Of a DNA stretch of 64,000 nt, positions 1 through 64,000 are shown piece after piece (the first letter of the stretch is position 1; every line of letters begins with the position of its first letter). A model generated the notes under the pieces. It was not told the DNA's origin. It searched no databases and saw only the letters and a list, made by a program, of their open reading frames with translations. Made by a program: the position numbers and the translations under genes. Source of the stretch: a virus; the IMG/VR virus record IMGVR_UViG_3300045988_050655; one strand, 5' to 3'.

Positions 1-75
1 TGTGTTAATGGTGTTGCTTCCATATTGTTTTTGAATTTATTGTTTTCTGATAGTGTTTCAATCCACATAGCTAAG

Positions 76-288
76 CTATGACTTGATAGTGAATGCCATA
101 TCGTTGAGGGTGCGGCACCAGTTTATCTTGCCTTCTGCGCATAACTCGTTGATGGCATGGTATGGCTGGTGGCATCCTCGGTTGATGATTTCGGCTGTGA
201 GGACGTGTGGCGGCACGATGTGGGCAGCTTCACGCTCTGCCTGAATCTCAGCGATGATGGCTAGGATTTTTTCTTTCTCTGTCTTCAT
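76..288 (-). CDS. hypothetical protein (70 aa)
   Basis: ATG-initiated ORF co-oriented with the early block. No motif recognised. Confidence 0.4.
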   Translation of the reverse strand: MKTEKEKILAIIAEIQAEREAAHIVPPHVLTAEIINRGCHQPYHAINELCAEGKINWCRTLNDMAFTIKS

Positions 289-502
289 TTGGCGAAGGTA
301 AGAATGAGACGTGGGTGACTTCGGACTGGAACATTAATTGTTCCCACATTCCGTTTAAGTCTTGCTGATACCACAAGCCATCGTGCATCGTTCCGATGAT
401 TGGTTTTCCTTTGTACCAGAGTACAATGGTCTTGTGGGTAAAGAGTGCTTTGTGGGCTTTGCTTATTCGCTTGCCTACCTTGATGTAGCCGAATATATCC
501 AT
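248..502 (-). CDS. hypothetical protein (84 aa)
   Basis: ATG ORF starting 3 nt after the stop of the upstream gene. No motif recognised. Its 3' end overlaps the next ORF by 41 nt. Confidence 0.4.
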   Translation of the reverse strand: MDIFGYIKVGKRISKAHKALFTHKTIVLWYKGKPIIGTMHDGLWYQQDLNGMWEQLMFQSEVTHVSFLPSPNEDRERKNPSHHR

Positions 503-504
503 AA

Positions 505-936
505 CTAGAAGAGTGATAGCTGACCAGTCTTGTCGTGGTAGTGATTACCTGAGGGGAATATCAGTTCCTCGAACATGGCGGTCAGGCAGTTGGTTACTAT
601 TGAGTTTCCTGCCAGTGCATAGAGTTTGCTCTTGCAGATGATGAGTTGACCAGTCTTCTCCTTGCTCATGAGTTTGTCTATGTCAGCTTCGTGGACTCCC
701 ATCAGTCGGAAACAATCTCTTGGAGTGTACTTTCTGATTTGGATGGAGTATTTCTTTCCGTTGGGAGCGGTATGAATGATTTCTTTACTCATGATTGTTA
801 CGAATGTCATTGATGATGAATCTATTGTGGTAAGCATGGTAGGGGCGATGCCTTGATATACTTGCTGATTATACAAGTCTAAGACTTGCCCCCCCATATC
901 AGGCTTCACCTTCCCTGAAAGGAGCAGGGATTTCAT
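505..936 (-). CDS. DNA (cytosine-5)-methyltransferase, C-terminal fragment (TRD module plus motifs IX and X)
   Basis: Motif IX 'RKYTPRDCFRLMG' and motif X 'AGNSIV', preceded by 'QGIAPTMLT'. ATG at 936 has GGAGGA 6 nt upstream. The frame is open back to 990 (TTG in the ORF track). Confidence 0.75.
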   Translation of the reverse strand: MKSLLLSGKVKPDMGGQVLDLYNQQVYQGIAPTMLTTIDSSSMTFVTIMSKEIIHTAPNGKKYSIQIRKYTPRDCFRLMGVHEADIDKLMSKEKTGQLIICKSKLYALAGNSIVTNCLTAMFEELIFPSGNHYHDKTGQLSLF

Positions 937-1339
937 TCTCTTTCCTCCTGTTATCATATCTCTTTGACTATTAAGAATAGTGGGATGCAATTACCTCCGT
1001 GACCCATTGCTGAATTGAGAGTAGGAGAGATTCCCTTGGTGGAATAGACTCTGGTCTGCTGCTCTATTCTGCCTTTGATTTGGAGGTTTGCCAGCTTTAT
1101 AATTTTGTCGCACATTCTTTTATTTTTAAGATAAATGTATTGTGTTCAAAGGAAGCTGTTGTGATGGTTGGTGATATTTTCGTTTTAAATAAACCACCTT
1201 TAAAACTCCCATGTTTGTTTCTGTATATTATCATACTCTTTTTATGATAAGAACTCCACCTTTCGGATAATGAGCGGTTTCTATGAGGTTCATGATGCTT
1301 ATCATAGAGAAACTGGCTGTGACTGCTACAGAGCAGCCA

Positions 1340-2098
1340 TCAGCAGTTTTCGGTATTGAAATCTTCGGGGTAGAGTTTTTCGATTGATTCATTGATGTCT
1401 GCTTTACAGAGATACTTTTCTAGGAGTGGCTGAGACATGAAATATTCAGGAGATACATCGTCTTCCAAAATGTCCTCAACCGTAGTCTCTAACTTGATAG
1501 GCGAAGGGAAGTGATACTCTGGGTTCGGCTCGTCTTCTGTGCGTAGGATGGATATTACGAAGATACGCTCACGATTCTGAGGGATTCCGTAATCTTTTGC
1601 ATTCAATACTTTGTAGAAAGAAGTGTAGCCGTATGAGTCAAGGTCTCGGATATACTGGAAGAAGTACTTTCTCATTGACTTTGAGAGAAGACCTTTCACG
1701 TTTTCGAGCATCACATATTTAGGATGCTTGGCTTCCAACATTCTCCTTTCTTGGAAAATAAGAGAAGAACGTGTGCCGCTACCTTCCTCTGCTCCCTTGC
1801 GAAGTCCTGCATTTGAGAAGTCTTGGCAAGGAGAAGACCAACTGATGAAATCGAAGTCGGGAACCTCATTCCAATCAAGAAGGGCGATGTTTCCGTAGTT
1901 CGGGATTTCCCTGCCATGAAGAAGTCTGTAGGCTTGGATGGCAGAAGGTTCTATCTCGGAAAAGCCAACAACCTCGAAGTCGAACTTAGGATGCTTTTCT
2001 TTTAGGTATTTGAAGGCTAGGCTCTGACTGCCATATCCTGCAAAAGCCTCAAAGACTCTGAGGGGATGCTGCTTGTTGTACTTACTGATTTGTATCAT
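1340..2098 (-). CDS. DNA (cytosine-5)-methyltransferase, N-terminal fragment (motifs I-VIII)
   Basis: Motif I 'FEAFAGYGS', motif IV 'SPCQDFS', motif VI 'ENVKGL', motif VIII 'QNRERIFV'. ATG at 2098, with GTG 2134 as an alternative. The ORF ends at TGA 1340-1342, but the same frame stays open for 80 more codons. Confidence 0.85.
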   Translation of the reverse strand: MIQISKYNKQHPLRVFEAFAGYGSQSLAFKYLKEKHPKFDFEVVGFSEIEPSAIQAYRLLHGREIPNYGNIALLDWNEVPDFDFISWSSPCQDFSNAGLRKGAEEGSGTRSSLIFQERRMLEAKHPKYVMLENVKGLLSKSMRKYFFQYIRDLDSYGYTSFYKVLNAKDYGIPQNRERIFVISILRTEDEPNPEYHFPSPIKLETTVEDILEDDVSPEYFMSQPLLEKYLCKADINESIEKLYPEDFNTENC

Positions 2099-2121
2099 TG
2101 CGGTAAACGGTTTCGTAGATG

Positions 2122-2655
2122 TTACGGATTCCACTGGATACCCAAGCGTTCCAAGGTTCCATTGGCTTGATATATCTCCAACTGCTTTCTACAGAAGCTC
2201 TGAGGGTTCTTTTGGAGAACTTCAATCATTCCGTAGATGCGCTGGCGGAAAGCGTGGTTCTTGTCTTCTTCCGTTATCTGCTGCTCTACCTTGGTCTTGG
2301 CGATGAGTTGGCTGATTTCGGAAGGATTCTCGTTAACGGCTGCTGGCGGTGGTGTGGCTCCGATGAGTTCGTCTTCCCATCCTCGCTGGTTAAGGAAAGT
2401 TTGGAAGTTCTTTCTGTACTGCTTGTCGGGCTGGGAGATTACATAGAGAGGTATGTACTCTATAGCTGCCTTGCGGTCTTTCAGGCTCATGGAGTTCCAC
2501 TTCTTCTCGAGTTTGGATTTGCAGCCCACCTTCTTTTCGTATAGGTTCCATGCTCGCTCAAAGGTATATTCGTCTTTGACTTCCTTGGGAGGAGCAGTTA
2601 CCTTATAGCCATTCTCTTCTAGAAGCTGGATGGCTTGTTTGATTTCATCTGTCAT
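2122..2655 (-). CDS. hypothetical protein (177 aa)
   Basis: ATG ORF tightly packed with its neighbours (4-nt overlap with the VRR-NUC gene). The segment 'ERAWNLYEKKVG...FLNQRGWEDE' looks conserved, but I cannot name a family. Confidence 0.6.
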   Translation of the reverse strand: MTDEIKQAIQLLEENGYKVTAPPKEVKDEYTFERAWNLYEKKVGCKSKLEKKWNSMSLKDRKAAIEYIPLYVISQPDKQYRKNFQTFLNQRGWEDELIGATPPPAAVNENPSEISQLIAKTKVEQQITEEDKNHAFRQRIYGMIEVLQKNPQSFCRKQLEIYQANGTLERLGIQWNP

Positions 2656-3071
2656 AGTTCACCATTTAAATAATTGTCGATTGCTTGGATAAATTCATCT
2701 ATAGAGCGGACGATGATGTACTTGCCACCATGTCGTTCTACTTCATACTGGAATACCTTCTGTTCTGGTTCCTGTCTGCCTTTCGGTGTCTTGTTTTCGA
2801 TGCAGAGGAAACCGTACTGGGAGGTGCGCTTCAGGAGCAGCATATCAGATACTCCTGCCTTCATACCTTCCTCTTTCAGCCATGCGGCTTGTCGGGAAGT
2901 TCGCTTGCCGCCATTGGGAACGGCAAAGAAGACTCCTTCAAGGTCAGGATATACCCCACGGATATACCTGACCTCTGCGGCTTGCAAGTTGTGCTCATCA
3001 TAGGATGAACGCTTGCGTATCTTCTTGCCTTCCTGCTGTAGCTTAGCTTTGATTTCAGCGTAGCTTGCCAT
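2652..3071 (-). CDS. VRR-NUC domain nuclease
   Basis: PD-(D/E)XK-type pattern 'GVSDMLLL...FLCIENKTPKGRQEPEQ', with the size and context of phage VRR-NUC proteins. Confidence 0.8.
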   Translation of the reverse strand: MASYAEIKAKLQQEGKKIRKRSSYDEHNLQAAEVRYIRGVYPDLEGVFFAVPNGGKRTSRQAAWLKEEGMKAGVSDMLLLKRTSQYGFLCIENKTPKGRQEPEQKVFQYEVERHGGKYIIVRSIDEFIQAIDNYLNGEL

Positions 3072-3814
3072 TACCAGTCGGTTGAGAAAAGGTCGTTGAG
3101 AGAATCTTTACCCATTAAGCGAATGGCTTCGTCAGCAAGGTCTGCGTTCTTGAAGTAAACGATTCCTTGATTTGTCGTATGGTTAAATGTCACACCATAA
3201 AGTATATCCTTGTAAATATACCAATTTTTACTACCGTCTTTGAAGTTAGGTTTCCAACCACCATTGAGATACTTGGCGATGTTCTGTAACTTGTTGAAGG
3301 CAATAATGCGCTTTGCCTGAGCTTCTGATGTACAGTTGTTTACGTGGCTGTAGCTATTTACCCCTGTTGTTACTGATGAAATAGTGGTATTACCAATAAA
3401 AAATGATTCCTTATTCAAGAATAGCTTTTTGAGAATATCACGATAAGTGATAGGGTTGCCTTCCGCTGCATCAGGAGTCTTCTTCTCGTCTCCTTCAATC
3501 TTCTTGCGAATCATCGGCTTGCCATCCTCGCTGATGAAGATTTGGAAACCATCAGGAATAGGAATCTCGGTGGCGGAACCATCACCATTGATAATACAAG
3601 AAGACTCTAATAAGTTGTCAGACTGACGGATTCCAGTGTGTGGCTTGTCCTCTGTCTTCTCCTCTGCCTTCTTCATCAAGGCTTCGGTAAACATTCCAGC
3701 ACCCTTACCAAGGAGTGCTCCCAGAAGCATCTGGGCGAATGGATTTAACTCTGTGTTGTTGTTGCGCTGACGGCTATTGTGTCTGTTGTTGCGCTTGTCG
3801 TTTCTACGTGTCAT
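3071..3814 (-). CDS. hypothetical protein (247 aa, basic N-terminus)
   Basis: ATG 3814 lies 1 nt after the upstream stop (TGAtATG). The ORF track extends it to 3865, overlapping the upstream gene. Confidence 0.6.
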   Translation of the reverse strand: MTRRNDKRNNRHNSRQRNNNTELNPFAQMLLGALLGKGAGMFTEALMKKAEEKTEDKPHTGIRQSDNLLESSCIINGDGSATEIPIPDGFQIFISEDGKPMIRKKIEGDEKKTPDAAEGNPITYRDILKKLFLNKESFFIGNTTISSVTTGVNSYSHVNNCTSEAQAKRIIAFNKLQNIAKYLNGGWKPNFKDGSKNWYIYKDILYGVTFNHTTNQGIVYFKNADLADEAIRLMGKDSLNDLFSTDW

Positions 3815-3815
3815 A

Positions 3816-4253
3816 TCAATTATAATTTTGTAAAATGTTATTAAACTCGTCTTCTGTAACACCATTAGCCATGAGGATGGTTAGGATGGTATCAAGACAT
3901 CTACTATATACTTCATTGAAGGCTGGCTCATCCATCTTGGCGAAGGAGATAGACTTGGCTCTCTCCAAGAACTTCTGTCCGTTGAGGTCGTAAAGCGGTT
4001 CGCTGAATCCTGATGTTATCAGAAGCTGCTCACGGAATGTGTCTATTGAGCGGAGGTTGATGCGCTGCTGCTCGGTGAGACTATCCCATGCTGCTCTGAT
4101 AAGGGCGAAGAACTTGCGATGGAACTTTACGTTGCGTGGTCGGACGATATTCGCCTTGACGATGGAACCAACCTTTATCTTTTTCATTTCCTCGTAATCA
4201 TCATCCGTGTAGGGGCGAAGACCAGTGGAGGTTCTTACTAGATGGATTTCCAT
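3816..4253 (-). CDS. DUF1367-like phage protein
   Basis: 'RNVKFHRKFFALIRAAW' and 'SISFAKMDEPAFNEVY' resemble DUF1367 proteins of temperate phages (from memory, unverified). Confidence 0.6.
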   Translation of the reverse strand: MEIHLVRTSTGLRPYTDDDYEEMKKIKVGSIVKANIVRPRNVKFHRKFFALIRAAWDSLTEQQRINLRSIDTFREQLLITSGFSEPLYDLNGQKFLERAKSISFAKMDEPAFNEVYSRCLDTILTILMANGVTEDEFNNILQNYN

Positions 4254-4263
4254 ACCTTATTTA

Positions 4264-4755
4264 TTACTGATTTGGGGCAGAGAAGGGAAGTCCTTGCTGC
4301 TGACCACCTGCATATTGAGCGTTCTGCTGAATAGGTTGACCGCTTGCATTAACCTGAGGGGGAAAAGCCTGCATCTGCTGCTGGATAGGTGCTGGCTGAG
4401 GTGGATAGTTGGCTGCTTGCTGCTGAGGAACCTGACCTATCTGGCTCTGCATCATCTGTCCCTGCTGCTGGGCATTTGGTCGCTCTACCTTCCAGCAGTC
4501 CAACTGGTTGAACCATCGTCCATCTCTAGACTGATGTGCCTTCAATCCGATGTTTGCGGTGATGATTTCACCAACCTGAATGCCGAACTGCTGAATCTTG
4601 CCTGAACCATAAACTTGGATAACGGCTCTTGAAGGGTACTGCTGATTCAGTTCCTCAATAACGTACTCTACGGAACTCCATTGGGTTCCGCTTTGGCTCG
4701 TTCCCATTTGAACTTGCCCTGCTGCAATAATCTTGCCTGTAAACTTTACGTTCAT
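4264..4755 (-). CDS. DUF3127-like OB-fold protein (putative ssDNA-binding) with Q/P-rich tail
   Basis: The N-terminal ~95 aa follow the DUF3127 pattern (MNVKFTGKII...QYPSRAVIQVYG...DGRWFN...CWKVE). It sits beside the exonuclease/annealase pair. Confidence 0.7.
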   Translation of the reverse strand: MNVKFTGKIIAAGQVQMGTSQSGTQWSSVEYVIEELNQQYPSRAVIQVYGSGKIQQFGIQVGEIITANIGLKAHQSRDGRWFNQLDCWKVERPNAQQQGQMMQSQIGQVPQQQAANYPPQPAPIQQQMQAFPPQVNASGQPIQQNAQYAGGQQQGLPFSAPNQ

Positions 4756-4763
4756 ATCTATAC

Positions 4764-5687
4764 TTAATTAAGTTTGATTCTTATTGACGGCTTTGTGGTC
4801 GTTTCCTTTAGATAGTACTCGTAGTGCTCTGGCTCCGTGTCCTTGAACAGCTTCGTGTCGAAGGTCTTCTTGGTGGTAGCTGCCACATAAGAGTAGGAAC
4901 CGATGTTGGTCTTGATGGATTTCTGCTTGTTGGCTTCCATCATCTTCATTATCTGCTCCTTCAAATCATCCTGCTTGATTTTCAGGGCATCCATACGAGC
5001 GGTTATCAATCTGTACTCCTGCTCTAGTGCCGAGAACTGCTCAGGAACCTCCACCTTATACTGATATTCTGCATCATCAGCGAGATAAGCGTTGATTAAC
5101 TCGTCTATCTGCTCATCTGCTACCCTAGGTAGCGGCTGGAACTTGCTCTGTCCGTTCTTGAACCACATGCAGACAATCTCCTTCACCTTCAAGTCAGGAT
5201 TCTGCTCCTCGAACCATTTGGCATAGATGGATAGCTGGAGAGATACATTGTCGTAGTGGAGGGTGGCGGTGGTCTTGTAATCTACCAGATAGATGTTGCC
5301 TTCGTTGTCGGCAAAGATTCCATCAATGGCAGATGCAAAGTTCTCGCCATCTGTAACTAGATACTCGGATGCTACATAGTGTAAGTCGAATGCGACTAAC
5401 ATACTATGGAAGGCAAGAAGCTCTTCCGTAGGATTCGGGTACTGCTTGATGTCTGCATCGAAGATGGAGCAGAAGGTTTCAAACGTGTTGTGGATAAGTC
5501 CTCCTCGCTCTGCTGCCTTCATCAATACCGATTCAGGAATGTTCTTGTAGGTGTCGGGGAAGGCTTTCTTGATGAGCGTTCCAGTTACACCTTTCAGTTC
5601 CTTCTTGCCGATGAAGTACTGATGAGATTCCTCAATGAATGTGACCTTTGGCACATTCAAGGTGATTTTCTTTGTTTCTGCTGTCAT
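4764..5687 (-). CDS. PD-(D/E)XK family exonuclease (RecB/Cas4-like fold)
   Basis: 'IDGIF...LVDYKTT...QLSIYA' motif set, C-terminal coiled coil, adjacent to a single-strand annealing protein. Confidence 0.7.
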   Translation of the reverse strand: MTAETKKITLNVPKVTFIEESHQYFIGKKELKGVTGTLIKKAFPDTYKNIPESVLMKAAERGGLIHNTFETFCSIFDADIKQYPNPTEELLAFHSMLVAFDLHYVASEYLVTDGENFASAIDGIFADNEGNIYLVDYKTTATLHYDNVSLQLSIYAKWFEEQNPDLKVKEIVCMWFKNGQSKFQPLPRVADEQIDELINAYLADDAEYQYKVEVPEQFSALEQEYRLITARMDALKIKQDDLKEQIMKMMEANKQKSIKTNIGSYSYVAATTKKTFDTKLFKDTEPEHYEYYLKETTTKPSIRIKLN

Positions 5688-5688
5688 A

Positions 5689-6471
5689 TTATTGTAATCC
5701 TAATTCTTTCTTCTTAGCTGATACTGCTTGCATGAACTGAGGGCTGGCGGTGAGCGGCTTGTATGTCTGAACTACCCATACCAGATTATCCTTGTTGACA
5801 CATCTACTAAGGTATGCCAATCCTTCGTTCAAGTCATTGGTGTGATACTGGGGTGTTGCTGGCTGCTGGGCGGCTTGTGTTGCCTGAGCGGTTGGATGCT
5901 GAGTCTGCGTCTGCTGCTGCGCTGCTCTACTATCCTGAGCACCATACTTACTATCAATGTCTATGATGTCTTTTCCTGCCTCGAAATAAACGTCTGCTGC
6001 TACACCAAGTGCCTTCATTGCAACCGACAAGGCATCTGTGAGTGCCATCTTGTAGCATTCATCAGATACGTATGCACCTTTGCTTTCCATTGAAACTTCT
6101 GACGAACCTCCTGTTCCTTGGATGGCATCTGACCATTCTCCGTTCACCTTGATAAAGAGGTCGATGTTGCAATAGGCTTTTACCTCGCTTCCGAAAGTCT
6201 CAGTCCACTGCTTGGTGATTACGTACTTCCAACCGATACCGCACACACCAAACTGCTCTGTCATTGCCTTGATGCGCCACATTGGGTTAATGTCGTGCTT
6301 TCCTCTTAGTCTTCCTGACTGAATTTGTCTAAGTGCTTGCTGAGGAACGGATTTGAGTTTGTTGTAATAATCTAAATTACCCATATCTTTATGTATTAAG
6401 TTGTTATTGATACTTCCATTCATAGTGGCTGCATCTGTAGCCACCATCTGGGTTCTTATTCGGATTGTCAC
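5689..6471 (-). CDS. Rad52/Sak-type single-strand annealing protein
   Basis: 'INPMWRIKAMTEQFGVCGIGWKY' and 'CYKMALTDALSVAMKALGVAADVY', plus a Q-rich tail. The track start is GTG; ATG alternatives are at 6447 and 6423. Confidence 0.7.
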   Translation of the reverse strand: MTIRIRTQMVATDAATMNGSINNNLIHKDMGNLDYYNKLKSVPQQALRQIQSGRLRGKHDINPMWRIKAMTEQFGVCGIGWKYVITKQWTETFGSEVKAYCNIDLFIKVNGEWSDAIQGTGGSSEVSMESKGAYVSDECYKMALTDALSVAMKALGVAADVYFEAGKDIIDIDSKYGAQDSRAAQQQTQTQHPTAQATQAAQQPATPQYHTNDLNEGLAYLSRCVNKDNLVWVVQTYKPLTASPQFMQAVSAKKKELGLQ

Positions 6472-6546
6472 ACATGGTCGAGAACAGACAATCGTGACAA
6501 CTGTTTGCTTTATATCTCATATTGTATGGTTTGAAATGTTCAAATT

Positions 6547-6577
6547 AAAAACCCCACGGTTCTCACGAATGGTGGGG
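6547..6577 (-). terminator. intrinsic terminator (minus strand) upstream of the recombination operon
   Basis: On the minus strand: CCCCAC...GTGGGG stem with an inner TTC/GAA helix, followed by TTTTT. Confidence 0.55.
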
Positions 6578-6624
6578 GAGTAATGTTTCCTATTTAATTA
6601 ACCTGAGCGGTCGCTACCGCATCG

Positions 6625-6632
6625 CAAATGTA
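6625..6632 (-). promoter_or_regulatory. Bacteroides-type -7 box (TACATTTG on minus strand)
   Basis: Exact TAnnTTTG match, ~50 nt upstream of the 6547-6577 terminator and ~150 nt upstream of the 6471 start. Confidence 0.45.
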
Positions 6633-7150
6633 ATCTGTATGGTAAATTTTAATATGTCAATATTTGCAATTTCCTTTAGAAAAGGAGGGGCAGTAAAATG
6701 AATATGATTAAAACTGCCACCTCCGTGGAGCGACATCTATACAATCTTGCCGGATGCTGAATCGCTCCTTGGTTCCCTTCTGCATTTGTGGAGGCTTAGG
6801 ACTCCCAGCACTGGTAATCGCACATATTGTGATATATTTAAATTTTTACGAACAACGAACCTATTTACTAAACTGGAACAAAAGAAAGTATTCGTGCTGG
6901 CTGCATTAGAACCGATTTGTAGTTGTGCGCTTCTACCTTTCTGCTACCTTATCTTTAAGGGTCACGGCATGAGGTCTGCATCTTCACAAGTGAACTCCAA
7001 GCGTTCCATATTCCACCCAGTGGGTGTATGTATTAGCTTGCCACTTCCACGTCTAAGCATCATCTGTGGTTAATGATGCTCCTTTTGGGTACGTGTACCT
7101 CTCTAGGAAGGTTTATCCTATCCGATACAAAGCCTTGGAATCGGGCTATA

Positions 7151-7228
7151 TGGGGCGCAAGGTGGGACTCGAACCCACGACCTCGAAGGGGATGAACCTT
7201 CATACTCTACCAACTGAGTTACTTGCGC
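7151..7228 (-). tRNA. tRNA with CAT anticodon (Met or Ile2), encoded CCA
   Basis: Manual cloverleaf: acceptor GCGCAAG/CTTGCGC, D arm ACTC-AGTTGGTA-GAGT, anticodon arm (T)GAAGG-TTCATCC-CCTTC(G), T arm GTGGG-TTCGAGT-CCCAC, then C-CCA. Two extra nt give a 6-bp anticodon stem, and position 37 is C. Confidence 0.75.
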
Positions 7229-7555
7229 TGGCTAATCAACAATTTAACTAACTTAAAAACATGAGTAAAAAATGACTATATTTACCACTTGTGGAGACTG
7301 GGAGTAGCAAACTCCAAAAAACCTCTGCTGCACCGAACGGACTTTCGCCCTCTAAAAAACATGGAAGACAACATAACTTAATTAATTGATTATTAATAAT
7401 TTAAATTCAACATTTCATATTGAGGTTCAATCTCCATATATCCTATGGCTCTACTCGCTCACTTCCTTGAAGTAGGAGCGGATTTCCTTTATGGCGAAAA
7501 GGAATGTGACAACTGATGCCACGAACATTACATCTGCTAACATAATCTTATCTGT

Positions 7556-7837
7556 TTAATGGGTTACACAATAGGCTGCTGCCTCTGATTCTATCTCTGC
7601 CATGCTCTTGCTGCGGTTCTGCATCATCCAGTCTTCCAACTCGCTCTTCTTGAAGTAGAGTAGGTTGATATTCGGCTTGTAGCAGGGGAGTATGTGCTTT
7701 CTGACGTTTTCCCTTACTCCTCGAACCGTCATGCCTAGTATGATTGCAGCTTCCTTAATGTTGAGCACATTCTTTGCTGCTATCAGCGAATACTGCTCGA
7801 TGCGGTCTAGCTGCTCCTTTATCTCTGGGTCTATCAT
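7556..7837 (-). CDS. helix-turn-helix DNA-binding protein (excisionase/AlpA-like)
   Basis: 'LNIKEAAIILGMTVRGVRENVRK' and 'YFKKSELEDWM'. ATG 7837 lies 1 nt after the upstream stop. The track start at 7897 is GTG. Confidence 0.65.
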   Translation of the reverse strand: MIDPEIKEQLDRIEQYSLIAAKNVLNIKEAAIILGMTVRGVRENVRKHILPCYKPNINLLYFKKSELEDWMMQNRSKSMAEIESEAAAYCVTH

Positions 7838-7838
7838 A

Positions 7839-8732
7839 TCAGTCGAATTTGATGGTTTGTTGACTGGCACTAGCTGCGTTGGATGGCTCTGTTCCACTAG
7901 TGCCCTTATCGCTGGGAGTGTTCTCCTGCTCTATTAAGGGGAGAATGCCCTTCGCTTTGAGTGATTCATAAAGGAAGATTCTTCCCTTGGTTGTCCACTC
8001 TGTGTTGTACTTCACATCGTGCTGACCATCCTTGCGGATGATGTCAACTGCTCGGCTATGTACGTAACCTCCTTTGAGGAACTGTCCGTACAATATCCAC
8101 TGACCTCGAACCTTATGCTGAATCCTCATAGATTCCAGTTCCTTGTTCATCCTGACTGCGCTCATTCCGTAGTCCTGAGCAATCTGCGTGATGGTCATGG
8201 TGGCGTTGCTCTGCAAGATTTTGTCGTAGTAGCTGACCTTCGGCAGCATTTCGGTAATCTTGTTGCCCAGTTCCATATTCTCCTTGCTGATAGTGAGGAT
8301 GGTTGCTTGCTGCTGCTTGTTCTCCAAGGCTAGCTGCTGTTTCTCCTCCTCGCTCTTGACTAGAGATTTGAGGGCTTCGAGATAGTTCTGAGGGACGGAT
8401 GGCTTGGATTGCTCAATCTGTCTCTTCATAGCGTTGAAGGCTTCGATGTATTTCAGTTTGAACTCCATCGCCTTCTTGCCATTGAATCCCATCGCCAGCA
8501 GAGTGAAACCATCTTGGTTCATGATGAACATTGGATAACTCTGTTTGTTCTGCTCATTGATGTAGGTCGTTTCCTCAAACATCGGGGTCTCGTCATTTTT
8601 AACGATACCCCCTTGAAGTATCTTCCTTATCGCTTTGAGAACATTATCATGAGGTTTCTCAAAGACCTCAGCAACCAGTTTGCTATTTGTTAGAGGTTGG
8701 TTGCTTTCACCTCTGTAAACGATTTCATTCAT
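7839..8732 (-). CDS. phage antirepressor: Rha (pRha) N-terminal domain plus KilAC/ANT-like C-terminal domain
   Basis: 'NQPLTNSKLVAEVFEKPHDNVLKAIRKI' and 'FTLLAMGFNGKKAMEFKLKYIEAFNAM' at the N-terminus, 'ITQIAQDYGMSAVRMNKEL' at the C-terminus. GGAGGA sits before the ATG. Confidence 0.8.
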   Translation of the reverse strand: MNEIVYRGESNQPLTNSKLVAEVFEKPHDNVLKAIRKILQGGIVKNDETPMFEETTYINEQNKQSYPMFIMNQDGFTLLAMGFNGKKAMEFKLKYIEAFNAMKRQIEQSKPSVPQNYLEALKSLVKSEEEKQQLALENKQQQATILTISKENMELGNKITEMLPKVSYYDKILQSNATMTITQIAQDYGMSAVRMNKELESMRIQHKVRGQWILYGQFLKGGYVHSRAVDIIRKDGQHDVKYNTEWTTKGRIFLYESLKAKGILPLIEQENTPSDKGTSGTEPSNAASASQQTIKFD

Positions 8733-8889
8733 AGGATTCCTCCATTTTTAAAATCGGGCGGTAGTGTATGAAACAGAAAGTGACAAATTTTCATTTTATA
8801 CATTATTAAATCTACCGTTGCCCGATTGTAGTTTTTATTTTGTACCTTTGCAGGTGACAAATTTTTATTTTAACTTAATTCAATTTCGT

Positions 8890-9105
8890 ATGAAACAGAA
8901 AATCGTACATCTACATTCTAAAGTAAACGAGAACGGTGCTCTCGTAGATTTTGACCTTGATGAAGAAATCAAGAAGTTGGAAAGAGACAACTATGTTGTT
9001 AAGCAAATCACTTCATCTTCTTCATGTCAGTATTATCCAAACAAGTCAACAGAAACATTTGTTCATGTTTTCTTACTTGTGGAAAATAACCTCGAAGCTC
9101 TTTAG
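8890..9105 (+). CDS. hypothetical protein (71 aa)
   Basis: ATG 8890 lies 40 nt downstream of a TACCTTTG box (8843-8850). Its 3' end overlaps the convergent ORF by 33 nt, so the call is uncertain. Confidence 0.35.
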   Translation: MKQKIVHLHSKVNENGALVDFDLDEEIKKLERDNYVVKQITSSSSCQYYPNKSTETFVHVFLLVENNLEAL

Positions 9106-9285
9106 TTTCTCGATTTCTACAGCTTTGTTGTGTTTGTAATACATACACAAATTAATTCTGTAGTTCCACTCTATTATTGGCGAGTTATATACCCAGTTGA
9201 AACATTCTTCAAAGTTGGTACATGATTCGCCAAGAATATAGAACATCTTTATCCTCAGCCATGTTCTGAATAATCTCTTAATCAT
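9073..9285 (-). CDS. hypothetical protein (70 aa)
   Basis: ATG 9285 is preceded by GGAGG and lies 13 nt after the stop of the Cro-like gene. Confidence 0.45.
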   Translation of the reverse strand: MIKRLFRTWLRIKMFYILGESCTNFEECFNWVYNSPIIEWNYRINLCMYYKHNKAVEIEKLKSFEVIFHK

Positions 9286-9298
9286 ATTCACCTCCTTC

Positions 9299-9496
9299 CT
9301 AGTAGAACACGACCTTATCGGTCTCAACCCCTCCGAACTCATTCAAAGCAGCCTGCCTGATGTCTTCGGATTGCTTGCTCTGACTTCTAAAACCTAGAGC
9401 GTTGTAGATTGTTTCCCTTCGGCAACCATACCGCTCAGCAAGTTTTTTTCGTCCTTCAAGCGAAACTTTGATAATTTTTATCTTTTTTACTTGCAT
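9299..9496 (-). CDS. Cro-like small HTH regulator
   Basis: 65 aa with HTH 'KKLAERYGCRRETIYNALG'. Divergent from the CI-like gene across a 155-bp gap. Confidence 0.55.
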   Translation of the reverse strand: MQVKKIKIIKVSLEGRKKLAERYGCRRETIYNALGFRSQSKQSEDIRQAALNEFGGVETDKVVFY

Positions 9497-9556
9497 AACT
9501 TAATTTTTATTTGTATTTTTGCTTTTAAATATATAGCAACTTGTTGTTTACGGTTG

Positions 9557-9564
9557 CAAAGGTA
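9557..9564 (-). promoter_or_regulatory. Bacteroides-type -7 box (TACCTTTG on minus strand) for the Cro-like operon
   Basis: Exact TAnnTTTG match, 60 nt upstream of the 9496 start. Confidence 0.45.
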
Positions 9565-9571
9565 TGCAAAT

Positions 9572-9591
9572 ATGTTTAGATCACCAAACAT
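9572..9591. promoter_or_regulatory. candidate operator palindrome ATGTTT-N8-AAACAT
   Basis: Perfect 6-bp inverted repeat in the divergent CI/Cro intergenic region, overlapping a TATGTTTA near-box. Confidence 0.35.
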
Positions 9592-9651
9592 TTCTGCATA
9601 TTTCTTTAGTCAGTTATGTTTATTTAAGTATAGTTTAAAAATGTAAAATGT

Positions 9652-10038
9652 ATGGAAAGTCTTGTAGCACAGAGAATTAAGTCTGTTTTAGAATCTAAAC
9701 AGATTAGTATAGCTGCATTTTCAAAAATGATTGGAATGCAGCAAGTAACTTGTAATCGCCAAATTCGTGGCGACCAAGCAGTATCACTTGGACTCATTGA
9801 AGGTTTCCTGAAAGAGTTTGATGAGATTTCAGCCGAGTGGCTTCTTCGTGGTAAGGGAAATCAGGAGAATGAGGAACCGTCGTTCTTGGTTGCAGAACCA
9901 ACACCTGGGTATCATGAAGACAGAAACGACTTATTAAGCGATTCCGTCTGGAAGGCGAAGTACGAAGAGTTGGAGAAACGCTACGACCAGCTACTATCTA
10001 TCTTGGGCGGTGGCATGAGACAAGCGAATGTAGGTTAA
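9652..10038 (+). CDS. CI-like phage repressor (Phage_CI_repr/XRE-type HTH)
   Basis: 'ISIAAFSKMIGMQQVTCNRQIRG' and 'FDEISAEWLLRGKG', typical of Bacteroides phage CI-type repressors. Confidence 0.85.
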   Translation: MESLVAQRIKSVLESKQISIAAFSKMIGMQQVTCNRQIRGDQAVSLGLIEGFLKEFDEISAEWLLRGKGNQENEEPSFLVAEPTPGYHEDRNDLLSDSVWKAKYEELEKRYDQLLSILGGGMRQANVG

Positions 10039-10043
10039 TATGA

Positions 10044-10472
10044 ATGTTTAATTATAAAAATGTGGTAGATATGAAACTGATTATAACAAATTTATACACG
10101 TTGTTAGTTCTAGTGGTATGTGATGCGATAGTCCTCTTGTCTGTGAAGTGGGCTATTACCATTGATGTTGTTTATATAGTGTTGTTAATGATTGGAACAT
10201 TGCCATTTATGGTGGTGTCGACCTTATTTGATAAGTCGATAACGTTCTTCCCTTATTATTTCATCAGATTGAGACAGGTTGATGTTTATAGTTCCTTTTT
10301 CCTATATATGCTTGGCTTTGCTTTTGGAACGTTCTATTTGTGGCATACGTTTTGGCAGCATGATGGTCATTGGATATTAGGATGTATCTTTGGTACAATA
10401 CTGAACTGGATATTGGTGGCAATGAAAGGAAATGATTTAGTGTTGGTTCATAAAAGAATGGGGGTAATGTAA
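10044..10472 (+). CDS. integral membrane protein (about 4 TM segments)
   Basis: Hydrophobic stretches throughout. Co-transcribed orientation directly after the repressor. Confidence 0.55.
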   Translation: MFNYKNVVDMKLIITNLYTLLVLVVCDAIVLLSVKWAITIDVVYIVLLMIGTLPFMVVSTLFDKSITFFPYYFIRLRQVDVYSSFFLYMLGFAFGTFYLWHTFWQHDGHWILGCIFGTILNWILVAMKGNDLVLVHKRMGVM

Positions 10473-10915
10473 TGGAAGTCTTTATTGGTATCATGTTGCT
10501 TTTAGCAATTATTGCTGTAATATTTGTACAGAGAATAATAAGCGTGAATCGTGAGTTGAGTGATAAGAAGGCAAAGGAAATGCTAGAAAGGCTGAGGAAA
10601 GATTGTTCTGAACAACATTCAATATGTGTTACTATTGATGGTTGTAAAATAATGCTAAGAGAAGATTTCATAAAGAAAGAATGGAATAAAACTGGTGAAG
10701 GTGGAATACCTGTCCGTGGTCAATATGAACCAGCAGTACATTTTCTGAAACGTATTGACGAATATCGCAAAATGAAGGCTGAGCAGAAAAGACGTTATGA
10801 TGAGGAGGTGGCACGAAAGAAACAGAGTATCTTGAGTAGATGCGCAAAGGCTCCTTTATCAAAGTCCGAGTATGAAGCTGACGAAATATTAAAGAACTAC
10901 AAAGGAGAATTGTAA
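10472..10915 (+). CDS. membrane-anchored protein (N-terminal TM, charged soluble domain)
   Basis: 'MEVFIGIMLLLAIIAVIFV' anchor. Start overlaps the upstream stop (ATGtaATG context). Confidence 0.55.
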   Translation: MEVFIGIMLLLAIIAVIFVQRIISVNRELSDKKAKEMLERLRKDCSEQHSICVTIDGCKIMLREDFIKKEWNKTGEGGIPVRGQYEPAVHFLKRIDEYRKMKAEQKRRYDEEVARKKQSILSRCAKAPLSKSEYEADEILKNYKGEL

Positions 10916-10953
10916 CTTTCAGTACTTGTGTTATTAATTTAAATGTGTGAGAT

Positions 10954-11397
10954 ATGAAAAGATTATTTTTATTATTACTGACACTCTTTATGATAATTGG
11001 AGTGCAGGCACAGAGACCGAGTGTTAAGGAACAAATGGAGATTAAGCAGAATTACATGAATTTCTGTAAGGACTTGAATCAACAGTTGCCAATACAAGTG
11101 GATGATTACACAAGGTTCTATGCTGTAAGTTTCGTTAATTGGACTCTGACAGCGTATTATCAGCTTGATGTAGATTCTGATGATTTTTCAGAGAATGAAC
11201 TGATTGAACTTCATGGCGAGTTGCGTTCTGCATTCAAGGAGTCTGCTAGAAGAATGTTCGCCAGTGGCAATTATGATTTGAAACGTGATGAATGGAAATG
11301 GTTTATGAGGGGCACAGGAATGAAGTTTAGGGCAAATTATAAAGATGCTTACGACAGACCGATGCTTAATATTACTTTAGATTATTCTGATTTCTAA
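10954..11397 (+). CDS. secreted protein with signal peptide
   Basis: 'MKRLFLLLLTLFMIIGVQAQ' signal-like N-terminus. Confidence 0.55.
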   Translation: MKRLFLLLLTLFMIIGVQAQRPSVKEQMEIKQNYMNFCKDLNQQLPIQVDDYTRFYAVSFVNWTLTAYYQLDVDSDDFSENELIELHGELRSAFKESARRMFASGNYDLKRDEWKWFMRGTGMKFRANYKDAYDRPMLNITLDYSDF

Positions 11398-11449
11398 TCA
11401 TATAAACTCCTCAACTAGGAAAAAATATTTTCCCAACTAGAAAAGTAAA

Positions 11450-11851
11450 ATGGCAGAAATAACTAGCGAACAGAAGTTGTATGTGCTACTGAAATATAAG
11501 AAAGAGCGGACAAAGAAGGAAGAGAAGATTCTTTCTATATTAAATGAGAAGGCAAATCTAGGCTCTGCTGATTTAGAGGAAGCGGACAAAGAATGCTGTA
11601 ATCAAAAGTGGCTAAGCATAGTTCACGTAGTAGAAGAATTGGGTTATACAACAAAGTGCTCTCACAGAATAGAACTATCTGAGTCTGGTGAATCTCAGAT
11701 AGAAAAGTTCTGGAGAGAATCTAAGTATAACCCTGATAATGCGTGGAAGTCTAGAGTTGTAAAATTGTCTTCTGTAATTACGGCAATAATCTCGTTAGTA
11801 TATTTCCTAGCGTGGTTATGCCAATTAATACAAAACTCAGTAAGAAAATAA
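11450..11851 (+). CDS. hypothetical protein with C-terminal TM anchor
   Basis: Soluble N-terminal domain followed by 'VITAIISLVYFLAWLCQLI'. Confidence 0.5.
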   Translation: MAEITSEQKLYVLLKYKKERTKKEEKILSILNEKANLGSADLEEADKECCNQKWLSIVHVVEELGYTTKCSHRIELSESGESQIEKFWRESKYNPDNAWKSRVVKLSSVITAIISLVYFLAWLCQLIQNSVRK

Positions 11852-11978
11852 TGATGTTCAATAATATCTTTATGTATCTTATGTCTTCTTTCATAAGCCA
11901 ATAATTTAAAAGTTTATGTGGCAAAGTTACGGCTTTCTCCTGAGAATCAGGCACAAATTACATAGTTTAACTTTTAAT

Positions 11979-12018
11979 CTCTGCAAAGTTTGCAGCAAAC
12001 GTTGCAAACCTTGCAGAG
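11979..12018. repeat. 40-nt imperfect palindrome (two nested inverted repeats built from TTGCA units)
   Basis: CTCTGCAAAG-TTTGCAGC-AAAC-GTTGCAAA-CCTTGCAGAG. Outer arms match 9/10, inner arms 7/8. No flanking T-run. Confidence 0.7.
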
Positions 12019-12033
12019 ACTAAGAGTTGGTAT

Positions 12034-12066
12034 GGAGAGGGTACGGAGCGGGTACGGAGAGGGTCT
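12034..12066. repeat. three tandem 11-nt repeats (GGAGAGGGTAC / GGAGCGGGTAC / GGAGAGGGTCT) abutting the integrase stop codon
   Basis: Read directly. The period of 11 nt is one helical turn. Confidence 0.75.
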
Positions 12067-13228
12067 AGTTCTTGTCGAAGAACTTATCAATGAGTCCCAT
12101 TGCATCATTCTTTTTCTTGTCTATAATCTTGGCATAAATCTCGGTGGTGGCGATTCTTGTATGCCCCATCAACTTGCTGGTAGTGTAGATGTCTGCACCC
12201 AGTGTAAGCATCATGGTTCCAAAGGTATGCCTTGCAGTATGAAAGGTGATGTCCTTCTTGATGCCAGCGTTGGCTGCCCATACCTTGATATGAGTGAGAA
12301 CCGTCTGTTCGCATCCCATACCATTGAAGATGAACTCGTTTCCGTCCTGCTCAGGCAACCATTCTATAGCCTTGCCTGACAGATTGTAGGAAACCATCTT
12401 GTTGGTCTTCTTCTGTATGATAGAAAGATGCCATGACTTGGTTCCGTCCTCGTTGGTCACTTCCCTGATGTCCGACCATTTCAGTCTCCTGATGTCCGAG
12501 ATACGCAAACCGCAAAAGCAGGAGAACATAAATGCCTGCTTGATAACTGGAACCTTGCATTCTGTTTCTGCCAGTTTCTTCACCTCCTCAATATCCAAGA
12601 AAACCCTACTTGTTTCAGGTTTCTTTGGCTTCTCTCGCTTATCCACCTCGCTGAATGGATTCTTGTATATCATTCCACTTTTCACGGCTCTGCTGAGCAT
12701 TTCATTGAGGTGGTTGCAATACATAATCTTGGTGTAGCTGGAAAGCGGCTCTCCATTGCTCTTCTTGGTGTTGTTCAGGAACTCAATGAATCCCACACAA
12801 TACTTCTTGTCAATGCTAGATAGCTTGATGTTATCTCCCTTGTAGGCGATGAGTTGCTTTCGGGTGCATTCTATCTGTGCTGCGATGCGGCTTGGAGACT
12901 GCGATGTCTTCATCTTGTAGGTCTTGAAGTTGTCTATCCAGTCCATGAGCTTCATCTTGCTCTTGACGGATATGATACCCGAAATGCTATTCTTGATGTC
13001 CAGTACTCTCTGAGCCTTGATAACATTGGCGGTAACCATAGTTTCAGCATTCTTTCTTCTTGCCTCTGCCTTACCTCTACCCACTTCTGGTACGATGTAG
13101 AGTTTCAGGAACTCATAGGTTCTCTTGCCGTCCTTGTAGATGTCCAGATAGACACTCTTGTTTCCGTTGGCAAGTTCCTTGAATCTGATAGTGACAGGTT
13201 CTTTTTCGATTGTTTTCTTCCTTCCCAT
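12065..13228 (-). CDS. int: tyrosine-type site-specific integrase (Bacteroides phage-integrase family)
   Basis: Catalytic region 'LRISDIRRLKW', 'HTARHTFGTMML', 'LMGHTRIATTEIYAKI'. ATG 13228 lies behind a TATCTTTG box. The ORF track extends to 13318. Confidence 0.9.
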   Translation of the reverse strand: MGRKKTIEKEPVTIRFKELANGNKSVYLDIYKDGKRTYEFLKLYIVPEVGRGKAEARRKNAETMVTANVIKAQRVLDIKNSISGIISVKSKMKLMDWIDNFKTYKMKTSQSPSRIAAQIECTRKQLIAYKGDNIKLSSIDKKYCVGFIEFLNNTKKSNGEPLSSYTKIMYCNHLNEMLSRAVKSGMIYKNPFSEVDKREKPKKPETSRVFLDIEEVKKLAETECKVPVIKQAFMFSCFCGLRISDIRRLKWSDIREVTNEDGTKSWHLSIIQKKTNKMVSYNLSGKAIEWLPEQDGNEFIFNGMGCEQTVLTHIKVWAANAGIKKDITFHTARHTFGTMMLTLGADIYTTSKLMGHTRIATTEIYAKIIDKKKNDAMGLIDKFFDKN

Positions 13229-13253
13229 AAGCCTTTCTTTTATAAATCTGCTG

Positions 13254-13261
13254 CAAAGATA
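13254..13261 (-). promoter_or_regulatory. Bacteroides-type -7 box (TATCTTTG on minus strand) for int
   Basis: Exact match, 25 nt upstream of ATG 13228. Confidence 0.5.
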
Positions 13262-13291
13262 AGCATTTTTTTTGTTACTCGCAAGTTTTGG

Positions 13292-13640
13292 GTAACAAAA
13301 TAGTAACAAAACTAACACGTATCAAATGTATAGGTAATGTATATCAAGCTTTCGGATAATTAATTTTTCAAAAAGGTAAAGCGTTGATAACTAAAAGTTT
13401 AGATATACATTTGATATACATTAGGTAACAGATAGCTTAAAGTGGGCTATCTACTATCTTTATTATTCCAATATGATTTATTTCACTAGTTAAACATCTG
13501 ATTTATAGATAGTTATGAATTTCTTTGTTTTTAGTGAGTAACAAAATAGCAACAATGAAGTGTTAATCTTTGCAAAGTAACTAGCTTGCCCACAACAAAG
13601 ATACGAATTAAATCTTATTCACAATTAGTTTTCAAAAAGG
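13292..13640. repeat. cluster of dispersed direct and inverted repeats (iteron-like or arm-site-like)
   Basis: Three repeat sets: an 18-nt direct repeat GTAACAAAATAG(T/C)AACAA at 13292-13309 and 13538-13555; a 12-nt direct repeat TTTTCAAAAAGG at 13365-13376 and 13629-13640; and four TATACAT(T) copies, two inverted at 13326-13344 and two direct at 13404-13422. Confidence 0.7.
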
Positions 13641-13735
13641 CTTTAACTTAGATTAACATTGTGTCGTTTCGTATATCTGATGTATACCCATTTCCCTAAA
13701 AATCCAATTTCCTTTACATTCAACACTTTTTAGCA

Positions 13736-13767
13736 TTTGGCGGTTCCAAAAATTGTTTCTATCTTTG
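13736..13767 (+). promoter_or_regulatory. canonical Bacteroides promoter (-33 TTTG at 13736-13739, -7 TATCTTTG at 13760-13767)
   Basis: Both elements are present with 20-nt spacing. Confidence 0.55.
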
Positions 13768-13834
13768 CATCGTCAATGTTGCAGATTGACAGACTAAAGT
13801 AGTCCTCCTTTCAAGGCGAAAGCCTACAAGATAT

Positions 13835-13881
13835 GAGTCCCCTAGTTCTTGCTGCAACCAAGACTTCGGGACTCTTTTTTT
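13835..13881 (+). terminator. strong intrinsic terminator 7 nt before the 13888 start codon
   Basis: GAGTCCC...GGGACTC outer stem plus an inner AGT(T)CTTG/CAAGACT helix, followed by T7 (13875-13881). Confidence 0.7.
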
Positions 13882-13887
13882 AATGTT

Positions 13888-14694
13888 ATGCAGTATATAA
13901 ATGTAACCATAGAACTTCTTAAAGCATACTCTTCAAACAAGAGCATGAAGGAACTTCTTGCGGTTGCTATTTGGATAAAGATGCAGCATAGCAATTCTGT
14001 AATGTGGAATGTTACGGAATACAAATTAAGAAAAGAGTTGCATATCGGGAAACCAAAAGCAGAAAGACTTATTCAAGATATGAAGGAAGATGGCTTGTTT
14101 ACCGTTGACGGAAACAAGGTTATTGTTCATTCATTCCGTGACAACACGATAAAGTGGACTCGTAAGGGTCGTGAGTATCGTGGTGCTATGGTCTGTAAGT
14201 TTGAGGTGAAAGAATATACATTGAAGGAACTATTCAATCTTATCAATGAGAAGCTTTTTGAATTTCAGATTTGTGCTGCCGAGCATAAGGACTGTTGTAT
14301 GAAAGCACCTGAGGGTGAAAAAGTCGGTGCCAAAGGTAAAGCAATCACAATAAAGCAATTTCAGAAGGCTCTCAATACAAGTGGTAGTTCTGTTTCAAGA
14401 ATCAAGAAGAGACTTCTTGCCAGTGGTAGAATTAATTCTACTCTTGCAGAGAAACATTCCTTTGACATCAGGAATGAGGAAGAAACAAAAAGAACATTGT
14501 TGAGAACGAGAAAAACCAAAGCAGACTTTATTGTCGGCACTCTGGGATTTGTAGTTCTTGCCTGTTCTTATTCTATTGCTGATAGAGCGGTGTCGGATGG
14601 ATTCAGACATCTTATCTATGGCAAGCAGAGTGAAAAGGTTATACAGAAAAACATGAGTAGTATTGGAGGAATCCCTGACGGATTTTTCTGTTAA
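13888..14694 (+). CDS. hypothetical DNA-binding protein (possible replication initiator)
   Basis: Two wHTH-like segments, 'KLRKELHIGKPKAERLIQDMKEDGLF' and 'ITIKQFQKALNTSGSSVSRIKKRL'. Located next to the repeat cluster. The track start at 13849 is a TTG inside the terminator hairpin. Confidence 0.5.
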   Translation: MQYINVTIELLKAYSSNKSMKELLAVAIWIKMQHSNSVMWNVTEYKLRKELHIGKPKAERLIQDMKEDGLFTVDGNKVIVHSFRDNTIKWTRKGREYRGAMVCKFEVKEYTLKELFNLINEKLFEFQICAAEHKDCCMKAPEGEKVGAKGKAITIKQFQKALNTSGSSVSRIKKRLLASGRINSTLAEKHSFDIRNEEETKRTLLRTRKTKADFIVGTLGFVVLACSYSIADRAVSDGFRHLIYGKQSEKVIQKNMSSIGGIPDGFFC

Positions 14695-14761
14695 TTGCTT
14701 AGGTGTTTATTTTGGTAAGCTACATTGAAAGAAAGAAAATATATTTAGTAAGTTATTAGTT

Positions 14762-15466
14762 ATGATTAAACCAACTTATGAAAAGTTCAAGAGATATTGT
14801 ATATCGAAGAACTATGGAACAGATGAATACATCAAGAGTCTTTATGATTATCTTGATGAGAGGGAGTGGAAGAAGGCAAATGGAGAGGAACCAGTAAACT
14901 GGATGATTCTCACTGATGCTAACTTTGGTGTGTTCAACGCTAAAGGTAAATTCTCTAGAGCAATCAGGGAAAAATTGGCTGAAAAGTCGGAAGATTTCGA
15001 CCCTGTTGAGCCATTCCCTGATAATGGCATGAACTATGTGGCTTATACGGATGGAAGTTGTGACAATCATTCTAAGTATAAGGCTGGAGGTTCGGCTTAT
15101 ATCGTGTTGAAGGATGGCGATATTGTCAAGATGAAGAATCATGGCAGACTACAGACTACGAATAATAGAATGGAGTTGCTTGCTATCATCAGTGCAGCTA
15201 AGTCTTGCCCATCTGGTGCTTATCTTGATATTTATACAGATAGCCAGTACTGCATACTTGTGTTGGGGAAGAGTACTCCACCAAAGAAGAATCCTGACCT
15301 CTATGAGTTGTACAAGAAATGCTCTGCTCATTTGGCAGGAGTTCAGTTTCATTGGGTAAAAGGTCACAATGGTGACAAGTACAATGAAATGGTTGATGAT
15401 TTGGCTTATGGTGCGTACTGCGAGATATGTGAGCAATATAATATAGAGAAATTGAAAAGACATTAA
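14762..15466 (+). CDS. ribonuclease HI with ~95-aa N-terminal extension
   Basis: 'YTDGSC', 'TTNNRMELLAII', 'IYTDSQYC', 'WVKGHNGDKYNEMVDDLA' give the complete RNase H DEDD pattern. Confidence 0.85.
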   Translation: MIKPTYEKFKRYCISKNYGTDEYIKSLYDYLDEREWKKANGEEPVNWMILTDANFGVFNAKGKFSRAIREKLAEKSEDFDPVEPFPDNGMNYVAYTDGSCDNHSKYKAGGSAYIVLKDGDIVKMKNHGRLQTTNNRMELLAIISAAKSCPSGAYLDIYTDSQYCILVLGKSTPPKKNPDLYELYKKCSAHLAGVQFHWVKGHNGDKYNEMVDDLAYGAYCEICEQYNIEKLKRH

Positions 15467-15477
15467 AATTTTGGCTT

Positions 15478-15858
15478 ATGGAACTTGATATGTTGATTAG
15501 AGATGCCCTGAGTGATGCCCAGTGGTTAATTGCGAAGGGCGGCACGGATAGGGCAGAAGTCCTGAATCGTGTGATGGGTAAGATTGATGATGTCCTGAAA
15601 GAACTGGATGGGGTTGAACTCATTGACCTCAACAAGGTTTGGCATCAGGCGAAAGATGTTATGCCACCAAGAATTTATGGTGGCAATCATGCAGACTTGC
15701 TGTGTGTGCATCAGTTCAAGCCTACCTCTCATCCTATTCTTACTCATGAAGAGTACTGCCCTGAGGAGGAAGCGTATCTTAAAGCGAGTCCGAATGACTG
15801 GTGGTGCAGAACTGGGGATTTGTTGAAGAAGGAACATCGTGAACTTTATTGGAGATAG
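15478..15858 (+). CDS. hypothetical protein (126 aa)
   Basis: ATG ORF in the operon. No motif recognised. Confidence 0.5.
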   Translation: MELDMLIRDALSDAQWLIAKGGTDRAEVLNRVMGKIDDVLKELDGVELIDLNKVWHQAKDVMPPRIYGGNHADLLCVHQFKPTSHPILTHEEYCPEEEAYLKASPNDWWCRTGDLLKKEHRELYWR

Positions 15859-15860
15859 AT

Positions 15861-16436
15861 ATGGAGATAGAAGTCTGGAAACCTATCGAAGGTTATGAGG
15901 ATAGATACGAAATATCCAATTTGGGTAGAGTAAAATCCTTGGAACGTAGAATTAGAATTGCAAACGGTCGTTATCGAGTAAAGAAACAGAATATACTGAA
16001 GGAAAATCGTGCCCTTCCATATACTATGGTTCATTTAAGCGAGAAACCTTTTTATGTTCACAGATTGGTCGCTAATGCTTTTTGTGATAATCCGTGTGGG
16101 TATAATGAGGTAAACCACAAAAATGAAAACATCAGAGATAACAGAGCTGTGAATCTAGAATGGTGTGACCATAAATATAATTGTAATTATGGCACAAGAA
16201 ATATTCGACAAGCGGCTAAATTAATAAATGGTAAATGGGCAAAATCGGTTGTTCAGTTAACATTGTCTGGCGAATATGTTGCAACCTTTCCGTCAGTAGC
16301 AGAGGTTCATAGACAGTTAGGGTTCAGTAAAGCACCAATAACATGTTGTTGTAGGCATTATAAATATTACACATCTTCTCATGGTTATATGTGGATGTTT
16401 GAATCAGAGTATAAAAACAGAAAATATGGTAAGTAG
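15861..16436 (+). CDS. HNH homing endonuclease (NUMOD4 plus HNH_3-type)
   Basis: 'WKPIEGYEDRYEISNLGRVKS' (NUMOD4) and 'EVNHKNENIRDNRAVNLEW' (HNH). ATG 15861 lies 2 nt after the upstream stop. Confidence 0.8.
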   Translation: MEIEVWKPIEGYEDRYEISNLGRVKSLERRIRIANGRYRVKKQNILKENRALPYTMVHLSEKPFYVHRLVANAFCDNPCGYNEVNHKNENIRDNRAVNLEWCDHKYNCNYGTRNIRQAAKLINGKWAKSVVQLTLSGEYVATFPSVAEVHRQLGFSKAPITCCCRHYKYYTSSHGYMWMFESEYKNRKYGK

Positions 16437-16704
16437 GTCTGCTAAATATTATCAAGAGCATCCTTTAGCAAGAAAAAGAAAAGCCATGTATGATAGCAAA
16501 TTTGAGAGTTCTCCATCTCAAAAAAAGAAAAGAAGGGAACTTGCAAAATTTAACGCTGCTCACGATAAGAAGTATGGGGCAGCTTCACGCAAGGGCATGG
16601 ATGCTTCACATACCAAGGCAGGAATCAGGTATAAACCATCATCGGTGAATCGTGGTTCCAAGACGGATATGGCTGGGGATAGAAGGGCTAGAGGCGGTCG
16701 CTGA
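16426..16704 (+). CDS. hypothetical basic protein (92 aa)
   Basis: ATG 16426 overlaps the HNH gene end by 11 nt. K/R-rich. Followed by a terminator. Confidence 0.45.
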   Translation: MVSRSAKYYQEHPLARKRKAMYDSKFESSPSQKKKRRELAKFNAAHDKKYGAASRKGMDASHTKAGIRYKPSSVNRGSKTDMAGDRRARGGR

Positions 16705-16718
16705 TAGTGAATAAAAGA

Positions 16719-16750
16719 ATAGGGAGTGCTCACGCATTCCCTATTTTGTT
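16719..16750. terminator. bidirectional intrinsic terminator between convergent genes
   Basis: 11-bp hairpin ATAGGGAGTGC-TCAC-GCATTCCCTAT with T-rich tracts on both sides. Confidence 0.65.
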
Positions 16751-16828
16751 ATCCTAACAATCTTAAAACCTATAAACTAAAAAACCTATGAAAAAACAAT
16801 CGTACTTCTTAATTATGATAAATTCAAT

Positions 16829-17137
16829 TTAACCTTCCTCTTCCGACATCTGTCTCAACTTCTCGGTAAGCGCATTGTGTACCTCACGCTTATCGTCAAG
16901 AGTGACGGTCTGTAGCTTAGGGCAATTAAACTCCAGTATCTTGATAAATGTTGCAACCTTATCTTTAGGCTCGCAATCATGCCAAGCTGACATAAAATCT
17001 TCCCAAGCCTCTCTAGAAAAGTCGGCACACAGCTCACGAAACTCCTTTGTGATAGGAGATTCGTACCCTTTCTGCTTTCCTCCAGTCTTCGGTCTTCCCT
17101 TCTCGAACTGACCTTTTGAATTTCTGTCTGCTGCCAT
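16829..17137 (-). CDS. hypothetical protein (DUF5681-like N-terminus)
   Basis: 'NSKGQFEKGRPKTGGKQKG' resembles DUF5681 / small-terminase-like N-termini (from memory). ATG 17137 lies behind late-type promoter P1. Confidence 0.55.
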   Translation of the reverse strand: MAADRNSKGQFEKGRPKTGGKQKGYESPITKEFRELCADFSREAWEDFMSAWHDCEPKDKVATFIKILEFNCPKLQTVTLDDKREVHNALTEKLRQMSEEEG

Positions 17138-17156
17138 TGTCTTAACTATTTTGGTG

Positions 17157-17197
17157 CAAAGATAGCAATTATTCGTCAAACGGAAACTTTATCCGTT
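17157..17197 (-). promoter_or_regulatory. late-type promoter P1: AACGGATAAAG-N22-TATCTTTG (minus strand)
   Basis: One of six copies of the same 41-nt architecture. Confidence 0.6.
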
Positions 17198-17214
17198 AAT
17201 TTACCTCCAAAATA

Positions 17215-17255
17215 AACGGATAAAATACGATTCTCGGATGCTATTTGTATCTTTG
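17215..17255 (+). promoter_or_regulatory. late-type promoter P2: AACGGATAAAA-N22-TATCTTTG
   Basis: Same architecture. 30 nt upstream of ATG 17286, which opens the internal-protein / giant-protein operon. Confidence 0.6.
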
Positions 17256-17285
17256 CCACATTATTAATAATTAAAATACATATAT

Positions 17286-17957
17286 ATGTTAGGAGCATTA
17301 ATTGGGGCAGGTCTTGGACTTGCAAGTAGTATCGCTGGTGGTGTAGCTAACCGCAAGGCGAGACGTAAGCAGGAGCAGATGATTGCCCAGCAACAGAAAG
17401 AAAATCAGGCATGGTATGACCGAACATACAATGCCGACCCGACCAAGCGTGCTGATACGGTTCGCTTGCTCACACAGATGCAGGAGCAGATTAAGAACAG
17501 AAACAAGGCTGCCAAGGGCAGACAGGCGGTGATGGGTGGTATGGAAGACTCCACTACTGCGGTGAAGGAGGCGAACAACAAGGTTCTTGCTGATACTACC
17601 TCACAGATTGTGGCTGCGAATGAGTCTCGCAAGGATAATATCGAGCAGCAGTATAGAGAGCGCAAGAATCAGTTACAGAACCAGCAGATGGGCATTGAAG
17701 CTGAGAAGGCTGCTGATACCGCTAATGCGGTGGCTGGCGTGGCTGGTACTGCTGCCAATATCGCTGCAACTATTGATAGTGGTGCTGGTGGAGCAAAGAA
17801 GGCTCCGAATATGAATGTGACTCAGGAGCAGTTGAATGGTATTGCCAAGAATCCGAATGATGTTCTTGGCTTGAAGGCGAAGACTACTGGGCTACCATCG
17901 CAAGGTGAACTGAATAGTCTTGGCTTGAAATTGCAAGAACAGAAAGTAAAAGCATAG
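17286..17957 (+). CDS. putative virion internal protein (Gly-rich hydrophobic N-terminus, Q/A-rich coiled coil)
   Basis: Composition and position as the first gene behind P2. No family recognised. Confidence 0.6.
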   Translation: MLGALIGAGLGLASSIAGGVANRKARRKQEQMIAQQQKENQAWYDRTYNADPTKRADTVRLLTQMQEQIKNRNKAAKGRQAVMGGMEDSTTAVKEANNKVLADTTSQIVAANESRKDNIEQQYRERKNQLQNQQMGIEAEKAADTANAVAGVAGTAANIAATIDSGAGGAKKAPNMNVTQEQLNGIAKNPNDVLGLKAKTTGLPSQGELNSLGLKLQEQKVKA

Positions 17958-17960
17958 CCT

Positions 17961-19073
17961 ATGAAAGCATCAGATATGTTACGACACAATAATGGCTTGA
18001 AGACTACACAGAGTGTACTCAACAAGCAGCAGAGTGGGGTGGATGCTGCCAACAAGGTGGCACAGACTCAGGCTCCAGTCTTCACCCAGCAGCAACTTGA
18101 TGCGGCTGGCAAGAAGGTTGACCAGATGAATGCTGCCACTCCCACCGATGATGCTATGAAGGCGGCTAGGGCTAAGACTATCGCTACTCAGCAAGCTATC
18201 GCCAATGGGGTGGACGTGAATCAGGGAGTGCCAAATGATGAGGAGGATAAACCATCCGTGCCTATCGTGAAGAAGGAGGAGCCAGCAGAACAGCCTAAGC
18301 AGTTGTCTTATGCCGACATGTATAAGATGCTGAATCCTGAGCAGCAGGAGACGGCTGAACAGAGGGCGAACAGAGAGAAAAAGGAGCGTACCAAGGCTCG
18401 TATCGCTGCTCTGGGTGATGGCCTCCGTGCGCTATCCAATATCTACTTCGCTACCAAGGGTGCAAAGGTGGTACACAATCCTGAGTCGGATATGACTAAG
18501 GCGGTGAATAAACGCAAGGCATATATGGATGCTCAGAGAGAGAAGAATCGGGCGGCTTGGCTGGCAGGGTATCAGAGGGCACTCGCTCTTGATGAGGAAG
18601 CTCGGAAGAATAACCTGACTCTCGCTGAGCAGATGAGGTATCACGATAATATGGATAGAGTCAATAGGGCAAAAGTCATGTTAGACCAAATGAGGATAGC
18701 ACAGCAAGATGAATACAATAAGGGTAAATTAAGTAATCAGGAGTCTGCGAACAAAGAAACCGTTAGACATCATAAAGAGCAGGAAAGTACTAGTAAGAAG
18801 AATGCCAACGCTAATGTGACTAGAGCACAAAAGGCAGGAAAAAATAAAGGTGGTTCTTCTAAAGAAAACTATAATAAAACTCTCGCTGGTTTAACTACTA
18901 AAGACCCTAATGGAGTAAGAGCGGTTACTAAGAGTTTGAAACGTGCTGGTGTTCCTCAAAATGCACAGACAATAGTAGAGGCTTACAGAACACAGAATGG
19001 TTCATTCCATGGTGGCGGTTCTACGAGTAACAATAGTCGAGCTAAGCAATTAGCCAAGAAGTATGGATTTTAA
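17961..19073 (+). CDS. putative virion internal protein (low-complexity, K/Q/A-rich)
   Basis: 370-aa ORF immediately upstream of the giant gene. No family recognised. Confidence 0.6.
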   Translation: MKASDMLRHNNGLKTTQSVLNKQQSGVDAANKVAQTQAPVFTQQQLDAAGKKVDQMNAATPTDDAMKAARAKTIATQQAIANGVDVNQGVPNDEEDKPSVPIVKKEEPAEQPKQLSYADMYKMLNPEQQETAEQRANREKKERTKARIAALGDGLRALSNIYFATKGAKVVHNPESDMTKAVNKRKAYMDAQREKNRAAWLAGYQRALALDEEARKNNLTLAEQMRYHDNMDRVNRAKVMLDQMRIAQQDEYNKGKLSNQESANKETVRHHKEQESTSKKNANANVTRAQKAGKNKGGSSKENYNKTLAGLTTKDPNGVRAVTKSLKRAGVPQNAQTIVEAYRTQNGSFHGGGSTSNNSRAKQLAKKYGF

Positions 19074-19084
19074 ATAGTAATATT

Positions 19085-22000
19085 ATGCCAGATAATGTAG
19101 ATAAGTTATTTGAAATAATGCAGGCGAAAGGTGCTGCTAGTGATAGAGGTAAGTTCCGAAAAGTATTCTTGACTCCTGGCAATAAGGGGTATAAGATAAG
19201 AAAGGATATTTATGATGGACTCAGGGCAGACGGCATTATAGATAGTCCAACTTACGAGGATTTTAGACGAAAGCTAAGACTTGGTGGTACTCCAACAGTC
19301 AATAAGTATCGTCAGCAAATGTTTAACTCTGTTGACCCAAACAAGAGCAGAGCGTCAGAACTTACTAATAGAGCGGTAGGTCAGGCTGTAAGGGCAACCA
19401 ACAATGTCCGTAAACCAGTAACCGCAAAGGTTGTGAATCGGAAAGGTAAGCCAATTGGAGAGGAGTTTGCCATTACTCCTGCCAAGACCGTAGAAGACCT
19501 TGATAGGGAGTATGCTCAGGAGACAACAAAGAACTGGGAGAATGAACTGCATGACCAGATGGCTGATGCCGACAAGGATGCAGCAAAGATTAGCGATATG
19601 TTCAAGTCCTTCATCGGTTCTACTGATGAAGTAGGTAGTGTATGGGGTAACATGACTAGAGGTGGCGGTATCGCTGGTACTCCTCATAGTGTTACTACCA
19701 ACAATGGCATCATGGAGAATACAGAAGCTCGACAAATTCTTGCTGCTGGTGATTACAATCGTAAGAGAAGAGAACTCTTGCAGTTGGAGCAGGATTCAAG
19801 AAATGGTGCAATCTTTGACAATCATTCTTTTTTTAGAGGAATGTATGATGCAGCCAAAGATACTGGATTCCTGACTGGCGGTGCATCTGACCTTATCAAT
19901 GCTGGTTCCTTGCTTGCAACCAAGCAGGATTTGGATAATGGTGTCCATACTGAAGCTGGTGATATGCTGATGCAGCAAGCGGTAAAGAATAGTAATGCAC
20001 AGAGTCAGTATGGTGACAATCAGGGATGGATGTACACTGGTGGTGTTATCACTACCAATATGGCTCCTTTTATGGTGCAGATTGGTAGTGCTGGATTTTC
20101 CAAGGGTATGAGTAACGCTATTGGTAAGGTAGTGCAGAGTGCAGCTTCCAAGGTCGCATTGGGTATGATGAATAAGGCAATTGGATTGACAAGTACTCAT
20201 GTCGCAAACATCATAGGTAAAATGACTGGTCTTACTACCAAAGCATTCGGCAAGGCTATCCAGTATGGAATTGTAGGTGCTGCCCAAGCTAATACGGTTG
20301 GTCTTGGAAATGTGGCTAACGATGTGATTAACCGCTATACTGGTCAGGTCTATCAGGATGAGCAGGGCAACTACAAGTTTGGCACATTTGATAGTGATGG
20401 CAATCTTGTGCATGAAGGCGGTGAAGACTTCCTTACTGCTCTCGTAAAGGGTGAGGCGGCTCAGACTATTGAGTTTGCTACTGAGTTGGCTGGCGGTGGA
20501 ATTGATGCTGCTGGTACTGCCCTGAAGAACTTCGTTACCAAAGGTGGCAAGAAAATTATCAACAAGTACAACATGGAGAATGTTTCCAAGGTGATTGACT
20601 TCTTGCTTAATAATAAGGTGGCAAAGAATGCAAGATACTTGAAGGCTGGTGCTGACAGAACTCTTGGCAAGGTTGAAGTGAATAGTATTGTCGGTGAGTC
20701 TCTGGAGGAAGAGTTGGGTATCATCGCCAACACGGTCTTTACTGGTGATAATAAAATCTCAGACTTGTGGGATGAAAAGCAGCAGTCTCAGATATGGGGC
20801 GGCATGCTCTTGTCTATCGGATTGATGAAGGGTGCTGTTGCTCCTTTCCATGCTTATAATGCCAAGCAGTATTATTCCTATAAGCATAAGCTAGACAAGG
20901 CTGATGTGAACTTGTCTCAGTTGCTCGGTAAGGAGAAGTGGGAAGAACTCCGTAATCAGATTGATACTACAACAAACGATGATATGCCTGAAATGGTAAA
21001 CAGAATCAATCGTGATGTTGCTCTTGGTAAGAACAGACAGCCAGTGCGTGAGTATATTCAGAACTTGCTCATCATGCGTGGATATGACATTGGCAACATG
21101 CTTGCTGCAAAGAAGGCAGTTGAAGACAAGGGTGAAGGTGTCTCTGTGAAGAATATGGAGAAGAATCAGGCATACCAGCAGGGTCGTGATGCTTATGGCT
21201 ACGATACTCATGAGATTCAGTTAGACCAAGAAGACAAACAAAAGTCTCTTGCCCAACTTCTCGGTATCTCAGAGCAGCAGTTGGCATCCATGAGTGATGA
21301 GGAACTTGATGCACTCTCTGGTCGTGATGATAATATTGATAGGGCTATCTATGACTACCAGTTATCTACTGCTCGCTATGAAGGTGTGATTGATAATGCA
21401 AGAGACCAGATAGACTTGGAGGTTCAGAGGGCAGCACAAGCGGTTGATATGTACACAGACAAGTCTCGCAATACAATCCGAAATGCTACCATCAAGGCTA
21501 CTGGCGGCTTGGAAGACTATGGTGTTTATATTATTAATGGTAATATCGCTACCCATGAAGATGGTTCCATTGATATTAGTAATAGTGATGATATGATTCT
21601 GTATTATGACCCAACTACCAATACGGTTGAGCATGCTGATGCCATGATGTTTGCTGAACTGGGTAGTGAGGAGAATGCTGATGAAGTGAGAAGTCAGGCT
21701 ATGGCTGATGCCAAGGAGAAGGCTATCAAAGAGACTACTGGTATCATTGATGGTGTTGTAGAGGTAGGTACTCAGTTCAAGACCGTTGATGCAGATGGAA
21801 CAGAACATACTTATGAAGTACTCGCTGATAATGGTGATGGTACTGCCATGATTACTATTGATGGCAACATTCCAACTGAACTTGTCAAGGGTGAGAATGT
21901 AAATATTCCAGTCTCGTTTGAAGAGTTGCAGAAGATGAAGGATGAGTCTGACCAGCAGAGATTGCAAGCGGCAAAGGCTCAGCGAGAACAGATGGAGAAG

Positions 22001-25000
22001 GAGCGTGCTGAGCAGCAAAATCAGGAGACAGAAGAGACTCAACCTTCATTTGACTTCAAAAAGATACTCAATGATAATGGTAACGTGGTGCTTGCTGATG
22101 TACTCGACGAGGATGGCAATACAAGATACCCAAACTCAAAGTTATTTCTCATCCGTGATTCTGGTGCTAAAGCTAAGGTGGTAGAGTTGAAGAGTGATGG
22201 CACTCTTAAATCTCATGCCGTTGATAAGAAAGACGTGAGAACTGCTACTACTATGTCGCTCGATGAATACAAACAAGCTATGGCTGAATCCTCAATGATA
22301 GAGGATAATAGTGGAGAGAATAGAGGTGAGATAGAGGCTGAAACTTCAATAATAGAGGATGCTGAACCAATAGGAACTGGTGCGTTTGGCAACATCTATA
22401 ATCAGTTTAAGGGCAAAGTTAAGGAGGCTTTCAACTTCCTGATGAGTCATAAGAGTGGAGATTTACTTGGTGTCTTCCATCGTGATGATGTTGGAGACAT
22501 TGACCTTGTATGGGGTAACGAAAAGATGGGTTTGGCTCATATCCTTGGAAAGCATGTAGGTGAAGGAAAAGACTTTGAGACTCCAGATGATGCTATTGAA
22601 ATGATTGAGAATGTTATTAATAGCGGTCGTATCTTCCAAGATAATCAGAATCGCTATACATTAATGCTTGATGGTGTAGGTGTAGGTATCAGAAAGAGTT
22701 TCGATGGCGAGAAAAAGAATTGGATTGTGACTGCTGTTGACTTTAATAGAAGTCAAGAAGAAAAAGGAATCGTCACCAATCCCACGTCAACCTCTCATGG
22801 TGTTACTGAGTCAGAGTCTGCTGCTGCGCTCAACGATTCCGATGGCAAAGATATTAATAATTCTGCAAACGACAATGAAAATAATGAAAGTTTAACATTT
22901 GAGGATGGTACTCCTATCCCAGTTGATGAGAATGGAGAGACTGACCTTAGCCAGACTGATGCTGCTCATGCTGCTGAGTGGTATGATAATAACCTCGGTG
23001 AGGATGCTGACGATTGGTTGGATGGAGAAATCAAGAAGGCTAAGAAGGTATTGGAGCAAGCACAGAATAAGAAGGTGACTGGCACTAAGCCTTCTGAGTT
23101 GGTTGCAAGCAAGAAAGAGAAGGAAGCTGCCATTGCTGATGCCCAAGCACATTATGACTCTGCAATCTCTATTCGTGATTCGTTGAAGGAAAGAAGAATT
23201 GCCAAGGAAGAGAATACTGCTGAGGGTAGGAAGGAACTCATTGAGAAGGAAAGAAGAAAGTTCGCTCGCTTGAAGAGTGCGGTGAAGGATGATGCTGAGG
23301 CGGTTGCTCAACTCTATAAGGAGACGGTTGGTTCGTTGCTGCATCGTCTTTACGATGGTACTGGCATTGACGTGACAGATACGATTCCGCTTACTGCTGA
23401 GGAGTATGTGGCTAGTAACCTCGGTGCTCACTCTCTCAACTATGAGGGAACAGAGACAAGCAAGGGTGTTAAGCAGGAGACTGGTTTGAACAGAGAAGAC
23501 TTTGCTAAGACTCAGTTGCTGGCTGCTGATGGCAAGGGAACTACTATTGATAACCTTGTGCATAGTCTGTGGGAGAATCGTCCATCTAACCTTGATTCGC
23601 TCGGCACACAAGAGATTCGTAACGCTTTGCTCAGCGTAATCACTAGCGGTTTCAAGGCATCGGAAGCAAGAAACTATATAGAGAATCTTCGTATTGCTCA
23701 GGCTGAGAACTTCCTTGAAGAGCAGAAGAAGGCTGCTGACAATGCCGCATTCGCTGAGGAGAATAAGGCTGAATCAGAACAACAGACTGAAACGGCTACT
23801 GAATCTGAGGAGAAGACTGGGGAAGACAACTCTGATGAGATTAATGATGAGGATAATGAGAAGATAAATGAGCAGACAAATGAGAATATAAATGCTCCTG
23901 AGGTTCCTGAGGATGCAACGGAAGAGAATCCACTTGGCTTACAACTTAGCGAAGATAAGGTTCCGTTTGAAATTGAAGGAGGAAAGAGCGGTGAGACATA
24001 TAACATAAATGATAATGAAGACAGACAGAGACTTATCAATGACAATAAGGTGGATGATAAGGACATCTTGGATATTGATATGCCTAAACATGTACACAAG
24101 GCTATTAAGGAGTTGTGTAAGAAGATGGGATTGAAGGTTCAGTTCCTTTATATGGGCGCAAGGTCAAATGGTTGGATAGAGAATGGAACCATGTATCTTG
24201 CTCTGGACACAGAGATGGCTACCCAGTTTGTGTTTGGTCACGAAATGACTCATGCAATCAAGCAGAAGAATCCTGAGGCATACAAGGAACTCGTTAAGGT
24301 TGCCATGGCTGTAACGACAAAGAAGAAGTTTGAGGAAGACTTGGCAAAGGTTTACCAAAACTATCATGGTATCTCTGGATATAACAATGTTGATGATTAC
24401 GTTGAGGAGGTTGTTGCTGACAACTTAGGAAAGTTCATTAATAACTTTGACTTGGCACAGAAGTTTTCTCTTCGTCTCAATCATCCTGTATTGGCAACGA
24501 TTCTTCATGCTATACAGAAGATAAAGAGTCTGTTATATGGAGACTTCTACAAGTCTGTAGATGCTTTGGAGCGTATCGTTGAAAAGGCATACGTTGATAC
24601 TGCCAAGGGTGAGGTGACGAACTCTGAGACTGGCGAAGATGTTTCCTTCTCTCTCCGTCAAAAGCCTGAACCTAAGAAGAAGGGCATCGGCTACAAGGTG
24701 TTCGTGTTGAAGGATGGCAAACTCTATCCACCAATGGTAGCGAACCCTGATGGTGCTGCTACTCCAGTAGGTGTATGGCTTGATGCTGATGCGGCTCCTA
24801 TTGCTGGAGAAAGCAAGACTGGCAGACCTCAGGTTAAGCAGGGCGGCAAGGGAACACAAGGCGGTAGCGGTAAGCTAGCCTATAGACCAGGCTGGCATCT
24901 TGGTGTTGTGCCTTATGCTATCCAGTTCAACCGCAAGGATGCTGAGGGAAACAAGACTCTCTTCCCTAAGAACTTTGTCTTCGCTGAGGTGGAGTATGCT

Positions 25001-28000
25001 GCTGATGTTGATTATCAGGAGGAAGCTCGCCAAGAGGGTATCAATCCATCGGGTAAGTATCAGCATTCTCTCGCTGGCTTGAAACATTTGCCTACTGATG
25101 GCTATTATATGTATCGTACCAACCCGAACCCTGAGACTGACCCTTGGGTGATTACTGGTGCGATGAAGGTGAACCGCATCTTGACCAGAGCAGAGCAAGC
25201 AGAACTTGTGAAGAAGACTGGTCGTGAACCTCAGCAGATTCAGGAGGGCGATATTGTTACTGATGATGTTGTGAACAGCATCAATCAGGAGATAGCTGAT
25301 GCCCCTAAGTTCTCGTTGAAAGACCCATTCAAGATGTCTGACAATGAGAAGAAGGAGCGTGGTGATAGACTTATTAAGGCTCCAGCTATTAATGTGGCTA
25401 GTGGTGTCATTCAGAAGACTGCTGACTTGTCTGCAAGAAAGGCTGCTGAAAAGTGGTGGAATGAGAATGTAGCAAAACCTCTCGTCTTCAATACAGAGGT
25501 TGGTGATGTGGAGATTAATGATAAATCTATCAAGGATTCACTTGCTCATAGATACAGACAACCTAAGTTGGATGCCATTACATCATTACCTGATGGATTT
25601 GGAAATGCGGTGTACCTTGGTACAATGAAGGACTTCACTAGGGATGGTGATGTAAACAATCACTATTTCGCTTATCCTATCAATTATGATGGGCAGAGAA
25701 ACTATGTGTTCTGTCGTGCTATGCAGGATGCTAACAAGAATAGATTATATGTGCATGAGGTGTTTGTTGCTGATAAAATAAACGAGGGCAATACCCTTCA
25801 AACCACAGCGTCACAGCCTCATGGAGGTATTGCCCTCTACAAAGAAATTCTTGCGAATGTTCTTTCTGCTGCAAAGATAGACAATTCTTCTGAAACTACC
25901 AAGGAAAATGGCGAAAAGTTTTCATTGAAGGACGAAAAAACTCTTGCAGGAGTGCATAACATTACTGAGGAGAAGCTGAGAAAGGCTTTGAAACTGGGTG
26001 GCTTTGCCAATCCTTCTTTGGCTGTAATTGATACTAACAAGACTGGTCACGACAACTTTGGAGAGATTTCCTTCATCGCTCCTTCTGCCCTTGTAGATAA
26101 GCGTACTGGCAAGACTGCTGGTACTTGGATAACTGATGCCTATACTCAGCGTTATCCTTCCGTAGAACGAGAAATGAGCGAGAAAGGCAGTCAGAAGTTT
26201 AGAGACTGGGTTGATAGCCTTGAATACCCAAGTGAAGCTAAGGCTGAGATTAAGAGACAGGCAGAGGATGCTCTGAGCAACAATAATGCTCCTGCTTGGG
26301 AATTGATGTACTTGAAGGAAAAGGGTATTGACATTAAGGAGTATGATTCAAGAATTGATTATCGCTGGAAAGAAATTATCAAAGACCATCCAACTGTTGA
26401 GGACATTCTGAATAGTATGAATACTGACCCTGAACTGAATGAAAAGGTTACAGGTCTCGCTAAGCATATCATCGTTGACCCTATACGGGGAAAGATTTCG
26501 TTGGAGGTGAGAAGAAAGATATATGAAGAGACTGGTGTTAAGATGAGTTCTCTCAATCCACAAGTAAGAAAACAGACTAAGGAAATCTTTGAGCGTGACT
26601 ATGCGCCAAGTCTTCTTAACAAGAATGGTACACCAAAGAAATCCGATGTAAAGAAGGTTGTTGAACAGATGGTGAAGGAGCACAACGACACAAAGAAGTA
26701 TGACTTCTATCTGTCTAAGGTGAAGGCTAGTAATTACGTCAACAAGAATGGTCTTTATGATGATTACATCAGATGGCAGGAGAACAAACTGGATGAGTTC
26801 GGAACAAAGAACCGTATCTTCCGTGGCTATACTAAGGATGGTTCCAGAAAGTATGTGCCTGAGACTCTTGAAAATGTTTCAAAGGCTATGAGGGAAGAAG
26901 CAGATGGGCAGACCAATGGAAGCGAATATACCTCGTTTGGTAGCTTTATCGCAAAGTTGGCTAGTCGTGTTGATTCTACAGACGAAATGCGTGCCAACAA
27001 GGATAAGTTGTCTTCTAATAAGGATAAGGAAGAATTTTACGAGAAATGGTCGGACGTATATTATGACCTTGCCAAGTTCTTTTATAATGATGTGTTCTAT
27101 GGCGAGCAGAGACTTCACGATATTGTATTGCAGTCTGACCCTAAGAAGTATGCCAAGAAAGAATATGGCATTACCCTTACTCCTACCTTCATGAAGAAGC
27201 TGGATGCCTTGAAGAATGCAGTACAGACAGAGTTGAAGAGTGCGTACTTTGAGACTAAGTACAACAGACCTCTCCGTCTAAACGAGTTTGCTGCTGCCGT
27301 GGTTCCTGATAACTTGGGCGAAGATGTACGCAAGGGAATAGAGAATGCTGGCTTACCAATGTATGACTACGACCCGAATAAGGAAGGTGACCGCAGCCGT
27401 GCCTTCAATGAAGCTATCAATAGTAGAGACAATATCAAATTCTCTCTGAAATCTATGATGGCGAAACCTGAGGGATGGAAACAAGCCAACAAGAAGGCTA
27501 TACATATTGCAGAAGCTATTGAGCGTGACCCTAAGTTCTCCTTGAAGAACCTTGATGGAACTCTCATTAAGGCTGGAACATATTTTAGCGGTGGCGGTCT
27601 TGTTGAGGAAGGTTTGAAGGGTATCATCGACCCAGTGGTGGCAGTTGAGTATGACGAGAAGATAAGCGGTGTTTATCGCAACAACTTCGGGCAGCACATC
27701 GTTACTGCTGATGTTCGTGATGTTGACCCAAGAGAGTTGGTTAAGCTGATTGATGGCGAGGTAGAGTACTTCCATGCCAGCCCAGTCTGCAAGAACTACT
27801 CTCAGGCAAAGAGTAACCATGCTGAGGTGGAACTTGACAAGGAGACTGCTGCTAGTACTGCCGAGTTCATCAATGCTATCAATCCAAAGGTGGTGACAAT
27901 CGAGAATGTGAAGGGATATAAGGATTCGGATGCCATGAAGACTATTACCGATGCTCTGGATGCCAACGGCTACACTTGGGATGCAGATGTGTATAACGCT

Positions 28001-31000
28001 GCTGACTATGGCGGCTACACCAACCGAGAGAGATTGATTGTCCGTGCGGTTCGTGATGGCAAACTCCCTGAAAAGCCAAAGAAGATGGCACGCAAGAGCG
28101 GATGGTATGAAGCTGTGGCTGATATTATCCCGACCCTGACCGAGAAGAAGAATGGTGTGGCTCCTTGGATGGATATTCGATTGAAGGCTGATGGCATTGA
28201 CTGGCGAAACATTGACAAGCCATTATATGTGATGGGTAGTGCCTATGCTGACGGAAAGGTTCCTCATGCCTTCGCTGATGAACTGCTGCCTACACTCCGA
28301 ACCAAGAGCGGTGATGTGATTGTGATGCCTGATGGCAAGGTATATCGTGCCATGGGCAGAGTGCTCGCTAGAGTATCAGGAGTGAGCGATGATTACAAGA
28401 TGCCATTCTCTGAGAATCTGAGCCATACCATCATCGGCAACGGAATCCCTACTCAGTTGACCGAGCATGTTATTGCTCCTCTGCTTACTGGCTCCGACCC
28501 TAAGTTTAGCATCCGTACCTATCACGGCACTGGTGCTAGCTTTGACAAGTTCGATTTATCTCATGCCTTGGAAGGCGAGGGAAGTGAGAGCTTCGGTCAT
28601 GGTGTGTATGTTACCAACTCTAGCAAGATTGGACGTGAGTATGCCCAGAGAGCAAAGAATAGAAAGATGGAAGACCTCTATAAAAATATGCGCTACCCTG
28701 ATGGGGTGAAGGGCGATATTTTCAAGAGAAGAGTCTTTGGTGAAATGGTGAACGATGTGGCTACTGGCGGTAGTGTGGCAAGTGCCAAGGAGTTTGCCAA
28801 GAAACGTGTCGGTGCTGATGCCAATGATATTCAGCGTACCCTTGAAAACTTGAAGGATAGAGAGAAGGGAACTGAGTATGAACAGAACTTGAAGGATAGA
28901 CTTGCAGAGTATAAAGAAGGCTTGAAGTGGATTGATTCTCTTGATGAAGATTATCTTACCCAAGGGAACGCTAACAGATACGATGTGGATATTCCTGATG
29001 ATAACGGTGAAAATTACCTTGGATGGAATGAGTCTCAAAACTTCCCATTGGAAAAATGGTACAGACTATGGGAAATAACTCATGAAGGGTTTAATGAAAA
29101 CGAGTATTTCAAAGATGGTGGAGCGAGATATGATATAGATAGGATTGAGCGTATCACCCAAATGAAACTTGAATCGCCAGAGAATGGTATGCAGAGACTT
29201 CCTACATTAAAAGGTGAAGCATTGTATCATGCTTTGGAAGACTTCTTCAACCGTGAAAGACCTTCGTATGGTGCAGAATTAGCATCAAGGGCTTTGAGTG
29301 AAATAGGTTTTGTCGGTATCAAGTACCCTGCTGGAATGATTCATGGCGGTGCTGAGGAAGGAGATTACAACTATGTGATATTCGATGAGAACAATGCCAA
29401 TATCGTGGGTAATACCCGATTCTCCTTGCGCTATGACCAGTTTGAACACGACTTGAACCAGTGGAAGAAGGATAATAATCTGCCTAAGGATGCCCAGCGA
29501 CCAACCATCCCACAACGCAACGCTGGCGAGAGTGCTGCTGCATTCTTGAAGAGAGTGGATGAGTACCGCAAGCAGATGGCTCTTTGGAAGACTGCTCCAA
29601 CATACGAGCAGCATCTTCTGAGTGATGATACTGCCCTTGGAGAGTTCAACCGAGAGTTGCAGCGTGGTTCCGTGCTGAAACGTATCGCCTTCCAAGATAG
29701 TATGCTGGCTATCCGCAAGGCTCAGGAAGCTATCATGAAGGAAGTTGGTGTTGACCGCCTGAATATGGCTGAGGATGCCTATACTGCCGAGAACCGGAGT
29801 CACGGCAAGGGAAAGAATGAGTTTGAGGAGTACAATAATGAGTTCTTGCAGCCATTGAGAAAGGCTTATCACCAGATGAAGAAGATACTTGGTGATAGCT
29901 ACGATAATGTCCGTATCTACATGATGGCTAAGCATGGCTTGGAGCGTGATGCCCAGATGGCATTCAAGAAGTCACTGGATGCTGACTTTGAGGATGTGGC
30001 TCAGAGAAGTGCGGCATACAGGGCTTACAAGGGCGATATGAACCGTATTACCAATGATAGCGATTTGGAGTTTGGAAGAGTGGATTTCACTACTTGGAGG
30101 CAGAGAGATAATGCTCTCAGAACGAAATATTCTCCTTCCTATATGGACTATCGTTATGATGAGAATGGTATCGCCTACGATTATTCAGGCTTGTCGGCTC
30201 TCTTCGGTGGCTCTGACTTTGAGGAAGCTGCCCACAAACTGGTAAGGGATATTGAGAGTAGTCATGTAGCTGAGGTGCAAGACCTCTGGAATGCTACGAA
30301 TGCGGCTACCAAGAAGATTCTCCGTGATGGCTATAAGGCTGGTATGATGAGCAAAGATACTTATCAGTATGTGCGAGATATGTATAGCCATTATATTCCT
30401 CTCCGTGGCTGGGATGGCACTACTGCCGACCAAGTATGGGACTATATTGGTGGTGGCAAGGGTGCGTTCAATCAGACCTTGAAAACGGCACATGGACGAA
30501 CCTCTATTGCTGATGACCCTATCGCCTACATCGAGAATATGGCAGAAAGTGGAATCCTGCTGAACAACAAGAACTGGGTGAAGCAACACCTGATGCTCTT
30601 GGCTCAGAATCATCCAACTTCCCTGCTGACCCTGAGCAAGGCTTGGTACGTGAAGAGTACGGATGCCAACGGCAACGAGGAGTGGATTCCTGCTACACTT
30701 CAGATTACTTCTCATATGAATAGCAATCAGGTGAAGGCTGCTATTGATGCTTTCGAGCAGAAGATGGAGAATATGGCGCAGACTGGCGATGCTACCCAGC
30801 AGAGAGAAGGCTTGAATATTGCCTATCCTCAGACTCATAGCGAGGAGAGAGAACATGAGGTAAGAGTGATGAAGGATGGCGAGGAGTATATTATCTATGT
30901 GAATGGTGACCCTCAGTTGGCTCAGGCGATGAACAATACCAGAGCACACCGAGTGAGAGAAATTCAGAGCGGCAAACTGGATAGGGCTGCTGCTTGGTTG

Positions 31001-33010
31001 GGCAGAAAGATGGCTGCTGCCTATACCAGTCTTTCACCTCTCTTCATCCCTTCCAACTACTTCCGAGACCTGACCATGACGCTGGCATCTACCGCTATTC
31101 GTGAGGATGGAAAATACAACTATCTGCTCAGAAAGAATCTGGCTACCTCTTGGAATCTCGGTTTCATGTTGAGAGACTATCAGAATGGCAAGTTGAGAGA
31201 GAAGGTAAGCAACGGAAACGCTACTCCTAAGGAACAGATGTTCTATGACTTCATGATGAATGGTGGCGAGACTGGCTTTGTATCTTCACTTGATGTGGAA
31301 GACTTGAAGAAGAAATTCAAGAATGACTTGAAGGATTTGGATAGATGGAAGGCGAACCCAGTTAAGGTTGGGCACACCATCATGGATGGCATTGAGTTCC
31401 TGAACAGAGCAATCGAGGATAGTAACCGATTTGCGGTTTACATGACCTCTATTCAGTATGGACGTTCCATTGATGAGGCTGTGAATGATGCCAAGGACGT
31501 TACCCTGAACTTCAACCGCAAGGGTACTGGCGAATACGGCTGGCAGATGGTTAGAAATCTCTATCTCTTCATCAACCCAGCGGTACAGAGTTTGCAGACT
31601 CTTGGTGCGCTTGCCAAGCATCATCCTTTCAAGTTCACGGCTGTTACTGCATCATGGTTGGTGAGTGGTGTGCTGGTTCCTATCGTTAACGCTGCCCTGA
31701 TGAGTCTGTTGGGCGGTGATGATGATAAGGATAAGTACTGGCAGTTCACCAAGTGGGATAGACGAAACAACCTTATCATGTGGGTTCCTACTACTCATGA
31801 GTTCGTGAAGATTCCGCTTGCTCAGGAGTTCCGTGCTTTCTATGGAATAGGCGATATGATTGCATCCAAGATGATGGGTGGCGAGTTGGCTGAGGAGAGT
31901 TGGAGTCAGTATGCAGAAGACTTGCTCGGTCAGGTGGTGGATATGCTTCCGCTCGACCCGACTGGATATGACGGCAATATTGCGGTCAGCCTGATGCCGA
32001 ATGCTATTCGCCCAGTCTTTGAGTTGGCTTTCAATGTTGACTTCACTGGCAAGCCATTATTCAAGGAGACAGAGTATAACAAGTATGACCCGAACTTTAC
32101 CAAGGCATACGTGGGTACTCCTGATTGGTTGGTTCGTGCATCCAAGATGGTTAACTCAATCGGAAACGACTATCCTGATGTGCAGCAGAACAGCATTGAT
32201 GCTTTCGGTGACCCAAGATACAATCTGAATAACCCTGCTGTGGTTGACCATGTATTGTCTTCTTATCTCGGTGGTGCTTACACCATGGGCAGTCAGGTGC
32301 TCGGTGTTCTTACCAAGTCACTCAACGACCCGAAGGAAATCAAGGTGGCTGATATTCCATTATTCAGCAAGTTCGTCAGCAATCCTGATGATAGACCGGT
32401 TACTAAGAAACAAGGTGATGAGTTCTGGAATATGAAGGAGAACCACGACCGTGCAGCCAATACCCTGAGCAAGTTGAAGAAACAAGCTAAGGTGGATGGC
32501 GATTACTCTATGCTGGAGCGGTTCTACGGCTCAGAGGAGTATAAGCAGTATAAGCAGGATGATGTGAAGGTGAAGAAGTATGAGGAAGACAAGAAGAAGG
32601 AACGTGCTGAGGAGAGTGGGGAGGAGTATAGACCTAACAAGTTGAATGCCGAGGATATATATAAGGCTCATGCTACTCCGAAGGATGATTTCGAGGACTT
32701 GAAACTGAAACAACTCTACACTAAACTGAACGGATTCAAGACTTCCTATGACCTCTTGGTTGATACGGCTCCTAGTCAGAGCGATGCCTACTACAACACC
32801 AACAAGTCTGCCATTGATGCCATTGACGAGATTTCCCTTGATAAGCAGGAGATTTCCGAGTTGAAGAAAGGTTTCTTGGATGATGGCAAGGATGCCTACA
32901 ACGCTGAGGACATGAAACAGATTCGTGAACTGAGAAAGAAGATTCTTGCTGTACTGGAGAAGGCTAACAAGGTAGTTGTGGCTAACCAGAAGGCGAAGAC
33001 TGAGAAGTAA
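19085..33010 (+). CDS. giant polyvalent protein (4,641 aa) with zincin peptidase, C5 DNA methyltransferase and ART-like modules
   Basis: Uninterrupted 13.9-kb ATG ORF. For motif coordinates see the three domain features and the findings. Confidence 0.9.
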   Translation: MPDNVDKLFEIMQAKGAASDRGKFRKVFLTPGNKGYKIRKDIYDGLRADGIIDSPTYEDFRRKLRLGGTPTVNKYRQQMFNSVDPNKSRASELTNRAVGQAVRATNNVRKPVTAKVVNRKGKPIGEEFAITPAKTVEDLDREYAQETTKNWENELHDQMADADKDAAKISDMFKSFIGSTDEVGSVWGNMTRGGGIAGTPHSVTTNNGIMENTEARQILAAGDYNRKRRELLQLEQDSRNGAIFDNHSFFRGMYDAAKDTGFLTGGASDLINAGSLLATKQDLDNGVHTEAGDMLMQQAVKNSNAQSQYGDNQGWMYTGGVITTNMAPFMVQIGSAGFSKGMSNAIGKVVQSAASKVALGMMNKAIGLTSTHVANIIGKMTGLTTKAFGKAIQYGIVGAAQANTVGLGNVANDVINRYTGQVYQDEQGNYKFGTFDSDGNLVHEGGEDFLTALVKGEAAQTIEFATELAGGGIDAAGTALKNFVTKGGKKIINKYNMENVSKVIDFLLNNKVAKNARYLKAGADRTLGKVEVNSIVGESLEEELGIIANTVFTGDNKISDLWDEKQQSQIWGGMLLSIGLMKGAVAPFHAYNAKQYYSYKHKLDKADVNLSQLLGKEKWEELRNQIDTTTNDDMPEMVNRINRDVALGKNRQPVREYIQNLLIMRGYDIGNMLAAKKAVEDKGEGVSVKNMEKNQAYQQGRDAYGYDTHEIQLDQEDKQKSLAQLLGISEQQLASMSDEELDALSGRDDNIDRAIYDYQLSTARYEGVIDNARDQIDLEVQRAAQAVDMYTDKSRNTIRNATIKATGGLEDYGVYIINGNIATHEDGSIDISNSDDMILYYDPTTNTVEHADAMMFAELGSEENADEVRSQAMADAKEKAIKETTGIIDGVVEVGTQFKTVDADGTEHTYEVLADNGDGTAMITIDGNIPTELVKGENVNIPVSFEELQKMKDESDQQRLQAAKAQREQMEKERAEQQNQETEETQPSFDFKKILNDNGNVVLADVLDEDGNTRYPNSKLFLIRDSGAKAKVVELKSDGTLKSHAVDKKDVRTATTMSLDEYKQAMAESSMIEDNSGENRGEIEAETSIIEDAEPIGTGAFGNIYNQFKGKVKEAFNFLMSHKSGDLLGVFHRDDVGDIDLVWGNEKMGLAHILGKHVGEGKDFETPDDAIEMIENVINSGRIFQDNQNRYTLMLDGVGVGIRKSFDGEKKNWIVTAVDFNRSQEEKGIVTNPTSTSHGVTESESAAALNDSDGKDINNSANDNENNESLTFEDGTPIPVDENGETDLSQTDAAHAAEWYDNNLGEDADDWLDGEIKKAKKVLEQAQNKKVTGTKPSELVASKKEKEAAIADAQAHYDSAISIRDSLKERRIAKEENTAEGRKELIEKERRKFARLKSAVKDDAEAVAQLYKETVGSLLHRLYDGTGIDVTDTIPLTAEEYVASNLGAHSLNYEGTETSKGVKQETGLNREDFAKTQLLAADGKGTTIDNLVHSLWENRPSNLDSLGTQEIRNALLSVITSGFKASEARNYIENLRIAQAENFLEEQKKAADNAAFAEENKAESEQQTETATESEEKTGEDNSDEINDEDNEKINEQTNENINAPEVPEDATEENPLGLQLSEDKVPFEIEGGKSGETYNINDNEDRQRLINDNKVDDKDILDIDMPKHVHKAIKELCKKMGLKVQFLYMGARSNGWIENGTMYLALDTEMATQFVFGHEMTHAIKQKNPEAYKELVKVAMAVTTKKKFEEDLAKVYQNYHGISGYNNVDDYVEEVVADNLGKFINNFDLAQKFSLRLNHPVLATILHAIQKIKSLLYGDFYKSVDALERIVEKAYVDTAKGEVTNSETGEDVSFSLRQKPEPKKKGIGYKVFVLKDGKLYPPMVANPDGAATPVGVWLDADAAPIAGESKTGRPQVKQGGKGTQGGSGKLAYRPGWHLGVVPYAIQFNRKDAEGNKTLFPKNFVFAEVEYAADVDYQEEARQEGINPSGKYQHSLAGLKHLPTDGYYMYRTNPNPETDPWVITGAMKVNRILTRAEQAELVKKTGREPQQIQEGDIVTDDVVNSINQEIADAPKFSLKDPFKMSDNEKKERGDRLIKAPAINVASGVIQKTADLSARKAAEKWWNENVAKPLVFNTEVGDVEINDKSIKDSLAHRYRQPKLDAITSLPDGFGNAVYLGTMKDFTRDGDVNNHYFAYPINYDGQRNYVFCRAMQDANKNRLYVHEVFVADKINEGNTLQTTASQPHGGIALYKEILANVLSAAKIDNSSETTKENGEKFSLKDEKTLAGVHNITEEKLRKALKLGGFANPSLAVIDTNKTGHDNFGEISFIAPSALVDKRTGKTAGTWITDAYTQRYPSVEREMSEKGSQKFRDWVDSLEYPSEAKAEIKRQAEDALSNNNAPAWELMYLKEKGIDIKEYDSRIDYRWKEIIKDHPTVEDILNSMNTDPELNEKVTGLAKHIIVDPIRGKISLEVRRKIYEETGVKMSSLNPQVRKQTKEIFERDYAPSLLNKNGTPKKSDVKKVVEQMVKEHNDTKKYDFYLSKVKASNYVNKNGLYDDYIRWQENKLDEFGTKNRIFRGYTKDGSRKYVPETLENVSKAMREEADGQTNGSEYTSFGSFIAKLASRVDSTDEMRANKDKLSSNKDKEEFYEKWSDVYYDLAKFFYNDVFYGEQRLHDIVLQSDPKKYAKKEYGITLTPTFMKKLDALKNAVQTELKSAYFETKYNRPLRLNEFAAAVVPDNLGEDVRKGIENAGLPMYDYDPNKEGDRSRAFNEAINSRDNIKFSLKSMMAKPEGWKQANKKAIHIAEAIERDPKFSLKNLDGTLIKAGTYFSGGGLVEEGLKGIIDPVVAVEYDEKISGVYRNNFGQHIVTADVRDVDPRELVKLIDGEVEYFHASPVCKNYSQAKSNHAEVELDKETAASTAEFINAINPKVVTIENVKGYKDSDAMKTITDALDANGYTWDADVYNAADYGGYTNRERLIVRAVRDGKLPEKPKKMARKSGWYEAVADIIPTLTEKKNGVAPWMDIRLKADGIDWRNIDKPLYVMGSAYADGKVPHAFADELLPTLRTKSGDVIVMPDGKVYRAMGRVLARVSGVSDDYKMPFSENLSHTIIGNGIPTQLTEHVIAPLLTGSDPKFSIRTYHGTGASFDKFDLSHALEGEGSESFGHGVYVTNSSKIGREYAQRAKNRKMEDLYKNMRYPDGVKGDIFKRRVFGEMVNDVATGGSVASAKEFAKKRVGADANDIQRTLENLKDREKGTEYEQNLKDRLAEYKEGLKWIDSLDEDYLTQGNANRYDVDIPDDNGENYLGWNESQNFPLEKWYRLWEITHEGFNENEYFKDGGARYDIDRIERITQMKLESPENGMQRLPTLKGEALYHALEDFFNRERPSYGAELASRALSEIGFVGIKYPAGMIHGGAEEGDYNYVIFDENNANIVGNTRFSLRYDQFEHDLNQWKKDNNLPKDAQRPTIPQRNAGESAAAFLKRVDEYRKQMALWKTAPTYEQHLLSDDTALGEFNRELQRGSVLKRIAFQDSMLAIRKAQEAIMKEVGVDRLNMAEDAYTAENRSHGKGKNEFEEYNNEFLQPLRKAYHQMKKILGDSYDNVRIYMMAKHGLERDAQMAFKKSLDADFEDVAQRSAAYRAYKGDMNRITNDSDLEFGRVDFTTWRQRDNALRTKYSPSYMDYRYDENGIAYDYSGLSALFGGSDFEEAAHKLVRDIESSHVAEVQDLWNATNAATKKILRDGYKAGMMSKDTYQYVRDMYSHYIPLRGWDGTTADQVWDYIGGGKGAFNQTLKTAHGRTSIADDPIAYIENMAESGILLNNKNWVKQHLMLLAQNHPTSLLTLSKAWYVKSTDANGNEEWIPATLQITSHMNSNQVKAAIDAFEQKMENMAQTGDATQQREGLNIAYPQTHSEEREHEVRVMKDGEEYIIYVNGDPQLAQAMNNTRAHRVREIQSGKLDRAAAWLGRKMAAAYTSLSPLFIPSNYFRDLTMTLASTAIREDGKYNYLLRKNLATSWNLGFMLRDYQNGKLREKVSNGNATPKEQMFYDFMMNGGETGFVSSLDVEDLKKKFKNDLKDLDRWKANPVKVGHTIMDGIEFLNRAIEDSNRFAVYMTSIQYGRSIDEAVNDAKDVTLNFNRKGTGEYGWQMVRNLYLFINPAVQSLQTLGALAKHHPFKFTAVTASWLVSGVLVPIVNAALMSLLGGDDDKDKYWQFTKWDRRNNLIMWVPTTHEFVKIPLAQEFRAFYGIGDMIASKMMGGELAEESWSQYAEDLLGQVVDMLPLDPTGYDGNIAVSLMPNAIRPVFELAFNVDFTGKPLFKETEYNKYDPNFTKAYVGTPDWLVRASKMVNSIGNDYPDVQQNSIDAFGDPRYNLNNPAVVDHVLSSYLGGAYTMGSQVLGVLTKSLNDPKEIKVADIPLFSKFVSNPDDRPVTKKQGDEFWNMKENHDRAANTLSKLKKQAKVDGDYSMLERFYGSEEYKQYKQDDVKVKKYEEDKKKERAEESGEEYRPNKLNAEDIYKAHATPKDDFEDLKLKQLYTKLNGFKTSYDLLVDTAPSQSDAYYNTNKSAIDAIDEISLDKQEISELKKGFLDDGKDAYNAEDMKQIRELRKKILAVLEKANKVVVANQKAKTEK
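24062..24455 (+). other. zincin-like metallopeptidase module of the giant protein
   Basis: HExxH 'GHEMTHA' (HEMTH at 24239-24253) in a 'YLALDTEMATQFVFGHEMTHAIKQ' context. Confidence 0.7.
27572..28490 (+). other. C5 DNA methyltransferase module of the giant protein
   Basis: Motif I FSGGG 27584-27598, motif IV SPVC 27779-27790, motif VI ENV 27902-27910, motif VIII TNRER 28019-28033, motif X GNGIP 28436-28450. Confidence 0.85.
28502..29430 (+). other. ADP-ribosyltransferase-like module (ART-PolyVal/DUF3990-like) of the giant protein
   Basis: 'TYHGTGASFDKF' (YHGT 28520-28531), 'FGHGVYVT', a long helical insert, and terminal 'NYVIFD' (29369-29386). Assigned by pattern memory only. Confidence 0.5.
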
Positions 33011-33022
33011 TACATATATGAC

Positions 33023-33055
33023 TATCCCCTGAAAGTGCTGGGCTTTCGGGGGATA
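33023..33055 (+). terminator. 13-bp GC-rich hairpin after the giant gene (terminator-like, weak U-tract)
   Basis: TATCCCCTGAAAG-TGCTGGG-CTTTCGGGGGATA. Confidence 0.55.
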
Positions 33056-33175
33056 ATTGCTTTCAATCTGAAACTTTTTTCCTATTTTTCTTGTGTAAAT
33101 CTATCAATCTGTAAGTGTTTATAAAGTTTAACTATTAAAAATATCCTAAATTGTTATGCTTCCATTATTTCTTTT

Positions 33176-33183
33176 TATATTTG
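33176..33183 (+). promoter_or_regulatory. Bacteroides-type -7 box TATATTTG
   Basis: Exact TAnnTTTG match, 84 nt upstream of ATG 33267. Confidence 0.4.
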
Positions 33184-33266
33184 CGGCATCTAAGAACATC
33201 TGAATTTCAGGTGATTACATCAGCAAAAGATTATCCAATCATTATAAACTTAAAAAATGAAGGCTT

Positions 33267-33746
33267 ATGAAAAAAGATGAAGAAGACCTACGAGTCAAGA
33301 AGTTAATTGGAGAGATTACTAAACTTCTCCCCGAGCGCAGCAAGATTAAGACGGACTTGCTTTATTTCAAGTATGTGCCTATCTTGGTCATGCTTATGCG
33401 ATGGTATGGTGTATCTCAGTTCTATGACAACAAGATGGAGATTACACTATGGTATGAAGAGAATGAGGAACCTGTCTGGTTCTTTTATTTCATCACTTAT
33501 ATCCTCTACCCGATTTCTCTTTGGAAGGGTCAGGTGTTGCACAGATTGTGTGTAGAGTGGCGCATCCCGATACTCTATATCGCAGGAGTCAATGTGATAC
33601 ACATCATGTTCGGCTCTATCGTTATCACAAACAATATGTACTATTGTGATATGTTCCTGATTACACTCATTATAATTCTATATGCTTATGTCGCAATTAG
33701 TAAATTACAGCATCATCGAAGCTGGACTTCGTGCTCTTGCAGATAA
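33267..33746 (+). CDS. integral membrane protein (159 aa)
   Basis: Several hydrophobic segments. ATG start. Confidence 0.5.
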   Translation: MKKDEEDLRVKKLIGEITKLLPERSKIKTDLLYFKYVPILVMLMRWYGVSQFYDNKMEITLWYEENEEPVWFFYFITYILYPISLWKGQVLHRLCVEWRIPILYIAGVNVIHIMFGSIVITNNMYYCDMFLITLIIILYAYVAISKLQHHRSWTSCSCR

Positions 33747-34059
33747 GGCGCATGAATCAGCAGTTGCCCAAGCGGAAGGCAAACCTATCCCTTGCGGTTT
33801 ATCAGAGAACGATATGGAACTGGTGGCACTTCTTACTGCCATGATGAATGATACGCAAGCCAACAAGGGATGGTGTGCTCACGAAATGGGAAAGTCTATC
33901 TCATCCTTTGAAAAGTATGTTCACGATGGCAAGATACCCGAAGGCATCCATGACCAGTTCGGGCATGAAAAGAAGTGGAATAAGTCGCTCATCCGATACT
34001 TTGCCAACAAGAAGGCATTCTTCCACAAGCTATCACGAAAGTACGGCATCCACCTTTAG
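33682..34059 (+). CDS. hypothetical protein (125 aa)
   Basis: ATG ORF overlapping the previous gene by 65 nt. An internal ATG at 33814 is an alternative start. Confidence 0.4.
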   Translation: MLMSQLVNYSIIEAGLRALADKAHESAVAQAEGKPIPCGLSENDMELVALLTAMMNDTQANKGWCAHEMGKSISSFEKYVHDGKIPEGIHDQFGHEKKWNKSLIRYFANKKAFFHKLSRKYGIHL

Positions 34060-34168
34060 CAATCGCTACACATTATATATATAGGAGAGACACAATCGCC
34101 CCTCCTGTATATTTATGACCTTTTCCGTAACTATAAATCTTTGTTCATCAAGCACTTATATAATCTTT

Positions 34169-34209
34169 TACGAGTTTATCTATCTCTATCCATATTATTC
34201 GTATCTTTG
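34169..34209 (+). promoter_or_regulatory. second-class promoter: TACGAGTTTAT-N22-TATCTTTG
   Basis: The identical 11-mer and spacing recur at 53528-53568. Confidence 0.5.
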
Positions 34210-34273
34210 TGCTCGTAACGTTACAAAGTGAGAATCATAATTTAGTGTTTAACAAAAAAGATTTCAGGATAAT

Positions 34274-35242
34274 ATGGAAAGTAAAACGTATGTATTCGGA
34301 AACGAAGGCTCAACATCTAACAATGGGATGCTCGGTCTTCTTGCGCCTCTGCTCCAGAAGCAGGGTGTTGACCCAAATGTCCTTCTTGCCATGAAGGGAA
34401 ACAATGGTTTCGGTGGTGAAGGTGGATGGTTCATGTGGGTAATCTTCCTTTTCTTCCTCATGGGCTGGGGAGGTAACGGCTGGGGAGGTTTCGGCAATAA
34501 TGGTCGTGGTGGTCTCGCAAGCGAGATTAACAATGACTATGGTCGTGGTCTCCTGATGGATGCCATCGGTGGCAACCGCAATGCACTCAGCAATTTGGCT
34601 ACTCAGTTGAACTGCACCGAAGGTCAGATTCAGAGTGCCATTTCTGCCTTGACCTCTCAGGTACAGAGTGTAGGTAATCAGGTTGGTATGAGTGGCATGC
34701 AGACCATCAATGCTTTGCAGCAGGGTAATATGCAGATTGCTCAGCAGATTGCAAACTGCTGCTGCCAGACTAATAACAACATCACTACTCAGGGTTATGA
34801 GAGCAAGTTGGCTATCTGCCAGCAGACTCATGCCATCAACGACAATGCCAATGCCAACGCATTGATGTTGCGTGACACCAACCAGTCTAACCATCTTGCC
34901 TTGATGGGTAAACTCGACCAGATGCAGACTCAGGCAATGCAGGACAAACTTGATGCACTTCGTGAGAAGAATAGTGCTCTTGTGGCACAGATTTCCAACG
35001 AGCATCAGACTCAGGCTTTGCAGGCATACCAAGCACAGATTATCACTCCAGTGAATGCTGCCCTTGCAGCCTTGCAAGCAGAGGTAGCTGGCATCAAGTG
35101 CAAGTTGCCTAATACCGTATCTGTACCATATCCTCAGTTGAAGACCTACAACCCAGAGGTGTTCCAAGCAGCTGCTATGGGAGCATACGCTGGTGATGTA
35201 GCAGCAGCCAACGCAGCATCAACCGTAGGTTGTGGTTGTTAA
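34274..35242 (+). CDS. hypothetical virion-module protein (G/W-rich TM segment, Q/N/A-rich coiled coil, C-terminal GCGC)
   Basis: ATG lies 65 nt behind the promoter. The antisense 285-aa ORF is judged a shadow. Confidence 0.6.
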   Translation: MESKTYVFGNEGSTSNNGMLGLLAPLLQKQGVDPNVLLAMKGNNGFGGEGGWFMWVIFLFFLMGWGGNGWGGFGNNGRGGLASEINNDYGRGLLMDAIGGNRNALSNLATQLNCTEGQIQSAISALTSQVQSVGNQVGMSGMQTINALQQGNMQIAQQIANCCCQTNNNITTQGYESKLAICQQTHAINDNANANALMLRDTNQSNHLALMGKLDQMQTQAMQDKLDALREKNSALVAQISNEHQTQALQAYQAQIITPVNAALAALQAEVAGIKCKLPNTVSVPYPQLKTYNPEVFQAAAMGAYAGDVAAANAASTVGCGC

Positions 35243-35258
35243 AGGAAAGGAGGTAACT

Positions 35259-35717
35259 ATGTTCCCTTTAAACTATCCTTTCAGCCCATTATTCCCAATG
35301 GTTAGGAGACGGAATCCTATCAAGAGAGTTGATATTGGCGGTATCTATGAATTGAAGACCAATGCACTTCAAGTAACCAACGAGAGTGTAGACTTCGGTA
35401 TCAATCCTAGCTGCTACAAGGCTTTACCTTGTGAGAGTATCGTACTGCTAAAGATTCATCAGGGAGTGCCTACTGCTGGCGAAGACCTTCCAGTCAAGAT
35501 TGTAGTGCCACACAATGGTGCAACAACCATCAGTACTACTAGCGGAACTACAAGTGGAACAACAACGGCTGGCACAACTAAGTCTTCCGTGGTAGACCAT
35601 ACTGGTTCTGCTGTAACTGGAGCGGGTCTTTCAAGCACTACGGAAGCTCTAGCCTATATCAACAAGAAGAGCGGAACAATCCGACTGCTTGGGTTTCAGC
35701 AACCAACTGGTGGCTAA
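35259..35717 (+). CDS. hypothetical protein (152 aa, T/S/G-rich centre)
   Basis: ATG 35259 is preceded by GGAGG. The track start at 35232 is GTG. Confidence 0.6.
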   Translation: MFPLNYPFSPLFPMVRRRNPIKRVDIGGIYELKTNALQVTNESVDFGINPSCYKALPCESIVLLKIHQGVPTAGEDLPVKIVVPHNGATTISTTSGTTSGTTTAGTTKSSVVDHTGSAVTGAGLSSTTEALAYINKKSGTIRLLGFQQPTGG

Positions 35718-35773
35718 CAGAGTATTAACAATGGGGCAGATAGCAATGTCTGCCCCTATAAAAGAGAAAGAAA

Positions 35774-36292
35774 ATGTTTCAAGGTTTAAGACAAAATTCC
35801 CTTTTTTACATATTAGACAAGGGAGGAGAAAAACCGACTCTCAGAATCGGTCAGGTTATATCGGTAAGTGACCCTCAGCAGAAGTTCCCGACAACTTACA
35901 TCCCGAATCAAGTGCCGAACTTCGACACAACGGTTGATGTAAAGGTGAAGGTTGGAGAACAGCAACTCAACTTCGAGAAACTGCCATCCACGGCTCAGAT
36001 AGCCAACTCAGGAACTAATGGTGTAGTTGTCAGCGATAGCCGTGATGCCATGTGCGCAGAGGTTGATTCCATGCTCAGGCAAGCCAAGGGTATCTTGGAG
36101 AGTGTTGACTACAATAAGGCAGTAGTGGAATCATGTGATGAAATAATAGCCAAACTCAATCCTCAGATTGCCAAGGATAAGCAGCAAGAGCAGGACATCA
36201 GTAACCTGAAATCTGACATGAACGGAGTGAAGGGTACGCTATCCGAAATCAAATCTCTTCTGTCTGATGCCTTGAAGCTCAGTAAGAACTAA
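35774..36292 (+). CDS. hypothetical protein (172 aa)
   Basis: ATG ORF in the plus-strand virion block. Confidence 0.6.
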   Translation: MFQGLRQNSLFYILDKGGEKPTLRIGQVISVSDPQQKFPTTYIPNQVPNFDTTVDVKVKVGEQQLNFEKLPSTAQIANSGTNGVVVSDSRDAMCAEVDSMLRQAKGILESVDYNKAVVESCDEIIAKLNPQIAKDKQQEQDISNLKSDMNGVKGTLSEIKSLLSDALKLSKN

Positions 36293-36308
36293 TAAAGGTA
36301 AGAAGATT

Positions 36309-36590
36309 ATGGTAATGATTGAGATTACAGAAGATAAGTTCGATGATTTGTATGACAACATCGAATCCATGCTTGGTTTTGGCAGCAAGGCTATGTCTTG
36401 TCTGAAAAAGATGAAGCAGGAGCGTATGGGTGAGCGTATGCCTGATTATCGTGACGATTGGAGAAGAGAACGTGAGGAGCGTGAAGAGCGTGAGAACAGA
36501 CGTAGATTCAACAACGTGAACGATGATTGGAACTACCCGAACCGCTATGGTGAAAGAGGTGGTGGCGGCTACAATGGTGGCGGTCGCTAG
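36309..36590 (+). CDS. hypothetical R/E-rich protein with C-terminal GG-rich tail
   Basis: 'RREREEREERENRRR...GERGGGGYNGGGR'. Confidence 0.55.
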   Translation: MVMIEITEDKFDDLYDNIESMLGFGSKAMSCLKKMKQERMGERMPDYRDDWRREREEREERENRRRFNNVNDDWNYPNRYGERGGGGYNGGGR

Positions 36591-36657
36591 TGTTTAACTT
36601 GGGAGTTTTGGTAGTGACATTTATGTCGAAACCAGACTCCCTTTAATATTCAGCAAT

Positions 36658-37086
36658 ATGGGAAAATGCAGAATGCCATTGGATGTGTATGACCTCAAAC
36701 CTGAGGGGATGGTTTCCTATCTCAGATATAACGGCTATCATTTCAGCAAGAAGATGTGCGAGTGGGCAGTTAAGCAGATGTATAAGTATGACCCTTCCAC
36801 CAAGCGTGATGTAAGTATCTCGTTTTGGGATAAGGAGAAGGTGGATGCTCTTCTGCTCGGTCAGGGAATTGAGGTGAAGAATAAGATAGGCTACGACCAT
36901 GTATATGTGGCTAATATGGCGAGGGCAGACTTCTACAAGTCTTCCATCAAGGATGAGGAGCAGCTAGCCCAGTTTATCAAGGATATGGTGGATGATGCCG
37001 ACCAGAAGGATGGTTTTATCTTCAACCGATTCTATGCCGACTGCTGCCATAATGGTGTGCCTATCCCTTGGGAAGATGTGTTATGA
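36658..37086 (+). CDS. hypothetical protein (distant paralogue of 53598-54083)
   Basis: Shared pattern HF.K...A...M.Y.D...TK...F.D.E...A......YD....MN..R.D...KD.E.L.......D.D. Confidence 0.6.
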   Translation: MGKCRMPLDVYDLKPEGMVSYLRYNGYHFSKKMCEWAVKQMYKYDPSTKRDVSISFWDKEKVDALLLGQGIEVKNKIGYDHVYVANMARADFYKSSIKDEEQLAQFIKDMVDDADQKDGFIFNRFYADCCHNGVPIPWEDVL

Positions 37087-37478
37087 TAAGAAGAGTGATT
37101 GAACTCCCGAAGTACGATTGGAGCATAGTATGTTTCATAGGTTATCAGCCACCTGATGCCGATGAGATATGCCATGCTCTTTCGGATATTGGCTGCAACG
37201 GAAATCCGTTATCGGAAGCATATAAGCATCTGTCTTTATCGAGTGGAGATAGGGGGCTTACCTATTCCAATCTATCAGAAAGAAGGAGTGTGCTTGCCAT
37301 TGGGGAGTGTGAATCTGATGGCAGTATCATCAACACAATAGGTCATGAGCTTCTTCATGTGGTAGCGCATATCTGTGAGCAGGATGGAATAGATATGCTG
37401 AGCGAGGAACCATGCTATATGATGGGTAGTTTGTGTGAGAAGTTCTTTGATGTTTCGAGTGTTAATAATGTTAATTGA
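37083..37478 (+). CDS. small HExxH protein (putative zinc metallopeptidase-like)
   Basis: 'TIGHELLHVVAH'. ATGA overlap with the upstream stop. Confidence 0.5.
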   Translation: MIRRVIELPKYDWSIVCFIGYQPPDADEICHALSDIGCNGNPLSEAYKHLSLSSGDRGLTYSNLSERRSVLAIGECESDGSIINTIGHELLHVVAHICEQDGIDMLSEEPCYMMGSLCEKFFDVSSVNNVN

Positions 37479-37502
37479 TAGAGACGAACCGAAATAATTA
37501 GT

Positions 37503-37510
37503 TATCTTTG
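37503..37510 (+). promoter_or_regulatory. Bacteroides-type -7 box TATCTTTG
   Basis: 21 nt upstream of ATG 37532. Confidence 0.45.
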
Positions 37511-37531
37511 CACTAATAAACATTCAAGCTT

Positions 37532-37789
37532 ATGAAGAAGAAAATTAAAGTTTATTCTATAGGGGTACTTATTTGCATCATCTTTGATGTTGCATTTGCT
37601 ACTTTTGTTATTATTTGTGGTAAAATACCAGCTTCTGATTATATCTTTATGGATATATTTCTTTTAATTTCTGATTTTACGATTATTGGATTGTGCTATG
37701 CTTATTTAAAGGAAAAATCAGGAAATAAATGCTTGGTGATTAAACTACCCGGTACAGTAGATGATGATAGTCTGCCTAAGTTGAAATAG
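37532..37789 (+). CDS. small membrane protein (2 TM)
   Basis: 'VYSIGVLICIIFDVAFATFVIICG' and 'IFMDIFLLISDFTIIGLCYAY'. Confidence 0.5.
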   Translation: MKKKIKVYSIGVLICIIFDVAFATFVIICGKIPASDYIFMDIFLLISDFTIIGLCYAYLKEKSGNKCLVIKLPGTVDDDSLPKLK

Positions 37790-37823
37790 GAAAATAAAAA
37801 CTTGAAGAGGAAATACAAGAAAA

Positions 37824-37856
37824 GGGAGTGCTAAGCAACACTCCCTTCTTCTTTAT
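37824..37856. terminator. bidirectional terminator between convergent genes
   Basis: GGGAGTG-CTAAGCAA-CACTCCC, flanked by an A-run and a T-rich tract. Confidence 0.6.
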
Positions 37857-37865
37857 CTATACGGT

Positions 37866-38063
37866 TTACTCCCCATACTTTGGCTCCTCATACATCAAGT
37901 TATGCGCATCAATGTAAGCCTTGGCTTCTGAGTATGTGTCAAACTCTACTGCGGTGGCATCTACTGATGGGAATACCTCAGCATTGTCACCTTCTTCTGT
38001 GAGAGGGAACGCCATCTTGGTTTCCTCATGTACTACCTTATACTTCTTTGTTAACTTATTCAT
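37866..38063 (-). CDS. hypothetical small acidic protein (65 aa)
   Basis: ATG ORF, last gene of the minus-strand tail operon. Confidence 0.5.
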   Translation of the reverse strand: MNKLTKKYKVVHEETKMAFPLTEEGDNAEVFPSVDATAVEFDTYSEAKAYIDAHNLMYEEPKYGE

Positions 38064-38106
38064 GTCTTGTTTCCTTTCTTTATTTTGATGTTATACTTAC
38101 GATACT

Positions 38107-39249
38107 TTATGCAGGAGTGATTAAGACTGTATAGTCCTTCTGCTGCAATTTTTCTACAGCTGTATCTGATGCAGATGTGCGAGTTCCTGCGCACATAATT
38201 GTTCTTTGTAAAGTTGAAAGACCACTCTTTGCAACACATTGAGCATTATCTTGAAGCATTTTGTCAATATTGCCGATATTGTGATTGCCAAACATACCAA
38301 GCACATAAGCAGAGATGCTTCTTGAACTCCAAGAAAAGACACTGCCCTTATCATCTTGGAAGTTAGCAAAATAGCAAGAGTCTGGTAACTTAGCCAAGTC
38401 ACCACTCAACAAGCTATTTTTAGACTCAAAACTGAAAAGCTTTACGTCCCCTTGCAATGAATCTATGTTTCCAGTACAATTCATAACTGAGAAATCATTT
38501 AAAGATGTCTTGCTAGAGAATGCCGAGATATCTCCAATAGCTTTTGTAGATAAAAGGCTGCATGAGACTAGACGTGATTTGTCTGTAAACACATTAATAT
38601 CACCATAAACATCTGTGTTGTAAAAATTAACAACTTGGATATTTTTGCTGCTATTTAAAGCTTTTATGTCTCCACTTATTTTGCAAGAAGAAAGATTTAC
38701 TTGTGACAAATCTGTTAAGTTAGACAAACATGCAATATCTCCATAGACTTTATCTGAATTAATTCTTACATTATTAAGAAAAGTTTTATTCTTAAACACA
38801 GCAATGTCACCAAATGCATTGGCATTTTTTAGGTTTACAGCAAACAAGCTACGAGAATACTTCAAAGAATCTATGTCAATAGTCCTGTTTGTAACAATAG
38901 AACTATTTGTGTGCCCTGTTGTAAAAAATATCAACGAAGTTAAGGCATATTTGTCTAATATCGCAACTTCAAAATCACCATTACTAACATATACATCAGT
39001 AATATCTGTTATGTTAGTGTAGGCTGGCACTGTTATAACTTTTCCCTTGTTCTGCGTAAGAGTAGAATCAGTAAAGTAACCTTCACCAATAATCTCTAAT
39101 TGGGTGTCTTTAGAGAATGCAAAACCGAATCCCTGAGTGTCCTCCGACGGTGAATCTACTCTACTCACACTTATTCTTAACTCTCCAATTCTTAAGCGCT
39201 TATCATTCTGAACAACGCTTTTTAATTTTGTTACAAAACATTTTTTCAT
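38107..39249 (-). CDS. leucine-rich-repeat protein (putative receptor-binding/tail accessory)
   Basis: At least 7 repeats of ~22-23 aa with '...L..v.l....v.GDI..f...' (for example 'KVYGDIACLSNLTDLSQVNLSSCKISGDIKALNSS'). Directly downstream of the tail fibre. Confidence 0.75.
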   Translation of the reverse strand: MKKCFVTKLKSVVQNDKRLRIGELRISVSRVDSPSEDTQGFGFAFSKDTQLEIIGEGYFTDSTLTQNKGKVITVPAYTNITDITDVYVSNGDFEVAILDKYALTSLIFFTTGHTNSSIVTNRTIDIDSLKYSRSLFAVNLKNANAFGDIAVFKNKTFLNNVRINSDKVYGDIACLSNLTDLSQVNLSSCKISGDIKALNSSKNIQVVNFYNTDVYGDINVFTDKSRLVSCSLLSTKAIGDISAFSSKTSLNDFSVMNCTGNIDSLQGDVKLFSFESKNSLLSGDLAKLPDSCYFANFQDDKGSVFSWSSRSISAYVLGMFGNHNIGNIDKMLQDNAQCVAKSGLSTLQRTIMCAGTRTSASDTAVEKLQQKDYTVLITPA

Positions 39250-39272
39250 AATTATATAATATATTATTAAAA

Positions 39273-42200
39273 TTATCTACTATAGTTGTAAAGAATATCC
39301 ATATTTTTCAAATTTTGGACTATCCATTTCTCAACCCTATAAATATTATCACAATGTTTGTATTGCTTAATAGGACTATAAATACTGACCTCATGAGGCT
39401 CATTTACAGCTAATGGTTCGGTAGCTTTTATACAAACAAAATTAAAATATCCCATCTGTTCATTCATGCCAAACGAGACTTTATCTCCGACATTATATGC
39501 CTTTGTTGCATCAAATGTTTCAGACAAACTTGTCTGAATATTGCCATTAGTATCTTTAACTACGTTCCAATACTCAGAGCGAACTATGCTATCAGCAATG
39601 CAAGGACTATCATTCCATTTTCTGTATTCTTCCTTAAAGAAGTCTGTTCCAATTCTAAGGCACCAATCTTTCAACAATCCAAATATATTATTTGCATTTA
39701 TTATTCCTTTATCAGCCAATTCTTTATACCTATTACTTAATTCTTCTTGATAATAGTTAACAATAAAACCCTCTGGACGCTTTATAAATGACGATACATG
39801 TGTTGAAAGAGGTTCTGATGTAGAATAACCATGGTCATTAGAGCCAAACGATTGGTCACAGTCATACAAACCTACATATAATTTTACTCCATCATAAGAG
39901 AACCATTGCCAATTTTTTTCAAAACCGTCCGTGTTTTTTATCAAGTCTGAAAGAATTACATAATCTACTAAATTATCAACATCGAAGTACTTTTCAAATA
40001 ATACTTTCATTGCTTGCAAATCTGTTTCAGACTTTGTACCCTCATATTTATCCTTTGCTTCTATCACTTTTGGCAAAGAGTCGGATAAGTTCTCTATTAT
40101 CTGTTTAACTTGAGCTGTGAATAAAAGATTCTTCTTTATCTTTGATGATATTTCCGTGCCATCAGGAAGTGTTCCTGATGTTATCCAAGAATCGACCTCT
40201 GTTTGTCCTGCAATCTCTTCTTGTCTAATATCTGCATCATATTTGTTACCGCCAATAGCATACAATCCCTTGGGGTTACGTATTTCAAATTGACTCCAAT
40301 CTATGTTATCCTTACCTCCAAAGAAAGATGCATGTCCTAATATTCCATCAAGATGTATGTTCTCTGCTACACTCTTGTCCAGATGATAGTTATCTCGATG
40401 CTTCTTTAGCTGAAAAGAGAAGATGCCATAGAACTTACCATTAAGGTAAACAGCACAAGGGAATCCGTCAGGAAAACATCGTGCTCCAGTATCTGTTAAT
40501 AAAGAATAGTCTCCTACATGAGGATTACCAAGACTCTTGGTAGTAAAGCTGATTTTATTCATTTCAACTAACGCTTTCTTCCAAGGTCTGTCATACATAT
40601 TTCCCCTTGTACGTACAATTTGGTCATATAGCTTGTAAGATACAGCACCAACACCACGGAAGAAATCAGTATAATATGCTTTCATGTGAAAGCTGTCCTG
40701 TGGAACCCATTCACCAATTCTTACTTTCGGGGTCTCATCACCAATCCATTCATCATCGCAAAGGTCGATAGCTACACTCTTCTTGATAAATCCCAAAGAA
40801 GAGTTTCCTTGTGCATTAAGAATGGCACGCTTCTTAAAGTAGTTACCATGCATATCCCAAAACTCCAGGAAAGCCTTCTTGTTATCAGTCTTGGTTGTAG
40901 GCATGGAATCAATATTAGAAACATTAATGATAGCAAATCGAGGCTCTGGTATCTGAATGAAACTACTTTCACTCCAATCAACAGGTGTTTTTACATCAAA
41001 GCCATTTGCTTTGAGAGCATCTTGAATATTATTCACACTATTGCCTTGAAGATTGAGGTTTGAAACATCAAGATTAGTAACTTCCATATCATACTCATGT
41101 TTCTTTCCTTGTAAGTCACGGAAAGACATTACTTTTTCTTCTGCATCTATTGTAATTTCCGTTCTACCTTCAGGGTCTTCAATATGGGAAAATTCTGTTG
41201 GAATAGTTTCGGACTTCGCATTGTGGATATAGTGACTGCCATCAGGATTTGTTGCAGAAAGAATCTTTCCTTCTGCATCTTGCTCAACTGCAAGATATTC
41301 CTCGTTATCCTGTAAAGAGAAAACATCAAGAAGCTCTTTGAGATAGACATCTATTGTATCTACCTTCTCCTGCAATGATGCAAGGTCTGATTGAAGCTGA
41401 GATATAACTTGCTTCAAGGCATTGACTGCATGGATTTCACCAATGATTTGTCCGTCTCTTCGGATGCCAAGGAGTACATGATTAGCTGCATCCTGCCAAA
41501 GAGCGAAGAACTCTTCATTCTGCTCCACATGATACATTTCATTGAGAGGGTAGTATGGCTTACCAGTTGCTCTGTAGAAACCAAAGAGAACCTTATCCTC
41601 AGAATCTACTATCGCCTTGATAAACTCTTCATTCTCGATTATTCTAAAGCACTCCTTTACTTCATCTTCAATGAGAGACTTGCCTTCTTCTTTATCAACC
41701 TTTCCTTCCTGCAATGCGGTGATGTTTGCAGATAATTCTTCCTTGACGGAATTAATAGATTCAAGAATATCTGTCTTATCTTGCTGGCACTGGTTGATAA
41801 TCTCCTGTAACTTTGCTCTGATAGGTGCAGGAATACCTTTACCCCACTCAATGGAACCATCAAGCTGAATACCCAAAAGGAAGTGGTCTTCTGCATCTAC
41901 TATTGCCTTGATGAACTCTGGAGATTCAATCTCACGGAATGGAAGAGCAAACTGGGAGACTACTTTATCCTTTGAATCACCGAACTCTTGGGCAATATTT
42001 TCCTTGTTGAACTTTTTGTTTGCAAGTTCATCAATGGCTCCTTGTGCAGTGACAGAATCAAGTCCACTCTCTGTGTTCTCGTATGTTACTGCTGAGGCTT
42101 GGCTTGCACCACCACTTGCGGAAATGCCCTTGATGGCTTCCTCCATCTGAGTACTGCGAGTCTGCAACAATGAAATATCATCATCATTGGCGGTGATTTG

Positions 42201-43106
42201 CTGCTGCTTATCGTCAATCTGAGACTGGAGGTCTGTGTCCTTCTCGTGAAGCTGTTTGATAGACTTGTCTACATCTTGAATCATCTGATTTAAATCATCA
42301 GGGAGACCAGTGGCGGCTTGGATGGTTTTACGAAGCTCTGGGTCGAACTTTCCAATGCTTAGCGTGTTGTCTGCTATCTTTTCGTTTGTGACGGAGCCAT
42401 CCTTGATTTTCTCGGTAGTTACAGAATCGGGAGACAACTTGGCGTTACCGATGCTGCCATCTACTACCTGAGAAGCATCGACTGAATTGTCGGCAAGTTT
42501 GTCCTTGGTGATAGATTTTCTTGCTACCTTCTCTGTGGTTACAGACTCATTGGCGAAATGCTTGGTCTCCAAGGATGCCTCACGAACTACTCTGCCATCT
42601 ACTGACTGGTCGCCCAACTTTGCATTGGTGATAGCCTTCTCTTCTACCTTCTCCGTGGTTACGGCTCGGTCGTTCAGCTTCTCGGTGATGATAGATTCAT
42701 TCTTAATCTTTTCCGATGTTACCGCATTAGGGGAGAGTTTGGAATTGTCTACTGCGCCATCATTCAACTTATCCGTGGTTACTGCCTTATTGTTGATTTT
42801 TTCGGTCTCTACAGATGAGTCGGCAAGTTTGGAGGTGGTGATGTTGGCATCTGCTACCTTGTCGGTGGTGACGGATGCAGCATCCAGTTTGTCGGTGGTT
42901 ACCGATTCATTCTCCAATTTCTCTGTAGTAACGGCTTTGTCGGCAATCTGCGTAGTTCCGAGTTGGTCGGTCTTGTTGACCTTCTCGTCAAGAAGCTCCT
43001 TGGTGGATTTACCCGAACTCTCATCCTTGACATATCTGGTGTATGTCAAGGTCTCGTCGGCTGCTCCACTTACGAGCGTGTTGTTATAAACGGTTTCTTT
43101 TGCCAT
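39273..43106 (-). CDS. tail fibre protein with N-terminal 11-aa repeats and C-terminal CotH-like domain
   Basis: About 18 copies of an 'xxAVTTEKLxD' unit at the N-terminus. The C-terminal ~540 aa carry CotH-like motifs (see finding). Confidence 0.85.
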   Translation of the reverse strand: MAKETVYNNTLVSGAADETLTYTRYVKDESSGKSTKELLDEKVNKTDQLGTTQIADKAVTTEKLENESVTTDKLDAASVTTDKVADANITTSKLADSSVETEKINNKAVTTDKLNDGAVDNSKLSPNAVTSEKIKNESIITEKLNDRAVTTEKVEEKAITNAKLGDQSVDGRVVREASLETKHFANESVTTEKVARKSITKDKLADNSVDASQVVDGSIGNAKLSPDSVTTEKIKDGSVTNEKIADNTLSIGKFDPELRKTIQAATGLPDDLNQMIQDVDKSIKQLHEKDTDLQSQIDDKQQQITANDDDISLLQTRSTQMEEAIKGISASGGASQASAVTYENTESGLDSVTAQGAIDELANKKFNKENIAQEFGDSKDKVVSQFALPFREIESPEFIKAIVDAEDHFLLGIQLDGSIEWGKGIPAPIRAKLQEIINQCQQDKTDILESINSVKEELSANITALQEGKVDKEEGKSLIEDEVKECFRIIENEEFIKAIVDSEDKVLFGFYRATGKPYYPLNEMYHVEQNEEFFALWQDAANHVLLGIRRDGQIIGEIHAVNALKQVISQLQSDLASLQEKVDTIDVYLKELLDVFSLQDNEEYLAVEQDAEGKILSATNPDGSHYIHNAKSETIPTEFSHIEDPEGRTEITIDAEEKVMSFRDLQGKKHEYDMEVTNLDVSNLNLQGNSVNNIQDALKANGFDVKTPVDWSESSFIQIPEPRFAIINVSNIDSMPTTKTDNKKAFLEFWDMHGNYFKKRAILNAQGNSSLGFIKKSVAIDLCDDEWIGDETPKVRIGEWVPQDSFHMKAYYTDFFRGVGAVSYKLYDQIVRTRGNMYDRPWKKALVEMNKISFTTKSLGNPHVGDYSLLTDTGARCFPDGFPCAVYLNGKFYGIFSFQLKKHRDNYHLDKSVAENIHLDGILGHASFFGGKDNIDWSQFEIRNPKGLYAIGGNKYDADIRQEEIAGQTEVDSWITSGTLPDGTEISSKIKKNLLFTAQVKQIIENLSDSLPKVIEAKDKYEGTKSETDLQAMKVLFEKYFDVDNLVDYVILSDLIKNTDGFEKNWQWFSYDGVKLYVGLYDCDQSFGSNDHGYSTSEPLSTHVSSFIKRPEGFIVNYYQEELSNRYKELADKGIINANNIFGLLKDWCLRIGTDFFKEEYRKWNDSPCIADSIVRSEYWNVVKDTNGNIQTSLSETFDATKAYNVGDKVSFGMNEQMGYFNFVCIKATEPLAVNEPHEVSIYSPIKQYKHCDNIYRVEKWIVQNLKNMDILYNYSR
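42345..42947 (-). repeat. about 18 degenerate 11-residue (33-nt) coding repeats in the tail fibre N-terminal rod
   Basis: IADKAVTTEKL / ENESVTTDKLD / AASVTTDKVAD ... TTEKIKDGSVT / NEKIADNTLSI (aa 54-254). Confidence 0.75.
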
Positions 43107-43107
43107 A

Positions 43108-44022
43108 TTACTTTAATTTTGCGTTATATATATATTCTCCTGCTTTCAACTCATCTGTCCAATAATAGTAGATGTCGCCTACCTTGGTGGAGTAGAGGGA
43201 TGCGGTGAGTCCTGACTGATAGAACTCTACTGGAACACGGCTGGCGAACCAGATGTATGGTTTCTCCTTGGTGGTGGTGATGTTGATAGACTTGTCTACG
43301 ATGTCGCCCACTACCTTGGTGAGGTCTTCCATGTTGAACTGGCACATATTCTTGGCTGCGGTGGCTCCGTAATAGTAGATGTTATCGTCGCCATTTGCCA
43401 TGATGCTTACGTAGCCTGATACGGCTGGAATCTCTATCTTGCCATCCTTGTAGGCTTCTCTTGTGATGTCGGTTCCGTCCATGACTACCTTCACCAAACC
43501 GAGATTGAAACCTTCTGCTGGAGTCAGCACTGTTTCATACTTCTCGCCCAACTTCAATGTGGCAGGAGTAGAGGAGAGGGTAACATCATCCAATGAGTAG
43601 ACAAAGGTGCAGTCTGATTGGTTCTTGGTGACCATGTAATATCGAAGGTCGAACATGCCAACCGTCTCGCCTTGGAAGACTCCACAAGGAACCTTCACCC
43701 TATGATTGGTCTCAATAATCTGCAAGATGTTTCGCTCCACACTCTTCATGGCATAACCATCGTAGTTCCATGATACGGCTATATTGTAGTTGCCGATGTC
43801 AAGGGTGGATGGGATATTGCACACCAGCACATTATGCTCTATGCCACCGATGGACGTTGGCACGATGATGGAATCATCGAAACAGCATTGCAGTTCCACC
43901 TTGATGTCGGATGCCTGAGTCATATCGAAGTCAACCAAGCGGTTGAACTCCTTAGACATATCCATCTTCCGCACCAAGATGTGGAGTTTGAAACTGTTGC
44001 CTTGTACAATTTTATAAATCAT
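43108..44022 (-). CDS. hypothetical tail-associated structural protein (304 aa)
   Basis: First gene behind late-type promoter P3. Stop abuts the tail-fibre start. Confidence 0.65.
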   Translation of the reverse strand: MIYKIVQGNSFKLHILVRKMDMSKEFNRLVDFDMTQASDIKVELQCCFDDSIIVPTSIGGIEHNVLVCNIPSTLDIGNYNIAVSWNYDGYAMKSVERNILQIIETNHRVKVPCGVFQGETVGMFDLRYYMVTKNQSDCTFVYSLDDVTLSSTPATLKLGEKYETVLTPAEGFNLGLVKVVMDGTDITREAYKDGKIEIPAVSGYVSIMANGDDNIYYYGATAAKNMCQFNMEDLTKVVGDIVDKSINITTTKEKPYIWFASRVPVEFYQSGLTASLYSTKVGDIYYYWTDELKAGEYIYNAKLK

Positions 44023-44049
44023 ATTTGATACACATTATTAATAATAGTG

Positions 44050-44090
44050 CAAAGATAGGCAGAAATTTCTATACCTATCTTTTATCCGTT
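44050..44090 (-). promoter_or_regulatory. late-type promoter P3: AACGGATAAAA-N22-TATCTTTG (minus strand)
   Basis: Same 41-nt architecture. 27 nt upstream of ATG 44022. Confidence 0.6.
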
Positions 44091-44109
44091 TATTTAGGTG
44101 GAATATTTT

Positions 44110-44415
44110 TTAGATTAAGCCCTTCCAGCGGAGGAACTTGCGCTTGCGGCTTTCCTTGCCTTTCTTGCTCTTGCAGTTGGTATGGTAGACGCAATCCTTG
44201 AAGAGGTCTCTGACCTTCATGTCGTTGTCTACAAGTTTGGTCTTCTTGAATGCCTCGAATAGCGAGCGGTTCATAATCATGAGGTTTCCCTTCTGCGTAG
44301 GAAGGACGTAGAAGATTTCACCATGGTTCTTCTTGGATGCGTAGTCTGCCTTAGCCGTAGCTTGGCGGTACATGATTTCGCACTTGATGCGCTTGATAAT
44401 CTTTGTTACTTTCAT
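44110..44415 (-). CDS. hypothetical basic protein (101 aa)
   Basis: ATG ORF downstream of TerL. Confidence 0.5.
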   Translation of the reverse strand: MKVTKIIKRIKCEIMYRQATAKADYASKKNHGEIFYVLPTQKGNLMIMNRSLFEAFKKTKLVDNDMKVRDLFKDCVYHTNCKSKKGKESRKRKFLRWKGLI

Positions 44416-44437
44416 AATCGTAATTATTAATTTGAAA

Positions 44438-46594
44438 CTATATGATGGTTGCTGCCGAAACAGAAACCTTTCTTCTCATTACTCTTGCCTGATTCTGTAT
44501 CATCTTAGGCATTTCCATTTCGTTGAAGCAGATATGGAGTCCGATGGCTCTTGTCATGAGCAAATCATCGTGCTTACCGTCAATGGCTCCGTATGCTCCG
44601 TTCTTCTTACGCTCATAGGTAAGGTACTCATTTAGGCATCGCTGGTCACGTTCAACGTATAGATGCTCTCTGACTACCTGAACCAGTACTGAGATAACCA
44701 TTGGCTTGGTTGCTACATTGGTATGGAATCCGTACTTACGTGGAAGACCTTCCTTAATGTCTGCTTCGCTCTGCTTGCGTGCATAGAGGTTATCGTACTC
44801 ATCCTTGATTTGATTCAGGATGAACTCAGACTGGTCACCACCTTCCAAGATGTGCTCCTTGTCTTTCGTCTCTAAGGTGTTGGATTCAATTACCAAGAGG
44901 GCATTATCGTAGTACTTGGCTATCTGGGCAGCCTTCCATGCCAACAAGTCCATATCTATGTGTCCGTACCATTGGGCTACCACATACGGCTTGCCACCTT
45001 CCATCATCCAATAGCGGTCGAAGACACAGATAACAGACCAGTCTGCCTTGCTACCTCTACCACCAATATCTACTACTACCAGATAGCGGTTGGTTACTTT
45101 GCAATCGTCAAAGTACTCAGGCTTGCTCCATATCCACAACTGCCCAGTCTTGTCTTCCGAGAATCGTACATTCTGTAGGCATTTCTTGCCCTTGTAACCA
45201 TCCCCATATACGTCACCGATGAATTTTGGTGCTCTGCAACCTTTCTTGAACTGGTCAACTTTCTCTTCTGCAAATACCTTGGCTCCTGAGTGCTTGAAAG
45301 CCTCTACTGGGTCAGAAGGGAATCCGCTAGCCATATCTCCGTGGTCAGTGAACTTCTTGCGTTCCACGATATACCAGTTAAGAGCTTCCAACGGTGCTCC
45401 CATCTGCCACAACTTCCAAAGATAAGTTACTGGCTCCTCACGATTCGACATCGTGTTGGTGTTGTTGCGGTTTTCGTATAGCCATTTGGCGAACTCCTCT
45501 TTCTGTTTCTTGCTCTCGAAGTCAAGATGGTAGAGGTCGTAAATCTCAAACCAAGGAACGAAGAACGGCTCAAATACAGATTCACCTTTCTCTGCTGCCA
45601 GCCACTCCTGATGGAAGAAGTTTCCAGTACCATTGGCGGTTGATTCATATACAATCATCGTGTATGGTCGGTAGAGCACACCATTGGTTGCATTCTGGAT
45701 AACCTCCTCAGGAGACTTACCTTCTGTCTTCTCCCATAATCCTACCTCGGAGCAGTGGATGAGGTTGTAATCTTCACCATTTGCAGAAGTAGGTTTCTGC
45801 ATGGAACCTACTTTAATCTTGCAGAATCGCTGAGGAACCTTCTTCACGTTTCCTGATGTTCCAACTCCAACAAACTTAGGCTCGCTATCAGAATATACTT
45901 CGCCCATTTCGTGCAGGAACTTGGTTGGAAATTCCTTCAACGCTTCATCGAACATGCCTCGGATGGTTTCTGCGGTGTCCTTGACCTGAGCAATAATCAG
46001 CGAGTTGAGACCCTTCTGCCACATGAGTTGCAGCCAGAGGAAGTACATCTGAATGACCGTAGAACCTCCCCATTGTCGGGCTTTCAGCAGGATGAGACGG
46101 ATAGGGCGATTTTTCTTTCTTCGCTCCTCCAGCCACCTGAGCAGTCTGCGCTGCGGTCTTCTGAGCACAAAGCGGAAGGGGAGACCTCCACCTTTCGGTT
46201 TGATATAGATGAACGTGGCGAAAAAGAAGAAGGGGTCGTGTTTCATCCTGATGCGAGTGAACTGCTCCACCAGTTGCTCCATTTCTTCCTCTAGGTTGTA
46301 TGGCTCGTCTATATCCTTGTGCAGTTCCTCGATTACTGCCTTGCAGCTACCCAGTTCGATGAGCATCTTGACGAGCGGAATTTTCTTCATCGAAACAGGA
46401 AGCTGCTGTCTCTGAATCGGGAAATCAGGAAGGAAGAGCAGAAATCGCTTGTCTCCACAACCTTCACCCTTGATAGGATTGAAGGGTGTGTTGATTTCCT
46501 TGATGCGTTTCTCGTTCTCTTTCAGGATGCCCAATACGTGTTTGTCTAGAGCATCTGTGAGTTTGGCTTGTGTGGCGGTTACTTGTCTTGGCAT
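44438..46594 (-). CDS. terL: terminase large subunit
   Basis: Walker A-like 'KARQWGGSTV', 'LIHCSEVG' (Walker B-like), 'YESTANGTGN', and a C-terminal RNase H-like nuclease 'VVVDIGGRGSKADWSVICVFD'. ATG 46594; the track extends to 46666. Confidence 0.85.
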   Translation of the reverse strand: MPRQVTATQAKLTDALDKHVLGILKENEKRIKEINTPFNPIKGEGCGDKRFLLFLPDFPIQRQQLPVSMKKIPLVKMLIELGSCKAVIEELHKDIDEPYNLEEEMEQLVEQFTRIRMKHDPFFFFATFIYIKPKGGGLPFRFVLRRPQRRLLRWLEERRKKNRPIRLILLKARQWGGSTVIQMYFLWLQLMWQKGLNSLIIAQVKDTAETIRGMFDEALKEFPTKFLHEMGEVYSDSEPKFVGVGTSGNVKKVPQRFCKIKVGSMQKPTSANGEDYNLIHCSEVGLWEKTEGKSPEEVIQNATNGVLYRPYTMIVYESTANGTGNFFHQEWLAAEKGESVFEPFFVPWFEIYDLYHLDFESKKQKEEFAKWLYENRNNTNTMSNREEPVTYLWKLWQMGAPLEALNWYIVERKKFTDHGDMASGFPSDPVEAFKHSGAKVFAEEKVDQFKKGCRAPKFIGDVYGDGYKGKKCLQNVRFSEDKTGQLWIWSKPEYFDDCKVTNRYLVVVDIGGRGSKADWSVICVFDRYWMMEGGKPYVVAQWYGHIDMDLLAWKAAQIAKYYDNALLVIESNTLETKDKEHILEGGDQSEFILNQIKDEYDNLYARKQSEADIKEGLPRKYGFHTNVATKPMVISVLVQVVREHLYVERDQRCLNEYLTYERKKNGAYGAIDGKHDDLLMTRAIGLHICFNEMEMPKMIQNQARVMRRKVSVSAATII

Positions 46595-47058
46595 AGCGGT
46601 GCATTTAAATATCCCCACAACAGACCAAGTACATAGCAATAGATGTGGACTCCAACTGCCATGCAAGGGAAGAAGATTCCAACACAGATATATAGGAGAA
46701 TGGTGAGATTGTATCTTACCTTATTCTCCACGTAGGGGGCGATAAAGCCCATGTAAGCATAGATAAAGCCGCTGAGACCGATGATTGGTAGGGATGAGGT
46801 GAAGGGATAGCTGACGGCTATGAGATAGAATGCCACCATGTGACCGATGCCGCAATGGATGGCTCGGTAGCATTGATGGAAGACGTAAAGGTTGATGGCT
46901 GCATGAAAGATGTTCTGATGAAAGAAAGGGTAGCTTAGTCGGTTCTGAATAGAACAACCGTCTGAGAGACCCATGCCATCATATCCTAGAAAAGTGATAC
47001 ACATTATTATAATGTACCCAGCATAAAGCGCAATCTTTTCTTTCGTCTCTCGTAGCAT
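46579..47058 (-). CDS. rhomboid-family intramembrane serine protease (minimal 6-TM core, 159 aa)
   Basis: TM2 'HQNIFHAAIN' (H-x4-H-x3-N), TM4 'IGLSGFIYAYMG' (GxSG, Ser96 at 46771-46773), TM6 'VGVHIYCYVLGLLWG' (His138 at 46645-46647). Six hydrophobic segments. Confidence 0.75.
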   Translation of the reverse strand: MLRETKEKIALYAGYIIIMCITFLGYDGMGLSDGCSIQNRLSYPFFHQNIFHAAINLYVFHQCYRAIHCGIGHMVAFYLIAVSYPFTSSLPIIGLSGFIYAYMGFIAPYVENKVRYNLTILLYICVGIFFPCMAVGVHIYCYVLGLLWGYLNAPLCQDK

Positions 47059-47462
47059 CTTTGCTTCTCCTCCTTTCTCACCCTGCTAAGAATTACGTGT
47101 ATGCTTTGAGGAGTCAAGTAGAAACTGGGTGCTTTTTCAGCACATACACGTTTGATGATTTCCATATTACTGAGATATGGCTCATTACTCTTATGAATCT
47201 GGAATCGTCTGAAAATCTCCTGATACATTTCCTTTCGGGTAGGAATCATGTTATCAAGTGGTTTTCCTTTCAGTAAGTCTAATATGACTATATAAGCACG
47301 GTCTTCTGAAACCCAAAATCTTCTGCTCGGAGACTGGGCTAGCTTCTGCTCAATCTCTGAGAGTCTGATATTGTCTCTTACCTTAATAATTTCTTTGTAA
47401 GCCCTCAATAAATCAGCGTCACGTTCCTGTATAAAATAGCATCGTGAATCCTTATATTTCAT
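47007..47462 (-). CDS. hypothetical protein (151 aa; possible small-terminase/DNA-binding role by position only)
   Basis: First gene of the TerL operon. ATG lies 12 nt from a TATATTTG box. Confidence 0.55.
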   Translation of the reverse strand: MKYKDSRCYFIQERDADLLRAYKEIIKVRDNIRLSEIEQKLAQSPSRRFWVSEDRAYIVILDLLKGKPLDNMIPTRKEMYQEIFRRFQIHKSNEPYLSNMEIIKRVCAEKAPSFYLTPQSIHVILSRVRKEEKQRCYERRKKRLRFMLGTL

Positions 47463-47473
47463 ATCTGACCCTG

Positions 47474-47481
47474 CAAATATA
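47474..47481 (-). promoter_or_regulatory. Bacteroides-type -7 box (TATATTTG on minus strand) for the terminase operon
   Basis: Exact match. Very short or absent leader. Confidence 0.45.
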
Positions 47482-47522
47482 CAAAAAAGTATTGAATTAG
47501 TCGCATCCGATTAGATTAAATT

Positions 47523-47563
47523 AACGGATAAAAGATGAAAATCGGAAAAAAGCATTAATTTTG
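47523..47563 (+). promoter_or_regulatory. late-type promoter P4: AACGGATAAAA-N22-TAATTTTG
   Basis: Same 41-nt architecture, upstream of the scaffold/capsid genes. Confidence 0.6.
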
Positions 47564-47594
47564 GGCATTGATTTATAAATTTACACATATATAT

Positions 47595-48410
47595 ATGGAC
47601 GAAAATACAAATATTGAGCAGAATGCTGGTGCTGCAAAACAGCAAGACACCAAGACCAAGAGAGACTTGGCTTTGGAGCGTTTGAAGACCCGCCACCCTG
47701 ACACGGAGTATGCGGATGATGAGGCTATGTATGGGGCAATCAATGATGATTATGATGCCGACCAGAAGGCTTTGCAGGGTTACAAGGATAACGAGAAGGC
47801 GATGGGCGATTGGCTGGGTAGTGACCCTGAGGCGGCTACCTTCCTTCAAGCGATGAAGGCTGGCAAGAGTCCTTACGCTGAGTTGATTCGTACTCATGGT
47901 GAGGATGCCATTGACTACTACTCTGACCCTGACAATGCGGATGAGATTGCATCGGCTCAGTCGGAGTTCTTGCAGAATGCTGCCAACGGCAAGAAATTGC
48001 AGGAGGAGTATGACAAGAACATGCCATCCAGCTATGAAGTATTCGACAAGTTGGAAGAGAAGTATGGCGAGGAAGCTGTGAATGAAGCCATTGACCAGTG
48101 CTTTCAGACAATGCGCAATGTGGTGACTGGTAAGTTTACCGAGGAAATGATTACTGCTTTCATCAAGGCTAAGAACCATGATACCGATGTGGCTGATGCG
48201 GCACATGAGGGTGAGGTTCGTGGCAAGAACAGCAAGCACGTCAAGAACTTGCAGCTACGCAAGAAGGGTGATGGTACTGCCGACCTTGATTCTGCCAATG
48301 CGGAGACCAAGCCAACGGATAACCAGCCTGACCTTGGTGCTGTGGGCAGGGTATCACGAAGGGGTAACGTCTGGGAACGTGGTAACGAGAAGAGAACACA
48401 CATTAGATAA
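47595..48410 (+). CDS. putative head scaffolding protein (acidic, helical)
   Basis: D/E-rich 271-aa protein directly upstream of the capsid gene. The C-terminal 'NVWERGNEKRT' module is shared with 53244-53465. The track start at 47568 is TTG. Confidence 0.55.
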   Translation: MDENTNIEQNAGAAKQQDTKTKRDLALERLKTRHPDTEYADDEAMYGAINDDYDADQKALQGYKDNEKAMGDWLGSDPEAATFLQAMKAGKSPYAELIRTHGEDAIDYYSDPDNADEIASAQSEFLQNAANGKKLQEEYDKNMPSSYEVFDKLEEKYGEEAVNEAIDQCFQTMRNVVTGKFTEEMITAFIKAKNHDTDVADAAHEGEVRGKNSKHVKNLQLRKKGDGTADLDSANAETKPTDNQPDLGAVGRVSRRGNVWERGNEKRTHIR

Positions 48411-48463
48411 TTCGACAAGGTGAAAAGATAATATATAATGTTTAATTAATATTCAGAATAACA

Positions 48464-50005
48464 ATGAAGAAAAGTACATTTAATCGGCTGCTTTCCATCT
48501 TCCTGATGGTTATGGCAGTTATTTTTGGAGTGAATGGTCAGGTTATCATGGCTGAGGCGGCAAATCTGCCTGATGGCGGTAGTACCGAGAGTGGTGCTGC
48601 TGCCGAGGCTGGTGGTGCTCCTGCTGCTGGTGAGGCTGGCAATGGTGGTGCGGCTCGTCAGAGTGAAGGTATCAAGACTGAGACTCAGGGTCGTGAGCAC
48701 TATAACGAGAACGGCACGGAGTATTACCTGAACGACATTGATGAGAAGATTACCAAGATTCGCCCGATGGCTACTCCAGTTGACCAGATTTCACGCTATG
48801 CGACAACCAAGTCTGCCAATTCATTTGTAGTTGAGTATTGGAGTATCGGTACACGTCCTATCAAGACTACCGTGAAGGAAGCAACGGTGGAGAGTACTGG
48901 TACATCTATGGTATTGAAGGTAGAAGACCCTACCATGTTTACGCTGGATGATACCATCCGAGTGGTAGGCGTGAAGGCAATTACCAACTATAAGGGTGTT
49001 GCATATTCTACCATTACTGATGCTCCTACTCCTGATTTGGAACTTTGCGTTTGCGGTAAGGACACAGAGGGCTACCCTATTGTATATGCCGTAAATGGTA
49101 AGTTGATTAACAAGCAGGCTATCGGTGTTCCTGCCTTGAAGAAGGGTCAGAAGCTTATCCGTATGGCTAAGAGTTGTGGTGAAATGGACGTTCAGACGGG
49201 TCGTTTCAACAACCTTCCTGCATCTGAGACCCAGTATTGTCAGAACTTCATGATTCAGGTTGAGCAGAGTACCTTCGACAAGATTGCAGCCAAGCGAGTG
49301 GATTGGGACTTCTCGGACATTGAGGAGGATAGCATCTATGATATGCGTCTTGCCATGGAGGGTACTTATCTCTTCGGTGATATGGCTTGCATCAAGCATG
49401 AGGTTAAGAATGGTTCTGCCCAGTGGTTTACCAAGGGTATCTGGTGGATGGCTGGTAAGGACATTGAGGTAGGTCATGTTGCTACTGCTGATGATATTAA
49501 GAAGGGCTACAACAAGAATGAGCGAGTGATTACCGACTTGGAGTTGGTTGACATTTCCAAGGACTTGTTTGTGGGTACTGGTATCGGCAACAAACGCAAG
49601 GTGATTATCGCTGGTTCTGACTTCGTGAGCGCATTCAGCAAGATTGATTCCGACAAGTTCCGCTTGAAGGACACCGTTGATATTTGGAAGTTGAAGTTCA
49701 AGAGTTGGGAGACTGACTTTGGTGAGGTGCTGATGATTCACTCTGAGTTGTTCGACCTCTTCGGCATGAGTGACTGCGGCTTTGCCCTTGACCCTGAGTT
49801 CTTGGTTAAGCGAGTACACTTGTCTTGGACACGAAACGTGCTCGACTTGAAGGCGGCTGGCATCCGTAACACCGATGCAGTGGTTATTCAGGAGGTAGCT
49901 TGTCTGTACTTGAAGTACCCTAAGGCACATGCTCGTATGCGCCTTGCCAAGATTCCTGAGGAGGTTTCTCAGACAGATGATGCAGAGGTGAAGGCTGCTG
50001 CCTAA
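48464..50005 (+). CDS. putative major capsid protein
   Basis: 513 aa, located after the scaffold-like gene and followed by the strongest terminator in the window. No sequence motif verified. ATG 48548 is an alternative start that removes the hydrophobic N-terminus. Confidence 0.6.
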   Translation: MKKSTFNRLLSIFLMVMAVIFGVNGQVIMAEAANLPDGGSTESGAAAEAGGAPAAGEAGNGGAARQSEGIKTETQGREHYNENGTEYYLNDIDEKITKIRPMATPVDQISRYATTKSANSFVVEYWSIGTRPIKTTVKEATVESTGTSMVLKVEDPTMFTLDDTIRVVGVKAITNYKGVAYSTITDAPTPDLELCVCGKDTEGYPIVYAVNGKLINKQAIGVPALKKGQKLIRMAKSCGEMDVQTGRFNNLPASETQYCQNFMIQVEQSTFDKIAAKRVDWDFSDIEEDSIYDMRLAMEGTYLFGDMACIKHEVKNGSAQWFTKGIWWMAGKDIEVGHVATADDIKKGYNKNERVITDLELVDISKDLFVGTGIGNKRKVIIAGSDFVSAFSKIDSDKFRLKDTVDIWKLKFKSWETDFGEVLMIHSELFDLFGMSDCGFALDPEFLVKRVHLSWTRNVLDLKAAGIRNTDAVVIQEVACLYLKYPKAHARMRLAKIPEEVSQTDDAEVKAAA

Positions 50006-50042
50006 AAGCAAGTAGATTTGTAAATTATTCATTAAATAGTGA

Positions 50043-50075
50043 GGGGTGTGGGCACTAGCCCCATCCCTTTTTTTT
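50043..50075 (+). terminator. intrinsic terminator after the capsid gene
   Basis: GC-rich hairpin GGGGTG(T)GGG-CACTAG-CCCCATCCC followed by T8. Confidence 0.75.
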
Positions 50076-50103
50076 AGTAACACATATATAATAAGGTATA
50101 ATC

Positions 50104-50511
50104 ATGTTTAATAAATATCAAGCAGGAACAGATTTGGCATTCAGCGTTATGGTAGGTAACGAGCGGATGCGCATTGTCTTTGAGGGTAAGAGTATGGGCA
50201 GTAGTGTTTATATGACAAGAGACCCTAAGGTGCAGAAGGCTATCGAGTCGCATTATTGGTTTAATGACAAGTTCTTCTTGGTGGAGAGTATTGACGAGAA
50301 GAAGGAAGCTGCTGAGGCAAAGAAGAAGGCTGCTGCCAAGACCAAGAAGAAGGTGGCTGACGAGAAGAAGACCCACGTAGTGACAGACGTAGAGGATGCC
50401 AAGGACTATCTGGCTGAGACCTATGGTGTGAGCCGTTCTAAAATGAAGACCAAGGAAGACATCTTGGCTATTGCCAAGGAAAAGGGTGTTGAACTAGAAG
50501 GACTGGAGTAA
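50104..50511 (+). CDS. hypothetical head-associated protein with K/A/E linker and C-terminal HeH/SAP-like motif
   Basis: 'SKMKTKEDILAIAKEKGV' at the C-terminus. Confidence 0.6.
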   Translation: MFNKYQAGTDLAFSVMVGNERMRIVFEGKSMGSSVYMTRDPKVQKAIESHYWFNDKFFLVESIDEKKEAAEAKKKAAAKTKKKVADEKKTHVVTDVEDAKDYLAETYGVSRSKMKTKEDILAIAKEKGVELEGLE

Positions 50512-51170
50512 TGAGTACGTATGCTGTATCTGAACTGGTGAAAGAAGTGAAGGTGCTCTTGGACAGAAACCAAGAGACTTCGGGCTTGCTGACTCCTACC
50601 GATTCTGATACCTTGTCACAGGGCGAGTTGATTCAGAGTAAGATAGTAGATGCAGCAAGAATCATATTGAAGGATGCTCCTGCCAGTATGCTGGATGGTC
50701 AGCGATTCGAGGGTCTTGACGTATCTTGGCAAGAGTCTTATGGGGCTTATGTGGGAACCATGTATCTTCCATCGGACATGATTAGGCTGCTGAGCGTGAA
50801 GGCTAGTGACTGGCAACGCTCGGCTCAGGTTATCACCGAGGATGATGATGCCTACAAGATGCAGGGTAGCCGATTCGGAGTAAGGGGGAATCCTGAGCGA
50901 CCTATTGCAGCGTTGATTCACAGCGATGGCGAGCGATTCTTGGAGTTGTATACCAGCAGGAGCGACAAGGCTACGGTGGTGCTATCGTGCGTGTGTATGC
51001 CGATTATCAGCCAAGAGAAGATAACGCTGCCTGAAACCTTGAAGGATTCCATCGTGTATATGGCTGGCTATCTTGTCTGTGTCAGTCTTGGCGATAGCGA
51101 TTCTGCAAGCGGATTGCTTGGTGTGGCTCGGAAGCTGGCTCATATTGTTGAACCTACAGAAACACAATAA
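50511..51170 (+). CDS. hypothetical head/connector protein (219 aa)
   Basis: ATGA-coupled to the upstream gene and 2 nt before the portal gene. Confidence 0.6.
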   Translation: MSTYAVSELVKEVKVLLDRNQETSGLLTPTDSDTLSQGELIQSKIVDAARIILKDAPASMLDGQRFEGLDVSWQESYGAYVGTMYLPSDMIRLLSVKASDWQRSAQVITEDDDAYKMQGSRFGVRGNPERPIAALIHSDGERFLELYTSRSDKATVVLSCVCMPIISQEKITLPETLKDSIVYMAGYLVCVSLGDSDSASGLLGVARKLAHIVEPTETQ

Positions 51171-51172
51171 CT

Positions 51173-53209
51173 ATGGCAAAGAAGAAAGAAAAAGCTAAAT
51201 TGCTATCGTTGAGCAAGGTGATTGATAAGGATGAACTGGATAGCGTGAAGGAGTCGATGAAACGCTTTGACCGACCTTATGAGCGTGCCTTCTCTATCTT
51301 GCTGGAGGCTCAGCGATATTACAACAACATGGATAACTTCCGAAAGCGAAGACTGAGAAACAAGCGATACTGCTATGGAGACCAGTGGGGAGATACCATT
51401 GAGTTTAAAAGCAAGTGTGGCTTTAAAAAGCGTATCAGGGAGGAAGACTATATCCGTGAGCAGGGTAGCGAACCATTGAAGAACAACCTTATCCGTAGGT
51501 TGGTTAAGAATGTGCTGGGTGTGTATCGCTCTCAGAGCAAGGAACCGACATGCAACGCTAGAGATAAGGATGAGAAACGATATGGCGAGACCATGAGCGT
51601 GGTGCTGCAATGTAACCGACAACTGAACCGAGAGACGGAACTGGATGCCCGAACCATGGAAGAGTTCCTGATTAGTGGTGCTGCTATCTATAAGAAAAAG
51701 TATGGATGGCGAAGGGGGAGGCTGGATTGCTGGACGGACTACGTGAATCCGAACAATTTCTTCATAGATAACAATATGAGGGATTTCCGTGGTTGGGACG
51801 TGAGTTGCTTGGGTGAGGTGCATGATATTACCATCGGTAACGTGCTGAGAGAGTTTGCCAAGTCTCCTGCTGAAGCTAGGAAGTTGAAGGAGATATACAG
51901 ACTGGCAGCTAACCGTGATTTCGTGATTGCTGATTGCACCAAGCGATTCGGTGAGTTCGACCCTAGGACTATTGACTTTATGAATCCTTCTAACCCTTCA
52001 CTCTGCCGAGTGATAGAGGTTTGGCGCAAGGAGAGTAAACCGAGATACCGATGCCACGACTACAACAATGGCGATGATTTCAAAATTGATATTGAGGATA
52101 AGGCTGATATTGTAGATGCAGAGAACAGAGACAGAATCAGGCGAGGTATGGCTGCTGGCATGATGGAAGAGGATATTCCTCTGATTGATGCCGAATGGTT
52201 TATGGATGATTACTGGCATTTCTACTATCTTTCTCCTTTCGGTGATATTCTGAGAGAAGGAGAGACCCCTTATGCTCATGGTGAGCATCCATATTGCTTT
52301 AAGTTCTATCCGTTTATTGATGGTGAGATTCACAGCTTCGTGGAAGATGTGATTGACCAGCAGAGATACGTGAACCGACTTATCACGATGTATGACTTCA
52401 TCATGAGGGCGAGTGCCAAGGGTGTGCTGCTCTGTCCTGAGGATTGTCTGCCTGATGATATGAGTTGGGATGATTTCTGCGATGAGTGGAGTAGGTTCAA
52501 TGGTGTGGTGAGATACAAGCCAAATAAGAGCGGTCAGGTTCCTCAGCAAGTGGCGAACAACTCTACGAATATCGGTATCGGTGACTTGCTCAGCTATCAG
52601 TTGAAGTTCTTCGAGGATATATCGGGAGTGAATGGTGCGCTGCAAGGTAAACCAGGAGTATCGGGTACGAGCGGTTCGCTTTATGCCCAGCAGACACAGA
52701 ATGCTACCATGTCGCTGCTTGATATTTTGGAGAGCTTCAGCCAGTTTATCATTGATGGTGCTTACAAGACTGTGAAGAATATGCAGCAGTACTATGACGT
52801 GGCTCGAAACTTCAATATCGTTGGTAGGGCAGGACAGATTGTACACTACGACCCTAAGAAGATTAGAGACGTGGAGTTTGACATCAACATCACGGAAAGT
52901 ACGGTTACTCCTGTATACAGACAGATGGCGAATGAGTTCCTTATGACCTTGTGGCAGAATCAGGCTATCACGCTGGAGCAGTTGCTGCAAGTAGGAGATT
53001 TCCCATTTGGAGAGGAGTTGCTGCAATCGGTTGCATCCAACCAGCAAGCCATTCAGAATGGTGAGACTCCACAAGGATTCTCTCCTCAGCTTCAAGCCCA
53101 AGTTGCTCAGGCATCACAGAGCAATCCGAAGGCTCAGGCGATGTTGCAGCAGATGATGAGCGGGCAGGGAGTGAGTCCTGATGGACAGAATCCACCGCTG
53201 GCGGCATAA
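51173..53209 (+). CDS. portal protein
   Basis: 678 aa. The C-terminal region 'YDPKKIRDVEFDINITESTVTPVYRQMANEFLMTLWQNQAIT' resembles podovirus-type portal/connector proteins. Q-rich tail. Assigned by pattern and context. Confidence 0.7.
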   Translation: MAKKKEKAKLLSLSKVIDKDELDSVKESMKRFDRPYERAFSILLEAQRYYNNMDNFRKRRLRNKRYCYGDQWGDTIEFKSKCGFKKRIREEDYIREQGSEPLKNNLIRRLVKNVLGVYRSQSKEPTCNARDKDEKRYGETMSVVLQCNRQLNRETELDARTMEEFLISGAAIYKKKYGWRRGRLDCWTDYVNPNNFFIDNNMRDFRGWDVSCLGEVHDITIGNVLREFAKSPAEARKLKEIYRLAANRDFVIADCTKRFGEFDPRTIDFMNPSNPSLCRVIEVWRKESKPRYRCHDYNNGDDFKIDIEDKADIVDAENRDRIRRGMAAGMMEEDIPLIDAEWFMDDYWHFYYLSPFGDILREGETPYAHGEHPYCFKFYPFIDGEIHSFVEDVIDQQRYVNRLITMYDFIMRASAKGVLLCPEDCLPDDMSWDDFCDEWSRFNGVVRYKPNKSGQVPQQVANNSTNIGIGDLLSYQLKFFEDISGVNGALQGKPGVSGTSGSLYAQQTQNATMSLLDILESFSQFIIDGAYKTVKNMQQYYDVARNFNIVGRAGQIVHYDPKKIRDVEFDINITESTVTPVYRQMANEFLMTLWQNQAITLEQLLQVGDFPFGEELLQSVASNQQAIQNGETPQGFSPQLQAQVAQASQSNPKAQAMLQQMMSGQGVSPDGQNPPLAA

Positions 53210-53212
53210 CAA

Positions 53213-53243
53213 GTTAATAGTTTATAGTTAATAGTTTATAGTT
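53213..53243. repeat. 2.2 tandem copies of a 14-nt unit GTTAATAGTTTATA
   Basis: Read directly, between the portal stop and ATG 53244. Confidence 0.7.
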
Positions 53244-53465
53244 ATGATTGCAGACAAACCAAGTGACAAGAAATGGTATGGCAATGGGAAACCTGATGCC
53301 AGCCAAGGTGGCAACCCGAATGGTGGTATTGCCACGGAGACCCAAGGGAGGGAAGACAAGCCCGAACTTTACGAAAATGACGTTATCGGAAAGGTGGCGA
53401 AACGGAAGAAAAACGACATCTGGACGAGGGGTGGAGAGAAGAGAACTAGATTTAAGGACGAATAA
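53244..53465 (+). CDS. small protein (73 aa) sharing modules with the capsid N-terminus and the scaffold C-terminus
   Basis: 'GIATETQGRE' versus capsid 'GIKTETQGRE'. 'NDIWTRGGEKRT' versus scaffold 'NVWERGNEKRT'. Confidence 0.5.
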   Translation: MIADKPSDKKWYGNGKPDASQGGNPNGGIATETQGREDKPELYENDVIGKVAKRKKNDIWTRGGEKRTRFKDE

Positions 53466-53527
53466 AGAAAGGAAGTGTTTTTATCGTAACTGTATTTATC
53501 TGATATTCAGATAGCTACAGAAATATC

Positions 53528-53568
53528 TACGAGTTTATGGTGCTGCGTTTAAGATATTGGTATCTTTG
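53528..53568 (+). promoter_or_regulatory. second-class promoter: TACGAGTTTAT-N22-TATCTTTG
   Basis: Identical 11-mer and spacing as 34169-34209. 29 nt upstream of ATG 53598. Confidence 0.5.
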
Positions 53569-53597
53569 CAGCATCATAAACTTTTAATTTTTATATT

Positions 53598-54083
53598 ATG
53601 GATTTTGTAGATTTCGTAGAAAAGTATCAGCAGGAGTTGACTCCTGAACAGATGTTGGCAGTAGCTAAGGCAGTCGGCAAGTATCTCTCATGCAAGTTGA
53701 GTGATGTGGAGGAGCATCATCTTTGTGCGATGGTGTATGGTGTGCTGAGCGAAGAGCATTTTGATAAGCACTTTGCCGATGATGCAATTTGCAAGATGTG
53801 GTATGAAGATGCTGACGGAACCAAGCACATGGCTCCCTTCTTCTCGGATGATGAGATAAAGGATGCCTTCGAGAAACATAAGGATGATATTTCTGATTAC
53901 ACCATCTATGACTTGGCGGTAACTATGAATCTGCTGAGGAGTGACCATCATGTGATGCTGGAGCGATATAGCAAGGATGCTGAGGAATTGAATGAAATGG
54001 TGGTGCTGATGGCTATCGAGTATCTGCAAGACCCTGACTGCTTGCATCCTACCAGCAAAATATGGCACACAATAAACGGATAA
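53598..54083 (+). CDS. hypothetical protein (161 aa; widespread phage family, function unknown)
   Basis: 'HFADDAICKMWYEDADGTKHMAPFFSDDE...YDLAVTMNLLRSDHH...YLQDPDC' pattern. Distant paralogue of 36658-37086. Confidence 0.6.
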   Translation: MDFVDFVEKYQQELTPEQMLAVAKAVGKYLSCKLSDVEEHHLCAMVYGVLSEEHFDKHFADDAICKMWYEDADGTKHMAPFFSDDEIKDAFEKHKDDISDYTIYDLAVTMNLLRSDHHVMLERYSKDAEELNEMVVLMAIEYLQDPDCLHPTSKIWHTING

Positions 54084-54115
54084 AGTAACTAATTGGGAAT
54101 CATTTCTTATCTTTG
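54075..54115 (+). promoter_or_regulatory. late-type promoter P5: AACGGATAAAG-N22-TATCTTTG (lysis cassette)
   Basis: Same 41-nt architecture. The motif overlaps the stop of the upstream gene. Confidence 0.6.
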
Positions 54116-54151
54116 CATATTATTAATGTTAATAGTATAAAAAGATAAGTT

Positions 54152-54415
54152 ATGACTCCAAACGTACGTGAAGGATTGCAATATGGTACAGCCATTGGAA
54201 TGGTAGTGAGCGGCATCGTCCTCGCCTTCCTATCATTCTTTCTGAACAACTATATTATTTCGGATGGTGTGCTCTGGTACATCAGCCAAGCGTTGGTTTA
54301 CTCTGGGGCTATCTTCGGAGTAAACATTTATTTTAAGACCAAATTAGGTAACTTTGAGAGTAAGGTGAAGGACGAACTCGCAAATATGTTGAAACAAGTA
54401 AAGGAAAGCAAATAA
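54152..54415 (+). CDS. putative holin (2 TM, charged C-terminus)
   Basis: 'YGTAIGMVVSGIVLAFLSFFL' and 'VLWYISQALVYSGAIFGVNIYF', then a K/E-rich tail. Stop lies 1 nt before the endolysin start. Confidence 0.6.
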   Translation: MTPNVREGLQYGTAIGMVVSGIVLAFLSFFLNNYIISDGVLWYISQALVYSGAIFGVNIYFKTKLGNFESKVKDELANMLKQVKESK

Positions 54416-54416
54416 T

Positions 54417-54974
54417 ATGAGGGTAACAAGAGAACAGATTTTGGCGATTATGCCGAATGCGAAGGCTAAGGTGGATGCTTTTCTGCCTTACATCAATGGT
54501 TATGCCGATACGTATCAGATAGACACTCCTAAGCGTATGGCTCATTTCTTGGCTCAGATTGCACATGAGAGTGGCGAACTGAGATATACCAAGGAACTCG
54601 GCAACAAGAACTATTTCCACAAGTATGATGTGGGTAAGTTGAAGAATATGCTCGGCAACCTGAAAGATGGTGACGGCTATAAGTATCGTGGCAGGGGCTT
54701 GATTCAGATTACTGGCAGGGCGAACTATCAGGCTTTGCAGAACAGCAGAGAGGTGACTGACGATATTATGGAGCATCCTGAGTTGCTGGAGCAGCCAAGA
54801 TACGCTACCAAGAGTGCCATGTGGTGGTGGTGGAAGCACGGCTTGAACAAACTGGCTGATAGTGGCAGTTTCGTTGCTATCACCAAGACCATCAATGGCG
54901 GTACTTACGGTTTGGAACATAGACGCAAGTACTTGAAGATGGCTTTGGCGGCTTTTGAAGTGGAATCTAAATAG
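54417..54974 (+). CDS. endolysin, glycoside hydrolase family 19 (chitinase-like)
   Basis: 'MAHFLAQIAHESGELRYTKE', 'YRGRGLIQITGRANY', 'AMWWWWKHGLN', 'TINGGTYGLEHR'. Confidence 0.85.
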   Translation: MRVTREQILAIMPNAKAKVDAFLPYINGYADTYQIDTPKRMAHFLAQIAHESGELRYTKELGNKNYFHKYDVGKLKNMLGNLKDGDGYKYRGRGLIQITGRANYQALQNSREVTDDIMEHPELLEQPRYATKSAMWWWWKHGLNKLADSGSFVAITKTINGGTYGLEHRRKYLKMALAAFEVESK

Positions 54975-54982
54975 GTTGGCTT

Positions 54983-55519
54983 ATGAAGATAAGATGGTAT
55001 GATGAGCAGTTGTGGAGCAGACTTGCACTGGCGGTTATCGTTGGACTGCTGGCGGTGTTTCTGTTTACAGGATGCAAGTCTTCGTTCCACGCTACGAAAC
55101 AAAGTGTTTCTAGCAAGGAAACAGATAGTTCCATGGTTGAAACCAAACAGAACGTGCTTAGATGGGATTCCATCATTAAGCGTGACAGCATCTATGTAAG
55201 GGATAGTGTGGCAACAAGACAAGTGGGCGATACCATCTTCACCGACCGATGGCATTGGGAATATATCTATGACTTCTTCCAACTGGAGAAGATGAACTTG
55301 GAGAGCAATCAGCAGCAGGATTTTCGGTTTATCGCAAGGGCTGATACCATCAGGGTTCCCTACCCAGTGGAGCGGAAGCTGACAAAGTGGGAGGAGTTTG
55401 AATTGGAATATGCTGCATGGGCGATGGGTGCTACCTGCGTGCTGCTGGTATTGCTAGGGCTTAACATTTATAGGAGAATCAAGAATGCGAGATATACGAA
55501 TATCAATCAACAGAGATAA
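54983..55519 (+). CDS. putative unimolecular spanin (N-terminal lipoprotein signal plus C-terminal TM)
   Basis: 'LALAVIVGLLAVFLFTGC' lipobox-like signal and C-terminal 'AAWAMGATCVLLVLLGLNIY'. Directly after the endolysin. Confidence 0.6.
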   Translation: MKIRWYDEQLWSRLALAVIVGLLAVFLFTGCKSSFHATKQSVSSKETDSSMVETKQNVLRWDSIIKRDSIYVRDSVATRQVGDTIFTDRWHWEYIYDFFQLEKMNLESNQQQDFRFIARADTIRVPYPVERKLTKWEEFELEYAAWAMGATCVLLVLLGLNIYRRIKNARYTNINQQR

Positions 55520-55934
55520 GGTGTATGAGGAGGTGGCTAAGACCACGGCTTACCTCGGTGGAAAGAATTTGGATGCCAACGGCAAGAGTCTGTATGACCA
55601 AGTGTTTGTGACGGATGCGGACAGGGAAATGCTGGAAGGTTTTTGGCATGATGCCATCGGTGACGTTTCAGCAGCCTTGGAGAGCGTGCTTGCTACAGAA
55701 AGGAGTGATTCGGGCGAAGAGGAAATCTTCGGGCTGAGAGTAAGCACACTTTTCAAGGAGTCGTTGGCGAAGACCTTGGAGACTACGGCTATCAGCTATG
55801 TAGTAAACAAGATAGTAGCTGAATGGTGCTTATTAGTATATAAGGATAAGGCGAATGAATATCTCAGCAAGGCAAACGCTTTGCTGGATAAGATGGATGC
55901 TATACTCTATATGCGTAAGAGGCCAACAAGATAG
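55485..55934 (+). CDS. hypothetical protein (149 aa)
   Basis: ATG ORF overlapping the spanin end by 35 nt. Confidence 0.55.
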   Translation: MRDIRISINRDKVYEEVAKTTAYLGGKNLDANGKSLYDQVFVTDADREMLEGFWHDAIGDVSAALESVLATERSDSGEEEIFGLRVSTLFKESLAKTLETTAISYVVNKIVAEWCLLVYKDKANEYLSKANALLDKMDAILYMRKRPTR

Positions 55935-55945
55935 GAGGGTAGGAT

Positions 55946-56494
55946 ATGAAACATTGCAATAAGGGATATAAAGTGATGATAGAGTTGGAAAAGAAGGAGT
56001 TGGTATACGACATCAAGAATACGGCTTTTTCTTTTGCAGACTCTTATGCCAGTCAGAAGGGTATGGATGCCAAGCAGTTGAAGAATGTGTTTGACGTATC
56101 TGAGGAAGGCAACCGTGATAAACTGGCTAGGATATTGGATTCAGCCGTGGAGGATTGCAGGGAAATGCTTTTCCGCTTTACCAAGGTAGAAATGCTAGGT
56201 GGCGGCTTTGACTCGAACGAGTGGGCAGAGTGCATCGGTTCGCCTACCAACGAGGAGGAAGCCTATTACTTGGCTCTGAGAATGCCAAACGGATTCTCGA
56301 AAACCAGTGTGCATACCATGACGGTATATATTCACGATTACATTGTGAACCAGTGTATGTACGAATGGCTGATGATTGTTTTTCCTGACGGTGCTGATAG
56401 GTTCTGGGCACTGGCTGAGGATAAGAAACAGAAGATTAAGGATGCCAGCAACCGCTCGGCTGGCAGAGTAAGAATTGCATTGCATCCATTTTAG
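55946..56494 (+). CDS. hypothetical protein (182 aa)
   Basis: ATG ORF, last gene before the bidirectional terminator. Confidence 0.55.
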   Translation: MKHCNKGYKVMIELEKKELVYDIKNTAFSFADSYASQKGMDAKQLKNVFDVSEEGNRDKLARILDSAVEDCREMLFRFTKVEMLGGGFDSNEWAECIGSPTNEEEAYYLALRMPNGFSKTSVHTMTVYIHDYIVNQCMYEWLMIVFPDGADRFWALAEDKKQKIKDASNRSAGRVRIALHPF

Positions 56495-56528
56495 TATATT
56501 AGTCGTTTTAGGTTAACGCAAAAAGCAA

Positions 56529-56564
56529 GGGTAGCTATCCATCACGGACGGCTACCCTTTTTTT
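56529..56564. terminator. bidirectional intrinsic terminator between convergent operons
   Basis: GGGTAGC...GCTACCC hairpin flanked by A5 upstream and T7 downstream. Confidence 0.75.
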
Positions 56565-56587
56565 AAGAAAGATATATATAAAAGAAT

Positions 56588-57394
56588 TTATACGTTTTCT
56601 GTATTTCCAGTAGAGCCACTTTCCTGCTTGGTGGTGATGGTTCCGCTTACCTCAGCGTTGACCTTCAAGCCATTCTTCTGCTGCTCGGCATACTGGTTCT
56701 TATCCTGAGCAATGAAGTTGGTGATGGCAGTGGCTATGTTGTAGAGCAGTTTATCAGTGTCGCTGCTGAGCGAGTTGGCATCTATTGATGCGTATTTGTT
56801 GCTCTCTGCGGTAGAAGATGTTGTCTCCTTCTCACGATAGAGTACTGCCTGATTGATGAACTCCTGAGCAAACAAGAATGACTTGCTTACAAGTTGCTTT
56901 ATCTTGGTGTTGTCTATGTTGAGCGGAGTATCGTAGTGGCTGAGCATTGCGTTGAGACAGCTCATGGCTACTTCCTCTCTCGGCTGTAGGGTGGCGATGG
57001 AGAAGATATTGTCAGGCTCCGTGGTTTCGCCTTCATTGGTCTCCTCGCCTTCTGCTGCTGCGATGACAGGGTTGTATGGTCGGGCATGGCTTGAACCATC
57101 GGAATCCGTCTCCTTAACGATTTTCGTACCAGTGGTTCGGGTGATAGTTGAGTCGACAATCTTCAAGTCAGCTATTTTAATTTCTGATGAAGAAAAGCAT
57201 TCACCTTCCTTTGTGAAACCATATAAAGGAGAACCAGCACCAAAGGAAACATAACCGTAGTATTGGCTCCTTTCACCTATATCTGCTATTCTCACAAAGT
57301 TTGAAATCTCAATCTTGCCATTTTTCTCATATCCAATGGCTGCACCTAGTTCAACTTTCCGTGAGTCAAATTCTAATAATGTATATTCTGTCAT
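56588..57394 (-). CDS. hypothetical tail/virion protein (268 aa)
   Basis: ATG ORF 2 nt after the stop of the 861-aa gene. Confidence 0.6.
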   Translation of the reverse strand: MTEYTLLEFDSRKVELGAAIGYEKNGKIEISNFVRIADIGERSQYYGYVSFGAGSPLYGFTKEGECFSSSEIKIADLKIVDSTITRTTGTKIVKETDSDGSSHARPYNPVIAAAEGEETNEGETTEPDNIFSIATLQPREEVAMSCLNAMLSHYDTPLNIDNTKIKQLVSKSFLFAQEFINQAVLYREKETTSSTAESNKYASIDANSLSSDTDKLLYNIATAITNFIAQDKNQYAEQQKNGLKVNAEVSGTITTKQESGSTGNTENV

Positions 57395-57396
57395 AA

Positions 57397-59982
57397 TTAT
57401 CTCAGTCTGTTTTGTAATCTTGGTTGGAAATCGGTGTGTAGCGTGCTGATAGACTCATTGGCATCCAAGCTGCCCATCAATGCGATTCGGAAATACTTGT
57501 ATGGAGACCCAACAAGGTTTCTGAGGAACATATTGGTAGATGAACCAATGAAGAACCAGTGCATCAGGTCGTTGCTTCCGAATAGCACCATGCCGCATTT
57601 GTTTGCCCCGAAGTCTCCGAAATATCCGCTTGTGATGCAATTAAACATGGTTTTGTGAATCTCCTGTCCAAGTGTCAACGGACGGCTACAGAGGAAATAG
57701 GAAACCTTATCGGTAGGTTCCTTTACGTAAGCATTGATTATCTTTCCTTCCTTGTCGGTAGCGTAGGCATCTGGATAGATGTTGACTCGCTTGTTGAACG
57801 CATTGTGCATGGTTCCCCACATCTTACTCTTCAAAGAGTAAACGTAAGCGTAGGAGTAGTTCGGATTGAAGAGGATGATTCGGGCATCGTAATAATCGTA
57901 AATCATATCAGCTTCAATGAGGTATCTACGGAACTTGACATACTTCACATCATCCTCAGGAATGCCACCCAGCGCAAGGAGTTTGTTGGGATAGGTTTTA
58001 TCCTTGACGGAGTGGGAATATATCGTGAGGAAATTGAAAGGATAATCATCGAGCACATCGGTGATACATATAGATTCCCTGCCCTGCTGCATCATGATAC
58101 CTCGCTCTGTAGGGAACAGAACTGCATCATCTATCTGCAAGATACCCTTCGGGTTAGAACATATATCACGCTGCGCTGGCTGGCGAGTCTGATAAGTACC
58201 TTCATCACTCAGCATCAGTACCCACACACCTTCATCGGTGAAGGCATAGAGAGGAGCATCACCAAACTGACCTTCGCTGATTGGTCGGGTGTTGGCGGCT
58301 AGTGCGCTGATAACAGAAGAACCAACCTGAACAGAGTTCTTGGCAGGGAACACAAGAGGGTTCTCTGCTTCGCTTACCTTTAGAAGGTTAGGGCTGTTTT
58401 CTACAGATGGATTCTTGTTATATTGTTTATATTCTTCAACAACCTTATTCCACTCTTCTTCTGTTGATGCAGCCCATGGAAGTTCAAAGGTGATACCGTT
58501 TTTCGTATCTTCACCTATATAGAACGAGAATGCAGTAGAATCAGAAGATAGCGGATTTACTATTGCCTTTTCGTATATTCCACCTTCTATAAGTTGGTGG
58601 CGGTAATAACTTACACGTAGCACATCGTTGATAGGAACACAATAGATGGTTTCATCTATGTAGGATAGCATACCTTTCCAGAGGATGGAATTATTACGGG
58701 TCTCTACTTTGATGATACCTTCCCTGTCGAATACTCCGTTACCTGACGTATACGTGTTTTTGAGTTTAATATCTCCTGTATTGATGTTTCCTATATGCAG
58801 TCTGTTGTTGTAGGTGATGGCGGTTGTACCGCCAAAATCAGAACGGAACAGATTGGCTAGCTGGATGCTCTCTTCTGCTTCTGTAACTCTTTTCAGGGTA
58901 TGTTTCTTGCCGAGTTCTGTCTTGCTGATGAAGATGGAGTGATAGAAGACAAGATTGTCAATCTCCTGCTTGGCTGTAGATACGCTCATTTTTGGAAGAT
59001 AGAACTTGCCTTGTCTGTGCTTGTCTCCGTCTGTAAAGGTAAACGTATCTACTGGCTTAGACAAATCAACAAAAGGATTTCCTTTAGTAAGGAATACGTC
59101 TACACCTTGAATGAGGTCGTAAATCTGCTCTAATGACTCGAATGTTATCTGTATATCATAAGCAGTCAGACTGCCAGCATTGCTAACATATATCTGTTTG
59201 TTGTCAGCGTTGAAGTTAATTTCGTCTATCGTGTTGTATATTCCGTTAAGGCGGAATATGTTAGATATGTTGTAGTAAGAACCATCGTATAGTCTTACTG
59301 CAACAACAGCAAAAGTGTTATATTTCTGATGCGTATCACCCAGTGATGCTAGTGTGCGATTATTTTCTGCATCAATGGCAGAGAAAACTTTCGGAACTTT
59401 ATCTGCTGGTATATTTGTCACCCTGCGGTTACCTTCATTGTTATTTCCAAAACTTGACCATGAGAAGTAGTCCCAAAATACATCAGCTAAATCAGCAACA
59501 ACACTACTGAACGATTCCGTTTTATTGATGCTTACTGATATATCGTAATCGAAATTGTTTCTTGCGAACATCGTGTAGCTGGCATTTGCAGGAATCCAAT
59601 AACCATAAATGGTCTTTGAAACACCGACAAAACAGAGGATATTGCCTACTGCTGTGACGGCATTGACGTGGAATCCGTTGAGGTTGATGGTGTTCTTGGT
59701 TCCGTCTCCACCTTTCTCAGCCCAGTACCAAGTATCATCTGATTTGCGGATGATGTAGTGGGAGTGAATCGCTTCATCGTGTGTGACCTTATGCACCAGT
59801 TCGATGGTGTCCCCTGCATCCAGCGTGATGTTCGGCTCAGCTACTACTGGCTGGTGGATAGGGTGGAGTGCCCCATCCTCGTTGATGAGGTTGAGGCAGG
59901 TTGCCAACTCACCATCCTGACAATTATAGTCGGATGGTGAGTGTGTCAAGCCTTGAAATATTACATCTTGTCTTGTTGCCAT
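57397..59982 (-). CDS. large virion structural protein (861 aa, probable tail component)
   Basis: Size and position in the late operon behind P6. ATG 59982; the track extends to 60054. No family recognised. Confidence 0.7.
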   Translation of the reverse strand: MATRQDVIFQGLTHSPSDYNCQDGELATCLNLINEDGALHPIHQPVVAEPNITLDAGDTIELVHKVTHDEAIHSHYIIRKSDDTWYWAEKGGDGTKNTINLNGFHVNAVTAVGNILCFVGVSKTIYGYWIPANASYTMFARNNFDYDISVSINKTESFSSVVADLADVFWDYFSWSSFGNNNEGNRRVTNIPADKVPKVFSAIDAENNRTLASLGDTHQKYNTFAVVAVRLYDGSYYNISNIFRLNGIYNTIDEINFNADNKQIYVSNAGSLTAYDIQITFESLEQIYDLIQGVDVFLTKGNPFVDLSKPVDTFTFTDGDKHRQGKFYLPKMSVSTAKQEIDNLVFYHSIFISKTELGKKHTLKRVTEAEESIQLANLFRSDFGGTTAITYNNRLHIGNINTGDIKLKNTYTSGNGVFDREGIIKVETRNNSILWKGMLSYIDETIYCVPINDVLRVSYYRHQLIEGGIYEKAIVNPLSSDSTAFSFYIGEDTKNGITFELPWAASTEEEWNKVVEEYKQYNKNPSVENSPNLLKVSEAENPLVFPAKNSVQVGSSVISALAANTRPISEGQFGDAPLYAFTDEGVWVLMLSDEGTYQTRQPAQRDICSNPKGILQIDDAVLFPTERGIMMQQGRESICITDVLDDYPFNFLTIYSHSVKDKTYPNKLLALGGIPEDDVKYVKFRRYLIEADMIYDYYDARIILFNPNYSYAYVYSLKSKMWGTMHNAFNKRVNIYPDAYATDKEGKIINAYVKEPTDKVSYFLCSRPLTLGQEIHKTMFNCITSGYFGDFGANKCGMVLFGSNDLMHWFFIGSSTNMFLRNLVGSPYKYFRIALMGSLDANESISTLHTDFQPRLQNRLR

Positions 59983-60404
59983 GTGCTTAAATTTGAGTTT
60001 GGTCGCATGATTTCGTAATAAGGTTCTCCTTGTTGTGACTTGCGTGGGATGCAAGTAAGGCGAACCATTCTGTTGAGCGGAAGGTTGTACTTATCAAGGA
60101 TGGCGGTGATGGAAGGGTAGTCACTTCTGAAACCTACCTTCTTATACTTCTGATTGAATTGAAGCTGTGCGAAGGCGGTGTTGGCTTTGCGAAGGTATTC
60201 CCAGTCCTCACGCATGCAGAATCCGTATGTATCTCTGTCAGATAACCAGAACACGAAGATAGAGGTGTCTAAACGTTCCTTGCGCATGATGTGGTCGTAG
60301 ATGCCCTTGGAGAGCGTGACCGAGTTGGCTCTTCCGTCCAGTACCACAAAATCGTTGCGGTGTCTGAAACCATTTACTTTATCTATTAAATACTTGAATT
60401 TCAT
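59961..60404 (-). CDS. hypothetical protein (147 aa)
   Basis: ATG 60404 lies only 4 nt downstream of the P6 -7 box, so the mRNA is probably leaderless. Confidence 0.55.
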   Translation of the reverse strand: MKFKYLIDKVNGFRHRNDFVVLDGRANSVTLSKGIYDHIMRKERLDTSIFVFWLSDRDTYGFCMREDWEYLRKANTAFAQLQFNQKYKKVGFRSDYPSITAILDKYNLPLNRMVRLTCIPRKSQQGEPYYEIMRPNSNLSTWQQDKM

Positions 60405-60408
60405 TTTG

Positions 60409-60449
60409 CAAATATACGATGAATTTATGTAATACTTACTTTATCCGTT
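60409..60449 (-). promoter_or_regulatory. late-type promoter P6: AACGGATAAAG-N22-TATATTTG (minus strand)
   Basis: Same 41-nt architecture. The motif lies inside the 3' end of the upstream gene. Confidence 0.6.
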
Positions 60450-60700
60450 GATGATTCACGTCTTTTTCTGTTGACGGCTTGCATCAGTCGGACGGTTCTC
60501 TTGGCATTCTCGCTGCGGAGACAACCACAAGAGCGTGTGAATCCTGAGAGCAGGGCGGAACTGAGGATTTTCTTTCCTCTGCCACAATCGCACTTGCATA
60601 TCCAGTAGACTCCGTTTCTTGCTCCCTTTTCGGCAGGGGCTCGGCGGCAGACTACCAGTCTGCCAAACCTTTGCCCAGTGAGGTCTTTAATCTTAGCCAT
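60425..60700 (-). CDS. zinc-ribbon protein of the 'LTGQRFGRL...W.C.CDCG...SCGC' phage family
   Basis: 'DLTGQRFGRLVV', 'YWICKCDCG', 'TRSCGCL'. Confidence 0.6.
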   Translation of the reverse strand: MAKIKDLTGQRFGRLVVCRRAPAEKGARNGVYWICKCDCGRGKKILSSALLSGFTRSCGCLRSENAKRTVRLMQAVNRKRRESSTDKVSIT

Positions 60701-60701
60701 G

Positions 60702-60998
60702 TTACTTCTCAGCCAGTTTCTTTGCCTCTTCTACTGATACTGGCTTTCCGCTGAGAGGTATGCGGAAGTCGAACTTTGAACGGAAACCGTAATAGCCTAC
60801 GAAATCGAAGCTCTGTTTCATACGCTCATCGGTGGTGATGTACTTCTTGTAAGCCTTCACCTCCTTCTCTGAGCGGTAGATGGTGGAGTTGACGAAGTAG
60901 GAACTGGTTCCCTTGTTGGCGATAACTGCAATAAAGAACTGCTTGCCAAGGAACTTTTCCTTGATACGCTGAATAATTGAGATTTTCTTTGTATTCAT
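60702..60998 (-). CDS. hypothetical protein (98 aa)
   Basis: ATG ORF. Stop lies 1 nt before the next start. Confidence 0.5.
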   Translation of the reverse strand: MNTKKISIIQRIKEKFLGKQFFIAVIANKGTSSYFVNSTIYRSEKEVKAYKKYITTDERMKQSFDFVGYYGFRSKFDFRIPLSGKPVSVEEAKKLAEK

Positions 60999-61052
60999 AT
61001 ATTAAATTTGATTAAATATTAAGAAGAATGCAGATAGGCTGCACTCTTAAAA

Positions 61053-61244
61053 CTATTCGATTCCACAAGATACGATGCTGTCTTCTTTGTTGATGCCTCG
61101 GAAGTATTCGCATCGCTGGCAAGCAAGGCTACCTACGTATAGGATTTCGTTGGTGTACTTGCCGTATATGCCGAATGGGCAGGGAGTGGTGTACTCGAAA
61201 TGCCCACCGATAAATTCGTTGACGTTAAATTTTGGATATTTCAT
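61053..61244 (-). CDS. small Cys-rich protein (63 aa)
   Basis: ATG 61244 lies 7 nt after the upstream stop. 'CPFG...CQRC...C' spacing suggests a zinc-binding knuckle. The track extends to 61331. Confidence 0.5.
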   Translation of the reverse strand: MKYPKFNVNEFIGGHFEYTTPCPFGIYGKYTNEILYVGSLACQRCEYFRGINKEDSIVSCGIE

Positions 61245-61251
61245 TGCTAAA

Positions 61252-61629
61252 TTATTTGTTTGTATTCTTTGTTTTTCCGTCTGCCATATCATCGCCAAGA
61301 ATATCCTTGATTTTCTTTTCGATGTACTCATCAGAAGTGCATTCCTTTATTAAGGCATCAATGTTTGGTAATTCTACATCAACTCCGTCTTCTTGTGTTT
61401 TAGATGCAAGAATTTCCATTATCCATTTCGCCCAATTACCTTTAGTAAGGTCAATAAAAGTATCCTTTTGGCTTTCGTAGGCTTTCGTCAGCTCTCCGTT
61501 ATCACGGAAATATCTGAGCACTTCCGTTAATGCCAAGACAAAGTTCTTGTCTAACATCGGGTTGCTCTTTGCCTCTTCCAGTTTAAGCATCAGGAAGAGT
61601 AATGATGAATGTAAATCTGTTTTATTCAT
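61252..61629 (-). CDS. hypothetical protein (125 aa)
   Basis: ATG ORF in a densely packed minus-strand block. Confidence 0.5.
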   Translation of the reverse strand: MNKTDLHSSLLFLMLKLEEAKSNPMLDKNFVLALTEVLRYFRDNGELTKAYESQKDTFIDLTKGNWAKWIMEILASKTQEDGVDVELPNIDALIKECTSDEYIEKKIKDILGDDMADGKTKNTNK

Positions 61630-61642
61630 AGTTACTTACTTT

Positions 61643-61903
61643 TTAGTTTTTATTTTTATTATCTAAATCTATGAGATAGCAAATAATGATAGAAATAATC
61701 ATTATTGAAAAGAATGTATAAAAACCTTCATCGTGCAGGTCTGACAAAAACAAAGGACCAGTTTTATATACTTCATAAGTATGCCCTCCATTCCAAATAA
61801 GAGAGAATATGTCTGCTATGAGAATAAGGATAAAAGCAATCCCTATAGTCTTTAATGCTTTCAGAACAAAGTGCTTTATCTTCTTGAATAATTTTATTTT
61901 CAT
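61643..61903 (-). CDS. small membrane protein (2 TM)
   Basis: 'IGIAFILILIADIFSLIW' and 'FYTFFSIMIISIIICYLI'. Confidence 0.5.
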   Translation of the reverse strand: MKIKLFKKIKHFVLKALKTIGIAFILILIADIFSLIWNGGHTYEVYKTGPLFLSDLHDEGFYTFFSIMIISIIICYLIDLDNKNKN

Positions 61904-61910
61904 ACTCTAT

Positions 61911-62117
61911 TTATTTTGTTAAACTTATCGCCTTTTTGATACGATGGTCGAACTTGTTGCGGTATTTACACTTGCTCGAATTTTCACAGAACATAACACA
62001 ACCATACTCGTTATAAGCTTCCTTAAACTTAGTTTTCCAGTAAGGAGAAGGGTGTTTACTTGGATAATCAGCATAAGTATCTGCATTCATTATCTTCTTC
62101 GCCAATCTAATCTTCAT
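61911..62117 (-). CDS. hypothetical small basic protein (68 aa)
   Basis: ATG ORF. Confidence 0.5.
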   Translation of the reverse strand: MKIRLAKKIMNADTYADYPSKHPSPYWKTKFKEAYNEYGCVMFCENSSKCKYRNKFDHRIKKAISLTK

Positions 62118-62120
62118 ACG

Positions 62121-62486
62121 CTACTTCTCCTTATCGAATTTATTGTCAATGACCTTAATATACTTAAAGTATAAAGAATAAGGTATTCCATCAGTAATAG
62201 CAACAAATGCTCCGTCCATATATTCGATTACTGCTTTTACCTTGGAGGAACCCTTAAATAGGTCATATATCTCACGTTCTACTATATCACCTTCCCAGAT
62301 TTCATTACCCTCACAATCTTTCAGTCCTGTGTACTGGCAGACTGTAGAAGGGTCAACGTCTGCTATACCATCTTTTAGGTGGTCTCCTCCTATACATACT
62401 CTATTTCCAAGATGCACTAAATCACCTTCAACCCATTCACATGAATTGAGTTTCTTAGCCTTGAACTTAATATCTTCTATTTTCAT
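62121..62486 (-). CDS. YopX family protein
   Basis: 'IKFKAK...W.EGDL' and 'STVCQYTGLKDCEGNEIWEGDIVE' match the YopX signature. Confidence 0.75.
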   Translation of the reverse strand: MKIEDIKFKAKKLNSCEWVEGDLVHLGNRVCIGGDHLKDGIADVDPSTVCQYTGLKDCEGNEIWEGDIVEREIYDLFKGSSKVKAVIEYMDGAFVAITDGIPYSLYFKYIKVIDNKFDKEK

Positions 62487-62495
62487 AAGCTACAA

Positions 62496-62699
62496 TTATT
62501 TAAGTTTGACTGGCTCATCTTTCCAAGTAAGTTTTCTTCCGATGAGCTTCTTGATGCTGCCCTTTGGGAGTTTGATAGAGTCATATATTCTGTCTTGGCA
62601 CTCACAGAATGTCGGAACCCATTGCCAACCAAAACATCTTTCAGGCATTGCTTCATAGATGTATTCGTCACCATTTTCGTTAACTGCTACAAATGCCAT
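62496..62699 (-). CDS. hypothetical protein (67 aa)
   Basis: ATG ORF. Confidence 0.5.
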   Translation of the reverse strand: MAFVAVNENGDEYIYEAMPERCFGWQWVPTFCECQDRIYDSIKLPKGSIKKLIGRKLTWKDEPVKLK

Positions 62700-62713
62700 A
62701 ACTATTCCTCCAT

Positions 62714-63028
62714 TTATTTATTTTCGTTCAACGTTTCTTTTAATTCATATAATATCCGTTCTAACTCAGTAAGATTTCCATCCCAAGCGAGTGCTGCATC
62801 TTTCTTGCCATTAAGTAGAAATATGGCTTTATTGATGGAATCCTTTACAAATTCAGTATCTACTTCCTGTTCACTTCTTTTATATAGCCCATAACATGCC
62901 ATCGCTAATGCAAAAATAAGTATTCCAAATTCTAAAGATATATTTATGTATGCGAGATAGATAAGTATTGAAAGAAGCATTATCATTCCAGTATAGAAGA
63001 TACTATTATAAAAAGCATATTTGTTCAT
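62714..63028 (-). CDS. small membrane protein (104 aa)
   Basis: ATG 63028 is preceded by GGAGGG. The track start at 63034 is TTG. Two hydrophobic segments. Confidence 0.5.
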   Translation of the reverse strand: MNKYAFYNSIFYTGMIMLLSILIYLAYINISLEFGILIFALAMACYGLYKRSEQEVDTEFVKDSINKAIFLLNGKKDAALAWDGNLTELERILYELKETLNENK

Positions 63029-63030
63029 AC

Positions 63031-63162
63031 TCAACCCTCCAACTCTTTAAGTGCTCCTTCCAAGTAACCAACAATCATTTTTTCTTTAAATTTTGAATAA
63101 TAGTTACCATTCATATAACGAATAGTATTTTCAATAGCTGATTTTGTTTTTTCTTTGTTCAT
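63031..63162 (-). CDS. possible 43-aa protein (below the ORF-track cutoff)
   Basis: MNKEKTKSAIENTIRYMNGNYYSKFKEKMIVGYLEGALKELEG. ATGA overlap with the upstream stop fills an otherwise empty 124-nt gap. Confidence 0.3.
   Translation of the reverse strand: MNKEKTKSAIENTIRYMNGNYYSKFKEKMIVGYLEGALKELEG

Positions 63163-64000: not shown

Follow-up and report, generated by a model that had tools for sequence, protein, structure and literature searches.

GlpG of Escherichia coli and Haemophilus influenzae (PF01694, MEROPS S54) is a well-matched point of comparison for the phage protein analyzed here. The two share a six-TM core, the TM2 motif HxxxxHxxxN, the TM4 motif GxSG, the TM6 histidine, a Gly at His+7, an Arg aligned with that of the L1 WR motif of GlpG (R40 in the phage protein), a predicted N-in/C-in topology, and the fold (TM-scores, 0.58–0.66). 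The phage protein differs from GlpG in its size (159 aa, against approximately 180 aa for the GlpG core, at a sequence identity of 15–19%), in its shortened L1, which has lost the Trp of the WR motif, in the absence of an N-terminal cytoplasmic domain, in the replacement of the first Gly of the TM6 GxxxG motif by Cys141, and in being phage-encoded within a packaging operon. Few physiological substrates of prokaryotic rhomboids are known, and the comparative genomics described here nominates a specific one. The bacterial rhomboid AarA of Providencia stuartii removes a short N-terminal piece of TatA beside the TM segment, which results in activation (PMC3712462). AarA has seven TM helices and is encoded by a cellular gene, whereas the phage rhomboid has six and is encoded by a phage gene; TatA is N-out/C-in, whereas an N-in orientation is predicted for the N-terminal hydrophobic segment (anchor) of the major capsid protein, the candidate partner.

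Rhombosortase (TIGR03902) is a compact rhomboid that processes GlyGly-CTERM proteins. It was the best-matching curated subfamily, with matches to 34 of 60 members of the phage family (best E = 2e-10), and it is similarly small. Membership in this subfamily was rejected, as the relatives scored 17–33 bits against a cutoff of 84 and the window protein gave no match at E ≤ 0.01. The GlyGly-CTERM signal is C-terminal, whereas the hydrophobic segment of the capsid protein is N-terminal, and reading of the window proteins at 11450–11851 and 54983–55519 revealed no Gly-Gly before a C-terminal TM segment. Among phage enzymes, the prohead proteases HK97 gp4, T4 gp21, and lambda gpC are encoded in head/packaging modules and cut off an N-terminal extension from the capsid protein as it assembles. 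These enzymes are soluble and act inside the prohead; SppA, a membrane signal-peptide peptidase, is a relative of lambda gpC. To our knowledge, no prohead maturation protease is an intramembrane protease, and no capsid substrate of this kind has a signal-anchor-like segment.

The initial annotation of this locus was not aware of rhomboids as a standard phage function. This can be refined, since phage rhomboids have already been annotated automatically. Metagenomic relatives named 'GlpG-like protein [Caudoviricetes/Podoviridae sp.]', of 155–172 aa, belong to the family described here, and the Stenotrophomonas phages DLP5 and DLP3 carry a 175-aa rhomboid among their moron genes, not at the terminase (PMC5834331, PMC7326821). 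The DLP5/DLP3 rhomboid was not found by tblastn with the window rhomboid. Our literature search found no functional study of phage rhomboids, nor a report on function, synteny, or a capsid link for the known ones.

Rhomboid gene within the packaging operon

The window (the whole stretch of DNA analyzed, ~64 kb) is a temperate Segatella/Prevotella phage, and a prophage copy was present in the chromosome of Segatella copri HDE04. The rhomboid gene, its predicted active-site positions, and its neighbours were located as follows.

44438–46594, minus strand: terminase large subunit (TerL), 718 aa from the ATG at 46594 (PHROG 2, E = 4.7e-20)
46579–47058, minus strand: predicted rhomboid-family intramembrane serine protease, 159 aa, six TM helices, short L1 loop (ORF, family profile, AlphaFold, Foldseek, dN/dS)
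46645–46647, minus strand: codon of the predicted catalytic His138, near the outer end of TM6, with G145 at +7 (invariant, aligned to the TM6 His of GlpG)
46771–46773, minus strand: codon of the predicted catalytic Ser96, in G94-L-S96-G at the start of TM4 (invariant G94/S96, aligned to GLSG of GlpG)
46891–46920, minus strand: TM2 motif HxxxxHxxxN (H47, H52, N56), on the oxyanion-hole side of the predicted active site (invariant in 135 sequences, aligned to GlpG)
47007–47462, minus strand: 151-aa basic protein, candidate small terminase (TerS-like; by position)
47463–47594, no strand: divergent intergenic region that separates the TerS-like/rhomboid/TerL operon from the scaffold/capsid/portal operon (gene layout)

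The rhomboid ORF starts with ATG; its start overlaps the upstream 151-aa gene by 52 nt, and its stop overlaps the terminase ATG (46594) by 16 nt. The overlapping order TerS-like, rhomboid, TerL was constant down to 24% identity, the TerS-like gene was upstream of the rhomboid in every locus examined, and the divergent intergenic layout was repeated in homologous loci. In rhomboid-less relatives, the TerS-like homologue directly precedes and overlaps TerL. The 151-aa protein had no Pfam or PDB match and fell into PHROG 27246, the function of which is unknown; the name small terminase is a candidate assignment given by position only. In tblastn, TerL showed 24–28% identity with annotated TerL genes and 47–59% with the homologues of Bacteroides phages, and MW202692, with 28% identity the nearest annotated TerL from beyond the lineage, was too remote to be informative. 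On nine contigs, the TerS-like protein and the rhomboid were joined in frame (P0069, 292 aa). A programmed −1 frameshift in the 52-nt overlap, which would fuse both proteins, was considered and rejected because no canonical X XXY YYZ slippery site was present on reading the sequence; the fused protein therefore looks like a lineage-specific gene fusion.

In the primary sequence of the rhomboid, HQNIFHAAIN occupies residues 47–56 (46920–46891), IGLSGFIYAYMG residues 93–104, and VGVHIYCYVLGLLWG residues 135–149; the counterpart of GlpG GGLSGVVYALMGY was visible in HMMER alignments of the ORF. The initial annotation had placed these three motifs and the codons of Ser96 and His138 correctly, and the overlaps with both neighbours that it described were confirmed. 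Searches with the single 159-aa sequence were too weak to decide on the family, with E = 0.14 against Pfam Rhomboid PF01694 (12.8 bits, below the gathering score of 22.6) and E = 0.21 against H. influenzae GlpG in the PDB, so that the significance of the match comes from the family profiles. A profile of 36 close relatives (alignment A1) matched H. influenzae GlpG at E = 3.2e-7, and a profile of 135 diverse relatives matched it at E = 2.3e-10 over chain residues 11–188, including all six TM helices, and matched E. coli GlpG at an E-value of approximately 1e-7. PF01694 was matched at E < 0.1 by 31 of the 36 close relatives (best E = 1.6e-5). The lack of a significant rhomboid-family profile match had been named beforehand as a ground for abandoning the assignment; such a match was obtained with the family profile, not with the single sequence. 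The GlpG equivalog (NCBIfam TIGR04239 / NF008155) was matched by 5 of 60 members, the sole listed score being 16.9 bits (P0215) against a TIGR04239 cutoff of 250.

Among the 135 sequences, which had 21–94% identity, the sole invariant columns were H47, H52, N56, G94, S96, and H138, and the H47/H52/N56 motif was kept in nearly all of 146 representatives. R40 was nearly invariant and G145 was conserved, with Cys141 at His+3. The dN/dS of 0.11–0.18 indicated purifying selection. The weakness of the single-sequence matches would agree with an ORF that is not a real gene, or with a chance resemblance to rhomboids in a hydrophobic ORF; however, the family profiles, the structure prediction, the invariant catalytic residues, the dN/dS, and the occurrence on hundreds of contigs contradict this explanation, which we regard as refuted. 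As judged from sequence comparison and modeling, 46579–47058 on the minus strand is a genuine gene and not a chance ORF, and its product belongs to the rhomboid family of intramembrane serine proteases. It is very probable that the protein is an active protease.

Close relatives of the rhomboid were found on at least 210 IMG/VR contigs. At least 68 clusters (90% identity) had 49–94% identity with it, one of them comprising 3702 member sequences, and the A1 profile detected 641 clusters (50% identity) at E ≤ 1e-3, nearly all of 150–185 aa. Homologues were also present in three cultured Bacteroides phages (BS-TP4, BKO1-TP3, and BF1-TP2). When the capsid, portal, and distant rhomboids were compared by tblastn with 50,697 phage records, only the same three Bacteroides phages were found, without an outgroup, and the single distant rhomboids P0121, P0114, and P0148 found nothing in IMG/VR when used as queries; outgroup loci were taken from a TerL-alignment scan of IMG/VR. 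A protein-database search with the capsid alignment gave only close homologues among the matches listed. The rhomboid is a conserved gene, presumably expressed late, of a large lineage of Bacteroidales phages. These temperate viruses are abundant in the human gut, where they infect Bacteroides and Segatella/Prevotella, and a phage-specific membrane protease, if essential, would be of practical interest.

Predicted fold and membrane topology

The AlphaFold model of the rhomboid, built on the deeper alignment A3, had a pLDDT of 91.4 and a pTM of 0.87; with the shallow alignment A1, the pLDDT was 56 and the model could not be used. Helices were predicted at residues 2–23, 50–66, 71–82, 96–109, 113–129, and 135–152, with an L1 helix at 37–45. 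The six hydrophobic segments of the initial annotation thus correspond to six TM helices, accompanied by one short loop helix. In the model, the chain begins directly with TM1, and there is no N-terminal cytoplasmic domain. In a Foldseek search against the PDB, the 23 best matches, comprising every hit at probability 1.00, were GlpG or iRhom with TM-scores in the range given above, and significant structure matches were to the rhomboid superfamily only.

On average, the predicted cytoplasmic loops carried 8.4 Lys and Arg residues and the predicted periplasmic loops 1.8, and the inside value exceeded the outside value in 135 of 135 sequences. S96 is located at the start of TM4 and H138 three residues into TM6, and both helices are predicted to run from outside to inside. 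Since the predicted topology is N-in, this direction of TM4 and TM6 puts Ser96 and His138 both on the outer face; opposite membrane faces for the two residues, the second ground named beforehand for abandoning the assignment, were not predicted. Both termini are predicted to be cytoplasmic, with the active site facing the periplasmic side. The profile match and the GlpG-like fold, with Ser96 and His138 on the periplasm-side ends of TM4 and TM6, bear out the proposal of a minimal rhomboid protease beside the terminase. With ~160 aa, the family belongs to the smallest rhomboids that retain an intact active site and would be a useful minimal model for structure and mechanism.

Capsid protein and co-occurrence of its N-terminal segment with the rhomboid

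The divergent operon contains the following genes and segments of the head module.

47595–48410, plus strand: scaffold-like protein, 271 aa (assigned by position only; PHROG 22323, function unknown)
48464–50005, plus strand: major capsid protein, 513 aa, with an SU10-type HK97-like domain at residues 83–493 (Pfam SU10_MCP, E = 1.8e-27; alignment A5)
48464–48553, plus strand: capsid residues 1–30, candidate membrane anchor and rhomboid substrate (hydrophobicity, co-occurrence, pN/pS)
48554–48709, plus strand: capsid residues 31–82, acidic Gly/Ala-rich linker of variable length with a conserved GIxTExxGR end (alignment)
51173–53209, plus strand: portal protein (P22-like) of the same head module (PHROG 156, E = 1.6e-88; homologues carry Pfam P22_portal)

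The rhomboid gene and the capsid gene are approximately 1.4 kb apart, and the scaffold-like gene adjoins the capsid gene in all loci. The SU10_MCP match covers capsid residues 83–493 only, so residues 1–82 are outside the domain. Within residues 1–30, the basic tip MKKSTFNR is followed by a hydrophobic stretch of 21 uncharged residues and then by an invariant Met-Ala. Anchor-type capsid proteins generally have a hydrophobic segment of ~17–30 residues, with small residues and a conserved Met at its end, followed by an acidic flexible linker. TM segments are absent from all other head-module proteins. Codons 2–30 of the capsid gene showed a pN/pS of 0.35, indicating purifying selection on the anchor. 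It was kept in all of the 120 listed capsid homologues except P0296, P0319, and P0344, in which the called N-terminus is cut, and it was also present in the most distant rhomboid-bearing lineages. The anchor carries a mean of 2.8 Lys and Arg residues on its N side and acidic residues after it; by the positive-inside rule, these flanking charges predict an N-in/C-out orientation, like that of a signal peptide. The hydrophobic stretch is followed by small residues that are similar to signal peptidase I sites, so a host signal peptidase, and not the rhomboid, could be the enzyme that cuts there. Alternatively, an anchor-less isoform could arise from an internal start codon at the conserved Met that follows the anchor.

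We compared the presence of the rhomboid with that of the anchor in 76 loci, comprising related IMG/VR loci and reference loci. Both were present in 54 loci and both were absent in 22, with no discordant locus (0/76); in this lineage, the rhomboid is kept only with the anchor-type major capsid protein. Phage SU10 has a capsid protein without the anchor and a genome without the rhomboid. On the TerL tree, gain and loss of the rhomboid required 8 changes (7–10 across bootstraps), whereas 1 change (1–2 across bootstraps) was sufficient on the capsid-core tree. The anchor-less capsid proteins form one clade, and the association therefore amounts to one or two events on the capsid tree; its weight comes from the mixing with TerL and TerS-like lineages, as judged from neighbour-joining trees only. 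As with prohead proteases, the gene lies in the head/packaging module, and the capsid protein extends at its N-terminus beyond the capsid fold. From these sequence comparisons, the function of the rhomboid is probably tied to the anchor-bearing capsid module. The comparative evidence suggests the capsid protein (48464–50005) as the partner, a TM-containing virion protein that was not listed in the initial annotation, and the co-occurrence suggests an unreported way of building a virus shell.

Possible substrates and roles of the rhomboid

The best overall explanation is that the rhomboid processes or releases the membrane-anchored capsid protein, to which we assign a probability of about one half. 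The capsid precursor would be targeted to, or tethered at, the cytoplasmic membrane via its N-terminal anchor, with the anchor presumably inserted. The rhomboid would cut within or beside the anchor, and the capsid domain would be freed for head assembly, or assembling heads would be freed from the membrane. That the rhomboid itself cleaves the anchor is plausible at somewhat short of even odds. The fuller proposal, in which the capsid protein is a membrane-anchored precursor, head assembly starts on the cytoplasmic membrane, and the rhomboid, as the maturation or release protease, removes the anchor within the membrane, is put forward more tentatively. If correct, it would add a further class to the known head-maturation enzymes and reveal that a tailed phage can assemble its capsid while tethered to the membrane; it would also give the first known intramembrane protease in tailed-phage morphogenesis and a rhomboid substrate with a signal-peptide-like (N-in) topology. 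Since BS-TP4, BKO1-TP3, and BF1-TP2 are culturable, the question of enzyme and substrate is directly testable. The similarity to signal peptidase I sites and the possible internal start codon speak against capsid cleavage by the rhomboid, as does the predicted orientation of the anchor: canonical rhomboid substrates are N-out/C-in, whereas the anchor is predicted to be N-in and, so oriented, should in principle direct the capsid domain to the outside of the cytoplasm.

Other candidate membrane substrates in the window are the following.

17286–17957, plus strand: T7 gp14-like internal virion protein, alternative candidate substrate (Pfam T7_gp14, E = 9.8e-6, 26.0 bits against a cutoff of 27)
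54152–54415: holin-like gene
54983–55519: spanin-like gene

An active rhomboid could act on one of these phage membrane proteins. The gp14-like protein begins with MLGALIGAGLGLASSIAGGVANRKARRK; positive charges are lacking before its N-terminal Gly/Ala/Ser-rich TM segment, and a basic cluster (RKARRK) comes after it. The segment is predicted to be N-out/C-in, the classical topology of TatA-type rhomboid substrates, and the protein is conserved in both BF1-TP2 and BS-TP4. The spanin-like protein carries a lipobox; its C-terminal TM segment, with a basic tail, is of type I topology. However, T7 gp14-family proteins are common in phages without a rhomboid and so do not depend on one. For the lysis genes of the window, no homologues were detected in BS-TP4 or BF1-TP2, which have other lysis cassette types, yet the rhomboid is conserved there. 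The holin (54152) and the spanin-like protein (54983), which the initial annotation had offered as lysis substrates, are thus not co-conserved with the rhomboid in related phages, and the timing of lysis was dropped as its leading role for this reason. Neither the gp14-like protein nor the lysis candidates account for the 76/76 association with the capsid type, and we consider a substrate of this group quite improbable. It is also unlikely that the active rhomboid acts on host membrane components or leftover peptides and not on the capsid precursor, by clearing cut capsid signal peptides, relieving a jammed Sec translocon, or cutting a host envelope protein late. Known bacterial rhomboids act on host membrane proteins, as AarA does on TatA (PMC3712462). 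The anchor resembles Sec-type signal peptides in its basic n-region, its h-region, and its c-region of small residues; an action on host components or leftover peptides fits the predicted N-in topology better than direct cleavage by the rhomboid and would still account for the co-occurrence with the anchor-bearing capsid protein. On the other side, the data of this analysis indicated no host target, and the rhomboid gene is in the late structural operon, not in a lysogeny or moron region. Bacteria normally clear signal peptides with SppA or RseP, not with rhomboids, which counts against the clearance version.

A non-proteolytic role, in which the rhomboid would serve the terminase or the TerS-like protein as membrane tether or adaptor and DNA packaging would be membrane-associated, would agree with the overlaps with the TerS-like gene and TerL on either side, and the fusion of the TerS-like protein to the rhomboid N-terminus on nine contigs would fit a cytoplasmic partner at an N-in terminus. 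We consider this role very unlikely, because only the six catalytic and oxyanion residues are invariant in the 135 diverged sequences, which is unexpected for a pure scaffold, and because the presence of the rhomboid follows the capsid type, not the TerL or TerS-like lineage.

Family assignment and topology of the terminase-linked rhomboid

46579-47058, minus strand: rhomboid ORF with an ATG start, 159 aa

The three motifs of this ORF were located at residues 47-56, 93-104, and 135-149, with the Ser96 codon at 46773-46771 and the His138 codon at 46647-46645. The ORF shared 52 nt with the upstream gene for a 151-aa protein (47007-47462), and its final 16 nt overlapped the terminase ATG (46594). 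Coordinates and translation thus bore out the reading frame, the motif positions, and the packing with overlaps at both ends that had been described in the initial annotation.

As a single sequence, the window protein matched Pfam Rhomboid (E=0.14, 12.8 bits; gathering score 22.6) and Haemophilus influenzae GlpG (E=0.21) weakly, and had no match in PHROG. It was 49-94% identical to 68 protein-database clusters, one of which held 3702 member sequences, and its dN/dS against relatives was 0.11-0.18. When 36 full-length relatives were aligned, H47, H52, N56, G94, S96, and H138 were invariant; the resulting profile detected, with the catalytic motifs in register, the GlpG proteins of H. influenzae (E=3.2e-7) and E. 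coli (approximately 2e-3), and 31 of the 36 sequences matched Pfam Rhomboid at E<0.1. When 1.84 billion representatives were searched exhaustively with a profile, 641 clusters matched at E<=1e-3, of which 252 at E<=1e-10; of the 150 relatives listed, almost all were 150-185 aa long, and almost all had HxxxxHxxxN around position 49 and GxS[GA] around position 98. The same six residues were the sole invariant columns in an alignment of 135 sequences (21-94% identity to the window protein); they correspond to E. coli GlpG H145, H150, N154, G199, S201, and H254. Used as a profile, the 135-sequence alignment matched E. coli GlpG at approximately 1e-7 and, with E=2.3e-10, residues 11-188 of the H. 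influenzae GlpG chain, which comprise all six TM helices, in agreement with the rhomboid-family membership proposed at the outset.

AlphaFold gave a poor model from a shallow alignment (pLDDT 56) and, from a 60-sequence alignment, a model with pLDDT 91.4 and pTM 0.87 consisting of six TM helices and a short loop 1 helix. In a Foldseek search of the PDB, the best 23 matches of the model, all with probability 1.00, were GlpG or iRhom (TM-scores 0.58-0.66). Positive charges were concentrated at the N-terminus, in loops 2 and 4, and at the C-terminus, with a mean K+R of 8.4 against 1.8 on the other side and the same asymmetry in 135/135 sequences; the topology is therefore N-in/C-in, like that of GlpG. 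In this arrangement the two catalytic residues, S96 where TM4 begins and H138 close to the outer end of TM6, are predicted to share the periplasmic face and not to lie on opposite faces, the placement that the initial annotation had named as contrary to its proposal. Compared with GlpG, the window rhomboid is more compact: it lacks a cytoplasmic domain, its short loop 1 has kept the Arg but not the Trp of the WR motif, and the first Gly of the TM6 GxxxG is replaced by Cys. In an NCBIfam subfamily search the best model was rhombosortase, matched by 34 of 60 members (best E 2e-10); assignment to the rhombosortase equivalog was rejected, since the scores were 17-33 bits against a cutoff of 84. 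The window rhomboid is a new, compact variant within the known rhomboid family.

The phage and its relatives

At least 210 IMG/VR contigs, many of them 60-66 kb long, carried close relatives of the rhomboid, and further copies lay in prophages of the Segatella copri HDE04 chromosome and of Prevotella genome bins; the window therefore represents essentially a whole temperate Segatella/Prevotella phage. The large terminase (TerL) matched PHROG 2 (E=4.7e-20) and, by tblastn, annotated TerL genes. Among the head proteins, the portal is P22-like and the major capsid protein is of the SU10 type; the endolysin belongs to GH19. Elsewhere in the window, a 1277-aa tail-fibre-like protein (39273-43106, minus strand) contains, at residues 1029-1165, a CotH kinase domain (Pfam CotH, E=2.6e-10), and a lone tRNA-Met gene with anticodon CAT lies at 7151-7228 (minus strand). 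A giant ORF of 4641 aa (19085-33010, plus strand) probably encodes an injected polyvalent protein. Its homologues in relatives are 3.6-5.9 thousand aa long, with Pfam matches to LPD1 and Kinase-PolyVal in one related locus (L014), and one homologue is annotated as 'DarB-like antirestriction'.

Among 50,697 deposited phage genomes, a rhomboid homologue (29-35% identity) was present only in BS-TP4, BKO1-TP3, and BF1-TP2, temperate Bacteroides phages described in PMC12694917, the text of which does not mention the rhomboid. In GenBank these homologues are labeled 'rhomboid domain-containing protein', 'rhomboid family intramembrane serine protease', and, for BKO1-TP3 (PQ571269.1 37361-37879), erroneously 'glycoside hydrolase'. 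TerL is misnamed 'tail spike protein' in all three phages (PQ571269.1 37872-39986, PQ571277.1 20340-22436, and PQ571263.1 40117-42144).

Other phage rhomboids had been annotated automatically as 'GlpG-like protein [Caudoviricetes sp.]', and BFVD holds rhomboid-like entries from Podoviridae, Siphoviridae, a giant virus, and an uncultured phage ('rhombosortase'). For Stenotrophomonas phages DLP5 and DLP3, the published moron genes include a rhomboid (PMC5834331, PMC7326821). The BV01/Salyersviridae paper mentions no rhomboid, and a full-text literature search found no paper on a terminase-operon rhomboid, on phage rhomboid function, or on a capsid link.

Gene order and the upstream gene

Gene order was compared in 87 loci from genomes and IMG/VR, in eight relatives from the database with identities as low as 24%, and in three isolates. 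In every context, the scaffold-like gene and, beyond it, the capsid gene pointed away from a gene of approximately 140-165 aa on the opposite strand, which was followed by the rhomboid and TerL. The rhomboid overlapped the upstream gene by up to 40-52 nt in most lineages and TerL usually by 10-16 nt. In one lineage the upstream protein and rhomboid were fused in frame (P0069, 292 aa, identical on 9 contigs); this fusion fits the predicted N-in topology of the rhomboid and suggests that the two proteins are linked physically or functionally.

In loci lacking the rhomboid, a homologue of the upstream protein lay directly before TerL and overlapped it by 34-62 nt; the upstream protein is therefore a small-terminase (TerS) candidate, and the rhomboid looks as if it had been inserted between the two members of a TerS-TerL pair. 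The rhomboid-less loci L152 (5531-5974, 5929-8043), L158, L167, L170, L172, and L190 all kept an upstream gene of 141-149 aa, whose overlap with TerL resembles its unusually long overlap with the rhomboid elsewhere.

Rhomboid and the capsid N-terminal extension

A hydropathy scan of the window ORFs singled out the major capsid protein (48464-50005, plus strand), in which the Pfam SU10 capsid domain spans only residues 83-493. The preceding region is composed as follows.

48464-48709, plus strand: capsid extension, residues 1-82, outside the SU10 domain
Extension, part 1: basic tip MKKSTFNR
Extension, part 2: uncharged hydrophobic stretch of 21 residues, with small residues and an invariant Met-Ala at its end
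Extension, part 3: flexible acidic linker rich in Gly/Ala

The extension was kept in 8/8 aligned rhomboid-carrying phages, in the most distant rhomboid lineages (L105, L106), and in all of the 120 closest database homologues but three, whose called N-terminus was cut (P0296, P0319, and P0344); phage SU10 has neither rhomboid nor extension. Codons 2-30 are translated and constrained, since their pN/pS was 0.35. The hydrophobic segment, hereafter the anchor, was the only TM segment of the head module in the hydropathy scan. It was preceded by a mean of 2.8 K+R and followed by 2.7 D+E, and therefore resembles a Sec-type signal peptide, N-in/C-out. A signal-peptide- or signal-anchor-like start on the major capsid protein of a tailed phage is odd regardless of the rhomboid's role. 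Apparent frameshifts affected the anchor region in one IMG/VR contig (L049) and the C-terminal half of the rhomboid in one genome-bin contig (L108, 2763-3278); these could be assembly errors or decaying copies.

IMG/VR was scanned with a TerL alignment, and the ORFs of 80 diverse loci among at least 588 matches were searched with HMMs of the rhomboid, capsid protein, TerL, and upstream protein. Among loci holding both the upstream and capsid genes, reference loci included, rhomboid and hydrophobic capsid N-terminus were both present in 54 and both absent in 22, with no discordant locus. The anchor-less capsid proteins were of one distinct type, with core identity of 57-90% among themselves and at most 31% to the anchor type. 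TerLs of rhomboid-less phages were 61-77% identical to those of rhomboid-bearing phages, and some were nearer to these than to rhomboid-less ones (77% vs 68% for L164, 75% vs 69% for L190 and for L193). By Fitch parsimony on neighbour-joining trees, the TerL tree required 8 changes of rhomboid presence (7-10 in 59 bootstrap replicates) and the upstream-protein tree likewise 8 (without bootstraps), whereas a single change sufficed for the capsid-core tree (1-2 with bootstrapping). It is therefore the capsid type that the rhomboid follows, and not the surrounding terminase genes. As far as the literature search reached, no paper has reported this strict coupling of a rhomboid with a signal-anchored capsid protein.

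The best-supported reading of these sequence comparisons, with a probability of roughly 0.75, is that the rhomboid's job would be tied to the anchor-bearing capsid precursor. In the simplest form of this link the rhomboid would cut the anchor off the precursor; we put direct cleavage at slightly below even odds. Its weak point is topology, because canonical rhomboid substrates are N-out, whereas the anchor is predicted to be N-in, and full export of the capsid protein would be senseless for a tailed phage. Host signal peptidase may instead cut the anchor, with the rhomboid clearing or assisting, or the conserved Met after the anchor may serve as an internal start codon for an anchor-less isoform. 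The substrate may also be another protein specific to the anchor-bearing head type.

A second conserved candidate substrate is a T7 gp14-like internal virion protein (17286-17957, plus strand), which has an ideal N-out topology but would leave the association of rhomboid with capsid type unexplained; T7 gp14-like proteins occur in many phages without rhomboids. Its N-terminal TM segment is glycine-zipper-like, and the order of its gene, a 370-aa gene, and the giant ORF is reminiscent of an ejection-protein cassette. The lysis genes suggested as substrates in the initial annotation were not conserved in the Bacteroides relatives of the window phage. The lysis cassette of the window (54152-55519, plus strand) begins with a holin-like gene of 87 aa and two TM segments. 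Next come the GH19 endolysin (54417-54974) and a protein of 178 aa that combines a lipobox (LFTGC) with a C-terminal TM segment and is built like a unimolecular spanin.

In two rhomboid-less phages, an ORF of 66-67 aa lay between the scaffold and capsid genes (L170, 4398-4601; L172, 4462-4662; both minus strand). It resembles the Gly/Thr-rich N-terminus of the phage's own capsid protein and looks like a partial duplication.
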